DNA from: an uncultured bacterium
GTDB lineage: Bacteria; Verrucomicrobiota; Verrucomicrobiia; Verrucomicrobiales; V1-33
DNA length: 64,000 nucleotides
Direction: 5' to 3'
Assembly (NCBI GenBank): GCA_903954065.1
Contig: CAJBME010000131.1
Coordinates: 16,906 to 80,905 of the forward strand
Shown piece after piece: positions 1 to 64,000 of this stretch. The notes below the pieces were generated by a model. It ran no database searches. It worked only from the letters and a program-made list of their open reading frames with translations, and was not told where the DNA came from. Numbering within the stretch: position 1 is the stretch's first letter; each line of letters begins with the position of its first letter. The position numbers and the translations under genes were made by a program.

Positions 1-1411
1 GCGCGAGGTAGGCGGTGCGCCCGGCGTCGGCCTGGCTGGCGGAAATCTCTCTCAGGCGAGCCACTCCAATGCCGGTGGCATTGAGCAGAGCCAGCCGAAT
101 AATGGCCCAGCCGGTCGCCAAGTTTTTTTGCTGTTCGCGGGTCGAGACGGCTCTCCCGCTGAAAAACCGGGCGGCCACGGCGATTTTGCCCTCATCGTCC
201 AGCGCCCGCAGATAGGCCGAGAGCTGCTCGATTTTCGACAACCGTCCAGGGGTGACACCCACGGCATCGCAGGTTCGGACAAAGTGTTCGAACTCGGAAC
301 GCGGCCCCGCTTCTGCTTCATCGTCCGATACGGGTGTTTCTTCTGTCGAGTCGACTTCCCCCGGTTCGTCGCCCGCCCGGCTCAGTCCAAAGGCGAATTC
401 CATCTGGTCATCCGCCCCGAGCGACCACGCCTCGATGCCTCGCTCGCGCAGGTCGCGCGCAAATTCCGCCGCATACCCGTGCGTGGTCAGCACCAGCTTC
501 GGTCGCACCCGCTCCACTGCCGCCAGCAAATCCGGGTAGTCTGCATGATCCGAAAGCGCAAAAACTTCATCCACCTGATAACGAAAAGTGGCCCCAGGCG
601 TTAGCGCCCAGCCCGTGCACATGGCCAGACGTCGCGCACGAATTCGCCGGATCATCTGGCTGCGCGCCGCACTCGGAGGCACCAACAAAACCCGGTTCGT
701 CAGATCCGTCCCCGCCGCCAGCTTTTCATACGGAGGGAAAACCACGCCCTGCGCGGCATACGCCTCCGTCATTTCAAAAACCGATGGATGCAGCACCCAA
801 GAAAACCCAGCCTCCGCCAGCTGCACCATGATCTCCTGGGCCTTGCCCATCGCATACGCCACCAACACCGGCACCTCGCCGTCATCGAGACATCCGCGGC
901 AAAATCGAATCATGGCATTGCGCACTTTGGTCGTGCTCGGAAAACGAAATCGGGGCAACCCAAACGTCGTTTCCATGATCATGGTGTCCGCCTCGGCAAA
1001 CCGGACCGGCTCCGACGTGCGCGACGCGCGGCACTTAAAATCACCCGTGTACAATAACGTGGCCCCATCCTCGAGCCGCGTCACATGAATCTGCGCACTG
1101 CCAAGGGTGTGCCCAGCCGGCAATAACATGAGCCGGTGACCACGCCACGTCCACGCCCGCCCAAACATGTGCGGGTCCAATGTGTAAGCCCCACGAAAAC
1201 GCGCCTGAATCAAGGCCGCCGTCGCTTTACTCGCAATGATGGTGCCATGCGCCCCAAAATGATCCGCATGCGCATGCGAGACAAACGCCAGCTCCTGACG
1301 GTCCCATGGATCCAGCCACAACCCGCACTCGGGCAAGAAAATGCCGCGCTTGGCAACAATGGGGATGCGGGCAGCAGAAACAGAAGCAGACACAGCGGAA
1401 AATGAATACAT
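1..1411 (-). CDS. MBL-fold ligase-associated exonuclease fused to the N-terminal domain of an ATP-dependent DNA ligase (partial; 3' end runs off the window)
   Basis: Absent from the ORF track because it is open at the window edge. Hand translation of the minus strand from ATG at 1411 gives MYSFSAVSAS..ELAFVSHAHADHFG (HxHxDH metallo-beta-lactamase motif)..ALSDHADYPDLL..HGYAAEFARDL. An acidic linker (EVDSTEETPVSDDEAEAG) follows, then FEHFVRTCDAVGVTPGRLSKIEQLSAYLRAL..ARFFSGRAV, which resembles the DNA-binding N-domain of ATP-dependent ligases. No stop codon down to position 2. Confidence 0.7.
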   Translation of the reverse strand, partial: MYSFSAVSASVSAARIPIVAKRGIFLPECGLWLDPWDRQELAFVSHAHADHFGAHGTIIASKATAALIQARFRGAYTLDPHMFGRAWTWRGHRLMLLPAGHTLGSAQIHVTRLEDGATLLYTGDFKCRASRTSEPVRFAEADTMIMETTFGLPRFRFPSTTKVRNAMIRFCRGCLDDGEVPVLVAYAMGKAQEIMVQLAEAGFSWVLHPSVFEMTEAYAAQGVVFPPYEKLAAGTDLTNRVLLVPPSAARSQMIRRIRARRLAMCTGWALTPGATFRYQVDEVFALSDHADYPDLLAAVERVRPKLVLTTHGYAAEFARDLRERGIEAWSLGADDQMEFAFGLSRAGDEPGEVDSTEETPVSDDEAEAGPRSEFEHFVRTCDAVGVTPGRLSKIEQLSAYLRALDDEGKIAVAARFFSGRAVSTREQQKNLATGWAIIRLALLNATGIGVARLREISASQADAGRTAYLA

Positions 1412-1475
1412 GAAATCCTTCCGCACCAGAAGGCAAGCGCACTTGCACCTGAATCACATCCGGGTCCGTTGCCTG

Positions 1476-2120
1476 ATGCTTTCATCAGAAGAACTCGTGC
1501 GTGTCCGTGCGGCACGGCTCTACGATCCCCCAGATTACTTCCGCCCACTCCACAAAACAGAAATTTTCAGCGCCACTCCGGAACGCCCGGACGCCCCGCT
1601 CGAAATCGACGTCGGCTGCGGCGATGGCGGATTCTTGCTCGATCTGGCCGCAGCCCATCCGGAACGGGATTTTCTCGGCCTGGAAAAACTGCTCGGGCGA
1701 GCGCGCAAAGTTGTGCGGCAGGCCGCCCGACGCGGACTCACCAACGTCAAGGCCTTGCAGATCGATAGCCCCTATGCCGTGCGCCACTTGCTGCCACCCG
1801 GCGGCATTTCACGCCTGCACCTGCTCTTTCCCGACCCCTGGCCCAAGGCCAAACACGCCAAAAACAGACTCGTGCAACCCGCGTTTTGCCAAGACGTGCA
1901 CCGCCTCCTCCGCCCCGGTGGCGAATGGCTCTTCAAAACCGACCACCCAGAATATTTCGCAGAAGCCGTCGCCACCATCCAAGCCAGTGGCCTGTTCACC
2001 GCCACCCACTGGCCCGCCGATTGCTTTCACTATCCCCTCACCGACTTCGAACGCCAGTGGCTCGCGGAAGGGAAAACCATCCAGTCTGCCCGCTTCACCA
2101 CCACCAGCCGCCCGCTCTGA
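1476..2120 (+). CDS. trmB: tRNA (guanine-N7)-methyltransferase
   Basis: Track ORF 1341..2120. SAM-binding block EIDVGCGDGGF and TrmB signature LHLLFPDPWPKAKHAKNRL. Start trimmed to ATG 1476 (MLSSEEL) to clear the divergent gene start at 1411; ATG 1410 is an alternative. Confidence 0.85.
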   Translation: MLSSEELVRVRAARLYDPPDYFRPLHKTEIFSATPERPDAPLEIDVGCGDGGFLLDLAAAHPERDFLGLEKLLGRARKVVRQAARRGLTNVKALQIDSPYAVRHLLPPGGISRLHLLFPDPWPKAKHAKNRLVQPAFCQDVHRLLRPGGEWLFKTDHPEYFAEAVATIQASGLFTATHWPADCFHYPLTDFERQWLAEGKTIQSARFTTTSRPL

Positions 2121-2209
2121 CCGCGCCCCCCCCACACCGAAAAATCATGGTCGATGGAAAAAATTGCCATGGCTGGCAGCCCGAAATCGGTTAAAATCCC
2201 CACTGACCA

Positions 2210-4399
2210 TTGCCTCCGTCCCCTGCCATCATTGACCCACCCGCCAACACGGGGCCCAACCGTCCCTCCAGCGTCGGAATATGGGTCGCTTTAACCGTGG
2301 CCGGGTGGCATGTGGCATTTTGGGCCACCGGCGCCCTAACGCTGGGGTTGGCCACCTCCCCGGCCGGTACGGTCTTTGAAGGACTGGCCGAACCGATTCA
2401 TCAAAAATTGCTGCTAGCTTCGCACTTACGGGTCCTGACCGCGTACGCGGCCGCCGGACTGGGGTCGTTCATTCTGGCTTATGCCGCCGTGCGTCTCTGG
2501 GTCGGAAGCGGGCCGGTCTCGCGCTGGGGCCTGATTGCTCGCACTCTATTCATACTGAGTTTGTTGCTCGGCTACGGGTGGTTGCGCCTGGCGCATGCCC
2601 AGCCGTATTTTCTAGGACCTGAAACGTACGACACCTGGTATTTTCGCGCCCTCCTGACATGGCCCGAAGCCATGCGCGAGCGCCTCATGTTCGTCCTTTT
2701 CGCTTTCCTGCCGGCCGTGGTGGGAGTGGCCGCCGCCGGTGTCTACATCATGGAAGTGGCCCGCTGGTTCCGCACCGGCAGTCGATGCACCCGCCTCACC
2801 CTGACTACCACCGCCGTCAGCGCCGTCCTGCTCGCCGGCTGGCTAATCGCCCCACACTTCATCACCGCACCCGCATCCAGCCCCCACGGACGCATGAACG
2901 TCGTCATGCTCTCGTCCGATGAAATGACCACCGCGCCCGTCACCCCAGACGCCGCCACCAGCCAACCACATCTCGCCTCCCTCGCCGCCCAGTCAGTCGT
3001 CCTCACCCACATGCACACCCCGCTGGCCACCAGCGTGGGCCATGAGGCCAGCCTGCTCACCGGCCAGACACCCAACACCCACGGCCTGCAAACCGCTCGA
3101 CCGTCCCGCCAAAGCGTGGACCACACCCTCGCCTCGTCCCCACTCCTCCCGGCTATCCTCCACCAGGAAGGATACGCCACCGCCGTCCTCGGAGGCGCCG
3201 GCGCCGGCGCTTTCAGCACCGCCCAAGGCCTCGGCTTCACCCAGATCGAAACCCCCTCAGACGATACCTACCCAGCCCACCTCGCTAGCCAAGTCTACCC
3301 TGCCCATTTTATCATCCCCACCTGGCTCGATAACCGCCTCGGCCGCCGCCTCCTCCCCGGATTAACCGTCCTACCAGGCCGCATCTCACCCGACGAGGTC
3401 ACCCAACGCCTCACCGCACACCTCGACGAAGGCGCCCTCTCCGGCACCCCGTTCTTCTTCCAAGCCGTCTATTCACACCCCGAACCGCCCCACTCCACCG
3501 CCCCCACCCCCCCACTCCAGCCGCCCGTCACCTCCCCGCCCCCACCACGGTCGTTCGACGACCACCTCGCTCTCATCCTCAAATCACTAGAAAAAAACGG
3601 GCTGCGGGACAATACCATCCTCGTCGTTCTCGGCCGCCCGTCACCCCCACAAAAACCCTCTCCGCTCACAGCCCCATCTCATCTCGCCGATTCGACCAAA
3701 CCCGTCGACGCCGCTGGCTCAGCCGACGCCGCTGGCTCAGCCGACGCCGCTGGCTCAGTCGACGCCGACGCCATCAACAACGCTCCAATTCCAGTCATCT
3801 TCCACGTTCCAGGCCAGCCTTTTGCCCCGGGCCTCATCCGCCAACTCACCCGGGCTTTTGATCTGGCCCCCACTCTGTTGGAGGTACTCGGCCTGCCCGT
3901 TGATCCTGCCATGGAGGGAGTTTCGCTGGTTCCCTCGCTGAAAAACCCCGAACTCCCGCTCGCCTTGGCCGATTATGGCCAATCCCCGGGATTCCCTGAC
4001 GAGCTTCCTGGGCCGGAAGCCACCGCCAGCGATCGCCATCATTTTCGCGAAAACGTGCAACTCGATCCCGCCGCCGGCTATAGGCTGGTCCTGCGCGACG
4101 AATCCTCCATCATACGCCGCAAAATCCGCTGGCTGCGTACCAATCACTGGCACCTCGTCTTCACGCCGGCCAGCGCGTCCGCCGAAGGCGTTGAAGGTGT
4201 TGAAGGTGTTGATACTTGGCAACTCTTTGATCTGCGCTCAGATCCAGACTCGTCCCGCGACGTGAAACTGCAAAACCCCAAAGTCTGGCAATCAATGGAA
4301 ACGGCCTTGCGCCGCTGGGTTGATGAAAAAAAAGAAACCCGCATCACGGAAATCTTCCCGGATGGCGAACCGCCAGCCGTGGTTCTCCCGGGCACGTGA
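2210..4399 (+). CDS. Polytopic membrane protein with a sulfatase/alkaline-phosphatase-superfamily-like domain (LtaS/EptA-like architecture), possibly degenerate
   Basis: 729-aa ORF with a TTG start. About five hydrophobic helices in the first ~230 aa, then sulfatase-like blocks (NVVMLSSDE, SLLTGQTPNTHGL, NTILVVLG). These blocks are interrupted by Pro-rich low-complexity inserts and in-frame tandem repeats. Confidence 0.5.
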   Translation: MPPSPAIIDPPANTGPNRPSSVGIWVALTVAGWHVAFWATGALTLGLATSPAGTVFEGLAEPIHQKLLLASHLRVLTAYAAAGLGSFILAYAAVRLWVGSGPVSRWGLIARTLFILSLLLGYGWLRLAHAQPYFLGPETYDTWYFRALLTWPEAMRERLMFVLFAFLPAVVGVAAAGVYIMEVARWFRTGSRCTRLTLTTTAVSAVLLAGWLIAPHFITAPASSPHGRMNVVMLSSDEMTTAPVTPDAATSQPHLASLAAQSVVLTHMHTPLATSVGHEASLLTGQTPNTHGLQTARPSRQSVDHTLASSPLLPAILHQEGYATAVLGGAGAGAFSTAQGLGFTQIETPSDDTYPAHLASQVYPAHFIIPTWLDNRLGRRLLPGLTVLPGRISPDEVTQRLTAHLDEGALSGTPFFFQAVYSHPEPPHSTAPTPPLQPPVTSPPPPRSFDDHLALILKSLEKNGLRDNTILVVLGRPSPPQKPSPLTAPSHLADSTKPVDAAGSADAAGSADAAGSVDADAINNAPIPVIFHVPGQPFAPGLIRQLTRAFDLAPTLLEVLGLPVDPAMEGVSLVPSLKNPELPLALADYGQSPGFPDELPGPEATASDRHHFRENVQLDPAAGYRLVLRDESSIIRRKIRWLRTNHWHLVFTPASASAEGVEGVEGVDTWQLFDLRSDPDSSRDVKLQNPKVWQSMETALRRWVDEKKETRITEIFPDGEPPAVVLPGT
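3707..3760 (+). repeat. In-frame 18-bp tandem repeat x3 (gacgccgctggctcagyc), encoding DAAGSA/DAAGSA/DAAGSV
   Basis: Read directly: copies at 3707-3724 and 3725-3742 are identical and 3743-3760 differs at one base. A second 9-bp repeat (gaaggtgtt-like, encoding EGVEGVEGV) lies near 4183-4210 in the same gene. Confidence 0.9.
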
Positions 4400-4766
4400 A
4401 CCGCTCGCCGTGGCCGCACGCCTCTGGCCCGGTTGGCTCGCCGCCGCCGTCGCCATCAGCGTCTTCCTCACTCTCCGGCACCACGCGTCCACCCAGCGCG
4501 CCGCCAACCAGCGCCTCCAGGCCGTGACCCAAGAAATCCGCTGGGTCGAACGCGCCGTCGCCACCGCCGCCATCACTCATCACCTCCCACCAGGCGCCGT
4601 CATCCCGTCCGCCACCTGGCAGAAGTACATCGACCCCGCCGCTCCGCCCCACCTCAAAACAGACGGACGAGATGCCTTTGGCCACTCGTTTGGCCCTCAA
4701 CAAGCCGATCACTCCATCGCCGTGCCCGCCCCCACTCGCCTCCTGCTCACCCCCTCCCACCGCTAA
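4362..4766 (+). CDS. Hypothetical membrane-anchored protein
   Basis: Track ORF 4320..4766. Third codon positions are strongly C/G-ending, consistent with coding. One TM helix (LWPGWLAAAVAISVFLTL) follows a basic N-terminus. Start is uncertain: ATG 4323/4362 overlap the upstream gene, and GTG 4410 is also possible. Confidence 0.45.
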   Translation: MANRQPWFSRAREPLAVAARLWPGWLAAAVAISVFLTLRHHASTQRAANQRLQAVTQEIRWVERAVATAAITHHLPPGAVIPSATWQKYIDPAAPPHLKTDGRDAFGHSFGPQQADHSIAVPAPTRLLLTPSHR

Positions 4767-4846
4767 CGCAGGCTCGCAGCACCCTTCCCGCAGGACACTT
4801 TATTCTTGTCAGGTCAAAGCAATCATGAGAATCTTTGCTTTTACTA

Positions 4847-5629
4847 ATGAATATGAGATCACTTGTTCGCCTGTTGACCGCTGCCGCCCCCATCGGATGG
4901 CTGCTCTCTTCCGTCAGCCTCGCCGGTTCCGCTGTCACCTCGACCCCTTCCACTCCCCCACCCCTCGCCCCTGCCGCGGAAAACAGCGGCCTCGGCGTAG
5001 AAGCCAGCCTCGGCTGGGACAGCCACTATATCTTTCGCGGTGAACTCCTTCAGAAAAATACCGCTTGGACCCAAATCTCCCTCGATATCCCACTCACCGA
5101 CTCCCTCTCGCTCAACATCAGTCCCTGGTTCCTGCAGGATATCGACAACGACTATAATGAATTTGATCTGAACAGCGCCCTCACCTACTCCCTCGAGTCC
5201 TGGGAGTTCAGCGCAGGTTATGGCGGCTACTTTTACCCCCGTAAATCGTTGGGCGACAACATCGGGATCGGTGATGAACAGGAAATGACGGCCTCCGTCA
5301 GCCGCAGTCTCGGCGACTTCAACGCCTCCCTCATGAGCGCCTACAACTTGACCAGAGAAAGCTTCTACTATCAGTTTTCCCTGGATTATGAGCTCAGCGT
5401 TTCGGAAAAACTCACCCTCACGCCAAGCGTCGCTCTCGGCTGGGATAGCGATTATTTCGACGATGGCACCGACCTGAATCACGTCGCCCTCCGTCTGGCC
5501 GCCACGTACCAGCTCACCTCATCGTGCAGCGTCTCTCCCTACATCGCCGGCAATCTGCCCATGGGTCACCTCGACGCCTCCGCGAATGAGGACGTCTACG
5601 GCGGTGTCAGCCTGACCGTCGGCTTTTAA
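4847..5629 (+). CDS. Outer-membrane beta-barrel protein (TorF/Gcw_chp-like putative porin)
   Basis: Signal peptide MNMRSLVRLLTAAAPIGWLLSSVSLAGSA, alternating beta-strand pattern and an aromatic C-terminus GGVSLTVGF. The block LGWDSHYIFRG resembles this porin family. Start trimmed to ATG 4847. Confidence 0.6.
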   Translation: MNMRSLVRLLTAAAPIGWLLSSVSLAGSAVTSTPSTPPPLAPAAENSGLGVEASLGWDSHYIFRGELLQKNTAWTQISLDIPLTDSLSLNISPWFLQDIDNDYNEFDLNSALTYSLESWEFSAGYGGYFYPRKSLGDNIGIGDEQEMTASVSRSLGDFNASLMSAYNLTRESFYYQFSLDYELSVSEKLTLTPSVALGWDSDYFDDGTDLNHVALRLAATYQLTSSCSVSPYIAGNLPMGHLDASANEDVYGGVSLTVGF

Positions 5630-5908
5630 ACCTGAAAGCAGGGATGACGAATGAACGAAAACTCTGCAAGTCATTAAATATCAATATAAGAATCGATTTA
5701 TAGGAACGATTCAGCGCTCACCCTGCGGGTGAGCTTGGAAAAGGTGCCATCAGTGTGGCGGGCCTCGAGTCCAAAGGGGACAGCCGCGCGACCAACCACG
5801 CCTTCCCAGCCCCAACGGGGCGCAATGTGAAAGCTCCGGGAATCGGTCTGGGTTTGGGCCGTCAAGAACAGTAGCAAGCCCTCGTCGGGAAGTTAACTTA
5901 CCTGCGTA

Positions 5909-5941
5909 GTTGTTTCGTATTCGGATCTTTTGTAGCCGTGG
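5909..5941. repeat. 33-nt direct repeat, copy 1 (gttgtttcgtattcggatcttttgtagccgtgg)
   Basis: Matches copy 2 at 31 of 33 positions (hand alignment). Followed immediately by the small hairpin gggtc-gct-gaccc. Lies in a ~560-bp stretch with no convincing ORF. Confidence 0.8.
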
Positions 5942-6110
5942 GTCGCTGACCCCGGCCGCCGCGCCGAACGCCTCTCCGAACGTCTTTTTGGCATGGGGCG
6001 GATGCGAAGAAGCGGTTTCGGAGCCGTGTCTTGAGGGATGTGGCCTGAGGGCCAAGTGTGGAAACCGGGGCCAGCGTACCCGGCTACAGTGGCGGCGTCC
6101 CGCCTGCCCC

Positions 6111-6143
6111 GTCGTTTCGTATTCGGGTCTTTTGTAGCCGTGG
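6111..6143. repeat. 33-nt direct repeat, copy 2 (gtcgtttcgtattcgggtcttttgtagccgtgg)
   Basis: 202 bp downstream of copy 1. Followed by the hairpin ggctcc-gtt-ggagcc (6142-6156). Confidence 0.8.
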
Positions 6144-6197
6144 CTCCGTTGGAGCCAATCGACCACCACGTTTCCGATACCGTGCGCGCAGCGTGGC

Positions 6198-6887
6198 TTA
6201 GCCGCGTGGTCTCATCCCACCCGCAACCACCGTCTCCGGAGGCCTCAACCGCGACGCTCCGGTCAAGGCGGGCTCACCCAACAGGGACCCACCCAGAACA
6301 GGCCACGGACGGTGCGGCGCCAGCGTCACAATGCCCGCCGCCAAAGAAGCCCACCGAGCCGAAGAAACTTCCCGACTGCTCATCGAGGAAACAGCACGCT
6401 CGAACACTTCGCGGATGATAAAACGCTGCACGACTCCCGCTTCGAGATACCGCCGCTTGGCGGCTGGTGGAAGATCATGAAAATCAGAGATCTCGCCGCG
6501 GCAGAGCTGGGATCCACACTGGCAGGGCATGGTCCACGAGCGCTCACTCATGGTCGTGGAATAATCGAAAAAAACTTCCTCTCCCGCCTGAAGGTCACGC
6601 AAAGCCACCATCTCCAGATCGTCCCGCAATCCCGCATTCGGGTCGCATGAGTGATTGATGTACCGCCCTTCCGGGGTCTCCGGGTAAAGATACAAGTCCT
6701 GCTCCAGCTGATACGAATGAGCAAACCAGTCGTCATCCACTCCGCGCTTGTTACCGCCAAAAAGCCGGCCCCGCAGACTGAACATCAACTCGCCCGCCCC
6801 AAACGCCCGCCCGGCATACAGGCCGTAACCCGCCACCACCGACGGAGCACAGTACAAAGACACAGCATGAAGAGTGCGTTCGCTCAT
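6198..6887 (-). CDS. SET-domain protein (putative protein lysine methyltransferase)
   Basis: RYINHSCDPNA (SET NHSC motif), EEVFFDYS, and post-SET Cys cluster CQCGSQLCRG. Confidence 0.8.
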   Translation of the reverse strand: MSERTLHAVSLYCAPSVVAGYGLYAGRAFGAGELMFSLRGRLFGGNKRGVDDDWFAHSYQLEQDLYLYPETPEGRYINHSCDPNAGLRDDLEMVALRDLQAGEEVFFDYSTTMSERSWTMPCQCGSQLCRGEISDFHDLPPAAKRRYLEAGVVQRFIIREVFERAVSSMSSREVSSARWASLAAGIVTLAPHRPWPVLGGSLLGEPALTGASRLRPPETVVAGGMRPRG

Positions 6888-6898
6888 AAATGAATCCT

Positions 6899-7246
6899 TT
6901 ATTCAGTCAGCAAGACCAACGAGGCCACCCCCAACAAAATACCCAGCACCTCACGCGTTCGTAAGGTCTCCTGGAAAAAAACCACCCCCACCACCGCCAG
7001 CAACAACGCCGTGCTCACCGAATAAAAAGCCCCCAGCTGCGCCAGCTTGAGATGACGCATCGCCCACACCCACCCAAAGGCCGTCAACGCATAAATAAAC
7101 GCCCCAATCAGAAAATACCCGCTGGACGTCGCGTTCGCCTTCCCACTCGCCACCTTCAAAGCCGCATCCGCCAGCACGCCAGCCACACTCAAGGCCAACA
7201 CTAAGGAAATCCCAATCATGTTTGGTGAAAATCGGTCGGTTATCAT
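6899..7246 (-). CDS. Small EamA/SMR-like membrane protein (ArnE/ArnF-like)
   Basis: 115 aa with 3-4 hydrophobic helices (IGISLVLALSVAGVLADAALK.., FLIGAFIYALTAFGWVWAM.., ALLLAVVGVVFF.., VLGILLGVASLVLL). Lies 11 nt upstream of, and co-directional with, the SET gene. Confidence 0.5.
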   Translation of the reverse strand: MITDRFSPNMIGISLVLALSVAGVLADAALKVASGKANATSSGYFLIGAFIYALTAFGWVWAMRHLKLAQLGAFYSVSTALLLAVVGVVFFQETLRTREVLGILLGVASLVLLTE

Positions 7247-7281
7247 TCCTTAAAATTTTCGCTTAATTATCCGGTTTCGTC

Positions 7282-7350
7282 AATAAAATTACTCAAATTT
7301 TTTCATATTTGTGTCGCTTTTTTAATAAAATTCGCAATTTTTTCATAATT
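7282..7350. repeat. Imperfect direct repeat in an AT-rich divergent promoter region (aataaaatt-N-caa(a)ttttttcata(t/a)tt, two copies)
   Basis: Copies at 7282-7309 and 7324-7350, read directly. Located between divergent gene starts at 7246 (-) and 7571 (+). Confidence 0.6.
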
Positions 7351-7570
7351 TCTGATCTTTAGGTCGATTTTTACAGGGAAATCTACCCGCTCGACCCTCA
7401 GCAGAAATAGTAGTCGCCGTCCTGAAATCTTTGCTCCTGAGATGATTAAGATCTCCCATCATCCAAGTTCTTCTCCTTCATATCAGGAAATCTTAAAAAT
7501 TAAGGCCAAAGGAGGGTAAACTGTTTGACTGATCATAATTTTTATAGTTTATTCATTTAATTATTAATCT

Positions 7571-8788
7571 ATGAATAAGCTGATTCTTTCATTAGGCCTT
7601 CCGAGTGTGCTGTGGGGAGCGACGCTGATGCTATGCGGGTGCGGTGGAGAAAACGGAGGACAGCCCGGACCGGCGAAGGGTGGCCAAGCGGAAACGTCTT
7701 CAGCGACGCCCCCTACTTTGGTCTTGTTGGGGATGCAGGATTATTTCAATTTGGAGCTGCTGGATCTTTTTGAAAAAGAAACGGGGGTCCGGATCGACTA
7801 TCAATTATACGAGGAACCAGACGAGGTTGAACCTCGATTGCGGTCCCAGCCGGGATCGGCTGACTTGATTGTCATCGACAGCTTCAACTTGCAGAAGTTA
7901 AGGCAACTGCATCTCTTGAGGGAGCTAGACAAATCGGCGGTTCCCAATCTGACCAATGCAGACCCGAAATTTTTGAATTTAAGCTGTGACCCGGGCAACT
8001 CGGTATCGGTTCCGTATCACTGGGGTACGACGTTGATTGCCTACCGCAAGGACAAGCTGCCCGATCCGGTTCGTTCTTGGAAGCTCTTGTGGGATCAGGC
8101 TCTGAAAGGGCAGGTCATGATGCTCAATGACTCGTTTGAACCGATGGCCGTGACCATGCTGCTCAGCGGGCATTCTGCTGAGACTCTCGATGACGCCCAC
8201 TACAGTCTGGCCGCCAGCACGTTGCTGGATCACTTGAAATCGATGGACGCCCGCTATGGCGATGACGGACAGGTCAAATCAGCCCTGCTGGACGGCTCCG
8301 TGACCGCCGCCATGTGCTACAGCGGCGATGCGGCCATGGTGGCCGCCGAGCAGCCCAACGTCGATTTTTTCATTCCTGAGGAAGGCGCGATGATGTGGGT
8401 CGATTGCATGGCTATCGCCCGCGACACGCGCGACCCGGTGGCCGCCCATGCGTTCCTCAATTTTTTCCTTCGTCCGGAAATTGCGGCGGCCAACACCAAC
8501 GCCATCCATTACGCTTCCACCAACCGTGAAGCGGAAAACCTTGTGAATGAGGAGTTAAAGAACGACCAGCGACTCTACCCCCCGCCCGCATTGAGGGCCA
8601 AACTCCAGCTCGTGCCCCAGCTTGACCGCGAGCGGGATGCCCTTGTCAACCGGCACTGGTACGCCGTGCGCCGCCAAGTGATGGACGGAGCCGATCCGGA
8701 ACCTGCCGAACCCGCCGCCGCCCCCGGAGCCACCGCAGCCGCCGCAGCCGCGGAACCAGCCCACCTCGCGGAGGAAATCAGCCAATGA
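7571..8788 (+). CDS. PotD/PotF-family polyamine-type periplasmic binding lipoprotein (orphan; no permease or ATPase genes nearby)
   Basis: Lipobox LMLCGCGG. Family blocks SVPYHWGTTLIAYRKDKL, CYSGDAAMV and FFIPEEGAMMWVDCMAIARD..AHAFLNFFLRPEIAA. Ala/Pro-rich C-terminal tail. Confidence 0.8.
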   Translation: MNKLILSLGLPSVLWGATLMLCGCGGENGGQPGPAKGGQAETSSATPPTLVLLGMQDYFNLELLDLFEKETGVRIDYQLYEEPDEVEPRLRSQPGSADLIVIDSFNLQKLRQLHLLRELDKSAVPNLTNADPKFLNLSCDPGNSVSVPYHWGTTLIAYRKDKLPDPVRSWKLLWDQALKGQVMMLNDSFEPMAVTMLLSGHSAETLDDAHYSLAASTLLDHLKSMDARYGDDGQVKSALLDGSVTAAMCYSGDAAMVAAEQPNVDFFIPEEGAMMWVDCMAIARDTRDPVAAHAFLNFFLRPEIAAANTNAIHYASTNREAENLVNEELKNDQRLYPPPALRAKLQLVPQLDRERDALVNRHWYAVRRQVMDGADPEPAEPAAAPGATAAAAAAEPAHLAEEISQ

Positions 8789-11538
8789 AGACGACCCGGT
8801 GGCAACACCTGTTTCCCACCATCCGCAGTCGGCTGCTCGCCGTGCTGACCGGATGCGTCCTCCTGCCGCTGATCGCCGCCCAGCTCTGGATGCACCTCGT
8901 CACCCGACGGTCACTCGAGGCAAGTGAAATCGGGAAATACCACTCGCTGACCACCGAGGCCGCCCGGCAGGTCACCGCCCAGATGAAGTTCTCCGAACGC
9001 AATCTGCGCACCCTCAGTAGCAATCACCTGCTGCGAAAACTGGAAACTGAGAAGGAATGGGTCGAAGCCATCGGCCACATCGCCCGAGCCGGCAACTTCT
9101 GGACCGACATCTCGCTGTACAACCAAGGCGGAAGCCTACTCGCCTCCACCTCGGAAGACTATACCGAACCGCAGGAACGCACCGAATGGTTCATGCGCGC
9201 CCGTCAGGGCGAAACCGTCCTCTCCACCCCACAGCTGGTCCTCGCCCGCTCCGGCCGCCTCGACGTCGCCGTCTACCTCCCGTTAGAAGGGTCCAAAACC
9301 CTGAAAAAAGTCATCGTGCGCGGACGCGTCCCGTTCGATGAAGTCGGCGTCTCCCTCTCGCAGGTCGACCTCGGGAAAAACGGCTATCTAGTCCTGCTCG
9401 ACGGACGCGGCAATGCCTTGTACCACCCTGATTCCAAACGCCTCCTGCGACGCTACGACGGCCCGGGACGCGCCGCCCTGACCACCAGCGAAGGCCATGG
9501 TATGGGCCGCGATGCCTCCGGACAGGAGGTCTACTGGATCGCTCACCGCCTCGTCCCCGAAGGGACCCGCGTCGGAGAAACCTGGACCTTGATGGCCGTC
9601 ATTCCACGCCACCAAATCATGGCCCTCGCCAGCCAAGGGACCCGCATTCACCTCGGTGCCGGCCTCGTCACCCTGCTGCTCGTCGGTTCACTCGGATACG
9701 GTTTCTCCCGGCGCATCACCCAGCCCATCGTCCACGCCGCCGAAGCCGCCCACCAGCTCGCCCTCGGCGAAACCCATACCCGCATCACCAGCGATCGCGG
9801 CCCACGAGAAATCCGCCAGCTAGCCCACGCCTTTAATTCCATGGTCGCCGAGGTGGTCCACCATCGCACCGATCTAGAAAAATTGGTCGAACTCCGCACC
9901 CGCAGCCTCCAGGAACAAAAAGAACGCTCCAACAATCTGTCCGCCCAGTTGCACGCCGCCTTCGAGGCCACCGAGGAAGCCATCCTCATCCTCCGCCACG
10001 ACGGCGTCGTCCTCGGCGCCAATCGCCGGTTTGGACTGTTCTTCGGGGCCCGCGTCGAATCACTCGCCGGCAGCACCTTCAACCAGTGGCAACAAGACTT
10101 CTTCGGATGCTTCGCCGACCCCCAGTCCATCTCCGATCGCTGGAATCAAACCGTCTCCCAAACCGCACGCGCCCAGCCCGAACCTAAATGGCAGGTGCTG
10201 CGCCCCGAACGCCGCGTCCTCGACGTTTATGCCTCTCCCCTGATCGCCGAATCCGGCGACAGCATCGGTCAACTCTGGGTCTTCCGCGACCTAACCCACG
10301 AACAACAACTCCAAGAAAGCTTGGAACAAGCCCAGAAAATGGAGGCCATCGGCCGCCTCGCCGGTGGCATCGCCCACGACTTTAACAATTTGCTCACCGG
10401 TATCCTCGGAAACTTGTCGCTCGCTGATGGCCACCTCTCCGCCCCTGGACTCGAAGACCCCCGCTACCACGTCCACTACGCCCGCTCCGCCGCCGAACGA
10501 GCCGCCCAGCTCGTCAAAGGGCTGCTCGGATTCTCCCGCCGGAGCCACATCGAACTCACCCACTGCGACCTCAACGCCGCCTTGCGCGAGTTCCACCCGC
10601 TCGTCCATCGCAGCCTCGGCGCCCAGTTCCCCGTCGAACTGAACCTCGATCCCACCCTCTGGGCCACCCACGCGGACATCAGCAAACTCGAACAGGTTAT
10701 CATGAACCTGTGCGTCAATGCCCGCGACGCCATGGAGTCAGGCGCCGGCAAAGGATCCATCACCATCCGCACTCACAACGAAGTCATCCCCGCTCAAAAC
10801 GCCCGCCGCTTCCAAGCCGTACCCGGGGAACACGTCTGCCTGTCCGTCACCGATACCGGCTGCGGCATGCCTCCGGAAATTATCGATAAAATCTTCGAGC
10901 CGTTCTTCACCACCAAAGAACAAGGCAAAGGCACCGGCCTCGGCCTCGCCACCTCCTACGGCATCGTCCAACAACACGGCGGATGGATGGAATGTGAGTC
11001 CGCCCCAGGTCAGGGCACCACTTTCCGCGTCTTCCTCCCACGCAATGAGGCCGTTGCTCCTCTCGAGGCCGCCCCCGCCGCCCCCGCCGCCCCCACCGAT
11101 GTCCGCGGCGATGAAACCATCCTGCTGGTCGATGACGAAATCATGGTCCGCATGGTCGCCGAAACCCTGCTCAAATCACACGGCTATCGCATCCTCACCG
11201 CCGGCGATGGCCAGGAAGCCGTCAGCGTCTTCCGCGCCCATCAAGACGAAATCAGCCTCATCCTCATGGACATGACCATGCCCAAAATGTCCGGCCTCGA
11301 GGCCTTCCAAGAACTGCGCACCCTCGACCGCTTTACCCCAGTCGTCATCTGCAGCGGTTACGTCGTCGACCTCGGAGAATGGCAGACGCCGCAAGGCGAC
11401 CGACCTAACGGCTTCGTCCAGAAACCCTACAACCTGCGCGACCTCGTCTCCACCGTGCGACATCTCATCGATACCTCCGCCGAACGCTCCTCCCAGTCAC
11501 GCCACCGCTCCCCCCAGACCGCTTCGCTCGCGAGTTAA
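8785..11538 (+). CDS. Hybrid sensor histidine kinase (TM, Cache-like periplasmic domain, HAMP, PAS, HisKA, HATPase, receiver)
   Basis: Start ATG overlaps the upstream stop (ATGA at 8785-8788). H-box [16 protein letters not shown]; N/G boxes [24 protein letters not shown]; receiver [24 protein letters not shown]. Confidence 0.9.
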
Positions 11539-11550
11539 AAAAATCCAACG

Positions 11551-12075
11551 TCAGCGCGGCGGCTGCGGCACCCCAAACGCATCCCGCTTCTCCCGCGGAT
11601 GAAAAAGCCATCCCGGCGCCGCATCCACCTCCTCGTAGTCCTCCAAAATAAACTCCGGCAAAATCTTGTCGCTGTTCGGATCATACACGCGCCGGCCACT
11701 CAAACGTCCCCGCAATCGGTACTCCCGGTTGTCATCATACTGATACCCGCGCTCCCCTCCCCCAGGCGTCTCCACCAAACGGTCCGGCGCCGCCTTCTCC
11801 CGCTCATTCAAAACCACCAGCTGCGCCTGCGCCCACGTCTGCCGCGGCCGACGAATAAATCCCCAAAATCGCGTCCGCTCCCCAGCCACCCGCCGACCCA
11901 CCCAATAATCCCCCGCCGGCTCCTCCATAATACGACGATCACGCGCCACCACCTCGGGCGCCACCGTCCGACACCCGGATCCCACCCCCATCATCACCAC
12001 CGTCAAAATAAAAACAAATCCCCGCATCCCCCACATCATGCGCTTCTCCCTGACCTTCGCAAACATTTTAGTCAT
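11551..12075 (-). CDS. Hypothetical lipoprotein
   Basis: Signal/lipobox ILTVVMMGVGSGC. No recognisable catalytic motif. Confidence 0.5.
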   Translation of the reverse strand: MTKMFAKVREKRMMWGMRGFVFILTVVMMGVGSGCRTVAPEVVARDRRIMEEPAGDYWVGRRVAGERTRFWGFIRRPRQTWAQAQLVVLNEREKAAPDRLVETPGGGERGYQYDDNREYRLRGRLSGRRVYDPNSDKILPEFILEDYEEVDAAPGWLFHPREKRDAFGVPQPPR

Positions 12076-12273
12076 GCACTCATTTCACACTTGCTTTTTT
12101 TTAAAATTTGAGACACAATCCTGATTATTAGTTCGAACTTGCGACGAGTTACCGCAATTACCAGATTAAAACTATGATTTTCATATTTACAGTATTTTAA
12201 AGCTTGTAATTTCTTCTGGTTCCATTAAACTAATCATAATTTTTAATATCAAGCCATCCCCCTTTACCGACCG

Positions 12274-12735
12274 ATGACTCACGCTTATCCCATGAACACA
12301 GCAGAAGACACCAAACCTCCCATGAAAAAAGTCGCCAGCGATGTGGCCGACTTCATCATGTTCACGCAGCGGTCATTCCTGCTCGACCTCTCGCGTGAAT
12401 TGAACCGCGGGAACGTCTCGTACGCCCAGTTCTTTCTGCTCGGATACCTCTCCAGTGAGCAACAACTGACCATGACCGACATCTCCCGCAAAATGGGTCA
12501 CAGCACGGCCGCCGCGACCGGCCTCGTCGACCGCTTGGAAAAATTAGGCTACGTCCAACGCCTCCACGCCGCCGATGACCGCCGCAAAGTCATGGTCCAG
12601 ATCACCACCAAAGGCATTCAGCTCGTCCAGCAACTCCGCGACAACCTCGCTAGCAACGTCGCCGATGTCATGGCCTCGTCCAATAACCCGGCCGCCCCAG
12701 AAATCGATAAAGCCGCGGCCTTCCTGAAACGCTAG
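12274..12735 (+). CDS. MarR-family transcriptional regulator
   Basis: Winged-helix block LTMTDISRKMGHSTAAATGLVDRLEKLGYVQRLHAADDRRKVMVQITTKG. Confidence 0.85.
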   Translation: MTHAYPMNTAEDTKPPMKKVASDVADFIMFTQRSFLLDLSRELNRGNVSYAQFFLLGYLSSEQQLTMTDISRKMGHSTAAATGLVDRLEKLGYVQRLHAADDRRKVMVQITTKGIQLVQQLRDNLASNVADVMASSNNPAAPEIDKAAAFLKR

Positions 12736-12776
12736 GCCCGCAGCTGCCTCCCTCTCCTGCCAGCCACCCCTCAATG

Positions 12777-12807
12777 CCCCAGCCGTCACCGGCCGGGGCC
12801 TTTTTTT
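12777..12807 (+). terminator. Putative intrinsic terminator downstream of the MarR gene
   Basis: Stem ccccagccg / cggccgggg (one mismatch), loop tcac, then a T7 run at 12801-12807. Confidence 0.5.
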
Positions 12808-12916
12808 GCCCCTTTTTCTCCCCCCAACAGGGCTTCCCTCGGATACCCCCAGAGGCTTCGCCTCGGTTATCTCTCCGAGGCTTCGCCCCCGTTTTATTTC
12901 AAATGCGTCACTCCGA

Positions 12917-13810
12917 TTAGGAATGGAGATGGCGCCCTGGGAACGTCAGTTCGGCGATGCCGGACTTGTCCAGACCGCCCAGTCCCGACTCGACCATTTT
13001 TTCATATTGGGCGGCGGTAGCGGCCGCCAGTGGCAGCGCCAGTCCTTTGGCCTTGGCCAGATCGAGCGCGATATTGCTATCTTTGGCGGCGTGCTCGGCG
13101 CTGAACCAGCAGTCATGCTCCCTCGACTGCATGTCGCCACCGTCGGTCTCCAACACCCGGCTGTTGGCCCCGGTCTGTGAGAAAACTTCGCGGATCAGAT
13201 CAAGATCCAGTCCCAGTGCGCTGGCGAGGCCCAGACCTTCGGCCAGCCCTGCCGTATTGATGTTCATCACCATGTTGACCAGCGCCTTGACCTCGGCCGC
13301 CTTGCCTGTCGGGCCGCAATACCGGAGGTTCACCGACATCAGCTTCAGCAACGGCTCAAACTTTTTAAAGGTCTCCTCACGGCCACCACACATGAGGTAC
13401 AACGTCCCCTGACGGGCTTGCGAGATCGAGCTGGCCATACAGCCTTCCACCGTGTGCGCGCCCGCCGCTTCAGCCGCTTTTTCCACTTCCTGCTGCAAAC
13501 CAGGGCTCAACGTCGCGCAGTTGATGAAGGTTTTACCCGTCGCATTGACCAGCAGGTTGTCTTCAGCCGCAAAGAAAATGCCGCGCATCGCCGCATCATT
13601 CGTCACCACCGTGAACACCACATCAGCCGCCGCCGTCACATCGGCCAGCTTCGTCATGGCCGCCGCCCCCAACTCAGTGGCCACTTCCTGCGCCACCGAC
13701 GCGTTGATGTCGTAGACTGCCGTAATCTCATAACCAACTTCCTTGAGACGACGGGCCATGTTCGATCCCATACGGCCGACGCCGACGAAGGCAATGCGTT
13801 CTTTACTCAT
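12917..13810 (-). CDS. NAD(P)-dependent oxidoreductase, 3-hydroxyisobutyrate/6-phosphogluconate dehydrogenase-like family
   Basis: Rossmann motif IAFVGVGRMGSNMARRL. Length and overall layout match HIBADH/GarR-type enzymes. Confidence 0.85.
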   Translation of the reverse strand: MSKERIAFVGVGRMGSNMARRLKEVGYEITAVYDINASVAQEVATELGAAAMTKLADVTAAADVVFTVVTNDAAMRGIFFAAEDNLLVNATGKTFINCATLSPGLQQEVEKAAEAAGAHTVEGCMASSISQARQGTLYLMCGGREETFKKFEPLLKLMSVNLRYCGPTGKAAEVKALVNMVMNINTAGLAEGLGLASALGLDLDLIREVFSQTGANSRVLETDGGDMQSREHDCWFSAEHAAKDSNIALDLAKAKGLALPLAAATAAQYEKMVESGLGGLDKSGIAELTFPGRHLHS

Positions 13811-13959
13811 GTTGCTAAACGGTTTACGAAGTTAAATGATGTGAGTGAAATGATAAAACAATGCCGCCGGACGACCGCAGCCACCCGATGGAAATTGATG
13901 CCTAACGGTCCGGCCCGGCCCTGTAAAGATACAATTGCACTCTCCAAACAGATTGCAGT

Positions 13960-13987
13960 TTGCAGAATCGCCACCCATCGATATATA
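13960..13987 (+). promoter_or_regulatory. Candidate sigma70-type promoter for tRNA-Ser (TTGCAG-N16-TATATA)
   Basis: Hexamers read directly at 13960-13965 and 13982-13987, about 41 nt upstream of the tRNA 5' end. Confidence 0.35.
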
Positions 13988-14028
13988 CTTCACTTTCGGC
14001 GAACGAACTTCGCCAAACCTCGACATAT

Positions 14029-14118
14029 GGAAGGGTGGCTGAGTGGTTTAAGGCACCTGACTCGAAATCAGACGTAGGGGCAACCTTACCGTGGGTTCGA
14101 CTCCCACCCCTTCCGCCA
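14029..14118 (+). tRNA. tRNA-Ser (anticodon CGA), class II with long variable arm and encoded CCA
   Basis: Hand-folded. Acceptor GGAAGGG/CCCTTCC; anticodon stem CCTGA/TCAGA with one top mismatch; loop CTCGAAA; variable arm CGTAGGGGCAACCTTACC; T-arm GTGGG-TTCGACT-CCCAC; then G-CCA. Closely parallels E. coli tRNA-Ser(CGA). Confidence 0.9.
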
Positions 14119-14194
14119 TATTCGTTCCACAAGGCTTTCAGCGCCGGAGGTGGAAAAGTAAAAACACGTTCAGCACGATTCAGGGCCATTCGTG

Positions 14195-14227
14195 GGTGTT
14201 TTTTTGATGTCCAAAACACCTTTTTTT
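14195..14227 (+). terminator. Putative intrinsic terminator after tRNA-Ser
   Basis: Stem ggtgtttt (14195-14202) / aaaacacc (14213-14220), followed by a T7 run at 14221-14227. Confidence 0.55.
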
Positions 14228-14672
14228 GCTGCGGCTCAAGTCGGCCGGACGGTCTTTTTTCAGTGCAGAGGATCAATGCGCGGACGTCGGAGGCAGTGTC
14301 CGATTCATGGTGTGCCCGACCGGATTGGCGGTTCATGCCCACCAAAAGGTCTCTTGGAGATCCCCAACACCTCCGGCACGAGTCACCGCCCCCCATGGTT
14401 TCTCCTGTTCACACACACCATAACCCCGAGTAGCATGAAGGCCTGCAGGACGGTCGCGCAGATCGCCACCGTCCAGAAAAACTGGATCACCGGCGTCAAG
14501 GTGGTCCACCATTCAATCACGCCGCCGATCATGAGGTACCAATCCGAACAAGTCGATGATACTTTTGCCTAGGGTGTGGACCGCGCCGGACTGAACCCTG
14601 GGAGCGCCGCAGTCGCCTGCCTTCTGGCACGCGATCCCAACGCCGGCCCCTCACAGACAATCCCGAACAAAA

Positions 14673-14887
14673 TCACCATCCAATCCGAGTAAGTCCGGCC
14701 ACGTGGTCGAAATGGACACGGATGAAAGTTGCTTCGTTGAGCCACCAGGCGGAAAGGCCGTTCGTGTCGAGGATCATTTCCATTCCTCCTCTTCGATCTG
14801 CTCGAAGTTCTCCTCGACAATCCGCTCAAGGCGCATGAGTTCCGCCACTATTTCCGGGTCATTGGCGGCGATTCCCGCAAATTTCAT
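14673..14887 (-). pseudogene. Decayed vapBC-like toxin-antitoxin remnant (37-aa antitoxin C-terminal fragment plus 34-aa internally deleted PIN toxin)
   Basis: Not in the ORF track (both under 60 aa). Minus strand 14887-14774 encodes MKFAGIAANDPEIVAELMRLERIVEENFEQIEEEEWK*. An ATGA overlap leads into 14777-14673, MILDTNGLSAWWLNEATFIRVHFDHVAGLTRIGW*. This joins a PIN N-terminus (MILDTN) directly to a VapC-type C-terminus (HFDHVxGLxRxxW), with the middle ~90 aa missing. Confidence 0.6.
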
Positions 14888-15010
14888 CCACGGGATTCGG
14901 AGGCGCCTGCTGAGTGCTTACAGTGCGGGTTGTTGGGACAACAGATGCCGTGGTTGGAAAATTCGGGGATTGTATCGATCATAAAATCGTATAACAGTTG
15001 CTCTATCGAT

Positions 15011-15223
15011 ATGGCTACGGTTACCGTTTCACCCAAGTTTCAGGTTGTCATCCCCAAGGATGTCCGGGATGGCCTGACCTTGTCACCTGGCGACAAGGTT
15101 GAGGTGATCCAGTTGGAGGGCAGGATCGAGCTGGTTCCTGTGCGATCCGCCGAGTCCATGCGCGGATTTCTCAAAAGACTCACTAACACCTTCGAAAGGG
15201 AAACCGACCGATGCCTGCCGTAG
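15011..15223 (+). CDS. vapB: AbrB/SpoVT (MazE-fold) family antitoxin
   Basis: MATVTVSPKFQVVIPKDVRDGLTLSPGDKVEV is a typical SpoVT/AbrB swapped-hairpin N-terminus. Start trimmed from 14930 to ATG 15011. Overlaps the downstream PIN gene by 13 nt. Confidence 0.8.
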   Translation: MATVTVSPKFQVVIPKDVRDGLTLSPGDKVEVIQLEGRIELVPVRSAESMRGFLKRLTNTFERETDRCLP

Positions 15224-15600
15224 TCGACTCGTCGGGGTGGATCGAGTATTTTACCGACGGATCGAACGCGGAACGCTTCGCCGGAGCCATCGCGGATGCG
15301 GACGCGTTGATCGTGCCATCGATCACGATCACCGAGGTATACAGGTGGGTGCTGCGCGAGGCGGGGTTATCCGATGCCCTTGCTGTCGCTGCTCTAATGA
15401 AACAGGGAAAGGTCATTCCCCTTAATGACCGCCTCGCGATTCTTGCTGCGGAAACCAGCCACAGGCACCGCCTCTCCTTGGCCGATGGAATCATTTACAC
15501 GACAGCCCTCTCCGCCTCCGCCGAGCTGCTCACGCAGGATTCCGATCTTGAGGGATTGCCAGGGGTCACCTACATCGCCCATCCCAAAAGGAACAGCTGA
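15211..15600 (+). CDS. vapC: PIN-domain ribonuclease toxin
   Basis: Acidic PIN residues in the expected order: VVDSS (D6), ITEV (E), SLADGI (D), TQDSD (D). 129 aa. Confidence 0.85.
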   Translation: MPAVVDSSGWIEYFTDGSNAERFAGAIADADALIVPSITITEVYRWVLREAGLSDALAVAALMKQGKVIPLNDRLAILAAETSHRHRLSLADGIIYTTALSASAELLTQDSDLEGLPGVTYIAHPKRNS

Positions 15601-15609
15601 GGAGAGAAT

Positions 15610-15639
15610 TTCAAAATTTCTCGCCAACGGGGGTATAAT
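15610..15639 (+). promoter_or_regulatory. Candidate promoter for the serpin gene (TTCAAA-N18-TATAAT)
   Basis: Perfect -10 TATAAT at 15634-15639, embedded in the inverted repeat gggggta..taccccc. Weak -35 at 15610-15615. Confidence 0.35.
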
Positions 15640-15664
15640 CATTTTTGTACCCCCTGAAACCCTG

Positions 15665-16942
15665 ATGAAACTGCTTCTCACCAGCCTGTTGATGGCCACC
15701 TTGAGCCTTGGAGCTATGCCCATTTCCCGCGCCCTCGAAAAACCGTCGGCCGCTGCGCACGCCGTCAACGCCTTGGGCGTCGACCTGCTCGCTCGGGGAA
15801 CAGCGGCGGGCACCAATACCGTACTTTCGCCGTATTCGATACAATCGGCCTTGGCCATGACCTATGCCGGAGCGGCCGGGGACACCCGGAGCCAGATGAC
15901 CGGCGTGCTGCACTATCCAGAGGACGAGAGCGCCTTGCACCAGTCGTTTGGGGAACTTCGGACGGCACTGGAAATGCTGAGCGCCAAACCCGTGGAGCAG
16001 GCACCAGCGGGAGCCAAAGCAGGCGGAGGTACCGCGCAGCCCATCCAACTCACCGTGGCCAACCGCCTCTTTGGACAACAAGGATATGAGTTCCGCCCGC
16101 CGTTTCTCGAATTAGTGGAACGCACCTACGGCGCCCCGCTGCAATCCATGGACTTCATCAGTCATGCCAACGCCGAGCGAGTAAAAATCAACAATTGGGT
16201 GGAAGAGCAGACGAAGCAACGGATCACTGACCTTATTCCGGGCAACGCCCTCACGAGCGACAGCCGCCTCGTACTGGTCAATGCCATTCACCTCAAAGCC
16301 CCGTGGGCCCGGGAGTTCCCCGCTCGCGCCACGCAGCCGCTGCCGTTCCATCTCAAAAATGGCGACCCCGTCAAAGTAGATACCATGCAGCGAACCGGCA
16401 AGATGGGATACGCAAAACTCGATGGATTTCAGGCGGTAACGGTCCCCTATCTCGGCGGCGAACTCCACTTGCTGGTGCTCCTCCCCGAAACCCGAGACGG
16501 TCTGGCCGCGCTCGAAGCAAAACTCACTCCCGAATTGCTGGCCGCCTGCGCCTCCTCCACCCTAACGGAAATCGAGCTCTCTCTCCCGAAATTTAAACTC
16601 GAGCCGCCCGTCTTTAAACTAGCCGAAACCTTGCGTTCGCTCGGCATGACCCACGCCTTCGACGACCCCAAAGGCAGCGCCAACTTCGACCGCATGGCTC
16701 CGCGCACGCCCAAAGACTACCTCATGATCTCAGAGGTCTTTCATAAGACCTACATGACGCTGGATGAAAAAGGAACCGAAGCCGCAGCGGCCACCGCCGT
16801 CACCATGACCAGATCCACCAGCCTCATCGAGCCAACCACACCAGTCGCCGTGCGCGTCGACCACCCGTTCCTCTTTGCCATTCAGCACCGCAGCAGCGGG
16901 ACTTGCCTCTTTCTTGGGCGTCTCTGCGATCCGCGAGAATAA
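15665..16942 (+). CDS. Secreted serpin (serine protease inhibitor family)
   Basis: Start trimmed from 15425 to ATG 15665, giving signal peptide MKLLLTSLLMATLSLGAMPISRA. Inhibitory-type hinge EKGTEAAAATAV. C-terminal serpin signature VDHPFLFAIQHRSSGTCLFLGRLCDP. Confidence 0.9.
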   Translation: MKLLLTSLLMATLSLGAMPISRALEKPSAAAHAVNALGVDLLARGTAAGTNTVLSPYSIQSALAMTYAGAAGDTRSQMTGVLHYPEDESALHQSFGELRTALEMLSAKPVEQAPAGAKAGGGTAQPIQLTVANRLFGQQGYEFRPPFLELVERTYGAPLQSMDFISHANAERVKINNWVEEQTKQRITDLIPGNALTSDSRLVLVNAIHLKAPWAREFPARATQPLPFHLKNGDPVKVDTMQRTGKMGYAKLDGFQAVTVPYLGGELHLLVLLPETRDGLAALEAKLTPELLAACASSTLTEIELSLPKFKLEPPVFKLAETLRSLGMTHAFDDPKGSANFDRMAPRTPKDYLMISEVFHKTYMTLDEKGTEAAAATAVTMTRSTSLIEPTTPVAVRVDHPFLFAIQHRSSGTCLFLGRLCDPRE

Positions 16943-17139
16943 GGCATGTGCTCCGTTGGGACAGTCCGAGGATTACGCCCCGTTGGAACTGAGAAGGCGC
17001 GGTTCATGGCGCGACCTAACCTGTGGATTTGAGGCCGGTCACATCCATGGCACCAATTCAGGCCCACCCTCAGTGAAGGTGAAAGAGGCGTTTCGCATCG
17101 TCACCTCGGACATTGACCCTCGCTCCGCCGGTTTCGGAC

Positions 17140-18057
17140 TTACTGGGCAGGCACTTCGTCGTTGGGAGCGTCGGCCGGACGATCGGTCAGACGACGCACC
17201 ACTTCTTGGGGTTCATCCGGCTTAGATGGATCATACAACCGGCCACCGGCCACCCGGACCGCCCCGCTTTGGGCAATTTTCAATTCGGGAACGGAATTAT
17301 TTTGCGTCTCAAATACTTCCTCAGTGAGTTTTTTCCCATCCGGATCAATGACGATGTGGCGGTACATTTTCGGACCGGTGAGGAAGAAGGCGTGCAAGTT
17401 ACTATCGCCATCTAGGGTGGCTTGTGGTTCCTGCTGTAGGACGAGGCGCCCGATGGTATACGTGGCCAGAACGCGCCCGGTGCGTTCCTCGCGGATGCGC
17501 ACGTACATGGTCATTTTGTCATCCTCCTGAAAACTGAGCAGACTCATTTCGCGGTAACTGGTCGGTTCACCAGGTTTGTTGATGCCGATTTTGTCCTTCC
17601 AGAGGAGACTGCCATCGGTCACCGCGAAAGAGCGGACATTCGAGACCAGGTGCTGCCCAAATTCGGAAAAGTAAACATTGGCGCGGACCGAATAATTTCC
17701 TAAACCGCCCAGCGGATAAAACCGGCCAAGACTGATGGTTTCGCGAATACTCTCGCCGCGCCCGAGCACATGAGGCCGCAGCCGAGGGCCTCCGCCATGG
17801 GCCAAAATCGATCCTTCACCAATTCGATCGACATTGAATGACAACCAATTGCGACCACTGGCATCACCCAAAATCACATCTTTACCCGCACGATTCGCGA
17901 TCGTCACCGTCACCTGAATCGGCTCAAACGCGACAAAACGATCGCGATTCAGCTCCAAAGTGACCTGTAACTGGGCGGACGCGCGGGGAGCCGCCACGAA
18001 GATGAGTGCCATCATCAAACCGAGAACAGTAGAAAAAAATGGACGAACGCGAGACAT
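17140..18057 (-). CDS. Hypothetical secreted protein
   Basis: Signal peptide MSRVRPFFSTVLGLMMALIFVAAPRASA. No recognisable motif. Last gene of the 21402-17140 co-directional set. Confidence 0.55.
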   Translation of the reverse strand: MSRVRPFFSTVLGLMMALIFVAAPRASAQLQVTLELNRDRFVAFEPIQVTVTIANRAGKDVILGDASGRNWLSFNVDRIGEGSILAHGGGPRLRPHVLGRGESIRETISLGRFYPLGGLGNYSVRANVYFSEFGQHLVSNVRSFAVTDGSLLWKDKIGINKPGEPTSYREMSLLSFQEDDKMTMYVRIREERTGRVLATYTIGRLVLQQEPQATLDGDSNLHAFFLTGPKMYRHIVIDPDGKKLTEEVFETQNNSVPELKIAQSGAVRVAGGRLYDPSKPDEPQEVVRRLTDRPADAPNDEVPAQ

Positions 18058-18181
18058 AGCGGGTGGCGGTATTCGGAGCGGAACGCGTGAATGCTTTCCT
18101 GCTCCGCAGCAAAAATGACTTATCTTATTATGACCTTAAATGTGAAACGTGAAACATGAAACTTGGGGCCCCGGACCGGCA

Positions 18182-20251
18182 TCAGGGGGCGCGATCAGAG
18201 GCGGTCCTGAATCCGACGGTCGGGTCGCCCACCCCCGCATTCAGCGCCGGACGGCGTTGCTGCAGATCCGCCGGGCGCGCCGCGTATGATCCTCCTCGTA
18301 GCACAGGAACTTGCTGATCAAGAATATCCGGATGCAGCATGGTTGAATCAGTCCACTCGCTCACATTGCCAGCCATGCCGACGACTCCATACGGACTGAT
18401 GTCCGTCGTGGTAAAAGCATCCACCGGAGCCCAACTCGCATAACCATCTTTGCGCCCAAGATCAGGCCCGCTATCGACATCAGCCCCCGTATTGGCGCTC
18501 GGCGCATCGGGATGGCTCCCCCATGGATACAACCGACCGTCCGTCGAGCGCGCCGCTTTCTCCCATTCCATCTCGGTCGGCAGTCGCTGCCCCCGCCACG
18601 CGGCGTAAGCCCATGCGTCCCAATAATCCACATCCGTGACCGGACAGTTCACATCCACAGCCTGACCGCGCCAGACGCCACCCTTGCGGGCCGTAGCCAA
18701 CAGTTCATCCCACGCCGGCGGACGGTGAGTGGATTTGGTGGCTGGCTGCCGCGGATGATCATAACGATGTCCTGACGAGCTGGCCAAATGCTCGAGAAAT
18801 CGAGCGTATTGCGCGATGGAGACTTCGTATTTCGATATCCAGAAAGTGGGCAATTCGCGCATTTCTCCGCCTTGGTAGATGAAGGAACCACCGGGAATCC
18901 GGACCATTTCGTCGAGCAGCCGCGGTTGGGGCGCGCGCCAGTAAGGAATCATGTGGAACAGCATCCAGCCGCCGAGCGCTGCGACCGTGGCGAAGGAGGC
19001 CTGTATCCACCGGCGTTTGGCCTGCTGGCGCCGCTCCAGCGGGCGAGATCCTGTCGAGAGCCGTCTTGTCTTGGAGGGTCGGGCCTCGGCTAGCTGGCGC
19101 CTGGCCTCGACGACGAAAGGCATCAATTCGGCCCAGGTTCTGAGGCCGCGGCCGGAGACGTCACGCACCCGGGCCATGATTTCCTGAAATTCTGGGGCCG
19201 GACGGGCCGGATCAAGAATCTGTTGAGCGGCTCCGAACAGGGCGAGCATTTCCGCGCTCGGATCGAGAAACGGCGAGGCCGTGCCCATGGCGATATTGAT
19301 GACCCGGGGCAATTCATCAGGCCCGAGGATGACATCGCCCGGAGTCAGGGCGCGCCGCGCCAGACCATGATCTTCAAACCACAACACAGCCTCGGCGGCC
19401 GCCTGCATCAGATTCAGTACCGATTCCTGAGGCAGTCGCTGACGACGCGACCGCAGCTGATCCACACTGCGGCCCTGAACCCACTCACGCGTATAAAAAA
19501 TCCTTCCATCCTGCTCCTGCGCCTCGTAGACCGCCGCAATTTGCGGGTGCACCACCGCGGCTTGCGCCCGCACCAGCGAGCGAAAAGCCTGCGCCGACGG
19601 AGGATGACTGGCCGCCGCCGTACGCAGTCGCTCCAACAAAACCACCCGATTGACCGACCTCTGCAACGCCCGGTAGGTGACCGTTTCGTCGTTCGTGCTC
19701 AACACTTCCAATAATTCATAATCACCCAGGAGCGGCGCCGTCGAGGCCCCTTCCCGCGTCGGACCGCCCGCCGTCTGATCCCCGCGCTCAGCGACAGCCG
19801 CAGCCACCGCTGGTGCGCCAAAGCCTGCCGATTCAGGAGGAGGAGCGAAACGAGGCGGGAGCGCGACCGCCGCCGGCGCCGCCAGCGGCACATCCGAAGG
19901 AACCTTCCGCTCCGCAGACAACGCCGTCACCCACCCAACCACCGCCTCTATCGGCAGCGGCACCGCCGGTAACAACAACTCGCCAGGCAACCGCCCAGCC
20001 CAAGCACCCAAATCTCCTTCAGCTAAAAACACCGCCCGCACCGGACCGACCGCCGCCCGCCACTCCCCCACCATGGAGGCATGTCCAGCCGTCGTGATCA
20101 CAAGTTCAACCGAAGCCCCGGCCGTTTCTTGCCAAGATCGGGCCTCGGAAATACCGCCAGCCACCAAACACGGCCCGAATCCGGCCCGGCCGAGCGCTTG
20201 ACGCAGCTCCTGCCGAACACCCGCATCATCATGGACGATTAGGATGACCAT
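18182..20251 (-). CDS. Pseudo-receiver / Ser-Thr pseudokinase / TM / FGE-sulfatase (SUMF1-like) domain protein
   Basis: The N-terminus MVILIVHDDAGVRQEL.. is receiver-like, but VELVITT sits where the phospho-Asp is expected. The kinase-like region lacks a Gly-loop, has VVLLE in place of VAIK, ARRALTPGD in place of HRDLKPxN and NIA in place of DFG. One TM helix (WIQASFATVAALGGWMLFHMIPYW). C-terminal FGE-sulfatase blocks: MVRIPGGSF, RLPTEMEWEKAAR, GNVSEW, LRGGSY. Confidence 0.75.
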   Translation of the reverse strand: MVILIVHDDAGVRQELRQALGRAGFGPCLVAGGISEARSWQETAGASVELVITTAGHASMVGEWRAAVGPVRAVFLAEGDLGAWAGRLPGELLLPAVPLPIEAVVGWVTALSAERKVPSDVPLAAPAAVALPPRFAPPPESAGFGAPAVAAAVAERGDQTAGGPTREGASTAPLLGDYELLEVLSTNDETVTYRALQRSVNRVVLLERLRTAAASHPPSAQAFRSLVRAQAAVVHPQIAAVYEAQEQDGRIFYTREWVQGRSVDQLRSRRQRLPQESVLNLMQAAAEAVLWFEDHGLARRALTPGDVILGPDELPRVINIAMGTASPFLDPSAEMLALFGAAQQILDPARPAPEFQEIMARVRDVSGRGLRTWAELMPFVVEARRQLAEARPSKTRRLSTGSRPLERRQQAKRRWIQASFATVAALGGWMLFHMIPYWRAPQPRLLDEMVRIPGGSFIYQGGEMRELPTFWISKYEVSIAQYARFLEHLASSSGHRYDHPRQPATKSTHRPPAWDELLATARKGGVWRGQAVDVNCPVTDVDYWDAWAYAAWRGQRLPTEMEWEKAARSTDGRLYPWGSHPDAPSANTGADVDSGPDLGRKDGYASWAPVDAFTTTDISPYGVVGMAGNVSEWTDSTMLHPDILDQQVPVLRGGSYAARPADLQQRRPALNAGVGDPTVGFRTASDRAP

Positions 20252-20280
20252 GGAGGACTTTTTAAAGCATCGCGAGGCCG

Positions 20281-21402
20281 CTACTGCGGAAGCGGGGGGA
20301 ACAGGGAGTCATCCACTTGACTCCCGGGGGGAGGACGCGTGTCCAGCCGCTCCACCGGCTGCTGCAGCCCGCGCTCACCAGGTTCAGCCCGACGACTGGC
20401 CAGCTGGGCCGGCTTGGCGAGAACATCCTGCAAGTGATCGTTATAATACAATTTCACGACATAGCCGTGATACCGCCGCCCACCGTCCGGAGCTGGCGGA
20501 AAACTGGCCACCCGGCGATACGGTTGATCCAAAAATTCCACGGTGTTCGTCGTCCAGCTAGGAAACTCGCCGGCCAGCCAACGGTAGTTGTCCGTCACCG
20601 CATCCGTTTCCACGATTTCTCCATCGACCTCATCATAAAACTGGGTCACGACGGAGACACGGCCCGGATCAATGACCGCCCCTTCCAAAGCCTGCACCGG
20701 AATGCGCAGCGTCAACGCCTCCACCTCCCCGGTGGCTGACTGCGAACGCTCCAAAATCTTGCCCAAGCGCAAAGGAGTTTCCACTTCCCGCGGCGGCCGC
20801 GCCTCACCTTGCTCGAACCGAGCCTGCGCCATCTTAAAATAAATCCCGGCACCTTCGCCCAAGGCAAAAAGTTGATCCCACACCGGGGAGGCTTTGGCCG
20901 GAAGAGACATTTTCTCGTAAGTGGAGGCCAGCTCATAGAGCAGTCGCGGATGGGCAGGCTGCAAATCCACCGCGGCCCGCAACTGCGTCAGCGCAGCCTT
21001 CATGTCACCGCGTTCACGACTGGCCAGCGCACTCTCAAGAAAAAAGAGAACCCGCTCATCGGTCAGAGGAAAAGCCTCGGCCGGCGCGGCCACCACAGCG
21101 ACTGGCGCGGCCACTGAAGCCACTGGCGCGGCGGAGATCGCTTCGGCGACGGCGGGCGGAGCGGTCACCAGCTCGGCGGCGGCCGGAGCCGGGGTCTCGA
21201 CTGGCGCGACGAGCGCCGCGGACGGAGGAGCAGCGGACGTTACGGCCGCGGCTGCGGCCGCCCGGGAGGACGAGCCGTGTTTACGATGCAACGCCCATCC
21301 AATGGCGCCCAGCTGACCGACCAGCAGCGCCCCCAGCAGCCAAACGGCCAGATTCAAGGCTATGCGTCCCCTCCGTGGGGCTGGTAGCAGCGGATGAGTC
21401 AT
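20281..21402 (-). CDS. Membrane-anchored protein with Ala/Pro-rich linker and TPR-like helical region
   Basis: Start trimmed to ATG 21402 (MTHPLLPAPRRGRIALNLAVWLLGALLVGQLGAIGWAL). The TPR-like segment is GDMKAALTQLRAAVDLQPAHPRLLYELASTYEKM. Ends 29 nt before the next gene start. Confidence 0.5.
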   Translation of the reverse strand: MTHPLLPAPRRGRIALNLAVWLLGALLVGQLGAIGWALHRKHGSSSRAAAAAAVTSAAPPSAALVAPVETPAPAAAELVTAPPAVAEAISAAPVASVAAPVAVVAAPAEAFPLTDERVLFFLESALASRERGDMKAALTQLRAAVDLQPAHPRLLYELASTYEKMSLPAKASPVWDQLFALGEGAGIYFKMAQARFEQGEARPPREVETPLRLGKILERSQSATGEVEALTLRIPVQALEGAVIDPGRVSVVTQFYDEVDGEIVETDAVTDNYRWLAGEFPSWTTNTVEFLDQPYRRVASFPPAPDGGRRYHGYVVKLYYNDHLQDVLAKPAQLASRRAEPGERGLQQPVERLDTRPPPGSQVDDSLFPPLPQ

Positions 21403-21455
21403 ACAGAAAAATCGGACATAGGACGCGGTGGTCAGACTAGGGAATAGCCCGAGAC

Positions 21456-22796
21456 GTGTCAACGCCACGCACAAGGTTTTTGGCGGCTCGGGCTGGACAG
21501 CCGGGCAGGCAGTGGTTGGGTAAGGCCTCTGTGATTTCAGCGCTCACCCCAACCCGTCTGCGCCCGTGTCCCCTTCGTCTGTCCCCGCTGGAGGTCGCCC
21601 GGGGACTGCGTGCGCGGCCGGGTTTCGTCTGGTTTGATTCTTCGGATGAGGCGGCCGGCAGTATTTCCGTAATAACGTGCGACCCGACGCAGATTCTACG
21701 CGGAGCCCGCGACGGAAGCAGCGTGCTTCGCGAGGCCTTGGCCGATTTGCGGGCTCAGGGTGGAACGATCGGCCCGCGGCTCGATCTTGGACTACCGGGA
21801 CCGGGATTGTTCGGCACGGTTGATTTTGACGGAAGCTGGTGTTTTGGCGTCTATCCTGAAGTCCTAGTCTACCGACATGCCACCGACCAGTGGTGGGAAA
21901 GCGGGGGACTGAGCACACGGATCGATGCCTCCCTCACCGCCGGCCTAGTCGGTACCCGGCCCACCTTGACCCTGAACCCCCTCTGGTCCCGCGATGGTTT
22001 TTTAAATGCCGTCAACCGGGCCCTCGAGTATATAGGAGCTGGTGACATTTATCAGGTCAATCTGGCACAACCGTGGGCCAGCCCATGGCCGCACGGCGGT
22101 GATGCGTTTCATTTTTATGAAAAGCTTCGGGCTTTTTCGCCAGCTCCGTACAGTGCCTTTCTCGACCTCGGTGGGCGTCAAGTCGCCTCCGCGTCACCAG
22201 AACTCTTTTTGCGAATGAGCGGCCGCACAATCCGCACCCGTCCGATCAAAGGAACCCGCCCGCGCCACCGCCTCGCCCAGGAGGACGAACGCGCCGCTTA
22301 CGATTTGATCACCTCGCCCAAGGAAATCGCTGAGTTGATCATGATCACAGACTTGGAGCGCAATGATTTGGGCCAGATTTGCGACTTTGGAACGGTCACC
22401 GTCCCGGATCTGCTGCGTTTAGAACGATTTCAGCAGGTTTTTCACCTTGTTTCCACCGTGGAAGGCACCCTGCGCCACGAGGTCGACCATGTGGACGCCC
22501 TGTGGGCGTGCCTCCCCGGGGGCTCGATCAGTGGCGCTCCCAAAAAACGCGCCTTGGAAATCATTAACGAGCTCGAGCCATTTCCCCGTGGACTGTACAC
22601 CGGCGTCATCGGGTGGCTCGGCGCCGGTGGCGAAAGCCAGTTCAATATTGCCATCCGCACCGCTATCGCCGACGCCGACCGCTTCCACTTTCACGCCGGC
22701 GCCGGCATCGTCGCTGATTCAGTGCCCGAAAAAGAATACGACGAAACATGGCACAAGGCCGCCTCACTGCTCGGGGCCGTCACCTGGAATCGATAA
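21456..22796 (+). CDS. pabB: Chorismate-utilising enzyme, aminodeoxychorismate synthase component I-like
   Basis: ELFLRMSGRTIRTRPIKGTRPR, MITDLERNDLG, PGGSISGAPKKRALEIINELEPFPRGLYTGVIGW. The start is uncertain and the N-terminus may be shorter. Confidence 0.75.
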   Translation: MSTPRTRFLAARAGQPGRQWLGKASVISALTPTRLRPCPLRLSPLEVARGLRARPGFVWFDSSDEAAGSISVITCDPTQILRGARDGSSVLREALADLRAQGGTIGPRLDLGLPGPGLFGTVDFDGSWCFGVYPEVLVYRHATDQWWESGGLSTRIDASLTAGLVGTRPTLTLNPLWSRDGFLNAVNRALEYIGAGDIYQVNLAQPWASPWPHGGDAFHFYEKLRAFSPAPYSAFLDLGGRQVASASPELFLRMSGRTIRTRPIKGTRPRHRLAQEDERAAYDLITSPKEIAELIMITDLERNDLGQICDFGTVTVPDLLRLERFQQVFHLVSTVEGTLRHEVDHVDALWACLPGGSISGAPKKRALEIINELEPFPRGLYTGVIGWLGAGGESQFNIAIRTAIADADRFHFHAGAGIVADSVPEKEYDETWHKAASLLGAVTWNR

Positions 22797-22867
22797 ACTT
22801 CCGCCACCGGATATCACCTGCTGAAGGATGCTCCAGACGAGGGACTCGTTTTGTGCTAGAATACCCC

Positions 22868-24019
22868 ATGGTTTCAGCCTCGATTCCCCCACTTTCAGCC
22901 ACTGCGTCGAATTCAGTCGAAGCGCCCGGACCACCGGCCCAGCGTGTCGGCCTGACGGGTTTGACGCTGGAGGAGCTGACGGAAGTTCTGGTCGGCTGGG
23001 GTCAGCCGAAATTCCGAGCGGCTCAGATCATGGAATGGGTCTTCCGCAAGCGCGTGCTGGACTGGGCACACATGACAAACCTGTCCGCCGCCCTGCGCCA
23101 ACGACTCGCTGAATCATTCTCCCTGCGTTCGCTGCAAGCAGTGCGCACGCAGGGAGCGCGCGACACGACTCGGAAATTCCTCTTCAAGCTGGCCGATGGC
23201 CGGTTCATCGAGTCCGTCGTCATCCCAGCCAACCCCGCTTTGTATGGAGAAACTTCCGACCGCCACACCCTCTGCGTCTCCACCCAAGTCGGTTGCGCCA
23301 TGGAGTGCAAGTTCTGCGCCAGCGGCCTGAACGGGCTGACGCGCAACTTGCAGCCAGCGGAAATTGTCGAACAAATCCTCCAAGCCGAAGCCATCACCGG
23401 CGAGAGGATGGATAATCTTGTCTTCATGGGCATGGGCGAGCCGCTGGCGAATTACCGGCATCTCATGACCGCGCTGACCATTCTCAATGCTCCATGGGGC
23501 GTGGGTATCGGAGCCCGCCATATCACCCTCTCAACCAGCGGATTAGTCCCACAAATAAGGCGCCTAGCCGAAGAAAAACTCCCGGTGCGCCTGGCCGTCT
23601 CACTGCACGGCGCCACCGATGCCGTGCGGGAAAGGATCATGCCCGTCAATCGCAAATACCCGCTCAACACCCTGATCCCAGCCCTGCAAGCGTATTGCGC
23701 CGCAAAACGCCAAATCATTACCCTCGAGTATATCCTGATCGAAAACGTCAACGACTCGCTGGAACAGGCAGCTCACCTCGCCCGCATCGCCCGCAACCTC
23801 CGAGCCAAGGTGAATTTGATTCCCTACAATACCGTGGAAGGACTGCCGTGGTCACGCCCGACGGAACCCCAGCAGGACGCCTTTGCCGATATCCTTCGCA
23901 GCCAGTCCGTCACCACCACCCTGCGGCGTGAGAAAGGTCACGATATCGAAGCCGCTTGCGGCCAGCTGCGCCTTCAGCAGGAAGCAGAAGACGCCGCCAC
24001 GCCACCAGTGGAAGCCTAA
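22868..24019 (+). CDS. rlmN: 23S rRNA/tRNA (adenine-C2)-methyltransferase, radical SAM
   Basis: Radical-SAM cluster CVSTQVGCAMECKFCASG, then MGMGEPLANY and the C-terminal ACGQL. Start trimmed from 22748 to ATG 22868. Confidence 0.9.
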   Translation: MVSASIPPLSATASNSVEAPGPPAQRVGLTGLTLEELTEVLVGWGQPKFRAAQIMEWVFRKRVLDWAHMTNLSAALRQRLAESFSLRSLQAVRTQGARDTTRKFLFKLADGRFIESVVIPANPALYGETSDRHTLCVSTQVGCAMECKFCASGLNGLTRNLQPAEIVEQILQAEAITGERMDNLVFMGMGEPLANYRHLMTALTILNAPWGVGIGARHITLSTSGLVPQIRRLAEEKLPVRLAVSLHGATDAVRERIMPVNRKYPLNTLIPALQAYCAAKRQIITLEYILIENVNDSLEQAAHLARIARNLRAKVNLIPYNTVEGLPWSRPTEPQQDAFADILRSQSVTTTLRREKGHDIEAACGQLRLQQEAEDAATPPVEA

Positions 24020-24060
24020 ACCTCCACTGTGGCTCGCGGGTTCGCGCGTCCACCCCGCAC

Positions 24061-24903
24061 TCAACTCCCAGCCGGGGGCACCGCACTCTGCGTCTCGTAC
24101 CGGAAATCAGTCTCCAAACTGTACGGAACACGCCGACCATCAGACAGGTCACGCTGGCCATGCAACACCAGCCTTCCCTGCAGCATCAACCCCTGTTTGG
24201 CCTCGCCGCCGGTGGTCACAACCGCCGTCCCCTTGGCTTCTAATTCAACCGAGAGCTGCGATGAGCCCTCCCCAGAGAGGAATGCTGCTTTGACCTCGAC
24301 CGTAAATGGATCGTCCGCCCCAGCGACCGCTCCAGACTTTTGAACCTTCGCCTCACCACTGACTTCACTCAACTGGGTGTACCCAAGAAAAGTCAGAAGT
24401 TTTTGCAGATCCAAAGTGCCCGCTCCCTCTGGCCCCCACGTGATAGCCGCCAGCGGCGAAGCCCCGGGTTGATAACGGGCCACCAAACGGCGCGCCTCCT
24501 TCATCTCATCCTCAGTCAATTCCGGACGACCAGGCACTTCAAACTCCCAGGTCTCTCCCTGCTGCTTCGCCTGGACCGTCGATCCAGTCAGCGGTTTCGG
24601 CAACGTCTCAATCAAGGGCGCTTCCTCAGGAATCGAGAGAATCCGGCGCGTCTGGGAAGCCACCAACTCGAGCGAAAAATGTCGCTCATCCACAGTTTTT
24701 TGGAGGATCTCCCGCGACTCTTGGGACTCAAGACTGTATTTCTTGGGCACCAATCCGAAAATACTCGTATACGACCCATTCTCAAACTTCAGAGAACTGA
24801 CGTGACGCCGCGCGGCCGCGGATGAGGCCGATGGAGACTCGGCGAGCGACACCGCTCCGCTGCCCCACAAGACACTTAGAATTAGAAAAACGAGATACCT
24901 CAT
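24061..24903 (-). CDS. Hypothetical secreted protein
   Basis: Start trimmed to ATG 24903 (signal peptide MRYLVFLILSVLWGSGAVSLA). A terminator sits immediately upstream, so this is probably its own transcription unit. Confidence 0.5.
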   Translation of the reverse strand: MRYLVFLILSVLWGSGAVSLAESPSASSAAARRHVSSLKFENGSYTSIFGLVPKKYSLESQESREILQKTVDERHFSLELVASQTRRILSIPEEAPLIETLPKPLTGSTVQAKQQGETWEFEVPGRPELTEDEMKEARRLVARYQPGASPLAAITWGPEGAGTLDLQKLLTFLGYTQLSEVSGEAKVQKSGAVAGADDPFTVEVKAAFLSGEGSSQLSVELEAKGTAVVTTGGEAKQGLMLQGRLVLHGQRDLSDGRRVPYSLETDFRYETQSAVPPAGS

Positions 24904-24943
24904 ACAAAAAAACAAAAAAAAGCCACCCACTTGCGTGGGTGGC
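24904..24943 (-). terminator. Intrinsic terminator downstream of the PEP-CTERM gene
   Basis: Minus strand reads gccacccac-gcaa-gtgggtggc followed by ttttttttgttttttt. Stem at 24922-24943, T-run at 24904-24921. Confidence 0.65.
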
Positions 24944-24961
24944 TCTTCGAAAGAATAACAA

Positions 24962-25591
24962 TTAAGCGCGACGGCGGCGGGCCACGAGAGCCAAGCTGGC
25001 GAAGAGCAGCGAGACTGACATTGGCTCAGGAATCGCCTTCAGGCTGAGTGAAGGAGCGGCACCGAGGGCAGTCGTGATGCTTGGGCCACCGAGGGAGCCG
25101 AAGAGCACGCTCGAACCAGCCAAGCCGATGTCAGCCGTGCCGGCGAACACTGGAGCGTCAGCAGCGAAAGCGACACCGTGCTTCACAATGGCGAACTGAT
25201 CGGATGTACCGAGAGCCGCATTGTTGCCGATCAAGGTGTAGATCGACTGACCCACGAGTGGGCTGTTGCCGGCGATAGGCACCGACTTGTCCGCTTGATA
25301 CAGACCGTCGACATCGTTACCGATGGCGTTGGTTGCACCGAAGGTGACGAAAGCAGCGAGAAGCGCATCGCGGCCCGCTGGGGATGTCAGACCAGCGATC
25401 AGCGCCGTTGGATCTGAAGTCCAGGTTCCGATTTGCACCGAACCGCCTTTCAGCAGAGCAGCACCGCTGTTCAGCGAGATTGGCAGCTGGGAGCCGCTAT
25501 CTTCGTTGTAGTTGGTGACGAGGACGTTACCAGCTTGGAGTTGAAGACCGCCGAGCAAAGCGAGGACGGCTCCGAGGAGTAGTTTTTTCAT
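24962..25591 (-). CDS. PEP-CTERM sorting-domain secreted protein
   Basis: N-terminal signal peptide MKKLLLGAVLALLGGLQLQA. The C-terminus IPEPMSVSLLFASLALVARRRRA shows PEP motif, TM helix and basic tail. Confidence 0.85.
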   Translation of the reverse strand: MKKLLLGAVLALLGGLQLQAGNVLVTNYNEDSGSQLPISLNSGAALLKGGSVQIGTWTSDPTALIAGLTSPAGRDALLAAFVTFGATNAIGNDVDGLYQADKSVPIAGNSPLVGQSIYTLIGNNAALGTSDQFAIVKHGVAFAADAPVFAGTADIGLAGSSVLFGSLGGPSITTALGAAPSLSLKAIPEPMSVSLLFASLALVARRRRA

Positions 25592-25635
25592 GAGTTATAG
25601 TGGATTGAGGTTGAACTATTTCTTGGCTAGACGGA

Positions 25636-26625
25636 CTACAGGTCCAAGCCGGTTGGGATGCGAACGGTGACGTTCGTTGGGTCGCCTTTGCGCTCGATCA
25701 AGAAACCGGACATGAGGACAACCGCGGACTGGTCGGCAGAACCACCGCCCACTTTACGCCAGCCGATACCGGAGATACCACCGCTGCTGTAAAAATAACG
25801 GTCATATCCGCCCGAACCATTTGGATTCCAGATGATGTCCGCGGCCGTTGAGGTGCCTTGGGTCAATTCAGTCTGGAGTTGGCTGTCGGTCAGGGTCAGA
25901 CCGACTGGGATGACGCGGCTCACTGGATTGAAGCCTTTGATGACGCCAGTCTTGGTCGCGGACGTTTGAACGTGGCCGGTGAAGACGACTGGGAGATCAG
26001 CGGCGCCACGGCGCTCGATGAAGATAGCATCGGTGATCGAGATCGCTTCGTTAGCGGCATCGGCAGAGCCACCGCCGACTTTACGCCAGCCGACACCGGA
26101 CAAACCACCAGCCGAACGATAGACGCGGGTGTATCCACCGGCACCGTTAGGAATCCAGAGGACGTCGGCGCTCGTGGCGGTGCCTTGAGCGAGACCAGCC
26201 GTGTTGGTCGCACCGAAAGTGCTGGCCACGGTTGGGGTCTTACGCACTTCATATTTCACGCCGGCGGCGAGAAGAGCGCTGATGTCCTGAGCGGTCGTGA
26301 GAGTTTTTGCCGTGAAAGCCGTAACGTCCTGTGTGACGCCAGCGTTTGCACCGTCGGTGATTTTCAACGTGATCGGCTCACCAGCAGTGAAAGCGGCTGT
26401 GTAATTCGCTTCGTTGTCGGTCAGCGTCGCGCCAGCGATGGTGTCGATGGTGCCAGCAGCGCCCACTGGATTGTCCAGGTTGGAGCTCAGCAAGTTGAAC
26501 ACCCCGGCTTTGACTGTCTCAGTCCTATAACCGACAGGCTTGGTGGTGGCGGTTTGCGCGAATGAGGGAGACAGGACCGCGGCAAACAACGCGGCGCCAG
26601 TCAAGATACGGGATGGAATTTTCAT
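25636..26625 (-). CDS. Secreted protein with two ~60-aa internal repeats (W-x-P-N-G-x-GGY ... GWRKVGGGSAD ... IER+G)
   Basis: Signal peptide MKIPSRILTGAALFAAVLSPSFAQ. Repeat 1 is aa 147-207 (nt 26005-26187) and repeat 2 is aa 256-314 (nt 25684-25860), aligned by hand. Confidence 0.7.
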   Translation of the reverse strand: MKIPSRILTGAALFAAVLSPSFAQTATTKPVGYRTETVKAGVFNLLSSNLDNPVGAAGTIDTIAGATLTDNEANYTAAFTAGEPITLKITDGANAGVTQDVTAFTAKTLTTAQDISALLAAGVKYEVRKTPTVASTFGATNTAGLAQGTATSADVLWIPNGAGGYTRVYRSAGGLSGVGWRKVGGGSADAANEAISITDAIFIERRGAADLPVVFTGHVQTSATKTGVIKGFNPVSRVIPVGLTLTDSQLQTELTQGTSTAADIIWNPNGSGGYDRYFYSSGGISGIGWRKVGGGSADQSAVVLMSGFLIERKGDPTNVTVRIPTGLDL

Positions 26626-26660
26626 GGCGAATTAAGTGATTTTTCTGGTAGGCAATGATG

Positions 26661-26689
26661 AACTTAGGAGAACTGCCACAAATTAGCAA
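26661..26689 (-). promoter_or_regulatory. Candidate promoter for the repeat-protein gene (TTGCTA-N17-TAAGTT on the minus strand)
   Basis: Hexamers read on the minus strand (forward tagcaa 26684-26689, aactta 26661-26666). Lies in the 165-nt gap after the secretin stop. Confidence 0.35.
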
Positions 26690-26790
26690 GCTTTTCTGCG
26701 ACAAGGGGTGGTTTTTTTTGGGAGATGGGGGGAAATTCCAAGGGAAGATCAATAGATTGCTCAGTTTTAAGCCATCAAGTCAACGAAAAA

Positions 26791-29700
26791 TTAACGAGAT
26801 CCTGTCCCGCGGGTCGTAGCCGCAGGCTCGGACGCTGGTTTTTTACCCCAATTCCAAGGGAGAAGACGCGATCCACCCGACTTTTCAGGATTTCCCGCGG
26901 CCGCCCGGGCCGAGGCATTCTCGCGTTCCCAAAAGGCGGGAGAACGTTTTTCGCTCGGCAGCGAAGTCGGAGATTCTGGCTCCGGCGTTTGAGCCGCCGC
27001 TGTCGGCTGCGCCTCGACCCCAGCCGGCGCGACCGTCGGCTTCAGGGTAAGCGCTTTCACATTCGCCTCGATCACCGGCGCCGTCGCGGCGGCTGGCACT
27101 GCCTCCGCGGTCGGTTGCGGCCTCACTGCAGGCTGCGAACGCCCCGCTTCGTTGGGAAGCAAGGTGTGGGCCGAATCAAGCGGGATGTCGCCATTCTCCG
27201 TCGGCAGGATGACATCGCTGGAATCATACGCCGGTCTGGCGAATTTTTCCGCTTCCTTGCCCACCGCCGTGCGACGCAATTGATCCGTGTGCATGCCCTC
27301 GAGCTCCTCCGAGGTCTCGACAATCCGCGGTTGGATGAACATCAACAATTCCGACCGGCGGCGGCCTTTGGTAGTGTTGCCGAGCATACCGCGCAAAATC
27401 GGCACCCGGGTGAGCCATGGAATGCCTTTGTTAGTGCGGTCATCCGTCTCTTGAATAACCCCGCCAATGACGGCAATGCCGCCGTTGGGCACTGTGATCT
27501 CGGTGGTCAGGAACTGCTGGGTGATTTCCGGAACCAGCTGCTCACCGACTTGGCGGTCCGGCCCAAGACCATCGTTGATCTCGGTGATGTTCAGAGTCAC
27601 CTCGTTTTTCGAGTTGATGAGCGGAGTGACGAGAATCTCCAGGTTCACATCCTCGTATTCCACATTGGTGTTGAAGGTCGTCGTGCCGTTAGTGACGTTC
27701 GACTGCGTATTCGAGGGCACCGGAATGCGGCGTCCCACTGAAATATTCGCTTCTTTGTTGTTCGCCGTAAAAACGAACGGGCGCGACAGAATCTGGGCCC
27801 GGCCCGTGGACTCCACAGCCCGGACATAGACGTTGAAGAATTCACCCAAGGCCCCGTAGAGGTTCAGCCCGCCGGTAACATTCGTGAAGCTGGAGATATC
27901 CATGAGGTCACCAGGGTCAATGATGCCGCTGGTATTACCCAAGTTGGTCAAGGCTCCAGCCCACGTGATATTTTGTCCGCCAATGACGACATCTTCGGCT
28001 TTCCGGATGATGTCCATGCCGTATTGCATGTCGTCATTCAGGGTGATTTCGGCGATAACCGCAGAAATGGCCACCTGCAAAGGACGCACATCCATTTCGC
28101 CGAGGACTTCCTCGATCCGTGTCAGGTGTTCAGGCGGACCTGCGATCAAGAGTGAATTGGAGCGAGGCTCCGCGATGAGCAGCGTTTTGCCCACAATGGT
28201 CGAGGACGGGATGAGTTCCTGACCGGTGCTACTGTTCGAGCTGCTGCGGCCGCTGCTGAGGCCACCGCCACCCGCGCCACCACCACCACCCGCGCCGCCG
28301 CGCCCCCCAGCACCGCCACGCGCCGCATTGGCACCAAATGTCTGGCCACCGCCAAACGCCGCATTACCCTGAAAGCCGGTGCCAGTGCCTTGACGACCTC
28401 CCGCACCACCCCGGGCCCCACCAGCCACCGCACCCTGCGCCCCGGCCGCCCCGCCCGCGGCACCACCACCACCAATGACCTCGGTGCCGCGACCAATGGC
28501 GTCCGTAGCAATATTCAGGAAATCCTCAACACGGATGAAACGAAGCTGGAAACGCTTCAGGTTCTTCACGTTCGCTTCCTTATCGAGCTCCTTGATCAAG
28601 TCCTTCAGATACACCAAATCACTCGGACGCCCGGAAACAAGCACCTCGTTGGTGCGCGTAATCGCTTTGACCATGACCGTGGATTCATCAGGCGGCAGAG
28701 CTCCCCCCGCCTGTCCCGGCTGGCCCGCGACCCCACCCAAAACCCCCGGAGGCAAACCCGCCTGCAACTGGTCGGCCGCCACGTTGACCGCCACCCCGCG
28801 CGTGCCACCGCTGCCCGAAGCCTGCCCACGAAGCTTCGTCTGCGCCGCCAGAATTTCCGTCAGCACTTGCGCGACTTCTTCCGCATCCGCCCGCTCCAAT
28901 TGGAAAAATTCCTTCTCCACCGCCGCACTGGGGACGTCGATTTTTTCCTGCAAGGCAATGGCCAAGCGAATGGCCGGCAGATTGTCGGTGATGATCAGCG
29001 CACCCGCGGCTGGCACCGGCGTGATTTTGCTGACGTTTTGGCGGCTTTGCCCCAGAATCGCCTGCAGTGATCGCGCGGCATCCTCAGCCCCGATATGCTT
29101 GAGATAGAGGACGTAATTGATGATTTGCTCCGTTTCAGGAAGCATTTTGGGGTCGGTATAAACCGCCTGCACGCTGGAGCCTTGCTCGACCTGAGGACCG
29201 CGGGCCGTCGGGATGACCTTGTCGACCCCTTTAATATCAGACGGGATGATGCTGTACCCATTGAGCAGGAGAAACGCCTTGATGTAGTCGGCGGCCTGAT
29301 TGCGGGTCATCTTGCCGTTGCTCCGCAGCGGGAGCTGCGTGCCCTGAATGGTGCCGTCGCGCATGGTGCTGCGCCCCGTGAAAGCCTCGTATTTGTCAAT
29401 GATCTCAGCGATGTCCATCGCCGATTCCGTAAACTCAATCTCAGGAACTTCGGGATCGTATCCCGGCTCCGCCGCAATGACCGCACCGGCGTCTGTCCCG
29501 CCAGCAGAACCAGCAGCTGTCGCGCCAGCGGCCGCAGCAGGAGTGGCGGAGGCAGCTCCAGCCGCCGGACGCCCTGCACTCGAGGAGCCAGGCAGACTGG
29601 CCGGACGCCGCGGACGATCCCCCGGCGTCGAGGTCGGAGCCAACGAAGGAGTTTCGACCGTGGGTGGCACCGTTTCAGACGAAGTCGGGGCCTCCACGAC

Positions 29701-30072
29701 GACCGGAGAGACCGCGCCCCCCGGCAACGGACTCTCCGTCGCCTCAGTCACCGCAACCGGGGCCGCGGGCACCGGCTCAGCAGAGACCGGCGCCGGAACG
29801 GCTTCAGCCGGAGCTACCGGAGCTACCGGAGCCGCCGGAGCCGCCGCGCCTGGGGCTGAGGCGGTGGCGGCGACTGGGGCAGCGGCAGGCGCAGAAGGAG
29901 GAGGGGTGACGACGCTCCGCGGCCGCACCACCGGCCGGGCGGGGCGGGCCCCGGGCTGGTTAGGGGTCACAGGCGCGGCCGGAGTCTCCTCCTGATTTTG
30001 AGCCTTGAGGACGACCAGGAGACCGAGAGCCAGCCCGGAAGGCAGCAGATACTTCGCAAAAGATTTGTCCAT
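26791..30072 (-). CDS. Secretin (GspD/PilQ family) with long low-complexity extensions
   Basis: C-terminal secretin core: GRAQILSRPFVFTANNKEANISVG..TEITVPNGGIAVIGGVIQETDDRTNKGIPWLTRVPILRGMLG..SELLMFIQPRIV. N0-like block EIEFTESAMDIAEIIDKYEAFTG. The ~200-aa N-terminus is Pro/Ala-rich. A Gly-rich insert sits near nt 28215-28480, and a ~200-aa tail follows the secretin core. Confidence 0.9.
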   Translation of the reverse strand: MDKSFAKYLLPSGLALGLLVVLKAQNQEETPAAPVTPNQPGARPARPVVRPRSVVTPPPSAPAAAPVAATASAPGAAAPAAPVAPVAPAEAVPAPVSAEPVPAAPVAVTEATESPLPGGAVSPVVVEAPTSSETVPPTVETPSLAPTSTPGDRPRRPASLPGSSSAGRPAAGAASATPAAAAGATAAGSAGGTDAGAVIAAEPGYDPEVPEIEFTESAMDIAEIIDKYEAFTGRSTMRDGTIQGTQLPLRSNGKMTRNQAADYIKAFLLLNGYSIIPSDIKGVDKVIPTARGPQVEQGSSVQAVYTDPKMLPETEQIINYVLYLKHIGAEDAARSLQAILGQSRQNVSKITPVPAAGALIITDNLPAIRLAIALQEKIDVPSAAVEKEFFQLERADAEEVAQVLTEILAAQTKLRGQASGSGGTRGVAVNVAADQLQAGLPPGVLGGVAGQPGQAGGALPPDESTVMVKAITRTNEVLVSGRPSDLVYLKDLIKELDKEANVKNLKRFQLRFIRVEDFLNIATDAIGRGTEVIGGGGAAGGAAGAQGAVAGGARGGAGGRQGTGTGFQGNAAFGGGQTFGANAARGGAGGRGGAGGGGGAGGGGLSSGRSSSNSSTGQELIPSSTIVGKTLLIAEPRSNSLLIAGPPEHLTRIEEVLGEMDVRPLQVAISAVIAEITLNDDMQYGMDIIRKAEDVVIGGQNITWAGALTNLGNTSGIIDPGDLMDISSFTNVTGGLNLYGALGEFFNVYVRAVESTGRAQILSRPFVFTANNKEANISVGRRIPVPSNTQSNVTNGTTTFNTNVEYEDVNLEILVTPLINSKNEVTLNITEINDGLGPDRQVGEQLVPEITQQFLTTEITVPNGGIAVIGGVIQETDDRTNKGIPWLTRVPILRGMLGNTTKGRRRSELLMFIQPRIVETSEELEGMHTDQLRRTAVGKEAEKFARPAYDSSDVILPTENGDIPLDSAHTLLPNEAGRSQPAVRPQPTAEAVPAAATAPVIEANVKALTLKPTVAPAGVEAQPTAAAQTPEPESPTSLPSEKRSPAFWERENASARAAAGNPEKSGGSRLLPWNWGKKPASEPAATTRGTGSR

Positions 30073-30141
30073 TGAGCTAGAGTGTGAAAGGGGCAGTAAG
30101 AATTGATCTGAAAATGAATAAGGGGATCTGGCAGAGTGATT

Positions 30142-31119
30142 TTAATTCTGCACAGCGGGCGGCAAGATGACGCGGCGGCGGCCGGGGGCCTGGCCGGGAC
30201 GAGCTGGTTGAGCTTGAGGCTGAGCCGCTTGAGTTGAGAGGTCACCCGCCGTAGGCACGGCGCCACCGCCGGCTTGAGGCACAGCGCCCGGAGGCAGACC
30301 CACAGGCTGCGGCACCGCGGCAGCCCCGGGCTGCCCTTGCGCTTGGACTTGGACTTGGTTGTTGATTTGAGCCTGCACTTGCGCGGCCCGGTTCACATTT
30401 AAATTGAGGTTCACATTGCCTCCTTGCGGTGGGCGCCCCCCCGCCGCGGCCGCCCCCGGACCCGCCACCACCGCATTCACCACCGCTTTGCGCTCAATGA
30501 TTTGTTTGTCGGATTTAATCTCGGCCTCCTCGGTCCCCTTGCGCGCCATGACCGCACTCTCAAGCAACGTCTGTCCACGATTCAACTGCACCAGCTGAAT
30601 GCCATCCGCATTCGGCTGGTCCGTGCGAATCACAAAACGCTTGTTGGTTTTTTTGTCGACGATACTCGCATAGGTCACACCCTTGCCCGAGTCCACGGTG
30701 AACCCGGCCAAGGCCAAGTCAGCAGCGAAGGAAATCGGCGGCGGGCCTTCAGCGCGGACGATCTTGAAGGCAAAGGGTGACTTCTCGATGATTTTTTCGT
30801 AGCGATCGAGACTGTAACGTTTGAGCTGGTCCGGGTGGACTGGATCCAGCGGGGTTCCTTCCGGCGATTCGCCGGCCGCGGCAGCGGGGACGGCGGGGAC
30901 AGCGGCGGCAGCCGCCACCGCTGCTTCTCTGGGTACCGGTGGAGGCGGCGTGTTCTGAGCCGCAAGGAAAGAAACAGGCGCCAGCAGCGACCAAAACGCC
31001 GCTGCCGAAACCGCCGCCTTGCGCCCGCCGGAGCCGGCCCGCAACAAGCCACAGCACCGCCGCCGAACGAAACCGGCCGTCAGAACGCAAAAGCAGAATG
31101 GGGTTTTCATGGCAGACAT
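30142..31119 (-). CDS. PilP/GspC-like secretin-associated protein (hypothetical)
   Basis: The call rests on position immediately upstream of the secretin. N-terminal hydrophobic segment, then a central beta-rich block (FAADLALAGFTVDSGKGVTYASIVDKKTNKRFVIRTDQ..GIQLVQL). Q/V/P-rich C-terminus. Start is in a TAATG overlap with the upstream stop. Confidence 0.4.
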   Translation of the reverse strand: MSAMKTPFCFCVLTAGFVRRRCCGLLRAGSGGRKAAVSAAAFWSLLAPVSFLAAQNTPPPPVPREAAVAAAAAVPAVPAAAAGESPEGTPLDPVHPDQLKRYSLDRYEKIIEKSPFAFKIVRAEGPPPISFAADLALAGFTVDSGKGVTYASIVDKKTNKRFVIRTDQPNADGIQLVQLNRGQTLLESAVMARKGTEEAEIKSDKQIIERKAVVNAVVAGPGAAAAGGRPPQGGNVNLNLNVNRAAQVQAQINNQVQVQAQGQPGAAAVPQPVGLPPGAVPQAGGGAVPTAGDLSTQAAQPQAQPARPGQAPGRRRVILPPAVQN

Positions 31120-31901
31120 TATGAGGTGGCTGGAGGACTCGTCTCCGTCGCTGCAGGAGTTGGCTCCGTCGCCGCAGGAGAGGCAGGAGCCGCATCCGTG
31201 GTCGTGGAGGATTGGACCTCGCTGGCGGCGGACTGTTCAACGGCCGTGGATCCCGTCCCTTCGTCTGCCGAAGTCTCCGTCTCAGCTTCAGTTTCCGTCG
31301 CGACGGCTGGCGGAGCCGCCAGAGGAACCGCGGGCAATGTCGGCACGTCAGAATCCATGGCCCCACCCACCGATTCACTGTCAGGACGCCACCATTGTTC
31401 AACCCGGGCCTGACAACGAACTCGCTCCTCATCCTTGGTGGGCGTCAGCTCCAGAAAACTGATAAAGCGAAAATCTTCACGACTTTGCAGGGAGTGGATG
31501 AATGTGACCAGATTTTCCATGCCGGCGGTCGTCTCGATTTCCATGATCGAGCGGTGCACCAAAGCGTCTTTTTGTGTCGGCCGTGGGTCTTTTTTGTTCA
31601 GCTCCAGATTGGCGGAGACCGCCTTGTTGGTGACCACATTAAAGAGATGGGTCTCAAGCTGATCAATGTCTTTGTAGGCAGGCAGGTGGGCGTCGAGCCA
31701 CTGGCTGGTCACGTCGACCGCCGGCTTGGCGTCCTGCAATTCTTTAAGACGCTGGATATCAAATCGGAGCGAACGCTGTTGCGCGATCGAGGCGGCCCGC
31801 CGCTGGGCGAGCATTTGATAGCCGAGGAAATTCACGATGATGAAGCCCGCCACGAGCAACAACATCATGAGGCGGCGTTCACGGCTGGACAGAGATCGCA
31901 T
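31119..31901 (-). CDS. GspM/PilO-like bitopic protein with acidic Thr/Ala/Pro-rich tail
   Basis: N-terminal TM (RRLMMLLLVAGFIIVNFLGYQML), a coiled-coil-like stretch, then a ~110-aa globular part. Overlaps the upstream gene by 23 nt. Confidence 0.45.
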   Translation of the reverse strand: MRSLSSRERRLMMLLLVAGFIIVNFLGYQMLAQRRAASIAQQRSLRFDIQRLKELQDAKPAVDVTSQWLDAHLPAYKDIDQLETHLFNVVTNKAVSANLELNKKDPRPTQKDALVHRSIMEIETTAGMENLVTFIHSLQSREDFRFISFLELTPTKDEERVRCQARVEQWWRPDSESVGGAMDSDVPTLPAVPLAAPPAVATETEAETETSADEGTGSTAVEQSAASEVQSSTTTDAAPASPAATEPTPAATETSPPATS

Positions 31902-33141
31902 TTTTTAGAGTGCCAACAACTTGGAAGCTGGCGAAGCCATTTTTCTCGCCCCGAGGAGCGGTTTTATCCCACTCGTAATCCGCGAGCCCGGGGTCGCGCG
32001 AGAGGGAGTTTTGGTAATTGATGGCCCGGGGGACGTTTTCCGCCTCCCCGGCGACCACGAGCTTGTTCGGCTCAAAAGTGAATTTGGTCAATCGGACCTG
32101 GCTTCCTTCTTCCAGCGTCTTGGCCACCTGATAAAACCGCTCTAGCGGATAGCGATCGGCATGAGTCACCTCGAGCATGGCCAGCCACCGGGCGCGTTCG
32201 CCGTCGACCCCTCCGGCAATACTCTCGAGTGCATTGCGCTGGGTTTTCAACGCCTGAGCCGCCATGATATCGCGACCGGCAAAGAATCCGTAGGCGCCGG
32301 CCACCGCCAGATAAACGAGAGCCGCCACGGCCAGCAAGCGGCGCGTACGCTGACGTTCCGCGGCCGCGATCCGGGCCTCGGCCACCTGACGCGGGAGAAA
32401 AGCAGCTGCCACCTCTGGCAGTTCCGGTGCCGGCTTTTTGCGATGAACCACTGGCACCCCGAAGGCCTCACGCAGGGCCGCCTCTCCTTCAGAATCAACT
32501 GAATCAGTCCACAATACCACATTTTCCAGACCAGCGTCCATGCCCTGCATGTCCAGCTGCATCAAGACCAACTCCAACTCATGCACGGCCGCCTGAGTGA
32601 CAACATGCGCCCCCAGCGATTGAAAATGAACCGGACGGTCGCGGCGGGTGACCACCGCCACCACTTTGCCCAACTCACGCCAGAGAATCAGACTGTTTTC
32701 CGGCAGATCAAACAGCGAAGGGGTGACCTCGAATTGATCCGGGATGCCGCCACCAGGGAAAGATTTGAGCTGCCGCTCGTTCAGCACGATCGCCAAGGCC
32801 AGCGTCTGACCGTCGGTTTGCTCGAGCGTTTGCTGCTGCACCAGCCGTCCCCCGCCCTCTTCGGTTTTGAGATTGAGCTTTTCCAGCTGAATATCGAGCG
32901 CTCCGGCGACAGCCTCTGCATCAACGGATGGCACCCAGAGCGGCACCGCGAAGGCGGCGCGCACAGGAAAAGCAAAGACGCGGGCGCCCATGACACTGGA
33001 GGGAGTGCCATCTGGCTCCATGGGGGCGGTCCCGGCGGGTTGAAAACCACCGGTCGGGCCTTGTTTCCACAATTCCCATGCCTCCTCGCCGGGGCACAGC
33101 AGGGTCATTTCCGACTTTGGGTTTTTGGTGGGGGCGGACAC
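31879..33141 (-). CDS. GspL-like (or PilM-PilN fusion-like) bitopic assembly protein
   Basis: ~250-aa cytoplasmic domain, single TM (LLAVAALVYLAVAGAYGFFAG), ~130-aa periplasmic domain. The call rests on topology and position, not on strong motifs. Confidence 0.45.
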   Translation of the reverse strand: MSAPTKNPKSEMTLLCPGEEAWELWKQGPTGGFQPAGTAPMEPDGTPSSVMGARVFAFPVRAAFAVPLWVPSVDAEAVAGALDIQLEKLNLKTEEGGGRLVQQQTLEQTDGQTLALAIVLNERQLKSFPGGGIPDQFEVTPSLFDLPENSLILWRELGKVVAVVTRRDRPVHFQSLGAHVVTQAAVHELELVLMQLDMQGMDAGLENVVLWTDSVDSEGEAALREAFGVPVVHRKKPAPELPEVAAAFLPRQVAEARIAAAERQRTRRLLAVAALVYLAVAGAYGFFAGRDIMAAQALKTQRNALESIAGGVDGERARWLAMLEVTHADRYPLERFYQVAKTLEEGSQVRLTKFTFEPNKLVVAGEAENVPRAINYQNSLSRDPGLADYEWDKTAPRGEKNGFASFQVVGTLKNAISVQP

Positions 33142-33281
33142 TACGAAATTTCTGGGTTCAAGGTGGGTTCAAGCCAAAGTGGCTGAATGAGTGCGGTCAA
33201 AATAGCTGGATGAGTGCAGGCCACACAGCCGGATGAGTAAAGGCGAAAGCGGCGGGGTCAATAAAGAAGGATGAAGCAGGG

Positions 33282-34319
33282 TCAATCAAAGAGGGGAACT
33301 TCCTCTCTCATGAGGATTTGCGGGTTTTGTGCGCGATTGCGCAGGATGAGGACAATACGTTTGCGCATGTCTCCGACGGTAGCGGTGCTTTCAATGCGAG
33401 TGGTCTGGTCCTGGTTGGTAAGGCGGTTGTTGGCGAGGGCTTCATCGAGACCCATCATGGTCGCGACCGTGTTCACGTCCAACTGTTCGTCATCCGTTGT
33501 ATCCTCGGCTCCGTCCTTGCCCCACCGCATGTCCACCACCTCCTGAGCGTCCTTAAAGTGTTCGCTGGGCTCCGCCTTCTCATCGACCGTCGTCTCAAAT
33601 TGTTGCAGCGCAAAACGTTGGGCATCAGCGACCGATTCCAACGAAGCAATAGCAAGGCACTCCGGACTGGCTTCGTTGATGTCCAGCTTGCCCGCACTAT
33701 AAATCGTAAAAATATCGCGCCACTGCGGGTACACCCCAGGAAGAATGTTCAATTCCTTGACCAGAAGCATCTCATCCAAACTGTAAAACGGACGGTTAAA
33801 AGGATAGTTCAAAAACCCTTCTTCTTCATAACGCTCCCGTTCATAGGTCTTACTGTCACCTTCCGCTTCGTCATCCTCGTCCACCCAGTTGATCAAATTA
33901 TCGATCATCAAAGAACGAAGGTCCCCATCATCCACCCCCACCGCAGCCAGCACAATTTCCAGTGTCTCGCGTCCTTCCACAGGATCCGCTTTGGCCTGCT
34001 GGACCAACGTGTTGATGTTGAACTTGCCGCCCTCACCTTTGATTTTGACCGAAAACGATTCGTCCTGAAAAATTGTCTGGTTCAAGAGCAAGAGGTCGGT
34101 TTTTTTGACCACCGGGTTGGCCGCAATGGCAATCCCCATCTCCGCCAGCTGAGTCGCCCGAAACGCTTTTTTCTGCGACGTGGCCAGCTCCGCATCACTG
34201 CGCACAATCAAAGCCGTCGTGGCCAGCATCAACGACAACGTGCCCACCACGAAAAGAACCGCCACCAGCGCGGCCGCGCGGCGGGAAGAACATCGAGAAA
34301 CTGGAATAAGTGGACCCAT
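33282..34319 (-). CDS. gspK: Type II secretion minor pseudopilin GspK-like protein
   Basis: Hydrophobic N-terminus AALVAVLFVVGTLSLMLATTAL. Family blocks GEGGKFNINTL, LINWVDEDDE, NRPFYSLDEMLLVKEL and SAGKLDINEASPECL. Confidence 0.7.
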   Translation of the reverse strand: MGPLIPVSRCSSRRAAALVAVLFVVGTLSLMLATTALIVRSDAELATSQKKAFRATQLAEMGIAIAANPVVKKTDLLLLNQTIFQDESFSVKIKGEGGKFNINTLVQQAKADPVEGRETLEIVLAAVGVDDGDLRSLMIDNLINWVDEDDEAEGDSKTYERERYEEEGFLNYPFNRPFYSLDEMLLVKELNILPGVYPQWRDIFTIYSAGKLDINEASPECLAIASLESVADAQRFALQQFETTVDEKAEPSEHFKDAQEVVDMRWGKDGAEDTTDDEQLDVNTVATMMGLDEALANNRLTNQDQTTRIESTATVGDMRKRIVLILRNRAQNPQILMREEVPLFD

Positions 34320-34460
34320 TCGGTCAATTGTAGCTGTCCCGCTGACGACTGACCAGCAGGAACAACTCTTTACGACAGCCCCACCCGGAAATCGTTGAAT
34401 AATCCCCGCTGGAGTCCCGCTTTCCTTTTTCAGACACTCGGCGTATGGTCGAGATCTGTC

Positions 34461-35072
34461 ATGAAGCTTTTCTCACTTACTGTCATTCGGGCCGCTCTGA
34501 CCCTCGCTCTCGCCACCACCCTGCCCGCTCAGGATGAACCACTCTCCCCAGAACAGGTGGAACAAGCACAAGAAGCGCAGGCCGAGGCCGCGGCAGAAAA
34601 ACTCGCCACCGTCAAAGAAAAGCTCAAATACTTCGCCTCCCACGTCGGCGAATGGGTCGGCACCGAAGAATACCAAATCATCCCGACCGACACCACCCTC
34701 ACCACCACCGACGAATGGAAAGGCCTCTTCTCGCTGGATGGCACCCACTTCGAAATGCACGGGCAAGGCGTCAGCGACGACGGCCCAACCAGTTATAAAT
34801 GGATCTGCTCATACGATCCCGAAGCGGAACTCTATCGCGCATGGTATTTCGACTCCGATGGCAATCACGAATTGTTCAAAATGGACTGGGATGAGGCCCG
34901 CAAAGTGCTGGTTTGGGTCTCGGCAGCCGATGACGATGAACGAGTTAGCACGTTTTTTATGAAGGTCGAAGGCAACGAGATCAAAGGAGAAGGCGCCACC
35001 ACCATCGCCGGTAGCAATGAACCCCTGATCAAACATACCATGACCTACAAGAAAAAACGCATCCGGATCTAG
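34461..35072 (+). CDS. Hypothetical secreted protein
   Basis: Start trimmed from 34395 to ATG 34461 (signal peptide MKLFSLTVIRAALTLALATTLPAQ). No catalytic motif recognised. Confidence 0.5.
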   Translation: MKLFSLTVIRAALTLALATTLPAQDEPLSPEQVEQAQEAQAEAAAEKLATVKEKLKYFASHVGEWVGTEEYQIIPTDTTLTTTDEWKGLFSLDGTHFEMHGQGVSDDGPTSYKWICSYDPEAELYRAWYFDSDGNHELFKMDWDEARKVLVWVSAADDDERVSTFFMKVEGNEIKGEGATTIAGSNEPLIKHTMTYKKKRIRI

Positions 35073-35189
35073 ACGAGCCCCCCTCCCCGCTCATCCCAGT
35101 TTTCCCTGACCCCTGCTTCTCATCCGCTGAAAACGCCCGCTCCCCGCACCCGCCCCTCCCGCACGCCCGCGACCGCCTCCACCTCACCC

Positions 35190-36371
35190 GTGGAGGAAGT
35201 CATCGCCGAACTCCGCGCCGGGCGACTGGTCATCGTCACCGATGACGAAAGCCGGGAGAACGAAGGCGATTTGATCGGCGTGGCCGAAACCATCACCCCA
35301 GAACAAGTCGCCTTCATGGCCCGCGAAGCCGCAGGCATGCTCTGCGTGTCCGTGTCAGCGGCCATCGCCCGACGCCTCGACCTTGAAAGTATGGTGCCGC
35401 GCAATCGCGAGGGATTCGGCACGGCCTTTACCGTCACGGTCGACGCCGCCGAGGGCATCACCACCGGCATCAGCGCCTCCGACCGAGCCCGAACCATCCG
35501 TCTGCTCGCCGCCACCACCACCACCCCGGCCGATTTTGTCAAACCAGGCCACATCAACCCCTTAATAGCCAAAGCCGGAGGAGTCCTCCGGCGCGCCGGC
35601 CACACCGAGGCCGCAGTCGATCTGGCCCGCCTCGCCGGTTTCCACGAAGCAGGCGTGCTCATCGAAATCATGAATCCCGACGGCAGCATGGCCCGCCTGC
35701 CCGATCTGAAAAAATTTGCCAAAAAACACCAACTCAAACGCTGCAGCATTGCGGATTTGATTGCTTGGCGCCGGGAGCGCGAAAAACTAGTGGAAAGAAT
35801 GGAATCGGTCGACATGCCGACTGATTATGGAACGTACAAGCTGCATTTATATCGTTCGACCCTCGAAGACATTCATCATGTGGCTCTGGTCATGGGTGAA
35901 CTAGATCCAGCGCGGCCGATTTTAGTCCGGGTGCACAGCGAGTGCCTGACCGGCGACATTTTTGCCTCAAGGCGGTGTGATTGCGGAACACAGCTGCATA
36001 CGGCCATGGAGCGAGTGGCCGCCGAAGGATCAGGCGTGATTCTGTACATGCGTGGCCACGAAGGCCGCGGTATCGGCCTGCACGGCAAAATTAAAGCGTA
36101 TAAATTGCAGGAACAGGGACTGGATACCGTCGAAGCAAACTTGAAACTCGGCTACCCGATGGATCTGCGCGATTACGGATTGGGGGCGCAAATTTTGTGC
36201 GATCTGGGCGTGCGTCAGATTCGATTGATGACCAACAATCCACGAAAAGTCGTAGCCTTAGAAGGGCACCAGCTCACCATCGTCGAACAAGTGCCGCTGA
36301 AATCCGTGCCCATACCGGAAAATGCGCGATACTTGGAAACCAAGAAGAAAAAAATGGGGCATTCTTTATAG
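35190..36371 (+). CDS. ribBA: Bifunctional 3,4-dihydroxy-2-butanone-4-phosphate synthase / GTP cyclohydrolase II
   Basis: GTG start. RibB blocks VIVTDDESRENEGDLI and RAGHTEAAVDLARLAG. RibA zinc motif VRVHSECLTGDIFASRRCDCG. Confidence 0.92.
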   Translation: MEEVIAELRAGRLVIVTDDESRENEGDLIGVAETITPEQVAFMAREAAGMLCVSVSAAIARRLDLESMVPRNREGFGTAFTVTVDAAEGITTGISASDRARTIRLLAATTTTPADFVKPGHINPLIAKAGGVLRRAGHTEAAVDLARLAGFHEAGVLIEIMNPDGSMARLPDLKKFAKKHQLKRCSIADLIAWRREREKLVERMESVDMPTDYGTYKLHLYRSTLEDIHHVALVMGELDPARPILVRVHSECLTGDIFASRRCDCGTQLHTAMERVAAEGSGVILYMRGHEGRGIGLHGKIKAYKLQEQGLDTVEANLKLGYPMDLRDYGLGAQILCDLGVRQIRLMTNNPRKVVALEGHQLTIVEQVPLKSVPIPENARYLETKKKKMGHSL

Positions 36372-36436
36372 CGGCGGCGCGCCCTAACCTCGCCCGTGAC
36401 CGCGCCCCGCCCCGGCCCCGACCCCGCCCACTTCCA

Positions 36437-37396
36437 ATGGACCACCAGACCATGACGACTCCACTCACGGTCCGGCCGCTCTATTATGACCGCCCGGGGG
36501 GTGGCCGCGCCCTCGAACGACTCTATGGACGTTCTCTTCCCGATGCCGTCACGCCCATTGGCGAATCATGGGAGATTGTCGACCGCGAGGACAGCCAAAG
36601 CGTAGTCGCCGCGGGCCCCCTCGCCGGGCTGACGCTCCATGAATTATGGAGGGATCACCGCCGTGAGGTCTTCGGCGAATCCGCGCTGGCTCACCCCAGC
36701 CCACGATTTCCGCTCCTCATCAAAATCCTCGATGCCGCGGATACGCTCTCCATCCAAGTCCACCCACCGGCATCCGTCGCCGCCCAGCTCGGAGGAGAAC
36801 CAAAAACAGAAATGTGGTTCATCGCCGAGGCCCAGCCCGATGCCGTCCTCTGGGTCGGCGTCACCCCCGATGTCGACCGCAACGCCTTCGAGCAGGCGCT
36901 CGCCAGCGGCACCGTGGCGGAAAAAATACCACGCCTCCCCGTGAAAACAGGCGATTCCATCTTCATCCCCAGCGGCCGACTCCACGCCATCGGGGCGGGC
37001 CTCGTCATTTTCGAGATCCAGCAAAACAGCGACACCACCTATCGCGTTTTCGACTGGAATCGCCCCGGCCTCGACGGCCGCCCCCGGGCCTTGCACGTCA
37101 CCGAGTCACTCGCCTGCATCGACTTCACCGACACCGCCCCCGCCCTGAACCCAGCCGGAACCACCACTCTAGCCAACTGCTCGCTGTTCCGGGTCGATCA
37201 CCAGCATCTGGCCCCCGGCACACCGTTTGACCCATCAGGCTTTCGCCTCGTCGGCGTCGTGACCGGCAGTCTGGAAATCGATACCGAAAGCCATGGACCA
37301 GGCACCTTCTGCCTGATCCCCGCTTCACGGGCCGCCGGTAACCGCCTCGTCGCCGGATCGAACGGAGTCAGTTTTCTTGAGATCAGCCTGCCATGA
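36437..37396 (+). CDS. manA: Class I mannose-6-phosphate isomerase (cupin type)
   Basis: GESWEIVD, FPLLIKILDAADTLSIQVHPP, KTEMWFI, IPSGRLHAIGAGLVIFEIQQNSDTTYRVFDWNR. Start trimmed from 36197 to ATG 36437. Confidence 0.8.
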   Translation: MDHQTMTTPLTVRPLYYDRPGGGRALERLYGRSLPDAVTPIGESWEIVDREDSQSVVAAGPLAGLTLHELWRDHRREVFGESALAHPSPRFPLLIKILDAADTLSIQVHPPASVAAQLGGEPKTEMWFIAEAQPDAVLWVGVTPDVDRNAFEQALASGTVAEKIPRLPVKTGDSIFIPSGRLHAIGAGLVIFEIQQNSDTTYRVFDWNRPGLDGRPRALHVTESLACIDFTDTAPALNPAGTTTLANCSLFRVDHQHLAPGTPFDPSGFRLVGVVTGSLEIDTESHGPGTFCLIPASRAAGNRLVAGSNGVSFLEISLP

Positions 37397-38478
37397 GCAG
37401 CGTGATTTCAGAGCCCGGGCCCCACATGGGGGCAGATCCGGCCCACGCGGCACTGGACTCGACACCCGCGGCCCCCCGCTCCAGCGCCGTCCTTTGCGGA
37501 CAATGCCATCGTGCCTACCTGTCTCCTACGGACCAACCCGCAGCTGTTATTGAATGCCCGCGATGTGGGGCCCAAGCGCGGCGAGACTCGCTCGTCTCGA
37601 GGGCGATGATCACCCTTCCAGCCGCCCTTCCGGGGGGCGGTCGGTCGCGTGCGGGCTGGTGGTGGATCGGGGCGCTAGCCTTGGCTGTGATTGTCCTTGG
37701 CGGCGTGGGGGCGGGTTTGTGGTGGCTGCAACCGGCCTCGATTCGCCCATGGCGGACCGCCCTCTCCGCCCCGGCCCCAGGAGCCGAAGAAGCAGAAACT
37801 CTGGCCGAGGCCGCCCTCACAGCCACCCGCATTCTAGCCAGCCCCGACCTCGATTCCGCACGCCCGCTGCTTCTGGATGCGGCACAGCTGACATCCCTCA
37901 TGGACCGGTACCACGCCCGTCATCCTTGGCAGCCAGTCACCCTGACGGGCGAGCCGCAGGGCTCCGTCACCCAAAATAATGATCGCCGTCTCGCCAGACT
38001 GGTCATGCGCACCAGCCACAATACCTATTTGACCCTCCTGCTGGAAGAAACGATTAATGGCTGGAAACTGGACTGGGAGGACTTGGTCAAGGCCCGCCAG
38101 TTCGCCTGGGAGGATTTCCATCAAAACCCTCCTGCTGAATCAGTCATGCTGCGCGTCGTCGCCCGGCGAGGGTCGGCCACCGAGGCTCATTTCAAAGGCA
38201 CCGGTTTCACCCCCGAAACTGCCGTCGTCGTGCGACTGGATGGCCCGCAATCAGGCATTCCCGCCCTAGCCGTGGTGGATAAAACCTCGGACCTCGGCCG
38301 CTTCCTCCAGCGCGATCTCACTTGGGAACAAGGACGCCCTTACCGCTGCGACCTGCGCATGGCCGACCCGTCGCTGACACCACCACGCGTCGACATCACC
38401 CGCTTCGTTGGCGAAGGATGGAACACGGAAAGCGAACGCGGCCTAGTTCGACGCCAGCCCACCCCCACCATTCCATGA
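37393..38478 (+). CDS. Hypothetical membrane protein with an N-terminal zinc-ribbon
   Basis: CGQCHRAY..(16 aa)..CPRCGAQ, then TM WWWIGALALAVIVLGGVGAGLWWL. ATGA overlap with manA. Confidence 0.5.
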   Translation: MSSVISEPGPHMGADPAHAALDSTPAAPRSSAVLCGQCHRAYLSPTDQPAAVIECPRCGAQARRDSLVSRAMITLPAALPGGGRSRAGWWWIGALALAVIVLGGVGAGLWWLQPASIRPWRTALSAPAPGAEEAETLAEAALTATRILASPDLDSARPLLLDAAQLTSLMDRYHARHPWQPVTLTGEPQGSVTQNNDRRLARLVMRTSHNTYLTLLLEETINGWKLDWEDLVKARQFAWEDFHQNPPAESVMLRVVARRGSATEAHFKGTGFTPETAVVVRLDGPQSGIPALAVVDKTSDLGRFLQRDLTWEQGRPYRCDLRMADPSLTPPRVDITRFVGEGWNTESERGLVRRQPTPTIP

Positions 38479-39140
38479 CTGAAGCTCTGATCTTTGATTT
38501 TGACGGCCTCATTGCCGATACCGAATCCGCCATTTATGAGGCATGGGCCGCCCTCTATCACTCGCAAGGAGAAACCCTCCACCTCAATGACTATGTCCAT
38601 TGCGTCGGCAGTACGTTCGGCCAGTTCGACCCCATGGCCGAACTAGAACGACGTCTAGGCCGCACCCTGGCTTGGGAACCGCTGCTGGAAGCCAAAGACG
38701 CCGTGATTCGAGCCGGCCACCAAGACCTGGCCCCACTGCCCGGAGTGCGCGAATTACTGGCCGAAGCCGCCGTAAAAAAAGTCCCCTGCGCCATCGCTTC
38801 CAGCTCGACCATCGACTGGATCAACCGCTGGCTGGCCACCTTTGAACTAGCACCCGCATTCCGCGCCGTGTGGACCCGCGACCGAGTCAAAGAAGCCAAA
38901 CCCTCACCCGAACTTTTTCTCGGCGCCGCTTCAGAACTCGGATTACCCCCAGCCTGCTGCGTCGTCCTCGAAGATTCCCGCAATGGCCTGCGGGCCGCCC
39001 AAAAGGCGGGCAGCCCATGCGTCATCGTTCCCAGCCCCGTCACCCTGGGCTCAGACTTCACCGGAGCCCATGGCATCCTCCCGTCACTGGCAGGAGTCAG
39101 TACCAACGAACTTCTTAACTATTTAAGATCTCCGAAGTAA
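38475..39140 (+). CDS. HAD-superfamily hydrolase (beta-phosphoglucomutase-like phosphatase)
   Basis: HAD motif I FDFDGLIADTE, motif II IASSS and motif III/IV K..VVLEDSRNG. Start trimmed from 38322 to ATG 38475 (ATGA overlap with the upstream stop). Confidence 0.8.
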   Translation: MTEALIFDFDGLIADTESAIYEAWAALYHSQGETLHLNDYVHCVGSTFGQFDPMAELERRLGRTLAWEPLLEAKDAVIRAGHQDLAPLPGVRELLAEAAVKKVPCAIASSSTIDWINRWLATFELAPAFRAVWTRDRVKEAKPSPELFLGAASELGLPPACCVVLEDSRNGLRAAQKAGSPCVIVPSPVTLGSDFTGAHGILPSLAGVSTNELLNYLRSPK

Positions 39141-39184
39141 CTACTGTTCTGAACATATTTCCCCGCCCCAAGGCAAAGCGTTTC

Positions 39185-39212
39185 TTGCCAAAACCGGGCC
39201 TTCTGGTAAAAT
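39185..39212 (+). promoter_or_regulatory. Candidate sigma70 promoter (TTGCCA-N16-TAAAAT, with TGg directly upstream of the -10)
   Basis: Read directly, 52 nt upstream of start 39264. Confidence 0.45.
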
Positions 39213-39263
39213 GGCCGTTCAGTTGCATCTCGAGCCGGCGGTGTTCCCCGGAGCGGATATTTC

Positions 39264-40967
39264 ATGATTGAGTCATTCAAGCGCTTCCGCTTGCAGAAAA
39301 AAGGCCTTTCCTGCGGCAAAAAACGCCGTGAGCGGGAAATGGGTTATTGTCGTGAGTTCTTGTGCACGAGTCCTGTCGTCATGGGTCTCTTGCTGGGCAT
39401 GGCTGGGCTCTTGTTTGGGTGGCTGGTCCTTTGGCGCCCAGCATTCGGGGTACCGCACGTCGACGAACCGGTCCGGGCGGTCGTCGTGATGGGACTGCTT
39501 TTTTTTGGAGCTATTCTGCAGTTTTCGCTCAGCCAGCCGGACAGTTTCCAGCAGAACAGCCGGCTTCTGTTGGTGCTTTCCCTGGTCGGGCTGCACCTCG
39601 GCCTGATGAAGGTGCTGCTTCTCGTGGTCGATGATTATTTTCTAGCCGGGCATTACCGCCTGCTGTTGATGCCACATGCGCTGGCTCCATTGGCTCTGAC
39701 CATCTTACTGGGGCGCGGCCATGGGATTTTTGCGACAATTTTTGTCGCGTTGTGGGGAACGCTGATGCTTCCGGAGACGTCGATGCTTTCTTGGCTGGTG
39801 AGCAGTTTGAGCACCGGACTGGTGGCGGTGGCGGCCGGCCGCCGCGCGCGGCGCCGTCAGCATGTGCTTCGCGCCGGCCTGCTGGTCGGTCTCACCGCCT
39901 TTGCCCTGGCCACACTCTTTGGCCATTTTGCCAGCCTCGAGGGATTCCAGTGGTTAAGTCGGGGCTCATGGCAGGGGCTGGTCGGGGAGGCGGCTTTTCT
40001 CATTGGCCTGAGCGTGGCCACCGCGATGGTCGTCAGCAGTTTACTCCCACTTCTCGAAGCGACCTTCAGGGTCACGACGGCCGGGTCATGGATTGAATTG
40101 GGCGATTTGAACCACCCACTGCTCCGGCGTTTGACCATCGAAGCCCCCGGCACCTACCATCACAGCCTGATGGTGGCCAACCTGGCCGAAACTGCCGCCG
40201 ACGTCATCGGAGCCGATGGCCTGCGCACCCGCGTCTGCGCCTATTTCCACGACATCGGAAAACTGAATAATCCAGAATACTTCATCGAAAACCAGCCGCA
40301 CGACCACAATCCGCATGATGCCATGACGCCGTCCATGAGCGCACTGGTCGTCATTTCCCACGTCAAAGACGGGGTGGATCTGGCTCTGCGCCACAAACTC
40401 AATCGAGAAGTGATCGATGTGATCGAACAACACCACGGCACCTCCCTCGCCCGGTTCTTTTATCAACGAGCCATGGCCAAAAGAGACCACTGGCGCGCCC
40501 TGGCCGACGAGGACAAAGCTCACGAAACCGATGTGCCAGAGGTCGAAGAAAGTACTTTCCGATACCCAGGCCCCCTGCCCCAAACCCGCGAAGCCGGGCT
40601 CATCTCGCTGGCCGATGCCATCGAAAGCGCCTCCCGCTCGCTGGAAAAACCTACCCCCGCCCGCATCGAAAATTTAGTCTCGGAAATCGTCGACAGCCGT
40701 CTCCTCGATGGCCAGCTGGACGAATGCCCGCTGACTCTGGGCGAACTGGGACTGGTCAAAGAAAGCTTTACTACCACCCTGCGCTCGATGCTCCACAAAC
40801 GTGTGAGCTACAGCAAAGCCGAACCCCCTGCCGGAGCCAGCGACGAGAAGGTGGGCCCAACGGGATCCAAAACAGCCACCCCCTCGTCGCGGACGAATGG
40901 CGGACGCCCGACTCGATTTGAAGTCATCCGCGGCGGTGAGGGCGGCGGGGGAGGGCGCGCCGCCTGA
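39264..40967 (+). CDS. 7TM-HD membrane phosphohydrolase (PgpH/YqfF-like)
   Basis: Multiple TM helices, then HD domain HHSLMVANLAETAA..CAYFHDIGKL..IEQHHG. Sits upstream of ybeY, as in many bacteria. Confidence 0.8.
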   Translation: MIESFKRFRLQKKGLSCGKKRREREMGYCREFLCTSPVVMGLLLGMAGLLFGWLVLWRPAFGVPHVDEPVRAVVVMGLLFFGAILQFSLSQPDSFQQNSRLLLVLSLVGLHLGLMKVLLLVVDDYFLAGHYRLLLMPHALAPLALTILLGRGHGIFATIFVALWGTLMLPETSMLSWLVSSLSTGLVAVAAGRRARRRQHVLRAGLLVGLTAFALATLFGHFASLEGFQWLSRGSWQGLVGEAAFLIGLSVATAMVVSSLLPLLEATFRVTTAGSWIELGDLNHPLLRRLTIEAPGTYHHSLMVANLAETAADVIGADGLRTRVCAYFHDIGKLNNPEYFIENQPHDHNPHDAMTPSMSALVVISHVKDGVDLALRHKLNREVIDVIEQHHGTSLARFFYQRAMAKRDHWRALADEDKAHETDVPEVEESTFRYPGPLPQTREAGLISLADAIESASRSLEKPTPARIENLVSEIVDSRLLDGQLDECPLTLGELGLVKESFTTTLRSMLHKRVSYSKAEPPAGASDEKVGPTGSKTATPSSRTNGGRPTRFEVIRGGEGGGGGRAA

Positions 40968-41488
40968 TGTCCCCAGCCTCGGAATCACCATTCGAAGAGT
41001 GGTCCCCGCTGTCAGACAGCCAGGAACGCCCGGAATTAAGCCTTCACGACCACGGTGAAAACGGGCTGACCGAGGCCAGTGACCTCGACGTTTTGCGCCA
41101 GCTTCTGGATGCGGCATGGCCCCACATCCTGGCCGCTCCCGGCGACGCCCCCACCGTGCTGCTCGCCCTGCCAGAAGTCGAAATCTCCTTGATGGATGAT
41201 GCCGCCATCACCGCCATCCACGGCGAGTTTCTCCAAGATCCCACCCCTACGGACGTGATCACTTTCCACCACGGCGAAATCCTCGTCAGCGTGGAAACCG
41301 CAGCCCGTGAAGCCGCTGCTCGACAGGCCCCATTCCTGCGCGAAACTGCCCTGTATATCATCCACGGCCTGCTGCACCTTCACGGCCACACTGACGCCGA
41401 ACCGGACGCCCGCACCTTCATGCACGCCGCTCAAGATCGAATTCTCGATACCGTCTGGCCCCCGGCATGGCCCACGTGGAACCACTGA
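40967..41488 (+). CDS. ybeY: rRNA maturation endoribonuclease YbeY
   Basis: Zinc motif IIHGLLHLHGHTD. TGATG overlap with the upstream gene. Confidence 0.85.
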   Translation: MSPASESPFEEWSPLSDSQERPELSLHDHGENGLTEASDLDVLRQLLDAAWPHILAAPGDAPTVLLALPEVEISLMDDAAITAIHGEFLQDPTPTDVITFHHGEILVSVETAAREAAARQAPFLRETALYIIHGLLHLHGHTDAEPDARTFMHAAQDRILDTVWPPAWPTWNH

Positions 41489-41560
41489 CGGCTCAGACTC
41501 CATCGCCGCTCTCAGGAATTTCTGGTGGCCACCCCGCCAGCTCCGGGCTATGCGAAAACC

Positions 41561-42175
41561 ATGACACCGCTGCTCCTCGCCACCCATAACACCCACAAAA
41601 CCGCCGAAGTGCGGGCCATCCTGGGGACGGCATTCACCGTATCCGACCTGACTTCCTGGCCGGATGCCCCCGAACCAGAAGAGACCGGCGCTACTTTCTC
41701 CGAAAATGCCGCCATCAAAGCCCTCGCCGCCTCAATACTGGCCGGCCCGGACACATGGGTTCTGGCCGATGACTCAGGATTGGAAGTCGACATCCTCGGT
41801 GGAGCCCCGGGTGTTTATTCCGCGCGCTACAGCGGCCGCCATGGAGACAATGCCGGACACCGCACCAAACTGCTCGCCGAGCTCGCCCTCCTCAATGCCC
41901 GCGGTCATGACCGCCGCGCACGGTTTCGCTGCGTCCTCGCTCTCGCCAAAGCCGGAAACATCGTCGCCGAATTCGAAGGATCCGTCGAAGGACACATCGC
42001 CCCCATGGAACGCGGCACCGGCGGATTTGGATACGATCCGCTCTTCATCCCAGACGGGGCCTGCGCCAGCTTTGGTGAACTGCCCGAAACCACCAAAAAT
42101 GAACTCAGCCACCGCGCGCGCGCCCTCGCCGCATTCTCCGCTTGGTGGCCAGCGTCCTCCCCAGGCTGCCCGTAA
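41561..42175 (+). CDS. rdgB: Non-canonical purine NTP pyrophosphatase (RdgB/HAM1 family)
   Basis: LLLATHNTHKTAEV, GFGYDPLFIP, ELSHRARAL. Start trimmed from GTG 41525 to ATG 41561. Confidence 0.85.
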   Translation: MTPLLLATHNTHKTAEVRAILGTAFTVSDLTSWPDAPEPEETGATFSENAAIKALAASILAGPDTWVLADDSGLEVDILGGAPGVYSARYSGRHGDNAGHRTKLLAELALLNARGHDRRARFRCVLALAKAGNIVAEFEGSVEGHIAPMERGTGGFGYDPLFIPDGACASFGELPETTKNELSHRARALAAFSAWWPASSPGCP

Positions 42176-42191
42176 GCAGCCAAAAAGCCGA

Positions 42192-42222
42192 CAAAAAAAG
42201 CCTAGGGCGCTGGCCCTAGGCT
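42192..42222 (-). terminator. Intrinsic terminator at the end of the minus-strand polysaccharide locus
   Basis: Stem agcctaggg / ccctaggct (42199-42222), loop 6 nt. On the minus strand it is followed by a T7 run (forward A-run 42192-42198). Confidence 0.55.
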
Positions 42223-42288
42223 AATGGTTGCAGTCAATGAATGAGAACGGGAAAGCCCGGCTTCATCGCCAAGCCACCCGCTATCACC

Positions 42289-42981
42289 TCACTCTGGGAC
42301 ATGGATAATGTCGCCGCCCTTGACGTAGACGACTTTCACAGGACGGCCTTTGACCGCATCCTTCATGTCGACGACTTCCGTCTGATACACATCACCGACC
42401 ACGCGGATGACGCGCACTTTGGAAGGGTTGGCAAACTCGCTGAACCCGCCTGCCTCGAGAATCGCTTCCAAAAGCGTGGTGGGTTTGTCGAAAACGCGGC
42501 GGCCCGGAGAATTGAGCTCGCCAGACAGAATGACTGCATCACTGCTGGTAACCAGCGTCACCATGACGGTTGGGTTCTGCAGTTGAGGCTTGTAGAGCTC
42601 TGAAATTTCCTGCTGCAACTGCGGCAGTGTTTTCCCCGACGCTGTCGTCTCGCCCAAGAAGGCCAGAGAGATCTTGCCGTCCGTGCGAATTTTCTGCGTG
42701 CTATTGTACTCGGGAGCCGCAGCAAAAACGACGTTGATCGCATCCCCCTCACGCAGAATCACCGGACTGCCAGCCGCCGCCCGCGAGACCGCGAGATCCA
42801 GCGAAGTAGAAGCTCCTTCATACGACTGACAGGCGCCGACCAACAAGGCCGTGACCGCAAGCAGCAAAGCCGGCAGGCTGGAACCAGCCCACCCACGACA
42901 CACCGCCCATGCAGTACGCCGCTGAAATTGAGGAACAGAGTGGGGAACAGACGGAGTGAAATCGTCACTGATGCGTTTCAT
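42289..42981 (-). CDS. Polysaccharide export protein (Wza-like; Poly_export + SLBB)
   Basis: LREGDAINVVF..IRTDGKISLAFLGETTASGKTLPQLQQEI, and the C-terminal SLBB-like VKGGDIIHVPE. Start trimmed to ATG 42981. Confidence 0.8.
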   Translation of the reverse strand: MKRISDDFTPSVPHSVPQFQRRTAWAVCRGWAGSSLPALLLAVTALLVGACQSYEGASTSLDLAVSRAAAGSPVILREGDAINVVFAAAPEYNSTQKIRTDGKISLAFLGETTASGKTLPQLQQEISELYKPQLQNPTVMVTLVTSSDAVILSGELNSPGRRVFDKPTTLLEAILEAGGFSEFANPSKVRVIRVVGDVYQTEVVDMKDAVKGRPVKVVYVKGGDIIHVPE

Positions 42982-43071
42982 ATGCGGTGATGGTGGGGAC
43001 GGTAGAGGAAAGGATAAAAAGCGGAATGGCAAGGACGTAATGGCCCCATAAATGAGAAAACCGGTAATAAG

Positions 43072-44103
43072 CTACGAAGCAAGCGACTTTATAGCCGGTT
43101 TCTCACCCCGCGTCACCGAAGAGGGTGGCGACTGGCCATCCATCTTGCGGAGCTCACCTCGACGCAAAAGCCACAAAAGGAGAAATAACGGACCCAGCGA
43201 AAGGGCAAAAAAGATAGGCCCGCCCCGATGGTGGATAAAACTATGAATCATGTGCGGCCCCACCTCGACACACAACCAGCTGATGACAAGAATTCTGAAT
43301 CCATTGCGCAACACTCCCAGCGGAATGATCAGGGCCACCAGAATCAACCGCCTCCAAGAGCTCCGAAGAAACATCTCCGCCGCCACCAGACTGGTAATAA
43401 AAAGAATCCAACTCGAACGAATACCGCTACATTCCTCCGCCACTTCAATCGTAATCGTGGGTAGCCTGAAAAAATTGCCACTCCGCACATTCGGTAGTCC
43501 TGTCAGGCTGAACATCCAGTCAGCCACCTGCGCCGAGGCCAGCTGCGAGCCGGTTTCCATCAAATGGACCAGCCCGTCCGGCAAAGGAACCATAAACAGC
43601 AAAAACAAGACCGGAAACGCTGCCGACGCCATCCAGCCACGGCCTAAAAAGACGAAACCTGCCACCATCAACAGGGCCACATAGGCCATCGCATAACAAG
43701 CCAGCCGATCATTTAAACTCAGCGGGGAGGCCAGAGGAATTAACTTCCACACCACCCCAAGAGCCAGTACGCCCAGAGCCAGCGGCACCAATGCCCAGAC
43801 GGGCGAAGAGCTATACTGCGTGGCCAGCGAGCGATAACGCAAGGCCAGCAAATACACCGAAACCACAGGGATAAGAACAATATGCGAATGCATGTCGACC
43901 CCGGCGGAATACTTCATCAACGCCACCAAGGGTTTGATAAAAACAACGGTCAACAAGCCAATAAAACCCAGCAGCCACACCAAACGCGTGCGCTGCCCAC
44001 CAGCCATGCCATGCCACTCCTCACTGAGACGCGCCCAAAACGATGATTTCGAACGCGCCGAGGAACGAGTCGAGGCGGCGGGAGGAGAGGGCGTTGAACT
44101 CAT
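43072..44103 (-). CDS. Exosortase (EpsH/Xrt family transpeptidase)
   Basis: Polytopic (about 8 TM). Catalytic-Cys block VAEECSGIRS, with downstream conserved R and H regions (LRNGFRILVISW, FIHHRGG). Start trimmed to ATG 44103. Confidence 0.8.
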   Translation of the reverse strand: MSSTPSPPAASTRSSARSKSSFWARLSEEWHGMAGGQRTRLVWLLGFIGLLTVVFIKPLVALMKYSAGVDMHSHIVLIPVVSVYLLALRYRSLATQYSSSPVWALVPLALGVLALGVVWKLIPLASPLSLNDRLACYAMAYVALLMVAGFVFLGRGWMASAAFPVLFLLFMVPLPDGLVHLMETGSQLASAQVADWMFSLTGLPNVRSGNFFRLPTITIEVAEECSGIRSSWILFITSLVAAEMFLRSSWRRLILVALIIPLGVLRNGFRILVISWLCVEVGPHMIHSFIHHRGGPIFFALSLGPLFLLLWLLRRGELRKMDGQSPPSSVTRGEKPAIKSLAS

Positions 44104-44194
44104 ATGAACAAATAAATTAATAAAAGGTGAGATCGGCGAGTAGCGCAATCACCGGAGCAGCACCACTCGGTTTGTACCGCTGACGCTTTGGTCC

Positions 44195-44905
44195 TTAATC
44201 CGCCGTTACGACCGCACCGCCGACCGACGGATCATCAACGGGCTCAAAAAGCAGCCGTGCATACACATACGCCGCGGCCTCACTGATGACCGCCTTCACT
44301 CCTTCGCTGTATTTCCACCAGCGGGCTGATTCATAATCCGGGTCGGGAATCGCCACAATGCCCACCGCCACCTGTGGACCAAACGCCTCTTCAAACATGA
44401 GCCTAGACCGCCGACTATGCGGCCCCTCAGTCACCACATTCAGCGCCGCCACCACTCGCTTTTGATCGCGAAACCAGTCGCGAAGCGCCACCGCGCTGGC
44501 ATACGTTCGGTCCCGCTGTGACTCAAAAGTCGGCACCACCACCAGCCTCTCATCTGGAATGCCGTAACCGCGCAAAATTCGGGCCGCCTCAGCCGCACAG
44601 GTGTCTTCAGCCAGCGACGAATCAAACGCCTCATCCGACGGTCCGCCCGTGCAGTACAACACCATCCCAGGCTTTCCCACATAACGACTGGCCACATCCC
44701 GCAAAATCGCCGGAGGCACCCATCCTTCCACTACCACCACCGGACTGTCCACCACCGACGTCACCGCCAGAAAATCATGAATACGCGACACCACCAGCCC
44801 CGCACTCAACGCCGCCACCGCCGCCAGTAACAACCAGCCACGCCACGTTAGCCCCCAGCGCTCCCGCCGGGAAACCATCCCCATCGCTCTCAACACGCCA
44901 GCCAT
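44195..44905 (-). CDS. DUF218/YdcF/ElyC-like protein
   Basis: N-terminal TM, then VVVVEGW..VLYCTGGP..FESQRDRTYASAVAL, resembling the DUF218 core. Confidence 0.55.
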   Translation of the reverse strand: MAGVLRAMGMVSRRERWGLTWRGWLLLAAVAALSAGLVVSRIHDFLAVTSVVDSPVVVVEGWVPPAILRDVASRYVGKPGMVLYCTGGPSDEAFDSSLAEDTCAAEAARILRGYGIPDERLVVVPTFESQRDRTYASAVALRDWFRDQKRVVAALNVVTEGPHSRRSRLMFEEAFGPQVAVGIVAIPDPDYESARWWKYSEGVKAVISEAAAYVYARLLFEPVDDPSVGGAVVTAD

Positions 44906-44908
44906 ACA

Positions 44909-45883
44909 CTATCCCTTTCCACCCCGGCTCCGCACCGCGGTCTCCACAATCCCCTGTAAATCAGGAAACCGAAATCCCGAGTGGGTACCGGAATCGGAAA
45001 CAGCCGCCAACTCCGCAGGATCGCCCGCCCGCCGAGGATGAATCTCGGTCGGAACCGGCATGCCAGCAGCCCGGCCCACCGCTTCAACCACTTCGCGAAC
45101 ACTGTGGCCACGCCCAGTGCCTAGGTTTCGAATGCGACTAGCGCCTCCCCCCAGCAACTCGCGCAAAGCCGCCACATGAGCATCGGCCAGATCGCTGACG
45201 TGAATATAATCACGAATACACGTGCCGTCCGGAGTAGGGTAATCCGTACCAAAAATCCGCAACGGCGGCCGCCTCCCGAGCGCCGCATCGATTGCCAGCG
45301 GAATCAAATGAGTCTCGGGATCGTGTTCTTCACACAAATCTCCATCCGGATCGGCCCCGGCCGCATTAAAATACCGGAGAATCACGCTGCGCAAACCATG
45401 CGCATGGCCCGCATCACGGATCATCTGCTCCCCCATCAACTTGGTCCACCCGTAAGGGTTGATCGGACGCTGCTCATGGCTGACAGGAATAGGAACTTCG
45501 GTGGGCGTCCCATAGGTCGCACACGAACTCGAAAAGACGAGTGGCGGCACCCCAGCCTCAACCATGACCTCCAAAAGCGTCATCGTCGTCGCCACATTGT
45601 TGCGGTAATACCGTAGCGGAACATCAACCGACTCGCCCACATACGCGCTGGCCGCAAAATGCAACACCCCAGCAATCGAATAGTCGACAAATACCCGCCG
45701 CAACGCCTCCGCATCCCCCACGTCACCTACCACCAGCGGCCCCCACTTCACCGCATGACGATGCCCCATACTCAAGTTGTCAAAGACCACCGGCCTGAAA
45801 CCAGCCACCGCCAGCGCCTTACATGCGTGAGAACCAATAAATCCAGCTCCCCCAGTCACCAAGATGACGTCCGATTCATTCAT
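44909..45883 (-). CDS. galE: UDP-glucose 4-epimerase
   Basis: ILVTGGAGFIGSH, SSSCATYG, YGWTK (YxxxK). Start trimmed to ATG 45883. Confidence 0.88.
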   Translation of the reverse strand: MNESDVILVTGGAGFIGSHACKALAVAGFRPVVFDNLSMGHRHAVKWGPLVVGDVGDAEALRRVFVDYSIAGVLHFAASAYVGESVDVPLRYYRNNVATTMTLLEVMVEAGVPPLVFSSSCATYGTPTEVPIPVSHEQRPINPYGWTKLMGEQMIRDAGHAHGLRSVILRYFNAAGADPDGDLCEEHDPETHLIPLAIDAALGRRPPLRIFGTDYPTPDGTCIRDYIHVSDLADAHVAALRELLGGGASRIRNLGTGRGHSVREVVEAVGRAAGMPVPTEIHPRRAGDPAELAAVSDSGTHSGFRFPDLQGIVETAVRSRGGKG

Positions 45884-46019
45884 AAACAGCACCCTACGCC
45901 AGAACGACTCCCGGCAAGAAAAGAAATAAAACAACTGCCGGGAGCATCAGCACCCGGAACCAATGCCCGGTCAAAGCTACTGGGCTAACCGCCCGCCATG
46001 CGAAACACAGAACGCCAGG

Positions 46020-47315
46020 TCACGCTTTCATCACCTGCCCCGCCGCCGTCGGCACCGAAGCCATGGCATTGCGCGTATCGACAATACAGGGAGCCCACGC
46101 CGCCAGCTCGTCGTAATTCACACATGCATGATTAGTCGATATCAAGACCACATCAAAACTGGAAACCGTCTCCTGATTCCACGGCACCGAAGCAATGCCC
46201 GCATACTGTGGGTGCTCCCGAGTCGGACGGATGACAGGCACATACGGGTCATGATATTCCAGTTGAGCCCCACGATCATTCAAAAGATCCATCAACAAAT
46301 AGCTCGGCGACTCGCGCTCATCATCCACATTCGGTTTGTAGGCTAGTCCCAAAATCAAAATGCGACTGCCTTTGACCGCCTTGCCATGATTATTGAGCGC
46401 GTCCGCTACCCGATGCACGACATGCTCAGGCATTCGGGTATTGATCTCCCCCGCCAGCTCGATGAACCGCGTGTTTTGTCCAAATTCCCGCGCCTTCCAC
46501 GTTAGATAAAACGGATCAATAGGAATACAGTGCCCTCCCAGCCCCGGTCCAGGATAAAAAGCCATAAACCCGAAAGGTTTGGTCTTCGCCGCATTGATCA
46601 CTTCCCAAACGTCAATTCCCATCGCCTCGTACACAACCTTCAACTCGTTGACGAGCGCGATATTCACACTGCGGAAAATGTTCTCCAACAACTTGGTCGC
46701 TTCCGCTACCCGGCATGAGGAAACCGGCACCAGCGTATCAATGGCCCGGCTGTACACCGCCTGCGCCTTCGCCAGACAGGCCGGCGTCAAACCGCCAATC
46801 ACCTTCGGAACGACTTTCACCTTGCTCAAGTCATTGCCCGGATCCTCGCGCTCCGGCGAAAACGCCAGATGAAAATCTACGCCAGCTTTCAGCCCGCTCC
46901 CCTGCTCCAGCTCCGCCAGCAAGTCTTCGTCCGTGGTTCCAGGATAGGTCGTCGATTCCAGTACCACCACCGTACCCTTCGATAAATAAGGCGCCACCGC
47001 TCGACCCGTCTCCAAAATGAAGGAAATGTCCGGCTCCCGGTTCTTGTTCAAGGGCGTCGGCACACAGATAATCACCGCTCCTACCGTGGAAATCCGGCTG
47101 AAATCAGTAGTCGCCGTCAGACGACCCAACGCCGTCATCTCCGCAATCGCAGAGGATTCAATGTGCTTGATATAACTGCGCCCGCTGCTCAGGGCCTCAA
47201 TCTTGGAAGGATCAATGTCCACACCCAATACCGTCACACCGGATCGGGCAAACTGCAGACATAAGGGGAGGCCGACATAACCCAGGCCAATGACTGCGAT
47301 GGAATCATTTGTCAT
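46020..47315 (-). CDS. Nucleotide-sugar 6-dehydrogenase (UDP-GlcNAc/ManNAc dehydrogenase family)
   Basis: IAVIGLGYVGLPL, catalytic region GPGLGGHCIPIDP, 431 aa. Confidence 0.88.
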   Translation of the reverse strand: MTNDSIAVIGLGYVGLPLCLQFARSGVTVLGVDIDPSKIEALSSGRSYIKHIESSAIAEMTALGRLTATTDFSRISTVGAVIICVPTPLNKNREPDISFILETGRAVAPYLSKGTVVVLESTTYPGTTDEDLLAELEQGSGLKAGVDFHLAFSPEREDPGNDLSKVKVVPKVIGGLTPACLAKAQAVYSRAIDTLVPVSSCRVAEATKLLENIFRSVNIALVNELKVVYEAMGIDVWEVINAAKTKPFGFMAFYPGPGLGGHCIPIDPFYLTWKAREFGQNTRFIELAGEINTRMPEHVVHRVADALNNHGKAVKGSRILILGLAYKPNVDDERESPSYLLMDLLNDRGAQLEYHDPYVPVIRPTREHPQYAGIASVPWNQETVSSFDVVLISTNHACVNYDELAAWAPCIVDTRNAMASVPTAAGQVMKA

Positions 47316-47368
47316 AAAATAAAAGAGCGATCAAAGACTTGGCCGCGAACGAAACATCAAAAACAGGC

Positions 47369-48271
47369 TCACGAGGCGACACCGTTGGCGGAAAGGTGCG
47401 CCGCCAACGCCTCCTGCCACGGACGACACCGCAGCCCGGAAAGCGTCTCAAATAAGGCCGGATCCAAGGCCGAATTGTCAGGCCGCGCCGCCTGCAAACC
47501 AGGCAAATCTCGCATCGTAATAGGCTGAGGCTCAACGGTACTTCCCGTTAAACGAAGTATCTCCCGAGCATACTCAAACCACGTGGTGGCGGTAGGATTA
47601 CACACATTCACCACCCCACCCGCCAGCCGCGGCAACGCCAGTAATCGGCGCAGCCAAACAGCTACATCCTCACTGTACGTCGGACACCCGACTTTATCGT
47701 TCACCACCTTGAGCTGACCTGAAGCCGCCTGCCGCACCACCCACTCAGGAAAACCCGGTCGCCCCGGCCCAAATAACCAGGAAATTCGAATGGCCAAATG
47801 CTTCGGATCAGCCGCCAATACCTGCCGCTCACCAATCAATTTCGACCGGCCGTAAATACTGATCGGATTCACCGGGTCTTCCTCCGTGTAAGCCGCCCCC
47901 TTCGCCCCGTCAAAAACATAGTCCGTCGAAAAATGAATCATCCTCGCACCCTTCGCCGAACAAATGCGCGCCACCTGCCCAGCCGCATGACCATTGATCA
48001 AATACGCATGCCCACTCTGAATCTCGCAGTCATCCACCGCCGTGTAGGCCGCACAATTGATCAACCAATCAAACTCCAGCGAAGCCAAGGTCTCGTCCAC
48101 TAATAAGGGATCCGCCAGATTCAGCTGGTTCCGATCCAGCCGCCACACCTGCAGGTGAGGATCTCCCGCAAAATGCCGCACAATCGACGACCCCAATAAT
48201 CCATTGGCCCCAAGAATAACCAACCGCTGGGCAGCACGAGAAGCAGGAATAGAGTCAGGTCGAACAGGCAT
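47369..48271 (-). CDS. dTDP-4-dehydrorhamnose reductase-like (RmlD family) sugar-nucleotide reductase
   Basis: LVILGANGLLGS, NCAAYTAVD, FSTDYVFDG, YGRSK. No rmlABC genes in the window. Confidence 0.8.
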   Translation of the reverse strand: MPVRPDSIPASRAAQRLVILGANGLLGSSIVRHFAGDPHLQVWRLDRNQLNLADPLLVDETLASLEFDWLINCAAYTAVDDCEIQSGHAYLINGHAAGQVARICSAKGARMIHFSTDYVFDGAKGAAYTEEDPVNPISIYGRSKLIGERQVLAADPKHLAIRISWLFGPGRPGFPEWVVRQAASGQLKVVNDKVGCPTYSEDVAVWLRRLLALPRLAGGVVNVCNPTATTWFEYAREILRLTGSTVEPQPITMRDLPGLQAARPDNSALDPALFETLSGLRCRPWQEALAAHLSANGVAS

Positions 48272-48551
48272 TTTTTAATCAATAAGTGTGTTATAAAATC
48301 GGGCCAACTACAGAGGACGTGATTTTCTGCACGGCTTGCTGGAACTGCTCACAGGCAGCGACGAAGGGAAAAGCGCGTCTTTAGAACCTAGAGTACTCCG
48401 GCGGATGTCAGGCCTGACGCGTGAGACCACCCGCAGCAATCTCGCCGGAGTAAGAGACGGCTTTTGCGAGGACAAGAGTGGAGAGGGCTCGCTGAGTATG
48501 GAGAAAACGAAGCCGCACAGCGGAAAACCACGCCATTCTCGGAAGTCTCCA

Positions 48552-49232
48552 CTATTTATTGCGGATTTCGACTAGGCCTTTTTCGGCAGCACGCGGTAGG
48601 ACAGTCAATTTTGGATATTCTCGTATGAGGCTTTCAATACAGCCTTGTTCGGAGGCGCGGTTACTGTCATCGAGAAAAATCGCGCCATTTGGAACCAGGT
48701 GTGCCGCGGACCACCGCAATGGGGTAAGTCTGGTATGAGCACCGCCAAGAATGATCGGAGGCCCGTCGATCAGCGCAAGATCGACCTCAATATTAGAAAT
48801 TTTGCTAGTGTCGTAACTTTTTGTCGAGGAATCGCCGATCTCAATGAGAGGCGCATGGACGGTTTCGACATAATCACTCAATCCACAGGCGGCGACTTGC
48901 CGCTGGATAACCGACGAATACACCGGATCGTGTTCCACACTCACCAGGCGTCCACCCCGATGCTTCAGTACCGCTGCAAGAATCACGGTGGATTGACCAC
49001 TTCCAAACTCAATGACTGTCGGTTGCTTTCGTTCTTGAAGGTCAGCCAGCACCCAAGAGAGTGCATCCGGTGAGATGGCCCAGCCACGCAAGGGACGAAG
49101 CACTGGCTTACCTTGGATGGCATTCTGAATTTGAATAAGGCCATTCAATTGGCCGTACAAAGTTTCGATGTCCTGCTTTTTGGCCAAGCCGGCGAAGAGT
49201 CGATTTCGTATCTTTCCGAGTAAGGATTTCAT
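48552..49232 (-). CDS. Class I SAM-dependent methyltransferase
   Basis: Motif I VIEFGSGQSTVILAA, followed by RLVSVEHD. Visibly lower G+C than the flanking genes. Confidence 0.6.
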   Translation of the reverse strand: MKSLLGKIRNRLFAGLAKKQDIETLYGQLNGLIQIQNAIQGKPVLRPLRGWAISPDALSWVLADLQERKQPTVIEFGSGQSTVILAAVLKHRGGRLVSVEHDPVYSSVIQRQVAACGLSDYVETVHAPLIEIGDSSTKSYDTSKISNIEVDLALIDGPPIILGGAHTRLTPLRWSAAHLVPNGAIFLDDSNRASEQGCIESLIREYPKLTVLPRAAEKGLVEIRNK

Positions 49233-49241
49233 AAGACTTGA

Positions 49242-50822
49242 TTAAATTTTGAGTAAGGAGGAAAACCTGGATGAGGCAACGACGGGACGAATAAGATTAC
49301 CAATGAAGGCAAAGTCGGATTTACCACCGGGCAGGAGGCGTAGCGTGCAGAGGTAGGAAGCCATAAAGGCGCTCCCTACCAAGGCGAGCCACACAAATGG
49401 GGGAATCGTTGATATTACAGATGATATGTAAAAACAAAGGATTGCCGCAACAATACTGGCAGTAAATGGCCGCACTGTAACGGCTGTGAAATCCCCAAAT
49501 TTCAAAGGCGTGCCTCGAAACGCCCAAATCAAAATAGGATAAGCGCTGAGGTATGTCACCAACGCATAACCCACGGCGACCCCAATCGGCCCCCATGGCA
49601 ACCCGGCAGCAAAGCCAATGGCGCTGCAAACAGTATTAAAGATCCCCAGATGTAAGTAACGTCGCCCCATCCCCCTGCTCAATACCACAACTCCCCACAA
49701 GGTGATGACGGGCTGAACAAATCCGACCGTGGCCAAAATAGCAAATACTGGTGTGATGGCTTCCCACTTTGGACCCAAGGCCAATGCGATGATTACCTTT
49801 GAGGCGACGAACAGAAATGCCGTGAGAGGCATGGAAACCAACGCCACAAAAGAAGTCACCTTGCGGTAATAATCACGAAAGGCTGCAGGCTGATCTTGTA
49901 GACGGCTCAATGCCGGAAACCCGACGGCAATAATCGGTCCACGAATGGTGTTAATCGGCAACATCAGCAATGCATAGGCACGGCTGTAATGCCCCAGTGG
50001 ACCAGGCCCCCAGAATCGACCGATCAGGATGTTGTCCAGATTTCGGTGGAAGTAATTAACGAAGTCGAAAGCCGTGACATTGGCCCCGAACTTGAGCATA
50101 TCCCGGATGCCTGTACCTCTGGTGGGCAGTCCGGGACGAAATGGGGACAGCACAAACAATAGAAGCGTGGTGGCGAAAGAGCTCGAAAGCTCACCCCACA
50201 CCAACGACCAATAGGAAAACCCTTGAAAAGCGAGTGTAATGGAGACGGCCAAACCGGTGACGGCACCGGTGATGCCCGCTACCGCCTGCCGGGCAAACTG
50301 CATCTCGCGGACAAGCCGCGCGCCATTCTGCGTACCCAAACTGGCCAACAAGAAACTGAAAGACAACGCAAGCGTGACGGCACTGAGCTCAGGCTTACCA
50401 TAAAACCACGCAACCAATGGCGAAGCCACTGCCACTATGACAGTGAGCAGTGTTCCCATCGCAACATTGATCCAGAACAAGTTGCTCTGTAGTGGCTGAT
50501 GGAGGTCTTTTTTCTGAATGGCGGCGGAGGATAGTCCAAGGTCGCGAAACAAGCCGGCAAAACCCGTGACTGCTATCACCATCGCCATCACACCATAATC
50601 ATTTGGCGACAGCAGCCGCGACAGCACCATCACCGAGGTGATTTGAATGGCGATGCGGATGCCCTGCGTAGCCATCGTCACAGCCCCGCCCCGAACCGAC
50701 CGGCGCTTCAAATCGGCCATGTCCACGCCGGAAGGCGCGGCCGCAGTGGCGGCTGCACCCGCAGCCTGAATTGGCTGGACACAAGAGGGCGTCCCAACGG
50801 CTGCTTTGGATTCGAGGGGCAC
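49242..50822 (-). CDS. Polysaccharide flippase (Wzx; MOP/PST family)
   Basis: About 12-14 TM helices. N-terminal LKRRSVRGGAVTMATQGIRIAIQITSVMVLSRLLSPNDYG is typical of this family. ATG 50720 is an alternative start. Confidence 0.78.
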   Translation of the reverse strand: MPLESKAAVGTPSCVQPIQAAGAAATAAAPSGVDMADLKRRSVRGGAVTMATQGIRIAIQITSVMVLSRLLSPNDYGVMAMVIAVTGFAGLFRDLGLSSAAIQKKDLHQPLQSNLFWINVAMGTLLTVIVAVASPLVAWFYGKPELSAVTLALSFSFLLASLGTQNGARLVREMQFARQAVAGITGAVTGLAVSITLAFQGFSYWSLVWGELSSSFATTLLLFVLSPFRPGLPTRGTGIRDMLKFGANVTAFDFVNYFHRNLDNILIGRFWGPGPLGHYSRAYALLMLPINTIRGPIIAVGFPALSRLQDQPAAFRDYYRKVTSFVALVSMPLTAFLFVASKVIIALALGPKWEAITPVFAILATVGFVQPVITLWGVVVLSRGMGRRYLHLGIFNTVCSAIGFAAGLPWGPIGVAVGYALVTYLSAYPILIWAFRGTPLKFGDFTAVTVRPFTASIVAAILCFYISSVISTIPPFVWLALVGSAFMASYLCTLRLLPGGKSDFAFIGNLIRPVVASSRFSSLLKI

Positions 50823-51282
50823 TCTAAGGAAAAATAGTGGCTAACACCGGTATAATCTAACCGAGCTATCTGACCGGCTGGTTTTGATTCGAGAAAGAAA
50901 CAGTTTTCTCGCCGTTAAATCGTTACATTCTCAGCCCGCTCGCTCATGAACATACGGCTGGAGAAGCAGTGAACTCCTGCAATCTTCAAATGCTGCTTTG
51001 CGCTAGACCGGGACGGTGGATCCCACAAGGAGCATAGGGACAAGCCGACAAGTTCGTCCTGTTGCCAAAGCAGCGGCCAATTTTTCCGGCACTGTATATC
51101 CTCGGAGTTTATCGAGAGACTGTTTACCGCGCACTTCCGTGCTCCCACCGCCGATGCCGACACCCGTGCCGAGAATGACTTCGTTTCGATGTCGCAAAAT
51201 TACCTAGCGTCTTGCCTCGACGACCACTCGATTCTCCAAAGAATCGCCGAAAGCGCGGATCAGACGCATTCCTCCCAACCGA

Positions 51283-52578
51283 TCAAAAAGCGTAGCTGAC
51301 ACCGGCAAACAACCGATGGCGCACGTAATCCTCCGATCCGTCACTGGAGGAAACGAGAGAATACGTATAATTAGCCGTCAGACTGACGTTTTTCCAGACG
51401 TTATAACCAACCCCTAGGCTGCCGTAAAACGTGTTTTCTGTGCTGTCCTCCAAGCCGGATGGACTGTCACCATAATCGGCGAAAATGTAGTTAATCGAAG
51501 CGTTAGTGTTCAATCGCCGGGACACCCCATGGCTCAGTGACAATCCGGTCCGGTAAGAATACCCGCTTTGCTCACCCGCCCGCCCGGTTTCGTCCAGACT
51601 CAGCGAATGAACCCATCGCGCCCTCGTCCGCTTGGCGAGAGTATAACTGGCTGATGCCTCAACCCGAGGAGCCAGCTGATCGTCAATCTCACCGTCATAA
51701 AGCCTGTACTCAAGTCCGGCGTTAGCTGTCAGCGAAAGCCGACGGTTCCAGCCATAGTTGATGCCCGCCAGCAACGAATGCGAGCCGTAATCCCCCTCAC
51801 CATTGTCCTCATACGTCCTCATCCCATAACGATATGTGGCAGTGCCGGTGAGTCGGCGTTTGAAGGAATATCGGAACTGCTCGGAGAACTGATGGTTCAT
51901 GTACCCCTCCTGCTCCAAACTCTCGTCATCATACACAATCGTGCTGAAGGTATACCTCGTAACACTAGCAAACCGCCGATTCCACCGGTAGTCCGCCGAA
52001 AGATTGTTGGAAATCAGAAAATAACCGGAATTCGGACGATTGATCGACAGTCCCACATCATAGTTGGGCTCCGTCTCGTACGAAATGTACATCGAGTCGG
52101 AAATGCTCAAACTCTTCGAGATCTGATGCGAATAAGACGCGGACATCCGGAAATTGTGATCCATATCATCGACACCCGGAGGCGGATCGAAGTAGAAAAC
52201 ATTGCCGTAATTCCCATTAACGCTCAGATTCCTTTCGTCAGAGAACCCTCTACCATAGGCCAAGTTCAAGGTGTTTTGCCAGACCGCGGATTCTCCCGAA
52301 GGACCAGTCGAAGTCGCCCCGCGACCGACACCACCCAGTCCGGAGGAGCGGCTGCCCGCATCTGAATCCCACCCGAGCGACGAATTAAAACTACCAGAGA
52401 GCGGCAGATTTATGGCCTCCAGCGGCCCAGCGCCAATGTCCAGCAGACCTTGACCTCGAACGTCTGGCCCCAGCCCCAGCGACAGCAGAACTGCGATCGC
52501 AACCGCAACTGGCCTTAGGGCGTGCCCATGGATGGCCCGGCGAAAGGCCGGACGGCTGGTAAGACGATGACAGGTCAT
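51283..52578 (-). CDS. Outer-membrane beta-barrel protein of the polysaccharide locus
   Basis: Signal-like N-terminus, amphipathic beta-strand pattern rich in Y/S/N/G, and an aromatic C-terminus FAGVSYAF. Confidence 0.55.
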   Translation of the reverse strand: MTCHRLTSRPAFRRAIHGHALRPVAVAIAVLLSLGLGPDVRGQGLLDIGAGPLEAINLPLSGSFNSSLGWDSDAGSRSSGLGGVGRGATSTGPSGESAVWQNTLNLAYGRGFSDERNLSVNGNYGNVFYFDPPPGVDDMDHNFRMSASYSHQISKSLSISDSMYISYETEPNYDVGLSINRPNSGYFLISNNLSADYRWNRRFASVTRYTFSTIVYDDESLEQEGYMNHQFSEQFRYSFKRRLTGTATYRYGMRTYEDNGEGDYGSHSLLAGINYGWNRRLSLTANAGLEYRLYDGEIDDQLAPRVEASASYTLAKRTRARWVHSLSLDETGRAGEQSGYSYRTGLSLSHGVSRRLNTNASINYIFADYGDSPSGLEDSTENTFYGSLGVGYNVWKNVSLTANYTYSLVSSSDGSEDYVRHRLFAGVSYAF

Positions 52579-52669
52579 GAGAGAGGGAAAACTAGCGTGC
52601 AGATTGAAAAAGAGCCACCCAAAAATGAGGCGACGCTACTCAACCACTTGGAAAGCGGCCTAGAGCCCA

Positions 52670-53971
52670 TCATGGGGCCGCAGGCGGCACCGCCAGCACG
52701 GGTTTGACCGCGGTCCGAGTGGACTTATCCAGCACCAACGGCCGGCGCAGGCCCCGGGTCATCACCCGCCGCACTGTTCCCAGCGTGGCCTTCAATTTTT
52801 CCGAAAAAGTGAGCGTTTTCCAACTCGGCCGCAAATCCAAGCCCGCCAGCTCCGTCAGAGGCAGACCCAGCCAGCGCAACGCCAGTCGGCGCCCCCAGAC
52901 GGCCCCCTTCTTGGCCAAAAGCCCCTGCTGCGAGCGTTCCAGCTTCCACGCTTCGGCCGGTACGAGCGTCAAGTAGCCGGCCGCAACCGCGCCATCAACA
53001 AACGCCTTGCCCCGCGCCGTGCGGGCGACCACCAAGGAAAACCCAGGGTTTTTCCCATCGGGTTCCTCGTACCAAGGATCGCCGCAACTAATATCCGCGA
53101 GCTCGCCGCTGCCATCCGGCCAGAGCTGCACCGACCACGGCCGGTGGGCCTGTAGAAAGGCCCAGCTTTCTCTGTAAGTCATGGTCGCATACGGCTCAGT
53201 CTGCCCCGCCAGCGTCGGAGCAAAAAACCCAGGCCAACCAAAACCCCGATATCGCAGGCTGGCCACGTCCTGAGGCTCCACCTTCATGCGGCGCAATAAG
53301 GCTTCGGTGCCGTGCGTCGAGGGCGTCTCCGCACAAAAAAACGACATCGTCAGTCCCACTTTTGCATCGAGCCCCGACCGCAGTCGACGAGCATTCTCCA
53401 CCGCCGCAATCTCCGATGGCTTACCGATAATCACACATGAATTTGCCGCAGCCTCCACCTCACGCAATCCGTTGGCCACCGAGGCCGGAGAATAGCGCGA
53501 CCCAGTCGCCGCCACCAACTCAGCGCGGGTGCAGCTCAACACTGTCCGGTTGCGCAATGGATCTTCCGCGTCCTGGGCAATATGCAGTACCCCGGACCAA
53601 CCCAGAACTTCGACCGCATACGCTCCCAACGCGGTCAACGCTCCGCCCGAAGATCCTTTTTCGCGAATTTCGGGATCAGTCGCGTGTCCTTCCCAGAGTC
53701 CATGTACCGGCCCCCACTTCTGCGCAAAACCCGCCGTCACCACCTGATTTCCAGCACCGCTCGTAACAGAAAAATCGCTCCTGACCGAGGGACACACATC
53801 CAAACAAGCCCGGCACGACCCGCAGTCGCCAGCACTCACCTCCGGACGAATCCCTTCCTCCAAATAATCCCACAACGTCACCCGCTCGTCCGGGCAAACC
53901 GAGGCACACGCCCCGCATCCAAGGCACAGCCGCCAGTCAACCACCTCACTGAGGGTGCGAATTTTTCTCAT
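52670..53971 (-). CDS. FrhB/FdhB-like (coenzyme F420 hydrogenase/dehydrogenase beta-subunit family) protein with N-terminal 2x[4Fe-4S] ferredoxin motifs
   Basis: CLGCGACASVCP and CGSCRACLDVCP, then the FrhB-like region GSSGGALTAL. Start trimmed to ATG 53971, 22 nt after the upstream stop. Confidence 0.7.
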   Translation of the reverse strand: MRKIRTLSEVVDWRLCLGCGACASVCPDERVTLWDYLEEGIRPEVSAGDCGSCRACLDVCPSVRSDFSVTSGAGNQVVTAGFAQKWGPVHGLWEGHATDPEIREKGSSGGALTALGAYAVEVLGWSGVLHIAQDAEDPLRNRTVLSCTRAELVAATGSRYSPASVANGLREVEAAANSCVIIGKPSEIAAVENARRLRSGLDAKVGLTMSFFCAETPSTHGTEALLRRMKVEPQDVASLRYRGFGWPGFFAPTLAGQTEPYATMTYRESWAFLQAHRPWSVQLWPDGSGELADISCGDPWYEEPDGKNPGFSLVVARTARGKAFVDGAVAAGYLTLVPAEAWKLERSQQGLLAKKGAVWGRRLALRWLGLPLTELAGLDLRPSWKTLTFSEKLKATLGTVRRVMTRGLRRPLVLDKSTRTAVKPVLAVPPAAP

Positions 53972-53993
53972 GGATCGACAAAAGCCCGGTTCT

Positions 53994-55340
53994 TCACTCG
54001 CCAGCAGGGCGCGCTCCCCCGGCCTGAACTGCGTTCCGCAACTCATCCTCCCTCAGACCAGAAGCCGCGGGCCGCAACAACCTTCGGAAAACCACCTGAA
54101 GCTGAGCCCTCGCGTCTTCCGCCGCCTGCCCCAGCGGCCCGCGCAGAGCATCCCTCTGGCGATACAATTCCAAGATCCGGGCCACCGCCTCGTCATTGCC
54201 TACTTCCCGGCCATCCACCACCCAGCCGCCCGCCCCCACTGACTCAAACACTCCGGCAAACTTCATGCTGTAAGCCACCCCCACACAAGGCACACCCTGC
54301 GAGAGCGCAGCAATGCAGGCGTGCATCCGAGAACCAATGAAAAAGTCGCATTGTCCAATGACCCCCTTCATTTCATGCTGGTTGTATTCCCTCGTCACAA
54401 TCCTCACGCGAGGACGCAACGCCGCCGGGAGCGAGTCCCGAAGTTGGTAGCTCGCCGCCGGATCGCTCTCGACCCCGCCAGCTTCAGCAAAAGTATGCGG
54501 AATCAACCACACCTCGCCCGCATGCTCGTCGAGCAGCAACGGTAGTAGTTGTTTGAGAAAACCCGCATAGTCCATCTTCAGCCCGAACATGTTGTCCCGG
54601 GTGTAGCCGCCGTTCCACATCAGACCGTTCACATTCAGCCCAAGCACGCCCGGAGGCACCGGCCCGCTCAACGGCGGATCAGTCACCACCTCATCCGGCC
54701 GGCAGACATCCAGCGAAAAAGCGACATCCGGACTCAGCAGGATTTCCCGCCCCGGCGCCACCAGCGCCTGCGCCGCCGCCTGACTGCGCCGGTCGCGAGC
54801 AATAATCACCGATGACTTTCGCAAAATAAAACGCGCCAGCCAGCGCGCGACCGGACTCTTAAAAGGACCATAGGTCTGCGGAAACTGCACCATCGTCCCT
54901 TTGATCAGCAACACCGACCACACCGGCAAAAACGCCAGTACAAACCGCTTCAGTCCATAAATGTCGCTGAAACTGTCGCCTCCGCGCACGTCCCCCACCA
55001 CATCCGCCCCCGCCACCGAGTCGATCCACGGACTGAACCGCCGCAGCGCTAACCGCACCGCCGACAGGGGCACCGCCCAGTACACCAACGAAAGCAACAC
55101 CACGACCCCCACCTGCTTGCGCGGCGAAGCCACCGGCGACATCCGTAGATTCTCCACAGGAATCAGCCAGTCACGGCCACCCACCCGAAAAGAAACCGGC
55201 CGAGCCTCCCGGTTCACCAATAACAAAAATACCTCCCCACCACCCGACGCCCCAGCACACAGGTTCAATAACGAAGCCCCCAAGGCCAGCACTCCCCGAT
55301 TGCCGGAACTCACCGGCGTGCCCATAATGCCAATTTTCAT
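53994..55340 (-). CDS. Polysaccharide pyruvyl transferase family protein
   Basis: MKIGIMGTPVSSGNRGVLALGASLL is a family-typical N-terminus, followed by GDSFSDIYG and FIGSRMHACIAALSQGVP. Start trimmed to ATG 55340. Confidence 0.72.
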   Translation of the reverse strand: MKIGIMGTPVSSGNRGVLALGASLLNLCAGASGGGEVFLLLVNREARPVSFRVGGRDWLIPVENLRMSPVASPRKQVGVVVLLSLVYWAVPLSAVRLALRRFSPWIDSVAGADVVGDVRGGDSFSDIYGLKRFVLAFLPVWSVLLIKGTMVQFPQTYGPFKSPVARWLARFILRKSSVIIARDRRSQAAAQALVAPGREILLSPDVAFSLDVCRPDEVVTDPPLSGPVPPGVLGLNVNGLMWNGGYTRDNMFGLKMDYAGFLKQLLPLLLDEHAGEVWLIPHTFAEAGGVESDPAASYQLRDSLPAALRPRVRIVTREYNQHEMKGVIGQCDFFIGSRMHACIAALSQGVPCVGVAYSMKFAGVFESVGAGGWVVDGREVGNDEAVARILELYRQRDALRGPLGQAAEDARAQLQVVFRRLLRPAASGLREDELRNAVQAGGARPAGE

Positions 55341-55373
55341 ATGACCTGAAGAAGGGTCGACAAAAAAGCCCAT

Positions 55374-56750
55374 CTACCTCCTCCTCGCCTGCACGTAGAG
55401 ACCGTCAGTCAACCAACGTGAAAAAAGACCCAATGTTCGGCGGTTGCGCTCTACCAAGTGCGGATCAACCAAGCCCTGAACCGGCGACGGATCGAACCCA
55501 CCCGCCTGAAGCAGACCTCTCAAACCAGCTCGCGTCCACGGAGTCGCACCCATCGACTCCCGGTCCCATGGCATTTTGAAACGCGGGTTTTGCCAACGCA
55601 ACCGGTGTAGTCTAGCGCTATGAAAATTCGGCACTCGCACCATGAGTTGTCCGCCAGGGCAGAGCCAACGGCGCGCCTTCTCAATCAGTTTTTCCGGCGC
55701 ATCGAGTACCTGCAGCACATCACGCAGCAAGACCACGTCAGCTGGAGCGCCAGTCGATTCCTCGCTGACCACTGTAAGCCCCCGATGACGACAGCACTCG
55801 CCGACGACCGCATTCAGAGGAATGACGCTCACGGTGTTTCCCAAACGAGCCAAACCTTGTTCAAAGACTCCGTCGCCTGCACCCCAGACAAGCACTTTTT
55901 TACCTCCGCCAGCGAGCCACTTGTCAAAAATAGGATCCGCCAATTCCCGATACAACTTCGCCCCGTGAGATCCCGGCAAACGCGTCTCCGGCTCCAATAA
56001 CTCGCCCCGAGGAAGCCTCCCGGCCGCTACCTCACGCAATGCCGCCAGCTGCCATTCCATCTCCTCGTCGGGCAATCCATACCTACCAATGTATTTGTTG
56101 GGCAAATGCGGCAAACGAAACGCCAACAGTCGATCCACCGAGACCAGCCGCTCCAAGCCTCCCTTCGTGTACACGTCAGTGGCGGCCGAACACAGCATGT
56201 CAAACCTCCCCTCGTGCGGTTCGACAGGAAATCCTCCGTTGGCGATCACCTGCCGTAGCTGCCGCTGGCTGATCGCATAACACGCTGAATGCTCGTTCGA
56301 ATACCGTGCCCAGACTTCCCCGCCACGCATCCGCACTGAACCCGGCAGCCATCGGAAAAATGAATGACACGTCGAATAATAAAGCCGCCCATCCGGTCCC
56401 TGCTCGGTTCGCAAAAAACCAGCGACTTCAGACGGGTCCAACATTGATTCCGCTCCTATGAAGGCCTCCAACACCGGCCAAGTCAGCAGCGTATCGTCCT
56501 CAGAATAGATGAAATAATCAAAGTCTTCTAAGCGCTCAAGAAACAATGCCCGGTGCGCGAATGGTAGCGACCACGGATTCTCTGATGGCACTCCGACCCG
56601 CACCTCAACCCCAGGCCCGACATCCTTCGCAATATTCGACAGAATCACCACCTGCACATCAACCGGCATCGATTGATAGGCCGCCAGCAAACGGTCCAGA
56701 TAGTGTCGATTCCCCGTGCCGTGATTGGCAATGGCTACAAGTATCTTCAT
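55374..56750 (-). CDS. Two-domain protein: N-terminal GT-A-like/unknown domain plus C-terminal class I SAM methyltransferase
   Basis: N-terminus MKILVAIANHGTGN..FIYSEDDTLL (DxD-like). C-terminus KKVLVWGAGDGVFEQGLARLG (motif I)..CPGGQLMVRVPN. Confidence 0.5.
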   Translation of the reverse strand: MKILVAIANHGTGNRHYLDRLLAAYQSMPVDVQVVILSNIAKDVGPGVEVRVGVPSENPWSLPFAHRALFLERLEDFDYFIYSEDDTLLTWPVLEAFIGAESMLDPSEVAGFLRTEQGPDGRLYYSTCHSFFRWLPGSVRMRGGEVWARYSNEHSACYAISQRQLRQVIANGGFPVEPHEGRFDMLCSAATDVYTKGGLERLVSVDRLLAFRLPHLPNKYIGRYGLPDEEMEWQLAALREVAAGRLPRGELLEPETRLPGSHGAKLYRELADPIFDKWLAGGGKKVLVWGAGDGVFEQGLARLGNTVSVIPLNAVVGECCRHRGLTVVSEESTGAPADVVLLRDVLQVLDAPEKLIEKARRWLCPGGQLMVRVPNFHSARLHRLRWQNPRFKMPWDRESMGATPWTRAGLRGLLQAGGFDPSPVQGLVDPHLVERNRRTLGLFSRWLTDGLYVQARRR

Positions 56751-56792
56751 CCAACTCTAGAATACTAAAACTTTGATGTCACCATCACCTGC

Positions 56793-57800
56793 TCAGGGGA
56801 TCGGCGCTGATCCGTCCAGACTGTCGCGCAGCAACGGCCGCGGCCGGTCGGCTGAGTCCCACCACGGAAGTCGAACCAGCGCTACCAGCAGGCTACGCCC
56901 GCAAACGCCCCGCACCACACTCGCCACTCCCGGATTGTCGACCACGCTGCGCCACCTTTGATGCAGAGCCTCCATCCGCCTTCCCGAACGCCCATACGCC
57001 TCGCTCAAGTCAAAACGAGCTCCACTCAGTCTTCGCCGCATCAAGGCAAGCTCTTGGCGAGTCAACCGGGCGTCCGCCACCAACCCTTCATACAACCGAC
57101 ACCGGTTGCCATGAGATTCGACCGGACGCGTCTGGTGAATCGATGACAACGAGGAGGCCTCTGACTCAACTCGCCGCAGTTTTACACCAAGATACCGATT
57201 GACGACAAACGCGCCAGTCAACGCCACCCGCGCCAGAAATTCAACATCCTCATGGATTTGCATTCCCACCTTAAAACCACCCACGCGCTCGACCACCTCA
57301 CGCTTCAACAAGACGGCCTGGGTATAAAATGCAACACCCAAGACATCTTCCAGCGGCCGAGCTCGTACCGGAGACTTCTCAAATTCCTCCCCTATACCCC
57401 GCCCTTCCCACAGCGACAGTTGCCGCCCCCCTACACCACACAAGGCCACATCCACCGCATGACCTACGGCCTCAGGATGACGCTCAAGATCCGCCATCTG
57501 CCGCTCCAACTTCTCCGGCATCCACGTATCGTCGGAATCCAAAAAAGCTATCCATTGACCACGAGCTGCAGCCATCCCCACATTTCGCGCCGCACTTACC
57601 CCCGCATTGACCTGCCGAATCACCCGGATCCGGTCGCCATAAACTGCCAGCCGCACCTGCGTATCATCCGTCGATCCATCATCAACCACAATCACCTCGA
57701 AATCTCCCAGCGTCTGCCCCAATACACTGTCAACAGCCTCGGTGACACACAACCCACGGTTGTATGTGGGGATGATGACGCTAACCCGGGGGAGCTTCAT
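56793..57800 (-). CDS. Glycosyltransferase family 2
   Basis: VSVIIPTYNRG..VVDDGSTD..AFLDSDD. Start trimmed to ATG 57800. Confidence 0.85.
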   Translation of the reverse strand: MKLPRVSVIIPTYNRGLCVTEAVDSVLGQTLGDFEVIVVDDGSTDDTQVRLAVYGDRIRVIRQVNAGVSAARNVGMAAARGQWIAFLDSDDTWMPEKLERQMADLERHPEAVGHAVDVALCGVGGRQLSLWEGRGIGEEFEKSPVRARPLEDVLGVAFYTQAVLLKREVVERVGGFKVGMQIHEDVEFLARVALTGAFVVNRYLGVKLRRVESEASSLSSIHQTRPVESHGNRCRLYEGLVADARLTRQELALMRRRLSGARFDLSEAYGRSGRRMEALHQRWRSVVDNPGVASVVRGVCGRSLLVALVRLPWWDSADRPRPLLRDSLDGSAPIP

Positions 57801-57862
57801 AGGAAATACTTCTCGCTTAAGATAAAGACAAAGGGCCTTCGATACCCCAAAGGAACGAGCCC

Positions 57863-58828
57863 CTAGCGCTTGCCCAGACGCAAAACTTGATGAAGCCACT
57901 CGAAGGTTTCAAAGCCAAGAAATTGCGCCAAAACTCCGCCAACCTTTGTCCGATAGGCGGTGCGGTACCAGCTCGGGTGCAGGACTTGCGCGGTCTTAAC
58001 GAGCGCGGCCGCCTCCTCGCGCGCACCACGCCAATACAGCGTTCGCGCGATGCCAGTGAGTCGCTGAGAGATGGCAGAAGCAATTTTTTCGCGGTCTACA
58101 CCAGGCAGGTGTTCCATCGATCGCCAGAGATCCATCAAAATCTCCGCGGAGACAACGAACATGCGCTTTCCTGCTGAAAGGCTGACACTGCCATCCCGCC
58201 TGAATATCTTCGCCCCAATTTTCCCATTAGAAACAAAGCGAATCCCCAATTGCGCGGCCATCCGCAAATGCAAGTCAAACTCTTGCGCGCAGCGCAAATC
58301 AGCTCGAAAACCTCCTATAGCTTCCAAATCGCGTTTTCGATGCAAAGGACCGGGCGTGGAAGGTGCACCCCTCCGAATCATAAACTCCAAGTCGTGAGAC
58401 GGTCCCTGCCAATAATCGACCATCTTGGCCGCGCTCGCAGCATCACACGACTCCACGCCACAGCAGACTCTTTCATCATCGGCACACCGAAATGCCATTT
58501 TTCCTTCCACACAATCCGGCACTAACACGTCATCTGAATCCAAAAACTGAATGAATTCGCCGTGACCTAGCTCGATACCGCGATTCCGCGCCGCACACCC
58601 CCCACGATTGGGCCCTGTCTCCCAACGAATCGCGTCGCCAAAAGCCTTGATCGCCTTCAAACTCCCATCCGTGGAGCCATCATCAATGACGACGACCTCT
58701 ATAGGTTTCCACGTTTGATTCAAAGCACTGTGTATAGCATTTGTAATCCATGCTTCGCTGTTGAAGCATGGTATTATAATGCTGACAAGCGGCTGCATGC
58801 TCATTGGCGAGGTTTCAGGCGTCAACAC
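57863..58828 (-). CDS. Glycosyltransferase family 2
   Basis: VSIIIPCFNSEAWI..VIDDGSTDGS..QFLDSDD. Confidence 0.85.
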   Translation of the reverse strand: MLTPETSPMSMQPLVSIIIPCFNSEAWITNAIHSALNQTWKPIEVVVIDDGSTDGSLKAIKAFGDAIRWETGPNRGGCAARNRGIELGHGEFIQFLDSDDVLVPDCVEGKMAFRCADDERVCCGVESCDAASAAKMVDYWQGPSHDLEFMIRRGAPSTPGPLHRKRDLEAIGGFRADLRCAQEFDLHLRMAAQLGIRFVSNGKIGAKIFRRDGSVSLSAGKRMFVVSAEILMDLWRSMEHLPGVDREKIASAISQRLTGIARTLYWRGAREEAAALVKTAQVLHPSWYRTAYRTKVGGVLAQFLGFETFEWLHQVLRLGKR

Positions 58829-58882
58829 TGTACGGCGTCATCATCTGAAAATTAAAGCTACACTCAACCCCACGACTAGACC

Positions 58883-60301
58883 TTACTTGCCATCAACCGG
58901 CTCGCGATATCCCGTAGGTGCGGACAACGCACCACCACTTTGATGTGCACCAATATCCCAGCGATTGAGGCGCTGGCGACCGGAGAAATCGGTAGAGAAA
59001 AACTCGGACAGATCTTTTCCGGCACCTATCGCTCGCGAGCCCTTACGCAGGCGCACATGCGCTTCAGTTGTAGGGTTCAACGACTCCACCAAAAGTGGGT
59101 CGACGCCGTTTAATCCATGCGCATTCGAGTTGAACATTGTCCAGCCTCCGCCCTTGGTAGTACCGGCTCCAGCACCGATTACAAGGTTATAGTCTGCCTC
59201 CATGCCGGACAAGGGATAACCCTCGCCTTCAATCCAACCGTAAAAGCCTTGCCCCGTACTAGCTGGATTTACACCACACTTATAGAAAATATTATTGAAA
59301 AACTTTGTGTCGTTAGCGCTTCCCCTACTTGCAGTTCGCACAACCACAGACGAACCGTGTGTCGAAGGACTCTGCACCCATGTGTTATTAAAAAAACTAT
59401 GCCCAGGAGAGAACAAGTTCAAGGGTCCGCTAACCCGTATGAAAATGTTATTCCTCCAAGTCCAGTTTTTGATTCGGGCCGGATCGCCCACGTTATCAAT
59501 ATTCCCAAGCTGGGTACCGGAACAATTAACGACAAAATTACCTTCAATTACATTATCGACCGCCACATCGCCATTATTACCCCACGACTGAAATAGATCA
59601 GTATGCAACTCGGCAACACCTGGATTTGACCACTTTTCGAAAGTATTCCCTCGAATAATGCTGTTGTTTGCGAAAATCCAGTTCGCATCGGCTCCGTTCT
59701 GGCTTGAATAATAATTATTCTCAATGAGATGGTTTTTTCCTGTAATTGAAACCCCTACACCTTTTCCCTTCGCGTTAAGAAATTTGTTCCGGCGAATAAT
59801 ATGTCCCACAGGCCGAACCCCTTTGTCCGCCAACCCACCTGCTGCCATCGCGATATTATTTGGATAGGTTGTTGATTCCGGATTAAAAATACAATCCTGA
59901 ACAATGCAATAACCGCTCGTGACCGAAAAATTGATGCGACCACGAATGAACAGATGCTCAAACGTGAGGCGAGAATGGGCGACCGTAAAGGCCATCACAT
60001 CTGAGCCAGATGCTCCTCTTAAGACAATTGGCGCATCGGCGGTGCCACTGCGCTTGGTAGCAACAACCTCATCATACCAACCTGGTGCGATCAAAACCAC
60101 ATCTCCTGCCTGAGCCACATCAATACCCTTTTGCACGGTCAGGAACGGTTGCGTTTCCGTTCCCGGATGAACATCGCTGCCACTAATAGAAACGTGGTAG
60201 GTTGCCGCAGGACAAGCTATACTAAAAATGAGGGAGAGAGAGACCGTCAACAGGCACACCCGAACGCGGGCGACTCGGGAAAGGAGGTGAATCTGATTCA
60301 T
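58883..60301 (-). CDS. Secreted right-handed parallel beta-helix protein (DUF1565/pectate-lyase-fold; candidate polysaccharide-modifying enzyme)
   Basis: Start trimmed to ATG 60301 (signal peptide). ATYHVSISGSDVHPGTETQPFLTVQKGIDVAQAGDVVLIAPGWY is the typical DUF1565 N-terminus. Asn/Gly-rich beta-helix turns follow. Visibly lower G+C. Confidence 0.7.
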   Translation of the reverse strand: MNQIHLLSRVARVRVCLLTVSLSLIFSIACPAATYHVSISGSDVHPGTETQPFLTVQKGIDVAQAGDVVLIAPGWYDEVVATKRSGTADAPIVLRGASGSDVMAFTVAHSRLTFEHLFIRGRINFSVTSGYCIVQDCIFNPESTTYPNNIAMAAGGLADKGVRPVGHIIRRNKFLNAKGKGVGVSITGKNHLIENNYYSSQNGADANWIFANNSIIRGNTFEKWSNPGVAELHTDLFQSWGNNGDVAVDNVIEGNFVVNCSGTQLGNIDNVGDPARIKNWTWRNNIFIRVSGPLNLFSPGHSFFNNTWVQSPSTHGSSVVVRTASRGSANDTKFFNNIFYKCGVNPASTGQGFYGWIEGEGYPLSGMEADYNLVIGAGAGTTKGGGWTMFNSNAHGLNGVDPLLVESLNPTTEAHVRLRKGSRAIGAGKDLSEFFSTDFSGRQRLNRWDIGAHQSGGALSAPTGYREPVDGK

Positions 60302-60609
60302 GATCAAGTAATGGGGGGTTGGGATGCGAGAACATCCTGCGTGACTGTCAATTTCAGATACATTAGTGACTTTCACTCTCGTGAAGCAGACAGAGCCGAG
60401 GCTCTTTTGGGCGACGGCTGGCGGCTAACTTTACCCAAGGCCGTCAATTAAGCTGTTGGGCGGGCGACTCATCGGAAACCTGTGCTTATTCATAGCATTA
60501 GCAACGAGCAGAACTTAAAATTGTGGATCTAAAAACTAGGCTCTGTGCGAAGAATGACTAGAAGATGACGCTCAGAGGTAGCCTTAAGAATCGGCACCCA
60601 GATGCTGCA

Positions 60610-61956
60610 TTAACTGCAGCGACGCCAAGCATTTAGTGGGTTCGCAAACTCCTCGCTTTCTTGTTGATCCTCCTCCTCGATTGATTGCTCAGACGCTGTC
60701 CTGTTTTGCACAGCCCACAACGATCCGATCAAGGCTAAGTTCAGGAAAAGGAACATGTACGACTGGTCGAAAAACGACACTGAAATGCAAGTGGCGGCTT
60801 GGCCCAGCAAGGCCGCCCCCAGCGCCCAAATAAAGAATTGATCTTCCCAGGAAGCTTCTTCGGCCGCCCGGAGACATTGTCCCACGTAGCGAAAAGCCAC
60901 TCCCAAGGCTCCCATAAAAAGCAGCATCAGCGGAAGACCTCCGATCACTCCATACTGAAGGTAATGATTAGTGATATCTGTATGTTCTGGACTCCAAGAC
61001 ACGCCGGTGGGCATCCAGTGGCGGGTATAGTCCGTCCCGGCGAACCACCATTCACGCAAGTGGGCCAGTCCGGACTCGATAAGATAGGCTCGGTGCCATC
61101 CGGTACTGCTCCCCGTTAGGTCAATCCGCGCGATCAGATAATAGGCGGGCGCCTTCATGACAATGTCCAAAAATATATAGCCGAAAACTATTGCGAGCCG
61201 CATCTGACGGGTCAGGTGGCGCCAACGCCAGAGGCTGAGCGCGAAGATACCAAAGATCAGACTCATCAAGGGTCCGCTAGAACCGCTAGCCACAACCATA
61301 ATCACGCAGGCCGCGGCTCCGGCACCCGCGATGGCAGCATGCTTTCGGTAGAGGCCAACCATGTAGGGGAAGCATACAGCCCCGACTGTACCGGCGAGAA
61401 TCGGATGCATGAATGGCCCCTGAGCCCGCAGCCTCTCATTACGAACAATGACATTTTCTCCAACGCCCCCAAAGATGGCAAAAAGGTTATGACGCGTGAT
61501 CTGCTCTTGGAGCATCTCTAACGCTACAGGGATAAAAAGACAGGCCGTTACCTTAAGCACTCGCTCCACATCCTCCAGGCTCTGAACAAAAATCCGCATG
61601 AGGAAATAAATGCCTAAGACGTTGTAGGCTAATCCTAACCGAAAAACTAGTGGATTGCCTTCCGAGGTCGCCTCATGAAACGCGCTGCTTACGAGTGCCC
61701 AAGAGGCCCAGACGAGCATTATTTTGTCCAACCCATTTAGCCCGCCGACGACCCATTCACGACGCATTACCACCCTAATGATCCCGGCAGCAATGAGAAG
61801 CCTGACCATGTGTAGTGAAAAAAGTCCCAGATCAATCTTCTGCCCCATGGTCATGTAGCAGGCGGCGACTAGGAAGGGCATTGCCGCCCATCGGCGGGGG
61901 GCCGCGAGGATGGCAGCGGCCGCGATCAAAGTGAAGATGATAGCGAGGGCACTCAT
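60610..61956 (-). CDS. O-antigen ligase/polymerase-like (Wzy family) membrane protein
   Basis: About 10-12 TM helices with one large loop, in a polysaccharide-locus context. Visibly lower G+C. Confidence 0.65.
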   Translation of the reverse strand: MSALAIIFTLIAAAAILAAPRRWAAMPFLVAACYMTMGQKIDLGLFSLHMVRLLIAAGIIRVVMRREWVVGGLNGLDKIMLVWASWALVSSAFHEATSEGNPLVFRLGLAYNVLGIYFLMRIFVQSLEDVERVLKVTACLFIPVALEMLQEQITRHNLFAIFGGVGENVIVRNERLRAQGPFMHPILAGTVGAVCFPYMVGLYRKHAAIAGAGAAACVIMVVASGSSGPLMSLIFGIFALSLWRWRHLTRQMRLAIVFGYIFLDIVMKAPAYYLIARIDLTGSSTGWHRAYLIESGLAHLREWWFAGTDYTRHWMPTGVSWSPEHTDITNHYLQYGVIGGLPLMLLFMGALGVAFRYVGQCLRAAEEASWEDQFFIWALGAALLGQAATCISVSFFDQSYMFLFLNLALIGSLWAVQNRTASEQSIEEEDQQESEEFANPLNAWRRCS

Positions 61957-61960
61957 GGCT

Positions 61961-62968
61961 TTAAGACACGACAGTCAGAGGGCAGGCACTTGAGGAGGAA
62001 GCCACCTTCAACCCCTTTCCAACCCGGTCGATTCCCATGGCCCATTGGAGGATGTACCACCATTTCAAGGTGGTTCGACGGGCGACGGCGCGCAGACTGC
62101 AGGGCGGGAGCAGGGCAGAGAAGGGGGCAGACACGATGAGGCGAATGATCGCGGACACAATCTGCAAGAGCCAGTAACAGCGAGCTGTCACCGCCCCATG
62201 ATTCACCTTCATGTAGATGAAATTTGTAGAACGGATGAGCACGGTGCTGAAGTGAGTGACTTGCTGGCTGGAACTACCGCTTCCGTGATGAACGACCTCC
62301 GCCTCCGGCACATGGATAACCTCCAAACCGGCGTGGTGAAGTCTGTAACTCAGATCCATATCCTCGCCGTACATGAAGTAGTGGTGAGAAAACCCTCCGA
62401 GCTGGCGGTAGATCTCTGCCGGAAGCAACATGCACGCGCCGCTGACAGCCTCGACAACGACCGGTGTCCGGCTGGTGAAAGCCTTCCCAGTACCCCAGAG
62501 GCGCGAGTGAGGAAACATGGAGCGCAGCAGATCCGAATCGAGCGCCTGATTTAAGGGAGTGGGAAAAGCCTGGACACAACTAGTCTGCAGAGACCGGTCG
62601 GTGTTCAGGAGGCGTGGGGCAATCAAGCCGGCACGGGGACGGGACTTCAGTTCCGCCAACATCCGCTGAACACTGCCCGGCTGGAGCTCGGTGTCGGGAT
62701 TGAGGAGCATCACCACTTCCGCGGTGACATGTGAAAACCCTAGATTATTGCACTGTCCGAAGCCGATATTCTCTTGGCTCTGAACGAAGTGAACATAGGG
62801 AAATTCGGCTGCCAACATCTCACCGCACCCATCGAAGGAGGCGCCATCGACCACGATAATTTCGGGCGAAAGCTCGGCGCAAGTGGCGGCCACTGCGCGC
62901 AGGCAGCCCCGGAGGTAATCCTTGGACCGCCAATTGACGATAACGATGGACAAGGAGGGAGGCGTCAT
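61961..62968 (-). CDS. Glycosyltransferase family 2
   Basis: LSIVIVNWRSKDYL..VVDGASFDG..MYGEDMDLSYR. Confidence 0.85.
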   Translation of the reverse strand: MTPPSLSIVIVNWRSKDYLRGCLRAVAATCAELSPEIIVVDGASFDGCGEMLAAEFPYVHFVQSQENIGFGQCNNLGFSHVTAEVVMLLNPDTELQPGSVQRMLAELKSRPRAGLIAPRLLNTDRSLQTSCVQAFPTPLNQALDSDLLRSMFPHSRLWGTGKAFTSRTPVVVEAVSGACMLLPAEIYRQLGGFSHHYFMYGEDMDLSYRLHHAGLEVIHVPEAEVVHHGSGSSSQQVTHFSTVLIRSTNFIYMKVNHGAVTARCYWLLQIVSAIIRLIVSAPFSALLPPCSLRAVARRTTLKWWYILQWAMGIDRVGKGLKVASSSSACPLTVVS

Positions 62969-63885
62969 GAGAGAGCTGAGTTTCCGGAAGTCGGCCTCGT
63001 TTGTGACACGACAGGACGGGACATTTTCGGCAGTTGAAGCAAGTTGTGCAAACGCGTTAACTGCTCCCGCTGAACGAACAGCCTCAGATCGTCAGGAATG
63101 AGCCGAGGTGTCCCACTTATACCCGCAGAAACGAATCCTAAAGCACGCGCGGTCGTCGCCGCGAGAACCGGAGGCTCATTCCAACGTGCAACACATTTGA
63201 TGAACTCGAATAGCGGATGATAGCCCAAGGCTCGATCCCGCGCTCCCAGCTGCCAATTTCTTCGAAAAACCCCACCCTTCGCGGCGTTGCGAGGCTTCAA
63301 ATGCTCGACGACCAGATCCATTAAAAGCCGCGTATCGTATCCCAACTGTCGAGCCCGTGCACAAGTCAAAGCGTCCCAGCCACCTTCGGGAATCGCTAAC
63401 AACCCCCCCAATAATTCAAAACACTCGCGTCGAAAAAACTGCACGGCCCCCGGGACATCCATTTGGTTACGGGGTCGTTCGTGACGCGGCCTTCCTACAT
63501 CCAGCACCACGCCTCCGGCTAGCCCCAACGTCGGAGAATCCTCGAACGCGGCCAAGACCCGCGCAAAATAGTCTGGCTCGAAACGCACGTCCGCGTCCAA
63601 AAGGCCAATAAACTCATAATCAGTAGTCTGCAGCGCTGCCAATCCTATTTCAGTCGCCCGCACGACCGCTGCGAAGCAATGGCTGTCGCGCGGAGCAAGG
63701 GGCACCAAGCGTATCCACGGCCACTTTGCCGATGCTTCAAGCACAAGTCTATCTGTGCCGTCAGTCGAACCATCACTGACGATGATCCATTCGGCTGGGC
63801 GCACAGACTGTCGGCTCACCGCAGCGAGAGTCTCCCCAATAAAAGCCTCCTCGTTTCTAGCTGGAGTAATGAGAACGTAAGACAT
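62965..63885 (-). CDS. Glycosyltransferase family 2 (GT-A)
   Basis: SYVLITPARNEE..IIVSDGSTDGTD..GLLDADV. ATGA overlap with the downstream GT2 gene. Confidence 0.8.
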   Translation of the reverse strand: MSYVLITPARNEEAFIGETLAAVSRQSVRPAEWIIVSDGSTDGTDRLVLEASAKWPWIRLVPLAPRDSHCFAAVVRATEIGLAALQTTDYEFIGLLDADVRFEPDYFARVLAAFEDSPTLGLAGGVVLDVGRPRHERPRNQMDVPGAVQFFRRECFELLGGLLAIPEGGWDALTCARARQLGYDTRLLMDLVVEHLKPRNAAKGGVFRRNWQLGARDRALGYHPLFEFIKCVARWNEPPVLAATTARALGFVSAGISGTPRLIPDDLRLFVQREQLTRLHNLLQLPKMSRPVVSQTRPTSGNSALS

Positions 63886-63930
63886 GGGTCAGGAGGCGAA
63901 GCTTTCTGGTGCGGCGTCCACTGTGATCAC

Positions 63931-64000
63931 TCATCGTCCGAGCAGCGACTTCGCGGCTTTGAAGGCATTTTGCGGTACGGCTAGCCAATCGTAGGCGCCG
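63931..64000 (-). CDS. 3' end of an unidentified upstream gene (partial)
   Basis: Hand translation of the minus strand gives ..GAYDWLAVPQNAFKAAKSLLGR*, with the stop at 63931-63933. Too short to assign a function. Confidence 0.3.
   Translation of the reverse strand, partial: GAYDWLAVPQNAFKAAKSLLGR

Follow-up and report, generated by a model that had tools for sequence, protein, structure and literature searches.

The closest described counterparts of the locus analysed here are membrane receptors that work with a separate solute-binding protein (SBP). [quoted passage not shown] The output of MbaA is a GGDEF-EAL c-di-GMP enzyme, and the survey of the system in PMC9993111 covered Proteobacteria. 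A second group is formed by the SBP-dependent sensor kinases of LuxP-LuxQ, HptA-HptS, TorT-TorS and XylFII-LytS: there a membrane histidine kinase relies on a periplasmic binding protein as its ligand-binding subunit, the two genes adjoin, a dCache-like periplasmic domain is found in LuxQ and HptS, and hybrid kinases are represented by LuxQ and TorS (PMC8050422). None of the sensor-kinase entries noted from Table 1 of a 2021 review has a PotD-type SBP. Pseudomonas aeruginosa provides a cautionary counter-example, since the adjacent SBP_bac_8 and kinase genes of PA0602/AgtB-AgtS and PA4985-AruS encode proteins without detectable interaction, and the ligands of these SBPs proved to be GABA and 5-aminovalerate rather than the predicted polyamines (PMC11113362).

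The pair studied here is found in Verrucomicrobiales, in a window of 64 kb (the whole stretch of DNA analysed, to which all coordinates refer). Its features and those of its direct surroundings are as follows:

6198..6887, minus strand: SET-domain protein, 229 aa (Pfam SET, 4.3e-12)
6899..7246, minus strand: SMR-like small membrane transporter, 115 aa (Pfam EamA, 8e-5; NCBIfam EbrA, 1.6e-07, and EbrB, 1.6e-05, below their cut-offs)
7247..7570, no strand assigned: AT-rich divergent intergenic region between the SMR-like and SBP genes, presumed promoter region
7571..8788, plus strand: SBP gene, PotD/PotF-family solute-binding lipoprotein of 405 aa, proposed ligand-binding co-sensor
7571..7642, plus strand: predicted signal peptide, from the translation, with a lipobox-like L-C-G-C
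7703..8695, plus strand: two-lobe folded binding domain, SBP aa 45-375 (model pLDDT >95)
8696..8785, plus strand: Ala/Pro-rich C-terminal tail, SBP aa 376-405, predicted disordered
8770..8788, plus strand: translational-coupling junction with GGAGGA (8770-8775), kinase ATG (8785-8787) and SBP TGA (8786-8788)
8785..11538, plus strand: hybrid sensor histidine kinase gene, 917 aa
8833..8889, plus strand: transmembrane helix 1, kinase aa 17-35, by hydropathy; it lies within a long helix (13-78) of the model
8896..9648, plus strand: periplasmic double-Cache domain, about aa 38-288 (Pfam dCache_1 and model), proposed docking site of the SBP
9649..9852, plus strand: transmembrane helix 2 (TM2, about aa 289-309; assigned by inspection, under the hydropathy threshold) and HAMP (aa 307-356)
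9946..10302, plus strand: cytoplasmic PAS domain, aa 388-506 (Pfam PAS_4, 393-506, 3.4e-09)
10351..11046, plus strand: HisKA (aa 523-586, His531 in AHDFNN) and HATPase_c (aa 631-754)
11119..11457, plus strand: fused receiver (Response_reg), aa 779-891, with D782/D783, phospho-acceptor D829 and K880
11551..12075, minus strand: convergent small lipoprotein-like gene, 174 aa (61% identical in the related locus L002)

An earlier sequence-only reading had described an orphan SBP gene that overlaps a kinase gene in an ATGA, and the coordinates bear this out: the SBP stop and the kinase start share 8785-8788 (...agccaATGAag...), while the Shine-Dalgarno-like GGAGGA lies inside the SBP gene, 9 nt before the kinase ATG. 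With naive start calls, the same -4 overlap occurs in five related loci, and most others have gaps of 3-86 nt. The two genes probably constitute a bicistronic, translationally coupled operon, the 3' end of which is marked by the convergent gene. A plus-strand ORF that overlaps the latter (11599-12111) is probably spurious because it is of low complexity and less conserved. The intergenic region contains TCATAATTT at 7533-7541, and L002, L004 and L007 have words resembling TCATAATT(T/A) 30-50 nt ahead of their SBP start. A sigma-70 and terminator scan of this region gave nothing above shuffled sequences, and it has no Rfam match.

The SBP matches Pfam SBP_bac_8 with 3.8e-31 (109.3 bits; cut-off 27). 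It is also recognized by the NCBIfam models PotD (NF007048; 3.3e-46) and PotF (NF007962; 7.9e-44), albeit with 157.8 and 150.2 bits against equivalog cut-offs of 582 and 636, the scores that would denote functional equivalence with the E. coli proteins. The N-terminus with the signal peptide reads MNKLILSLGLPSVLWGATLMLCGC; Cys24, the putative lipidated residue, is kept in at least 90% of 68 homologues and precedes a tether rich in Gly, Pro and Ser (aa 25-44; pLDDT is low over residues 1-44). The best sequence matches in the PDB are Lmo0810, PotD, PotF and SpuD/E. A Foldseek search with the model gave polyamine receptors as all of the 30 best matches (E 1e-34 to 1e-26), among them PotD, PotF, SpuD/E and VcPotD1, with target-normalised TM-scores of 0.79-0.92 at 26-31% identity, so that the two-lobe fold can be superposed on solved polyamine receptors. 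The protein is accordingly the PotD-like lipoprotein that had been proposed, and it groups with polyamine binders rather than with another family, in sequence as in structure. It differs from PotD and PotF by its lipid anchor and its C-terminal tail, to which they have no counterpart.

The pocket is largely retained as well. Positions W34, E36, Y37, D168, E171, W229, W255, D257 and Y293 of PotD map to M55, D57, Y58, D187, E190, Y250, W276, D278 and Y314, and PotF D247 maps to D253; D103 completes the mapped pocket. Eight of the ten PotD/PotF positions tested are identical or conservatively replaced (PotD E36, Y37, D168, E171, W255, D257 and Y293, and PotF D247), so the comparison with the solved structures that had been suggested earlier finds the polyamine-binding acids and aromatics in place. 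Across 125 family members the position of PotD W255 is always W, that of D257 is D in 124, E171 is E/D in 123, D168 is D/E in 120, Y293 is Y/F in 112 and E36 is D/E in 110. Additional acids stand at the positions of PotF D247 (D in 124/125) and PotD S83 (D/E in 119/125). Compared with PotD and PotF, the family is distinguished by the change of W229 to Y and of S83 to D/E, and by the presence together of PotD D168 and PotF D247. The stacking Trp of PotD/PotF (W34/W37) is replaced by Met55 in the window protein, this position being W in 88 and M in 25 of the 125 members. The pocket thus holds six acidic side chains (D57, D103, D187, E190, D253 and D278) and no basic residue at any mapped position, which speaks against a carboxylate-bearing ligand. 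The P. aeruginosa proteins show that a spermidine/putrescine-binding annotation of an SBP_bac_8 protein may mislead (PMC11113362), and the ligand here might be another cationic amine (agmatine, a diamine, a guanidino compound or an amino-acid-derived amine), in which case the pair would still be a co-sensor but the polyamine label would be wrong. Such a ligand would suit the Met in place of the conserved Trp, the variability of the SBP at the positions of PotD T35, Y85 and Q327, the binding of agmatine by PotF (PDB 6ye6, one of the structural matches), and the neighbouring enzymes in relatives that act on arginine and agmatine. Given the acidity of the pocket and closest solved relatives that all bind polyamines, we consider it unlikely, though the most credible of the alternatives.

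The absence of ABC permease and ATPase genes from the vicinity, noted earlier, extends to the whole window, where tblastn (E<=1e-3) found no homologues of E. coli PotA/B/C/G/H/I. Likewise, no PotB/C-type permease is present within 10 kb of the pair in about 57 verrucomicrobial loci; neither they nor the window co-encode a PotABC/PotGHI-type importer with the SBP, and in the window and 56 related loci no permease or ATPase gene is adjacent, unlike the situation of PotD and PotF. What does accompany the SBP gene is the kinase gene. The proposed check of the pair in relatives showed it to be conserved: among informative Verrucomicrobiales loci (those with at least 1.2 kb of sequence downstream of the SBP gene), 56 of 57 have a homologue of kinase residues 12-369 following on the same strand. 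The pair is present in at least 56 related Verrucomicrobia genomes and holds down to about 31% SBP identity and 24% sensor identity. In the sole exception, L027, a contig end has probably split the locus, of which this SBP would be the third. In the reverse direction, two kinase representatives found through the sensor domain alone (P0117 and P0141) also have an SBP_bac_8 gene upstream. Such recurrence takes the adjacency far beyond chance, although all loci belong to one order and the synteny is therefore partly due to common descent.

That single order, the P. aeruginosa precedent of adjacency without interaction (PMC11113362), and a search for ABC genes that in this genome covered the 64-kb window would all be compatible with an ordinary transport component. 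The SBP would then serve an ABC importer encoded elsewhere and would stand beside the kinase gene, without contact, through regulation by the kinase or through inherited synteny. We judge this improbable, and more so than a different amine as the ligand. The adjacency has outlasted the rearrangement of all other neighbours, and the genes overlap with a Shine-Dalgarno site within the SBP gene. The transport-linked cyanobacterial homologue L061, by contrast, lies within a complete potABC cluster. In a neighbour-joining tree the signalling-linked SBPs are set apart from E. coli PotD/PotF and an Okeania PotD in 148 of 200 bootstraps, and SBP and dCache are also paired ahead of GGDEF-EAL outputs. 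The P. aeruginosa genes are alike in being SBP_bac_8 genes annotated as polyamine binders beside sensor kinase genes; however, pa0602 adjoins the agt ABC transporter operon, and the sensor domains of AgtS and AruS are SBP_bac_3 and CHASE5 whereas that of the window kinase is dCache. A PotD-like SBP that lacks a transporter and shares an operon with a kinase in at least 56 genomes is most likely the external ligand detector of that kinase.

The domains earlier ascribed to the kinase were all found by Pfam. On residues 54-247, dCache_1 scores 43.6 bits, slightly below its cut-off of 45, which is passed by two orthologues (L023, 51.1 bits; L033, 45.7 bits). The AlphaFold2 model of residues 1-330 (pLDDT 93) resembles the dCache domains of PscC, PctA/B/C and Mlp24 (Foldseek, E 1e-11 to 1e-9), and this match to solved ligand-binding domains confirms the Cache assignment. 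Two transmembrane helices therefore frame a dCache-like periplasmic domain that is followed by HAMP. The cytoplasmic part is that of a hybrid HisKA-type kinase with H531, the HATPase N and G boxes (NLCVNA at 641, DTGCGM at 690 and GTGLGL at 716), and D782-D783, D829 and K880 of the receiver; all 45 full-length orthologues retain the H-box and the receiver Asp. Pfam finds no Hpt domain in the kinase, and neither another receiver nor another kinase core is encoded in the 64-kb window, which would place the cognate response regulator outside the window, as had been supposed. The amino-acid motif of dCache_1 is R-x-W-Y...Y...D. It is apparently not kept in this sensor family, the consensus of which is T-x-W-F, and the window kinase has STPQ. 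This would argue against the kinase binding the ligand directly in its own dCache pocket while the SBP buffers, concentrates or scavenges it, or inhibits the kinase independently of ligand. The resemblance to ligand-binding dCache domains (PctA/B/C, Mlp24) would agree with direct binding, and so would closely related sensor domains that have no SBP gene beside them (in the Ser/Thr kinase P0099, 46% identical, in P0163 and in the MCP P0197). Against it stand the near-obligate SBP linkage (56 of 57 loci) and the known SBP-dependent receptors LuxQ, HptS and MbaA, which have dCache-like domains too (PMC8050422); we consider this the least probable of the readings.

The explanation that we favour, with somewhat better than even confidence, is an extracytoplasmic polyamine co-sensor of the NspS-MbaA kind with a phosphorelay output. 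Fold, pocket, pair conservation and NspS-MbaA-type homologues support the earlier proposal of a PotD-like ligand sensor for a polyamine-responsive phosphorelay, in which contact and ligand would be as follows. The SBP, with the fold of PotD/PotF and a transporter partner lost or never acquired, would be kept at the membrane by its lipid anchor and about 20 residues of flexible tether. Its very acidic cleft, with the six acids flanked by Y58, Y250, W276 and Y314, would take up a polycationic amine, most likely a tri-amine (spermidine, norspermidine or homospermidine). Liganded or unliganded, it would dock on the periplasmic double-Cache domain and alter signalling through TM2, HAMP and PAS, and thereby both the autophosphorylation at His531 and the phosphotransfer to Asp829 in the receiver; an Hpt protein and a response regulator, encoded elsewhere, may then receive the phosphoryl group in turn.

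The likeness to NspS-MbaA includes an SBP gene that directly precedes the receptor gene and overlaps it, with no transporter genes nearby. It may extend to the pocket, where the window family appears to share with VcNspS, as far as reported residues of the latter tell, a Tyr at PotD W229, an Asp at PotF D247 and an acid at PotD S83/T84. Set against W41, D90, Y233, D236, W261 and D263 of VcNspS as described in PMC9993111, the window protein has Y250-x-x-D253, W276-x-D278 and D103, with Met as the W41 equivalent. The Tyr, the Asp and the acid, and with them the Tyr/Asp signature (Y-x-x-D), are common to the family and to the SBPs directly upstream of dCache-GGDEF-EAL, MbaA-type receptors (L084 and L088). 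Two dCache-GGDEF-EAL proteins have a sensor detectably homologous to that of the kinase (E 1.7e-12 for the MbaA-type protein P0166), each with an SBP_bac_8 gene immediately upstream, which makes the parallel more than an analogy. The differences are an output of PAS-HisKA-HATPase_c-Response_reg instead of GGDEF-EAL; an SBP with a lipid anchor, a tether and a disordered tail; and the acid of PotD E171, kept in the window family but Val in the MbaA-type-linked SBPs. From the LuxP-LuxQ group the pair differs in SBP family (SBP_bac_8 vs Peripla_BP_4 and others) and in ligands.

The module of SBP and dCache travels as a unit. Besides PAS-HisKA-REC it is joined to a different HisKA-REC without PAS (L023, L044, L046) and to GGDEF-EAL (L084, L088), or it ends as a 340-aa sensor without an output domain (L033, L041; P0093-P0097). 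Next to an SBP gene there are thus c-di-GMP enzymes, hybrid histidine kinases of two kinds and a sensor that lacks an output, and a Ser/Thr kinase has the sensor domain without an adjacent SBP. In some relatives the SBP is present as two genes or as a double, fused protein. A broader reading, which we advance tentatively and with rather less than even confidence, is that of a portable cassette: an NspS-type polyamine-binding protein and its cognate dCache, joined to different outputs across lineages. In Verrucomicrobiales it would constitute an order-wide phosphorelay, with the first histidine kinase dependent on a PotD-type SBP, that monitors periplasmic polyamines and controls their export and biosynthesis. 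Polyamines could then be told apart with the help of the double-domain and multiple SBPs.

Synteny suggests cation exporters (SMR-like or MatE) and polyamine biosynthesis genes as likely targets. The SMR-like gene that diverges from the SBP gene adjoins the pair in 18 related loci, and also in L089, and is a possible regulatory target; a divergent MatE exporter is found beside the pair in 30 related loci. The 64-kb window contains no polyamine genes. Among the related loci, SpeA (arginine decarboxylase) is encoded within 10 kb of the pair in 11, and homospermidine/deoxyhypusine-synthase-like and agmatine-deiminase-like genes stand beside it in 6 and 5, respectively. The SET-domain gene is likewise a conserved neighbour: in 31 related loci it is no more than 10 kb away from the pair, in some of them divergent on the upstream side and in the others some 1.7 kb downstream.

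The gene for the PotD/PotF-family solute-binding protein (SBP) and that for the hybrid histidine kinase meet in the junction agccaATGAag, where the kinase ATG (8785-8787) overlaps the SBP stop codon TGA (8786-8788); a GGAGGA at 8770-8775 lies 9 nt upstream of the kinase ATG. The sequence-only reading had described this ATGA overlap, and both open reading frames and the overlap were found where it had placed them. The genes of this region are as follows:

6198-6887, minus strand: SET-domain protein, flanking gene divergent from the SBP-kinase operon
6899-7246, minus strand: SMR-like membrane protein of 115 aa, divergent from the SBP gene
7571-8788, plus strand: SBP, putative lipoprotein of 405 aa
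8785-11538, plus strand: hybrid histidine kinase of 917 aa
11551-12075, minus strand: small lipoprotein-like gene, convergent
12274-12735: MarR regulator, flanking gene

Given these neighbors, with the SMR-like and SET genes divergent, the gene at 11551-12075 convergent and the MarR gene beyond it, the SBP and the kinase form a two-gene operon. A plus-strand ORF at 11599-12111 (170 aa) was considered as a downstream member and rejected as probably not a gene: it is of low complexity, rich in Pro, His and Arg, and less conserved than the minus-strand gene that it overlaps. Scans of window 6000-13000 for sigma/promoter and terminator consensus sequences, together with an Rfam search, gave nothing above chance, and when the regions preceding the SBP genes were compared by k-mers for a common operator, only AT-rich, -10-like words (TCATAATT) and no convincing regulator site came up. 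In the window (7533-7541) and in three related loci (L002, L004 and L007), TCATAATT(T/A) stands 30-50 nt before the SBP start codon, in AT-rich intergenic DNA of genomes that are otherwise 60% GC; it might serve as an operator or as a promoter element of the -10 type.

The SBP matches Pfam SBP_bac_8 (3.8e-31), and its best NCBIfam matches are PotD (3.3e-46) and PotF (7.9e-44), each far under the equivalog cut-off. It begins with a signal peptide that closes with LMLCGC, and Cys24 is kept in 90% or more of the 68 homologues compared, a conservation that fits a lipoprotein. By sequence, the closest solved relatives are Lmo0810, PotD, S. pneumoniae PotD, PotF, SpuD/E and TpPotD. The structural model (pLDDT >95 over residues 45-375, with residues 1-44 and 376-405 disordered) has polyamine receptors as all 30 of its best 30 structural matches, so that by either measure the SBP clusters with polyamine-binding and not with other families. 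The published PotD/PotF pocket positions, with their numbering verified on the E. coli proteins, were transferred onto 125 members of the SBP family; acids and aromatics are largely kept in the window SBP and throughout the family.

Pocket positions of PotD and PotF, the corresponding residue of the window SBP, and its conservation among 125 family members
PotD E36: window D57; Asp or Glu in 110 of 125
PotD Y37: window Y58; Tyr in 112 of 125
PotD D168: window D187; Asp or Glu in 120 of 125
PotD E171: window E190; Glu or Asp in 123 of 125
PotD W255: window W276; Trp in 125 of 125
PotD D257: window D278; Asp in 124 of 125
PotD Y293: window Y314; Tyr or Phe in 112 of 125
PotF D247: window D253; Asp in 124 of 125

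Changes specific to the family relative to PotD are Tyr at W229 (123/125) and Asp or Glu at S83 (119/125), while the position of PotD W34 holds Trp in 88 and Met in 25 of the 125 members (M55 in the window). Because the mapped positions of the window pocket include six acids but not one basic residue, and unite the acid of PotD D168 with that of PotF D247, the ligand is predicted to be polycationic and free of carboxylate, and probably is a tri-amine. The norspermidine contacts predicted for VcNspS, the PotD homologue of the Vibrio NspS-MbaA system, are W41, D70, D90, F131, Y233, D236, W261 and D263 (PMC9993111). Set against this list of residues, the window family agrees in the Y-x-x-D and W-x-D spacings and in having an acid close to position 90, and so do the SBPs of two loci (L084 and L088) where an SBP_bac_8 gene precedes a dCache-GGDEF-EAL protein; at the equivalent of W41 the window has Met. 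That the SBP is a genuine co-sensor, but for a non-classical amine, we consider unlikely, though less so than the other alternatives to a polyamine co-sensor.

The kinase carries HAMP, PAS_4, HisKA, HATPase_c and Response_reg domains, with H531, D829 and K880 as key residues, and its periplasmic region just misses the Pfam cut-off for dCache_1 (43.6 against 45 bits). An AlphaFold2 model of residues 1-330 from a 71-sequence alignment (mean pLDDT 93, pTM 0.85) finds its best PDB matches in the classical double-Cache ligand-binding domains of PscC, PctA/B/C and Mlp24 (E 1e-11 to 1e-9), and the "Cache-like" call made from sequence therefore stands. These are ligand-binding domains in their own right, and the kinase might thus sense directly through its dCache domain with the SBP as an accessory; this we hold to be very improbable. 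The top NCBIfam match of the kinase, CckA, was rejected as an orthologue, since its score of 356 bits falls short of the cut-off of 1000 and the match is confined to the cytoplasmic core. As expected from the initial reading, which had found no cognate response regulator, the 64 kb contain no second receiver domain and no other kinase core.

The SBP is an orphan with respect to transport: tblastn with E. coli PotA/B/C/G/H/I found no ABC ATPase or permease in the whole 64-kb window, which extends to its full length the earlier remark that none lies near the pair. Among the relatives, no verrucomicrobial locus examined has a Pot-type permease, and a generic ABC ATPase lies several kb from the pair in three of them; the cyanobacterial homologue L061 lies within a complete potABC cluster. 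The SBP homologues are annotated as Verrucomicrobiales wherever they are named. Scanning the GTDB species representatives with the SBP family alignment gave 79 loci, 65 of them verrucomicrobial, the remaining 14, at 24-30% identity, being 12 from cyanobacteria and two from metagenome bins without classification (L070 and L074). Of the 57 informative verrucomicrobial loci (those with at least 1.2 kb downstream of the SBP gene), 56 have a homologue of kinase residues 12-369 directly after the SBP gene on the same strand, and this pairing, proposed earlier as a check on the idea, persists at SBP identities as low as 31% and sensor identities as low as 24%. By naive start calls, the two genes are in most cases 3-86 nt apart, and the 4-nt overlap of the window recurs in five other loci. 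The sole exception, L027, probably is an L039-type arrangement split by assembly, because its SBP groups with the extra SBP of L039, which lies beyond the SMR/SET genes of that locus, and because L027 starts at a contig end while another contig of the same MAG (L037) starts with SET. In the reverse direction, two kinase representatives recovered through the sensor domain only, P0117 (27% identity) and P0141 (25%), have SBP_bac_8 upstream; P0163 (sensor identity 23%) does not. A neighbor-joining tree, in which fused double SBPs were split into single domains and transporter-type sequences are sparsely sampled, sets the signaling-linked SBPs (verrucomicrobial plus L084/L088) apart from E. coli PotD/PotF, Okeania PotD and a distant group from cyanobacteria, with 148 of 200 bootstraps, which is moderate evidence for the split; monophyly of the verrucomicrobial SBPs appears in 81/200 only. 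The SBP could still be a transport component that adjoins the kinase merely through regulation or descent, and such adjacency does happen (PMC11113362), but sensor domains, transporter context and ligands differ in that case, and we regard this explanation as quite improbable.

Immediately upstream of the SBP gene and divergent from it lies a MatE exporter in 30 loci or an SMR-like gene in 18. Within 10 kb of the pair are found a SET gene (31 loci; either upstream and divergent or ca. 1.7 kb downstream on the same strand), a DDAH-like enzyme (14), a PS-decarboxylase-like gene (12), the arginine decarboxylase SpeA (11, in diverged sub-lineages with SpeA identities of 35-49%), a deoxyhypusine/homospermidine-synthase-like gene (6), and an agmatine-deiminase-like gene (5). 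By association, these neighbors link the pair with the metabolism of polyamines and the export of cations. The window itself holds only the SMR-like and SET genes of this set; polyamine genes and MatE are absent from it, the polyamine context being found in relatives only. In several relatives (L082:310-5639, L089:1-2481, and L052:6298-8265), the pair is closely preceded by arginine decarboxylase, deoxyhypusine/homospermidine-synthase-like and agmatine-deiminase-like genes and a MatE exporter, a set that resembles a biosynthesis cluster for a polyamine, possibly homospermidine.

The conserved unit is the SBP with the sensor module, not the entire kinase. Most partners of verrucomicrobial SBPs have ca. 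890-925 aa and the architecture of the window kinase, whereas those of L023, L044 and L046 join the same sensor and HAMP to a different HisKA, without PAS and with a receiver. Sensors of 340 aa without an output domain recur (in L033 and L041, and as the five database clusters P0093-P0097) and might act as decoys or as partners in a heterodimer; those of L033 and L041 each follow a PotD-like SBP of their own, in genomes that also hold a full SBP-kinase pair (L030, L035). These 340-aa proteins consist of TM1, dCache, TM2 and a short tail only (L033:3300-4322, L041:11120-12142). Sensor-domain homology also recovered the dCache-(PAS)-GGDEF-EAL proteins P0166 and P0185 (E 1.7e-12 and 9.3e-11), each with an SBP_bac_8 gene immediately upstream (overlapping by 20 nt in L084), which is the gene arrangement of NspS-MbaA. 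The Ser/Thr kinase P0099 (sensor 46% identical) and the chemoreceptor P0197 have no adjoining SBP gene; P0099, in which one TM helix joins the protein kinase to the periplasmic dCache domain (L085:5001-7205), might either use the same SBP as the kinase system or do its sensing without one. This sorting of 147 sensor-domain representatives by BLAST and motifs is crude and leaves 52 as "other/short". In eight loci of one verrucomicrobial sub-clade (L024, L026, L028, L031, L034, L037, L039, and L050), the kinase is preceded by a fused double SBP, with two tandem PotD-like domains in one ORF of 717-736 aa (e.g. L034:10001-12130); L002 and L038 have two separate SBP genes instead. Pocket positions are not alike in the two fused domains, a hint that a single kinase receives input from two ligand specificities.

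This comparative evidence supports the initial proposal of a polyamine-responsive co-sensor, which we consider the probable, if by no means certain, explanation. The tethered, lipid-anchored PotD-like protein would capture periplasmic polyamine and dock on the dCache domain of the kinase; the signal would then run through TM2, HAMP and PAS to H531 and D829, and onward to an Hpt protein and a response regulator encoded elsewhere. The analysis shows the domain architecture, the folds, the make-up of the pocket, the lack of a nearby transporter and the conservation of the pair; we infer the contact between SBP and kinase, the ligand, the sign of regulation, and the targets. Sensor kinases that rely on an SBP have been described for autoinducer-2, TMAO, sugars, sugar phosphates, arsenite, and citrate, and the window pair belongs to this general class with LuxPQ, HptSA, TorTS and others. 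To our knowledge, NspS is the sole characterized PotD-type signaling SBP, acting on a c-di-GMP enzyme in a small part of the Proteobacteria, and signaling in Verrucomicrobia is almost unstudied. NspS-MbaA is the closest system in its working, but the window pair is not a member as that system is defined, because its output is a phosphorelay kinase. A search of open-access papers turned up no description of a PotD-type SBP paired with a sensor kinase, and the sensor kinases listed in the passages retrieved from a 2021 review table (PMC8050422) include none with a PotD-type SBP. A polyamine co-sensor here would carry polyamine co-sensing over into two-component phosphorelays and another phylum, and suggests a regulatory link in Verrucomicrobia between external polyamines, cation exporters and arginine-decarboxylase/homospermidine-type biosynthesis genes. 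It also bears on annotation, and would yield a conserved signature separating signaling from transport PotD homologues: no permease, Tyr at PotD W229, and extra acids at PotD S83 and PotF D247.

Elsewhere in the window, a 505-aa protein (15425-16942, plus strand) carries a serpin domain over its full length (Pfam Serpin, 1.6e-99), of a kind not often met in bacteria. A sulfatase-family protein (2210-4399, plus strand) and another bearing an FGE-sulfatase (formylglycine-generating enzyme-like) domain (18182-20251, minus strand) fit a polysaccharide-degrading verrucomicrobial lifestyle. The minus-strand cluster at 26791-34319, with a 1093-aa secretin, a T2SS protein K-like gene and several flanking ORFs without a Pfam match, probably encodes a type II secretion system or a pilus-like one. 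Beside ybeY lies the gene of a 7TM receptor whose intracellular domain is an HD hydrolase (39264-40967, plus strand), and an exosortase (EpsH) gene (43072-44148, minus strand) near a UDP-glucose dehydrogenase suggests a PEP-CTERM/exopolysaccharide locus.

Follow-up and report, generated by a model that had tools for sequence, protein, structure and literature searches.

In the C-terminal module of the M. tuberculosis MviN (MurJ) protein, a fully degraded ActPs3 kinase domain, from which the activation loop is deleted, is followed by one TM helix and then by a domain that binds carbohydrate outside the cytoplasm; this pseudokinase is a scaffold that regulates peptidoglycan synthesis (PMC12599244). 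EssB/YukC, a structural subunit of type VIIb secretion, is bitopic as well and joins a pseudokinase fold in the cytoplasm to an extracytoplasmic domain (PMC12599244). In Staphylococcus aureus the membrane-anchored protein ActH is paired with the Amidase_3 enzyme LytH, whose activation requires the extracellular TPRs of ActH and needs no other part of that protein (PMC9245657). In active Hanks-type receptor kinases of the FGE-sulfatase type (Proteo1, P0063), a kinase fold, a TM helix and an FGE-sulfatase domain follow each other. The FGE fold is C-type-lectin-like. Two proteins have this fold but not the catalytic Cys pair, and their role is one of binding or of structure: pFGE/SUMF2 is a soluble ER protein, and PorK/GldK is an outer-membrane-associated lipoprotein that forms a structural part of the type IX secretion system in the periplasm. 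FtsEX is an example of how an amidase in the periplasm can be controlled by a state of the cytoplasm.

We analysed 64,000 nucleotides of DNA from an uncultured member of the Verrucomicrobiota (the window), in which a gene for a bitopic protein lies between those for a membrane-anchored TPR protein and an exported 305-aa protein (Table 1). The ORFs and gaps confirmed that both neighbours flank the central gene in the same direction, with 29 nt between the TPR gene and the central gene, and the ATG start of the TPR gene was backed by an alignment of homologues. In line with the original prediction that this is not a characterised system, no published description of a three-gene dead-kinase system was found in our literature search, and neither of two recent surveys of bacterial pseudokinases names the present family or the Verrucomicrobiota.

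Table 1. Features of the three-gene locus and the adjoining serpin gene (positions in the window)
Feature	Residues or length	Positions	Strand	Basis
Secreted serpin, convergent with the three-gene unit		15665..16942	+	Pfam 1.6e-99
Gene 3, exported protein	305 aa	17140..18057	-	ORF list
Gene 2, central bitopic protein (pseudo-receiver, linker, pseudokinase, TM helix, Cys-less FGE-like ectodomain)	689 aa	18182..20251	-	ORF, domain searches, AlphaFold2
FGE-sulfatase-fold ectodomain	447-684	18200..18913	-	Pfam 8.4e-39
TM helix	~415-438	18938..19009	-	Sequence; model helix 403-439
Pseudokinase domain	~170-392	19076..19744	-	Profile alignment, AlphaFold2, Foldseek
Pseudo-receiver domain	1-115	19907..20251	-	Family profile, AlphaFold2, CheY/Spo0F alignment
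Gene 1, membrane-anchored TPR protein	373 aa from ATG	20281..21402	-	ORF list
About two TPR repeats of gene 1 product	~118-195	20818-21051	-	Pfam TPR_11 7e-7
N-terminal TM helix of gene 1 product	14-38	21289-21363	-	

The central protein resembles the MviN module in its domain plan. However, MviN belongs to another phylum, is fused to a flippase, has no receiver and has an ectodomain of a different fold; its motifs read VALT and Y-- where the window protein has VLLE and NIA, and its partners are PknB and FhaA instead of a TPR and a beta-sandwich protein. EssB/YukC belongs to a secretion system of Firmicutes, its ectodomain is unrelated and its partners are different, whereas no secretion genes were co-conserved with the window module in our neighbour analysis. 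Neither pFGE/SUMF2 nor PorK/GldK is fused to a pseudokinase. The active FGE-sulfatase kinases are collinear with the window protein over both domains, but they keep Lys, HRD and DFG and lack an N-terminal receiver. No conserved TPR or 305-aa partners are known for these kinases, which are a likely evolutionary source of the central protein.

The kinase-like region was recognised by its family profile, which matched PknA at 3.2e-18 and PknB at 7e-17, and by Foldseek, which also matched PknB (E 5.6e-13). In the HMMER alignment the GxGxxG loop was not present, E207 occupied the position of the beta3 (VAIK) Lys, L226 that of the alphaC Glu, R299-R300-A301 (RRA) that of HRD, D306 that of the catalytic Asn and N319-I320-A321 (NIA) that of DFG; the activation segment was absent as well. 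Inspection of these columns therefore confirmed that the Gly loop, the beta3 Lys, the HRD Asp and DFG are really missing and had not been misaligned by eye. Across the 83 species loci of our family census the HRD-Asp column never contained Asp, nor did the DFG-Asp column, in which 78 loci have Asn and 3 have His. Some relatives keep the beta3 Lys and the alphaC Glu. Given these residues and the Asn at DFG, some family members could still bind nucleotides. Only 29 of the 83 members contain a TxxL motif, a potential binding site for an FHA domain.

A Pfam search of the window protein did not detect a receiver domain. The PDB matches of the family profile (residues 1-120) were nearly all receiver domains (best E 1.7e-5), AlphaFold2 gave a (beta-alpha)5 fold with pLDDT > 90, and the N-terminal domains of relatives matched Pfam Response_reg. 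Alignment with CheY and Spo0F placed T54 at D57, Ala at T87 and Val at K109, in agreement with the proposed receiver-like fold without a phospho-acceptor Asp. Some relatives that matched both Response_reg and Pkinase have an intact receiver (DD, D57, S87, K109), which implies a cytoplasmic phospho-input. Chthoniobacterales-type relatives keep the beta3 Lys along with an intact receiver, and in roughly half of the family the receiver domain is missing altogether. The label 'triply dead' thus applies to the clade of the window but not to the family as a whole.

The single TM helix between the kinase and FGE regions was borne out by the sequence and the AlphaFold2 model. It is preceded by the cluster RRQQAKRR, and by the positive-inside rule the N-terminus is therefore predicted to be cytoplasmic and the C-terminus periplasmic. 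In the ectodomain, alignment to human FGE placed Ala658 and Leu663 at the two catalytic Cys positions, and no family member (0 of 83) has Cys in these columns, so the expected lack of the Cys pair extends to the whole family. At least 90% conservation was observed at 39 ectodomain positions; a family-specific insert (Q502-P503-x2-K506-x4-P511-x2-W514) is conserved, as are other polar residues including D542, D545 and E632. By sequence, the closest solved relative is pFGE/SUMF2 (E 1.8e-16), and PorK/GldK was matched at about 2e-7.

The TPR protein is a single-pass protein, probably with its repeats in the periplasm. An Ala/Pro-rich linker separates its TM helix from the repeats, which are followed by a conserved beta-rich C-terminal domain of no recognised fold (residues ~205-340) and then by an [LF][FL]PP tail, which is likewise conserved. 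Its family profile matched only TPR proteins in the PDB (profile positions 123-202, best natural matches about 1e-13) and revealed no sequence relationship to ActH beyond generic TPR. In the 305-aa protein residues 1-28 form a signal peptide (cleavage ASA|Q), which precedes two beta-sandwich domains in tandem (residues 30-147 and 150-270; AlphaFold2, pLDDT 85) and a disordered tail with the conserved motif R-[RK]-L-S-[DE]-R-P-x-G-x-P. We found no sequence match in Pfam, NCBIfam or PDB, and Foldseek returned only generic Ig/arrestin-like matches (TM 0.25-0.3). The family comprises 1370 cluster representatives, and among the 150 matches listed nearly all were stand-alone proteins of ~290-310 aa.

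In this analysis the central-protein family was found only in the Verrucomicrobiota. Its ORFs are intact and share 28-98% identity across the phylum, which together with the conserved ectodomain positions indicates purifying selection on a non-catalytic function. Of the 83 loci, 62 have a TPR-gene homologue upstream on the same strand and 51 have the 305-aa-protein gene downstream; all three genes are together in 39 of 81 loci. The order TPR, central, 305-aa gene is kept on one strand amid otherwise unrelated flanks and varying other neighbours; as a same-strand unit, the three genes are co-conserved far beyond chance. In one clade the TPR gene is kept but the 305-aa gene is not, another clade has the 305-aa gene and an amidase gene without an adjoining TPR gene, and six loci have neither partner gene. 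The serpin gene does converge on the unit, as described before, but it is species-specific and lies outside the conserved unit: among the loci compared it is present only in a locus of the same species, a relative with 80% identity has other genes in its place, and a tRNA-Ser and a VapBC pair adjoin it.

The new element is a fourth gene. In 28 loci of relatives, from five clades, a gene for a compact Amidase_3 peptidoglycan amidase (Pfam 1e-41 to 1e-50) directly follows the 305-aa gene, at a distance of 0-240 nt and mostly < 110 nt. This points to cell-wall hydrolysis rather than to an unspecified ligand. Within the fetched loci no Amidase_3 gene occurred without the 305-aa gene. In the window and its clade no amidase gene was found within 10 kb; the link has been lost there. 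CwlV and Nostoc AmiC2 align collinearly with the linked amidase, and LytH is among its solved relatives (E 8e-21). Its matches to E. coli AmiA and B. henselae AmiB end at query residue 140 and that to E. coli AmiC at residue 169, which is consistent with an enzyme without the autoinhibitory insert. In 13 loci nnr follows the amidase gene. As E. coli has an nnr-tsaE-amiB neighbourhood, some of the linkage may reflect inherited synteny instead of function.

Because a cell-wall amidase gene belongs to the set in related species, the module probably has a non-enzymatic role as an envelope scaffold. Our tentative first choice is a trans-envelope scaffold or coupler whose ancestral role was tied to controlling a peptidoglycan amidase. 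The receiver and the PknB-like domain, both dead, would lie on the cytoplasmic side and the Cys-less FGE-fold domain on the periplasmic side; through its conformation or through oligomerisation, the pseudokinase may serve as a scaffold between the cytoplasm and a putative periplasmic complex of the FGE-like domain, the TPR protein and the 305-aa protein, without phosphotransfer by the central protein itself. Signalling would ancestrally have started with phosphorylation of the intact receiver and reached the amidase encoded directly downstream, a candidate target whose activation might depend on the TPR protein or another partner, following the logic of ActH-LytH, GerS-CwlD or FtsEX-EnvC-AmiA/B. 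As in ActH-LytH, a membrane-anchored protein with extracytoplasmic TPRs would be paired with an Amidase_3 enzyme, here by gene linkage in relatives, but ActH is polytopic and rhomboid-type whereas the window TPR protein is single-pass with no adjacent amidase gene. In the window lineage, with a decayed receiver and no amidase gene alongside any more, regulation would proceed by protein contacts only. From the original prediction of a scaffold or sensor, the three domains without catalytic residues and the co-conserved genes stand. Incompleteness of the module in some clades, the missing amidase in the window and its clade, the potential synteny with nnr, the potential nucleotide binding in some relatives and the generic fold matches of the 305-aa protein were counted against an amidase-coupled scaffold.

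A rather unlikely alternative, close to the original prediction, is an outside-in sensor, in which a small molecule or glycan outside the cytoplasm would be the ligand of the FGE-like ectodomain and the pseudokinase would pass the signal on by protein contacts, with no specific tie to an amidase. This would suit the existence of active kinase-TM-FGE-sulfatase receptors, among them the Proteo1 family of the bacterial kinase atlas and P0063, which keeps HRD and DFG and matches the window protein at 7e-14 in the FGE domain and 4e-9 in the N-lobe. It would also suit the clade of the window, where no amidase gene is adjacent, but it leaves unexplained the co-conservation of two periplasmic partner genes, the cytoplasmic input implied by intact receivers and the amidase gene that directly follows in 28 loci. 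That the Cys-less domain recognises C/S-x-P-x-R peptides and so monitors sulfatase export or maturation is improbable: the Verrucomicrobiota are rich in sulfatases and the best solved relative, pFGE/SUMF2, is itself a Cys-less paralogue, but a sulfatase gene adjoins the TPR gene in only 1 of 85 loci, no sulfatase cluster emerged from the neighbour analysis, and the conserved partner tails lack the motif.

It is quite improbable that the ectodomain is still an enzyme that modifies one of the partners, as the database names 'formylglycine-generating enzyme' and 'SUMF1/EgtB/PvdO family nonheme iron enzyme' would have it. Although the polar residues and the Q-P-K-P-W insert are conserved, both copper-binding catalytic Cys are missing in all 83 members, the EgtB, SenA and OvoA models match only with their own FGE-like C-terminal part (19-65 bits against cut-offs of 360-420), and no DinB-type iron domain was matched. 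An anti-phage defence kinase locus, or the decaying relic of one, is extremely improbable. PADLOC PD-T4-6 kinase models did match residues ~170-325 (best E 9e-17), with a weak MADS6 match and the VapBC pair nearby; however, these matches are confined to the generic kinase-like region with its absent catalytic residues, and the partner proteins match no defence model. Unlike a defence island, the module lies in a stretch of conserved chromosomal synteny (secretin, rlmN, pabB) and is itself conserved throughout the phylum, and its intact, conserved ORFs speak against decay.

The three genes of the module lie head-to-tail on the minus strand, with intergenic gaps of 29 nt between gene 1 (the TPR gene) and the central gene, as originally described, and of 124 nt between the central gene and gene 3. 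A longer, TTG-initiated ORF of gene 1, reaching to 21474, was regarded as an over-extension, because the homologues share the position of the ATG start. Promoter and terminator scans of the module region gave nothing above shuffled expectation, and Rfam gave no match there at E up to 0.1. The 124-nt gap is AT-rich and carries three successive copies of GTTTCA(T/C); no promoter, terminator or Rfam match was found in it, and it could be an internal regulatory site. Antisense ORFs within the module genes (e.g. 19223-19714 and 20317-20739, plus strand) were rejected as shadows of the GC-rich coding strand; that they cluster across loci is due solely to conservation of the sense genes.

Positions of the module genes and of surrounding features in the window
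Feature	Position	Strand	Description
Solute-binding protein gene	7571-8788		
Hybrid histidine kinase gene	8785-11538		dCache, HAMP, PAS, HisKA, HATPase, REC
tRNA-Ser(CGA)	14029-14118		
MazE/AbrB-type antitoxin	14930-15223		VapBC-type pair
PIN toxin	15211-15600		VapBC-type pair
Serpin	15665-16942		secreted
Gene 3	17140-18057	-	305 aa
Gap between central gene and gene 3	18058-18181		
Central gene	18182-20251	-	689 aa
T-R-R-L of central protein	19058-19069		residues 395-398
Gene 1	20281-21402	-	373 aa counted from ATG
PEP-CTERM-like protein gene	24962-25591	-	C-terminal motif IPEP...RRRRA
Secretin gene	26791-30072		1093 aa

Pfam saw only the FGE-sulfatase domain in the central protein, with the kinase sub-threshold at 13 bits, so that the by-eye domain calls of the original prediction needed profile tests. 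A kinase profile of residues 168-405 matched PknA (3.2e-18) and PknB (7e-17) of M. tuberculosis in the PDB. PknB and PknA were also the top Foldseek matches of the model (PknB, E 5.6e-13, TM ~0.6 normalised to target), and the PknB-type model of NCBIfam gave 3e-9, all of which indicate a bilobal protein-kinase fold. In the HMMER alignment to PknA, the VAIK Lys of beta3 corresponds to E207, the alphaC Glu to L226, HRD to R299-R300-A301, the catalytic-loop Lys and Asn to T303 and D306, and DFG to N319-I320-A321, while GxGxxG is absent, with STNDET in its place. Both the ATP-binding motif and the catalytic and DFG motifs of an active Hanks-type kinase are therefore lacking. The activation segment is missing as well, because only about eleven residues lie between N319 and the next helix of the model. 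With a kinase fold from which VAIK Lys, HRD Asp and DFG Asp have all gone, the central protein is, judged from its sequence, a pseudokinase. Strongly conserved non-catalytic positions of this region include Q197, S199, R202, E243, E256, R316 and N319. A juxtamembrane T-R-R-L matches the pT-x-x-L pattern that FHA domains prefer; TxxL was dropped as a family feature, being specific to the window's clade and its neighbours (29/83 members).

The N-terminus was modelled as a (beta-alpha)5 domain with pLDDT above 90 (AlphaFold2 with the family alignment, DSSP pattern). On its own, the window protein has no Response_reg match in Pfam at E up to 1. A profile built from the first 120 residues of 26 family members and searched against PDB sequences matched almost exclusively receiver domains (E 1.7e-5 to 1e-3; best 3luf at 1.7e-5, PrrA at 5.6e-5), and in Chthoniobacterales-type relatives the domain scores 42-57 bits against Pfam Response_reg (cut-off 30.2). 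Profile, model and Pfam-positive relatives thus agree on a REC fold and on homology to receivers. When aligned with CheY and Spo0F, the acidic pair column is H7-D8 and the columns of CheY D57, T87 and K109 hold T54, Ala and Val, so none of these three phosphorylation residues is kept in the window protein. Every phosphorylation residue is kept in L029, L032 and L037, three of the Chthoniobacterales-type relatives, with D, S and K in the three columns. The domain is present in 44 family members and missing in 39, of ~500 aa each. In L032 (5173-7572, Chthoniobacteraceae) a DUF4388 domain (Pfam 2.4e-21) separates the intact receiver from the pseudokinase.

A single helix was modelled at residues 403-439, with a hydrophobic core at 415-438. 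It follows a basic cluster, from which the FGE-like domain is predicted to be periplasmic. This ectodomain matches PF03781 at residues 447-684 (8.4e-39, 134 bits against a cut-off of 23.3) and has the FGE-sulfatase fold, with pFGE, CalU17 and FGE as PDB relatives. Alignment with 1y1e and 2aii puts Ala658 and Leu663 in the columns of human FGE C336 and C341, and no Cys occurs at these catalytic columns in any of 83 members. The domain has 39 strongly conserved positions across the family. The original prediction had called all three domains dead by eye. Profile alignment of the catalytic columns confirmed the loss of the Gly loop, beta3 Lys, HRD Asp and DFG in the kinase-like region, the replaced phospho-acceptor Asp now stands within an established REC fold, and the ectodomain indeed lacks the FGE Cys pair.

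We then extended the analysis to the family. A protein search returned 48 full-length relatives (36-99% identity), followed by ordinary kinases at ~1e-14; the window matches a Verrucomicrobiales metagenome-assembled genome at ~98% across the central protein. Scanning a single genome for each GTDB species gave 104 relatives, from which 80 loci were kept. All relatives with a phylum named in the record belong to Verrucomicrobiota. For the census, 83 family ORFs (the 80 loci, L001, L002 and the window) were aligned to the family HMM; the loci were retrieved via two peptide patterns, so these counts do not measure the prevalence of the family. Asp was never found in the HRD-Asp column nor in the DFG-Asp column, which holds Asn in 78/83 and His in 3/83, so that the entire family consists of pseudokinases. 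The beta3 Lys column holds Glu in 39/83 and Lys in 13/83, and 12/83 members retain the alphaC Glu. The kinase region of Chthoniobacterales-type members scores 42-65 bits with Pfam Pkinase, in a match to about the first 135-155 of the 263 positions in the model. In the window's clade and its neighbours, a dead receiver and Glu in the beta3 Lys column are derived states. The description as triply dead thus fits the window protein but not the family as a whole, since some relatives keep the receiver residues or the beta3 Lys. P0063, an active kinase-TM-FGE protein with HRD and DFG, aligns collinearly with the central protein in both domains, which suggests that the family descended from a receptor kinase. 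The distance tree used here is rough and midpoint-rooted. L053, L058 and L059 (e.g. L059:4498-7542) are a divergent sub-architecture of ~1015-1030 aa with H-L-H in the DFG column of all three; L059, the one scanned with Pfam, shows a receiver that Pfam recognises, a long region without assignment and no Pfam kinase match.

The co-occurrence of the three genes, on which the predicted operon depended, was checked by iterating HMMs over the ORFs from every fetched locus and was upheld. In 62 loci the central gene has a gene 1 homologue immediately upstream on its own strand, in 51 it has a gene 3 homologue immediately downstream, and the complete triad was found in 39/81 loci. Some lengths and gene gaps are approximate, as the ORF caller uses the first start codon. 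In an all-against-all clustering of flanking ORFs, no neighbour other than an amidase was common to more than 13 loci, and the flanks vary from clade to clade. The gene 1 product consists of an N-terminal TM helix, a variable Ala/Pro-rich linker, about two TPRs, a conserved beta-rich domain and a short [LF][FL]PP tail that is likewise conserved. All PDB matches of its family profile were TPR proteins and covered profile positions 123-202, and no relatives of the beta-rich domain were detectable. The TM helix resembles a signal anchor, and the TPRs are presumably extracytoplasmic. The gene 3 product has a cleavable signal peptide (ASA|Q, with invariant Gln), two modelled beta-sandwich domains (pLDDT 85) and a conserved disordered tail, R-[RK]-L-S-[DE]-R-P. 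Pfam and NCBIfam found nothing in it, its family profile gave chance-level matches to PDB sequences, and Foldseek returned generic Ig-like, arrestin-like and MG-domain matches (TM 0.25-0.3) that are uninformative on function. Its family counts 1370 representatives when clustered at 50% identity. Almost all among the 150 listed are free-standing proteins of ~290-310 aa, so that no clue to a function comes from domain fusions. A profile-profile comparison found no relationship between this family and the C-terminal domain of the TPR protein (probability 0.7%).

In 28 loci a protein of ~207 aa is encoded 3' of gene 3 on the same strand (e.g. L034:8427-9056, L029:9045-9686), its ORF starting 0-240 nt (mostly <110 nt) downstream. 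It was identified as Amidase_3 (Pfam, 1e-41 to 1e-50). At the N-terminus of the L002 protein, a hydrophobic stretch that ends in Cys looks like a lipoprotein signal. The amidase HMM matched no further ORF in any fetched locus; within the ~6-kb flanks the amidase hence appears only with gene 3. Most of the 28 loci also carry the TPR gene. They span five clades of the distance tree, comprising members without receiver, with intact receiver and with dead receiver, and the linkage is therefore probably ancestral. In the window's clade the linkage is missing: no amidase was found in the 64 kb of the window, nor within 10 kb in L083 and L084. The linked amidase can be aligned end-to-end with CwlV and Nostoc AmiC2, but only to query residue 140 with E. 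coli AmiA and B. henselae AmiB and to 169 with E. coli AmiC. The alignments are consistent with a compact amidase without the autoinhibitory insert. In 13 loci nnr/YjeF, a bifunctional NAD(P)H-hydrate repair gene, lies 3' of the amidase (e.g. L047:9359-10843); since E. coli has the neighbourhood nnr-tsaE-amiB, part of the linkage could be old synteny.

We consider it quite likely that the central protein is a non-catalytic trans-envelope scaffold acting with its two partners. It is predicted to span the membrane once; its ectodomain would form a periplasmic complex with the TPR and beta-sandwich proteins, which the pseudokinase would couple to the cytoplasm via conformation or oligomerisation. 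A similar pseudokinase is that of MviN, which is joined to a TM helix and a carbohydrate-binding domain, serves as a scaffold in peptidoglycan homeostasis and has no activation loop (PMC12599244); TM helix, extracytoplasmic domain and missing activation loop are all shared with the central protein. Other FGE-fold proteins that lack the Cys pair serve as binders (pFGE) or as structural subunits (PorK/GldK). Where a lineage has kept its receiver intact, a histidine kinase would supply the input by phosphorylating it, and information would then flow at least partly inside-out. This speaks against the plain outside-in ligand sensor of the original prediction, which we regard as unlikely. The ancestral target of the scaffold may have been the compact amidase. 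ActH activates the Amidase_3 enzyme LytH through its extracellular TPRs, which are both necessary and sufficient for this (PMC9245657), and the gene 1 product resembles such an activator in its membrane anchor and about two TPRs, in the orientation presumed for it. An amidase as target of the module is possible though rather doubtful, and the composite of a trans-envelope scaffold, coupled partners and an ancestral amidase target is held tentatively, at slightly less than even confidence. In its fullest form, the proposal would define a new class of peptidoglycan-amidase regulator, an inside-out relay carrying a two-component signal to the cell wall, in which the receiver, phosphorylated in the cytoplasm, switches the pseudokinase, and ectodomain and partners turn a compact periplasmic Amidase_3 on or off; the window lineage would then be a later stage that lost the phospho-input. 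This form is distinctly improbable.

Other readings concern the ectodomain itself. The closest solved sequence is pFGE/SUMF2, the Cys-less paralogue (1.8e-16), as a binder of sulfatase motifs would predict, and in L084 (4902-6407) a divergent PF00884 sulfatase gene adjoins the TPR gene. This was a single case among the loci examined in a sulfatase-rich phylum and probably a coincidence, and we consider a pFGE-like binder very unlikely. A still-catalytic FGE-like enzyme is a shade less credible again: EgtB, SenA and OvoA models matched only with their FGE-like C-terminal part, at 19-65 bits against cut-offs of 360-420, the EgtB model over positions 202-389 of 413 with its N-terminal DinB-type iron-binding domain unmatched. 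With such low scores and partial coverage, the label 'nonheme iron enzyme' is unsupported. This database name and 'formylglycine-generating enzyme' are misleading and unfit for inferring sulfatase maturation capacity. A defence kinase or relic has a negligible chance of being correct, and the defence-system reading of the module was rejected.

Seven bacterial pseudokinase families (ActPs1-3, DLHK, GLW, CP1 and DYD) are known from two recent surveys, with motifs such as GLW for HRD together with LLLL/W in beta3 (proteobacteria) or VALT and Y-- (actinobacteria). The family described here carries V-L-L-E-R, R-R-A and N-I-A instead, and is set apart from the seven by motif comparison only, not by the surveys' classifier. 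The two surveys mention neither this phylum nor a receiver or FGE domain in any pseudokinase family, and no description of the family was found in the literature on FGE-sulfatase domains with kinases or pseudokinases. Transmembrane pseudokinases, FGE-fold binding domains and TPR partners are known kinds; neither survey, nor any paper found, describes a receiver-pseudokinase-TM-FGE-like protein that has two partners of its own and a recurring amidase neighbour. The family was retrieved from Verrucomicrobiota only, where alone this combination has been found so far. Bacterial pseudokinases are barely explored, and the family offers a natural series in one conserved gene context, starting from intact receiver and beta3 Lys and ending with receiver and kinase both fully dead, in which one can ask what a working pseudokinase scaffold requires. 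If the amidase link is functional, it would show how cell-wall hydrolysis is controlled in Verrucomicrobiota and would add a third kind of amidase control beside the LytM and ActH types.

The serpin gene, whose start with signal peptide lies at 15665, is convergent with gene 3, as originally described. It is outside the conserved unit: among the fetched loci it recurs only in L003, of the same species, and is missing from L083, L084, L001 and L002. An 80%-identical relative carries vWF_A/YfbK_C and ECF sigma factor genes at this position, with the left-hand synteny (secretin, rlmN, pabB) in common. The GC content is ~0.57 across 14029-16942, compared with 0.62-0.63 in the module operon, and this stretch looks like a small species-specific islet beside a tRNA. 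About 7 kb from the module, the hybrid histidine kinase gene overlaps the solute-binding protein gene by 4 nt; the pair was not seen in the inspected flanks of related loci. Further genes of the window encode a PEP-CTERM-like protein and a large secretin, and the string of secretin, rlmN, pabB and TPR gene is syntenic between the window and L083.
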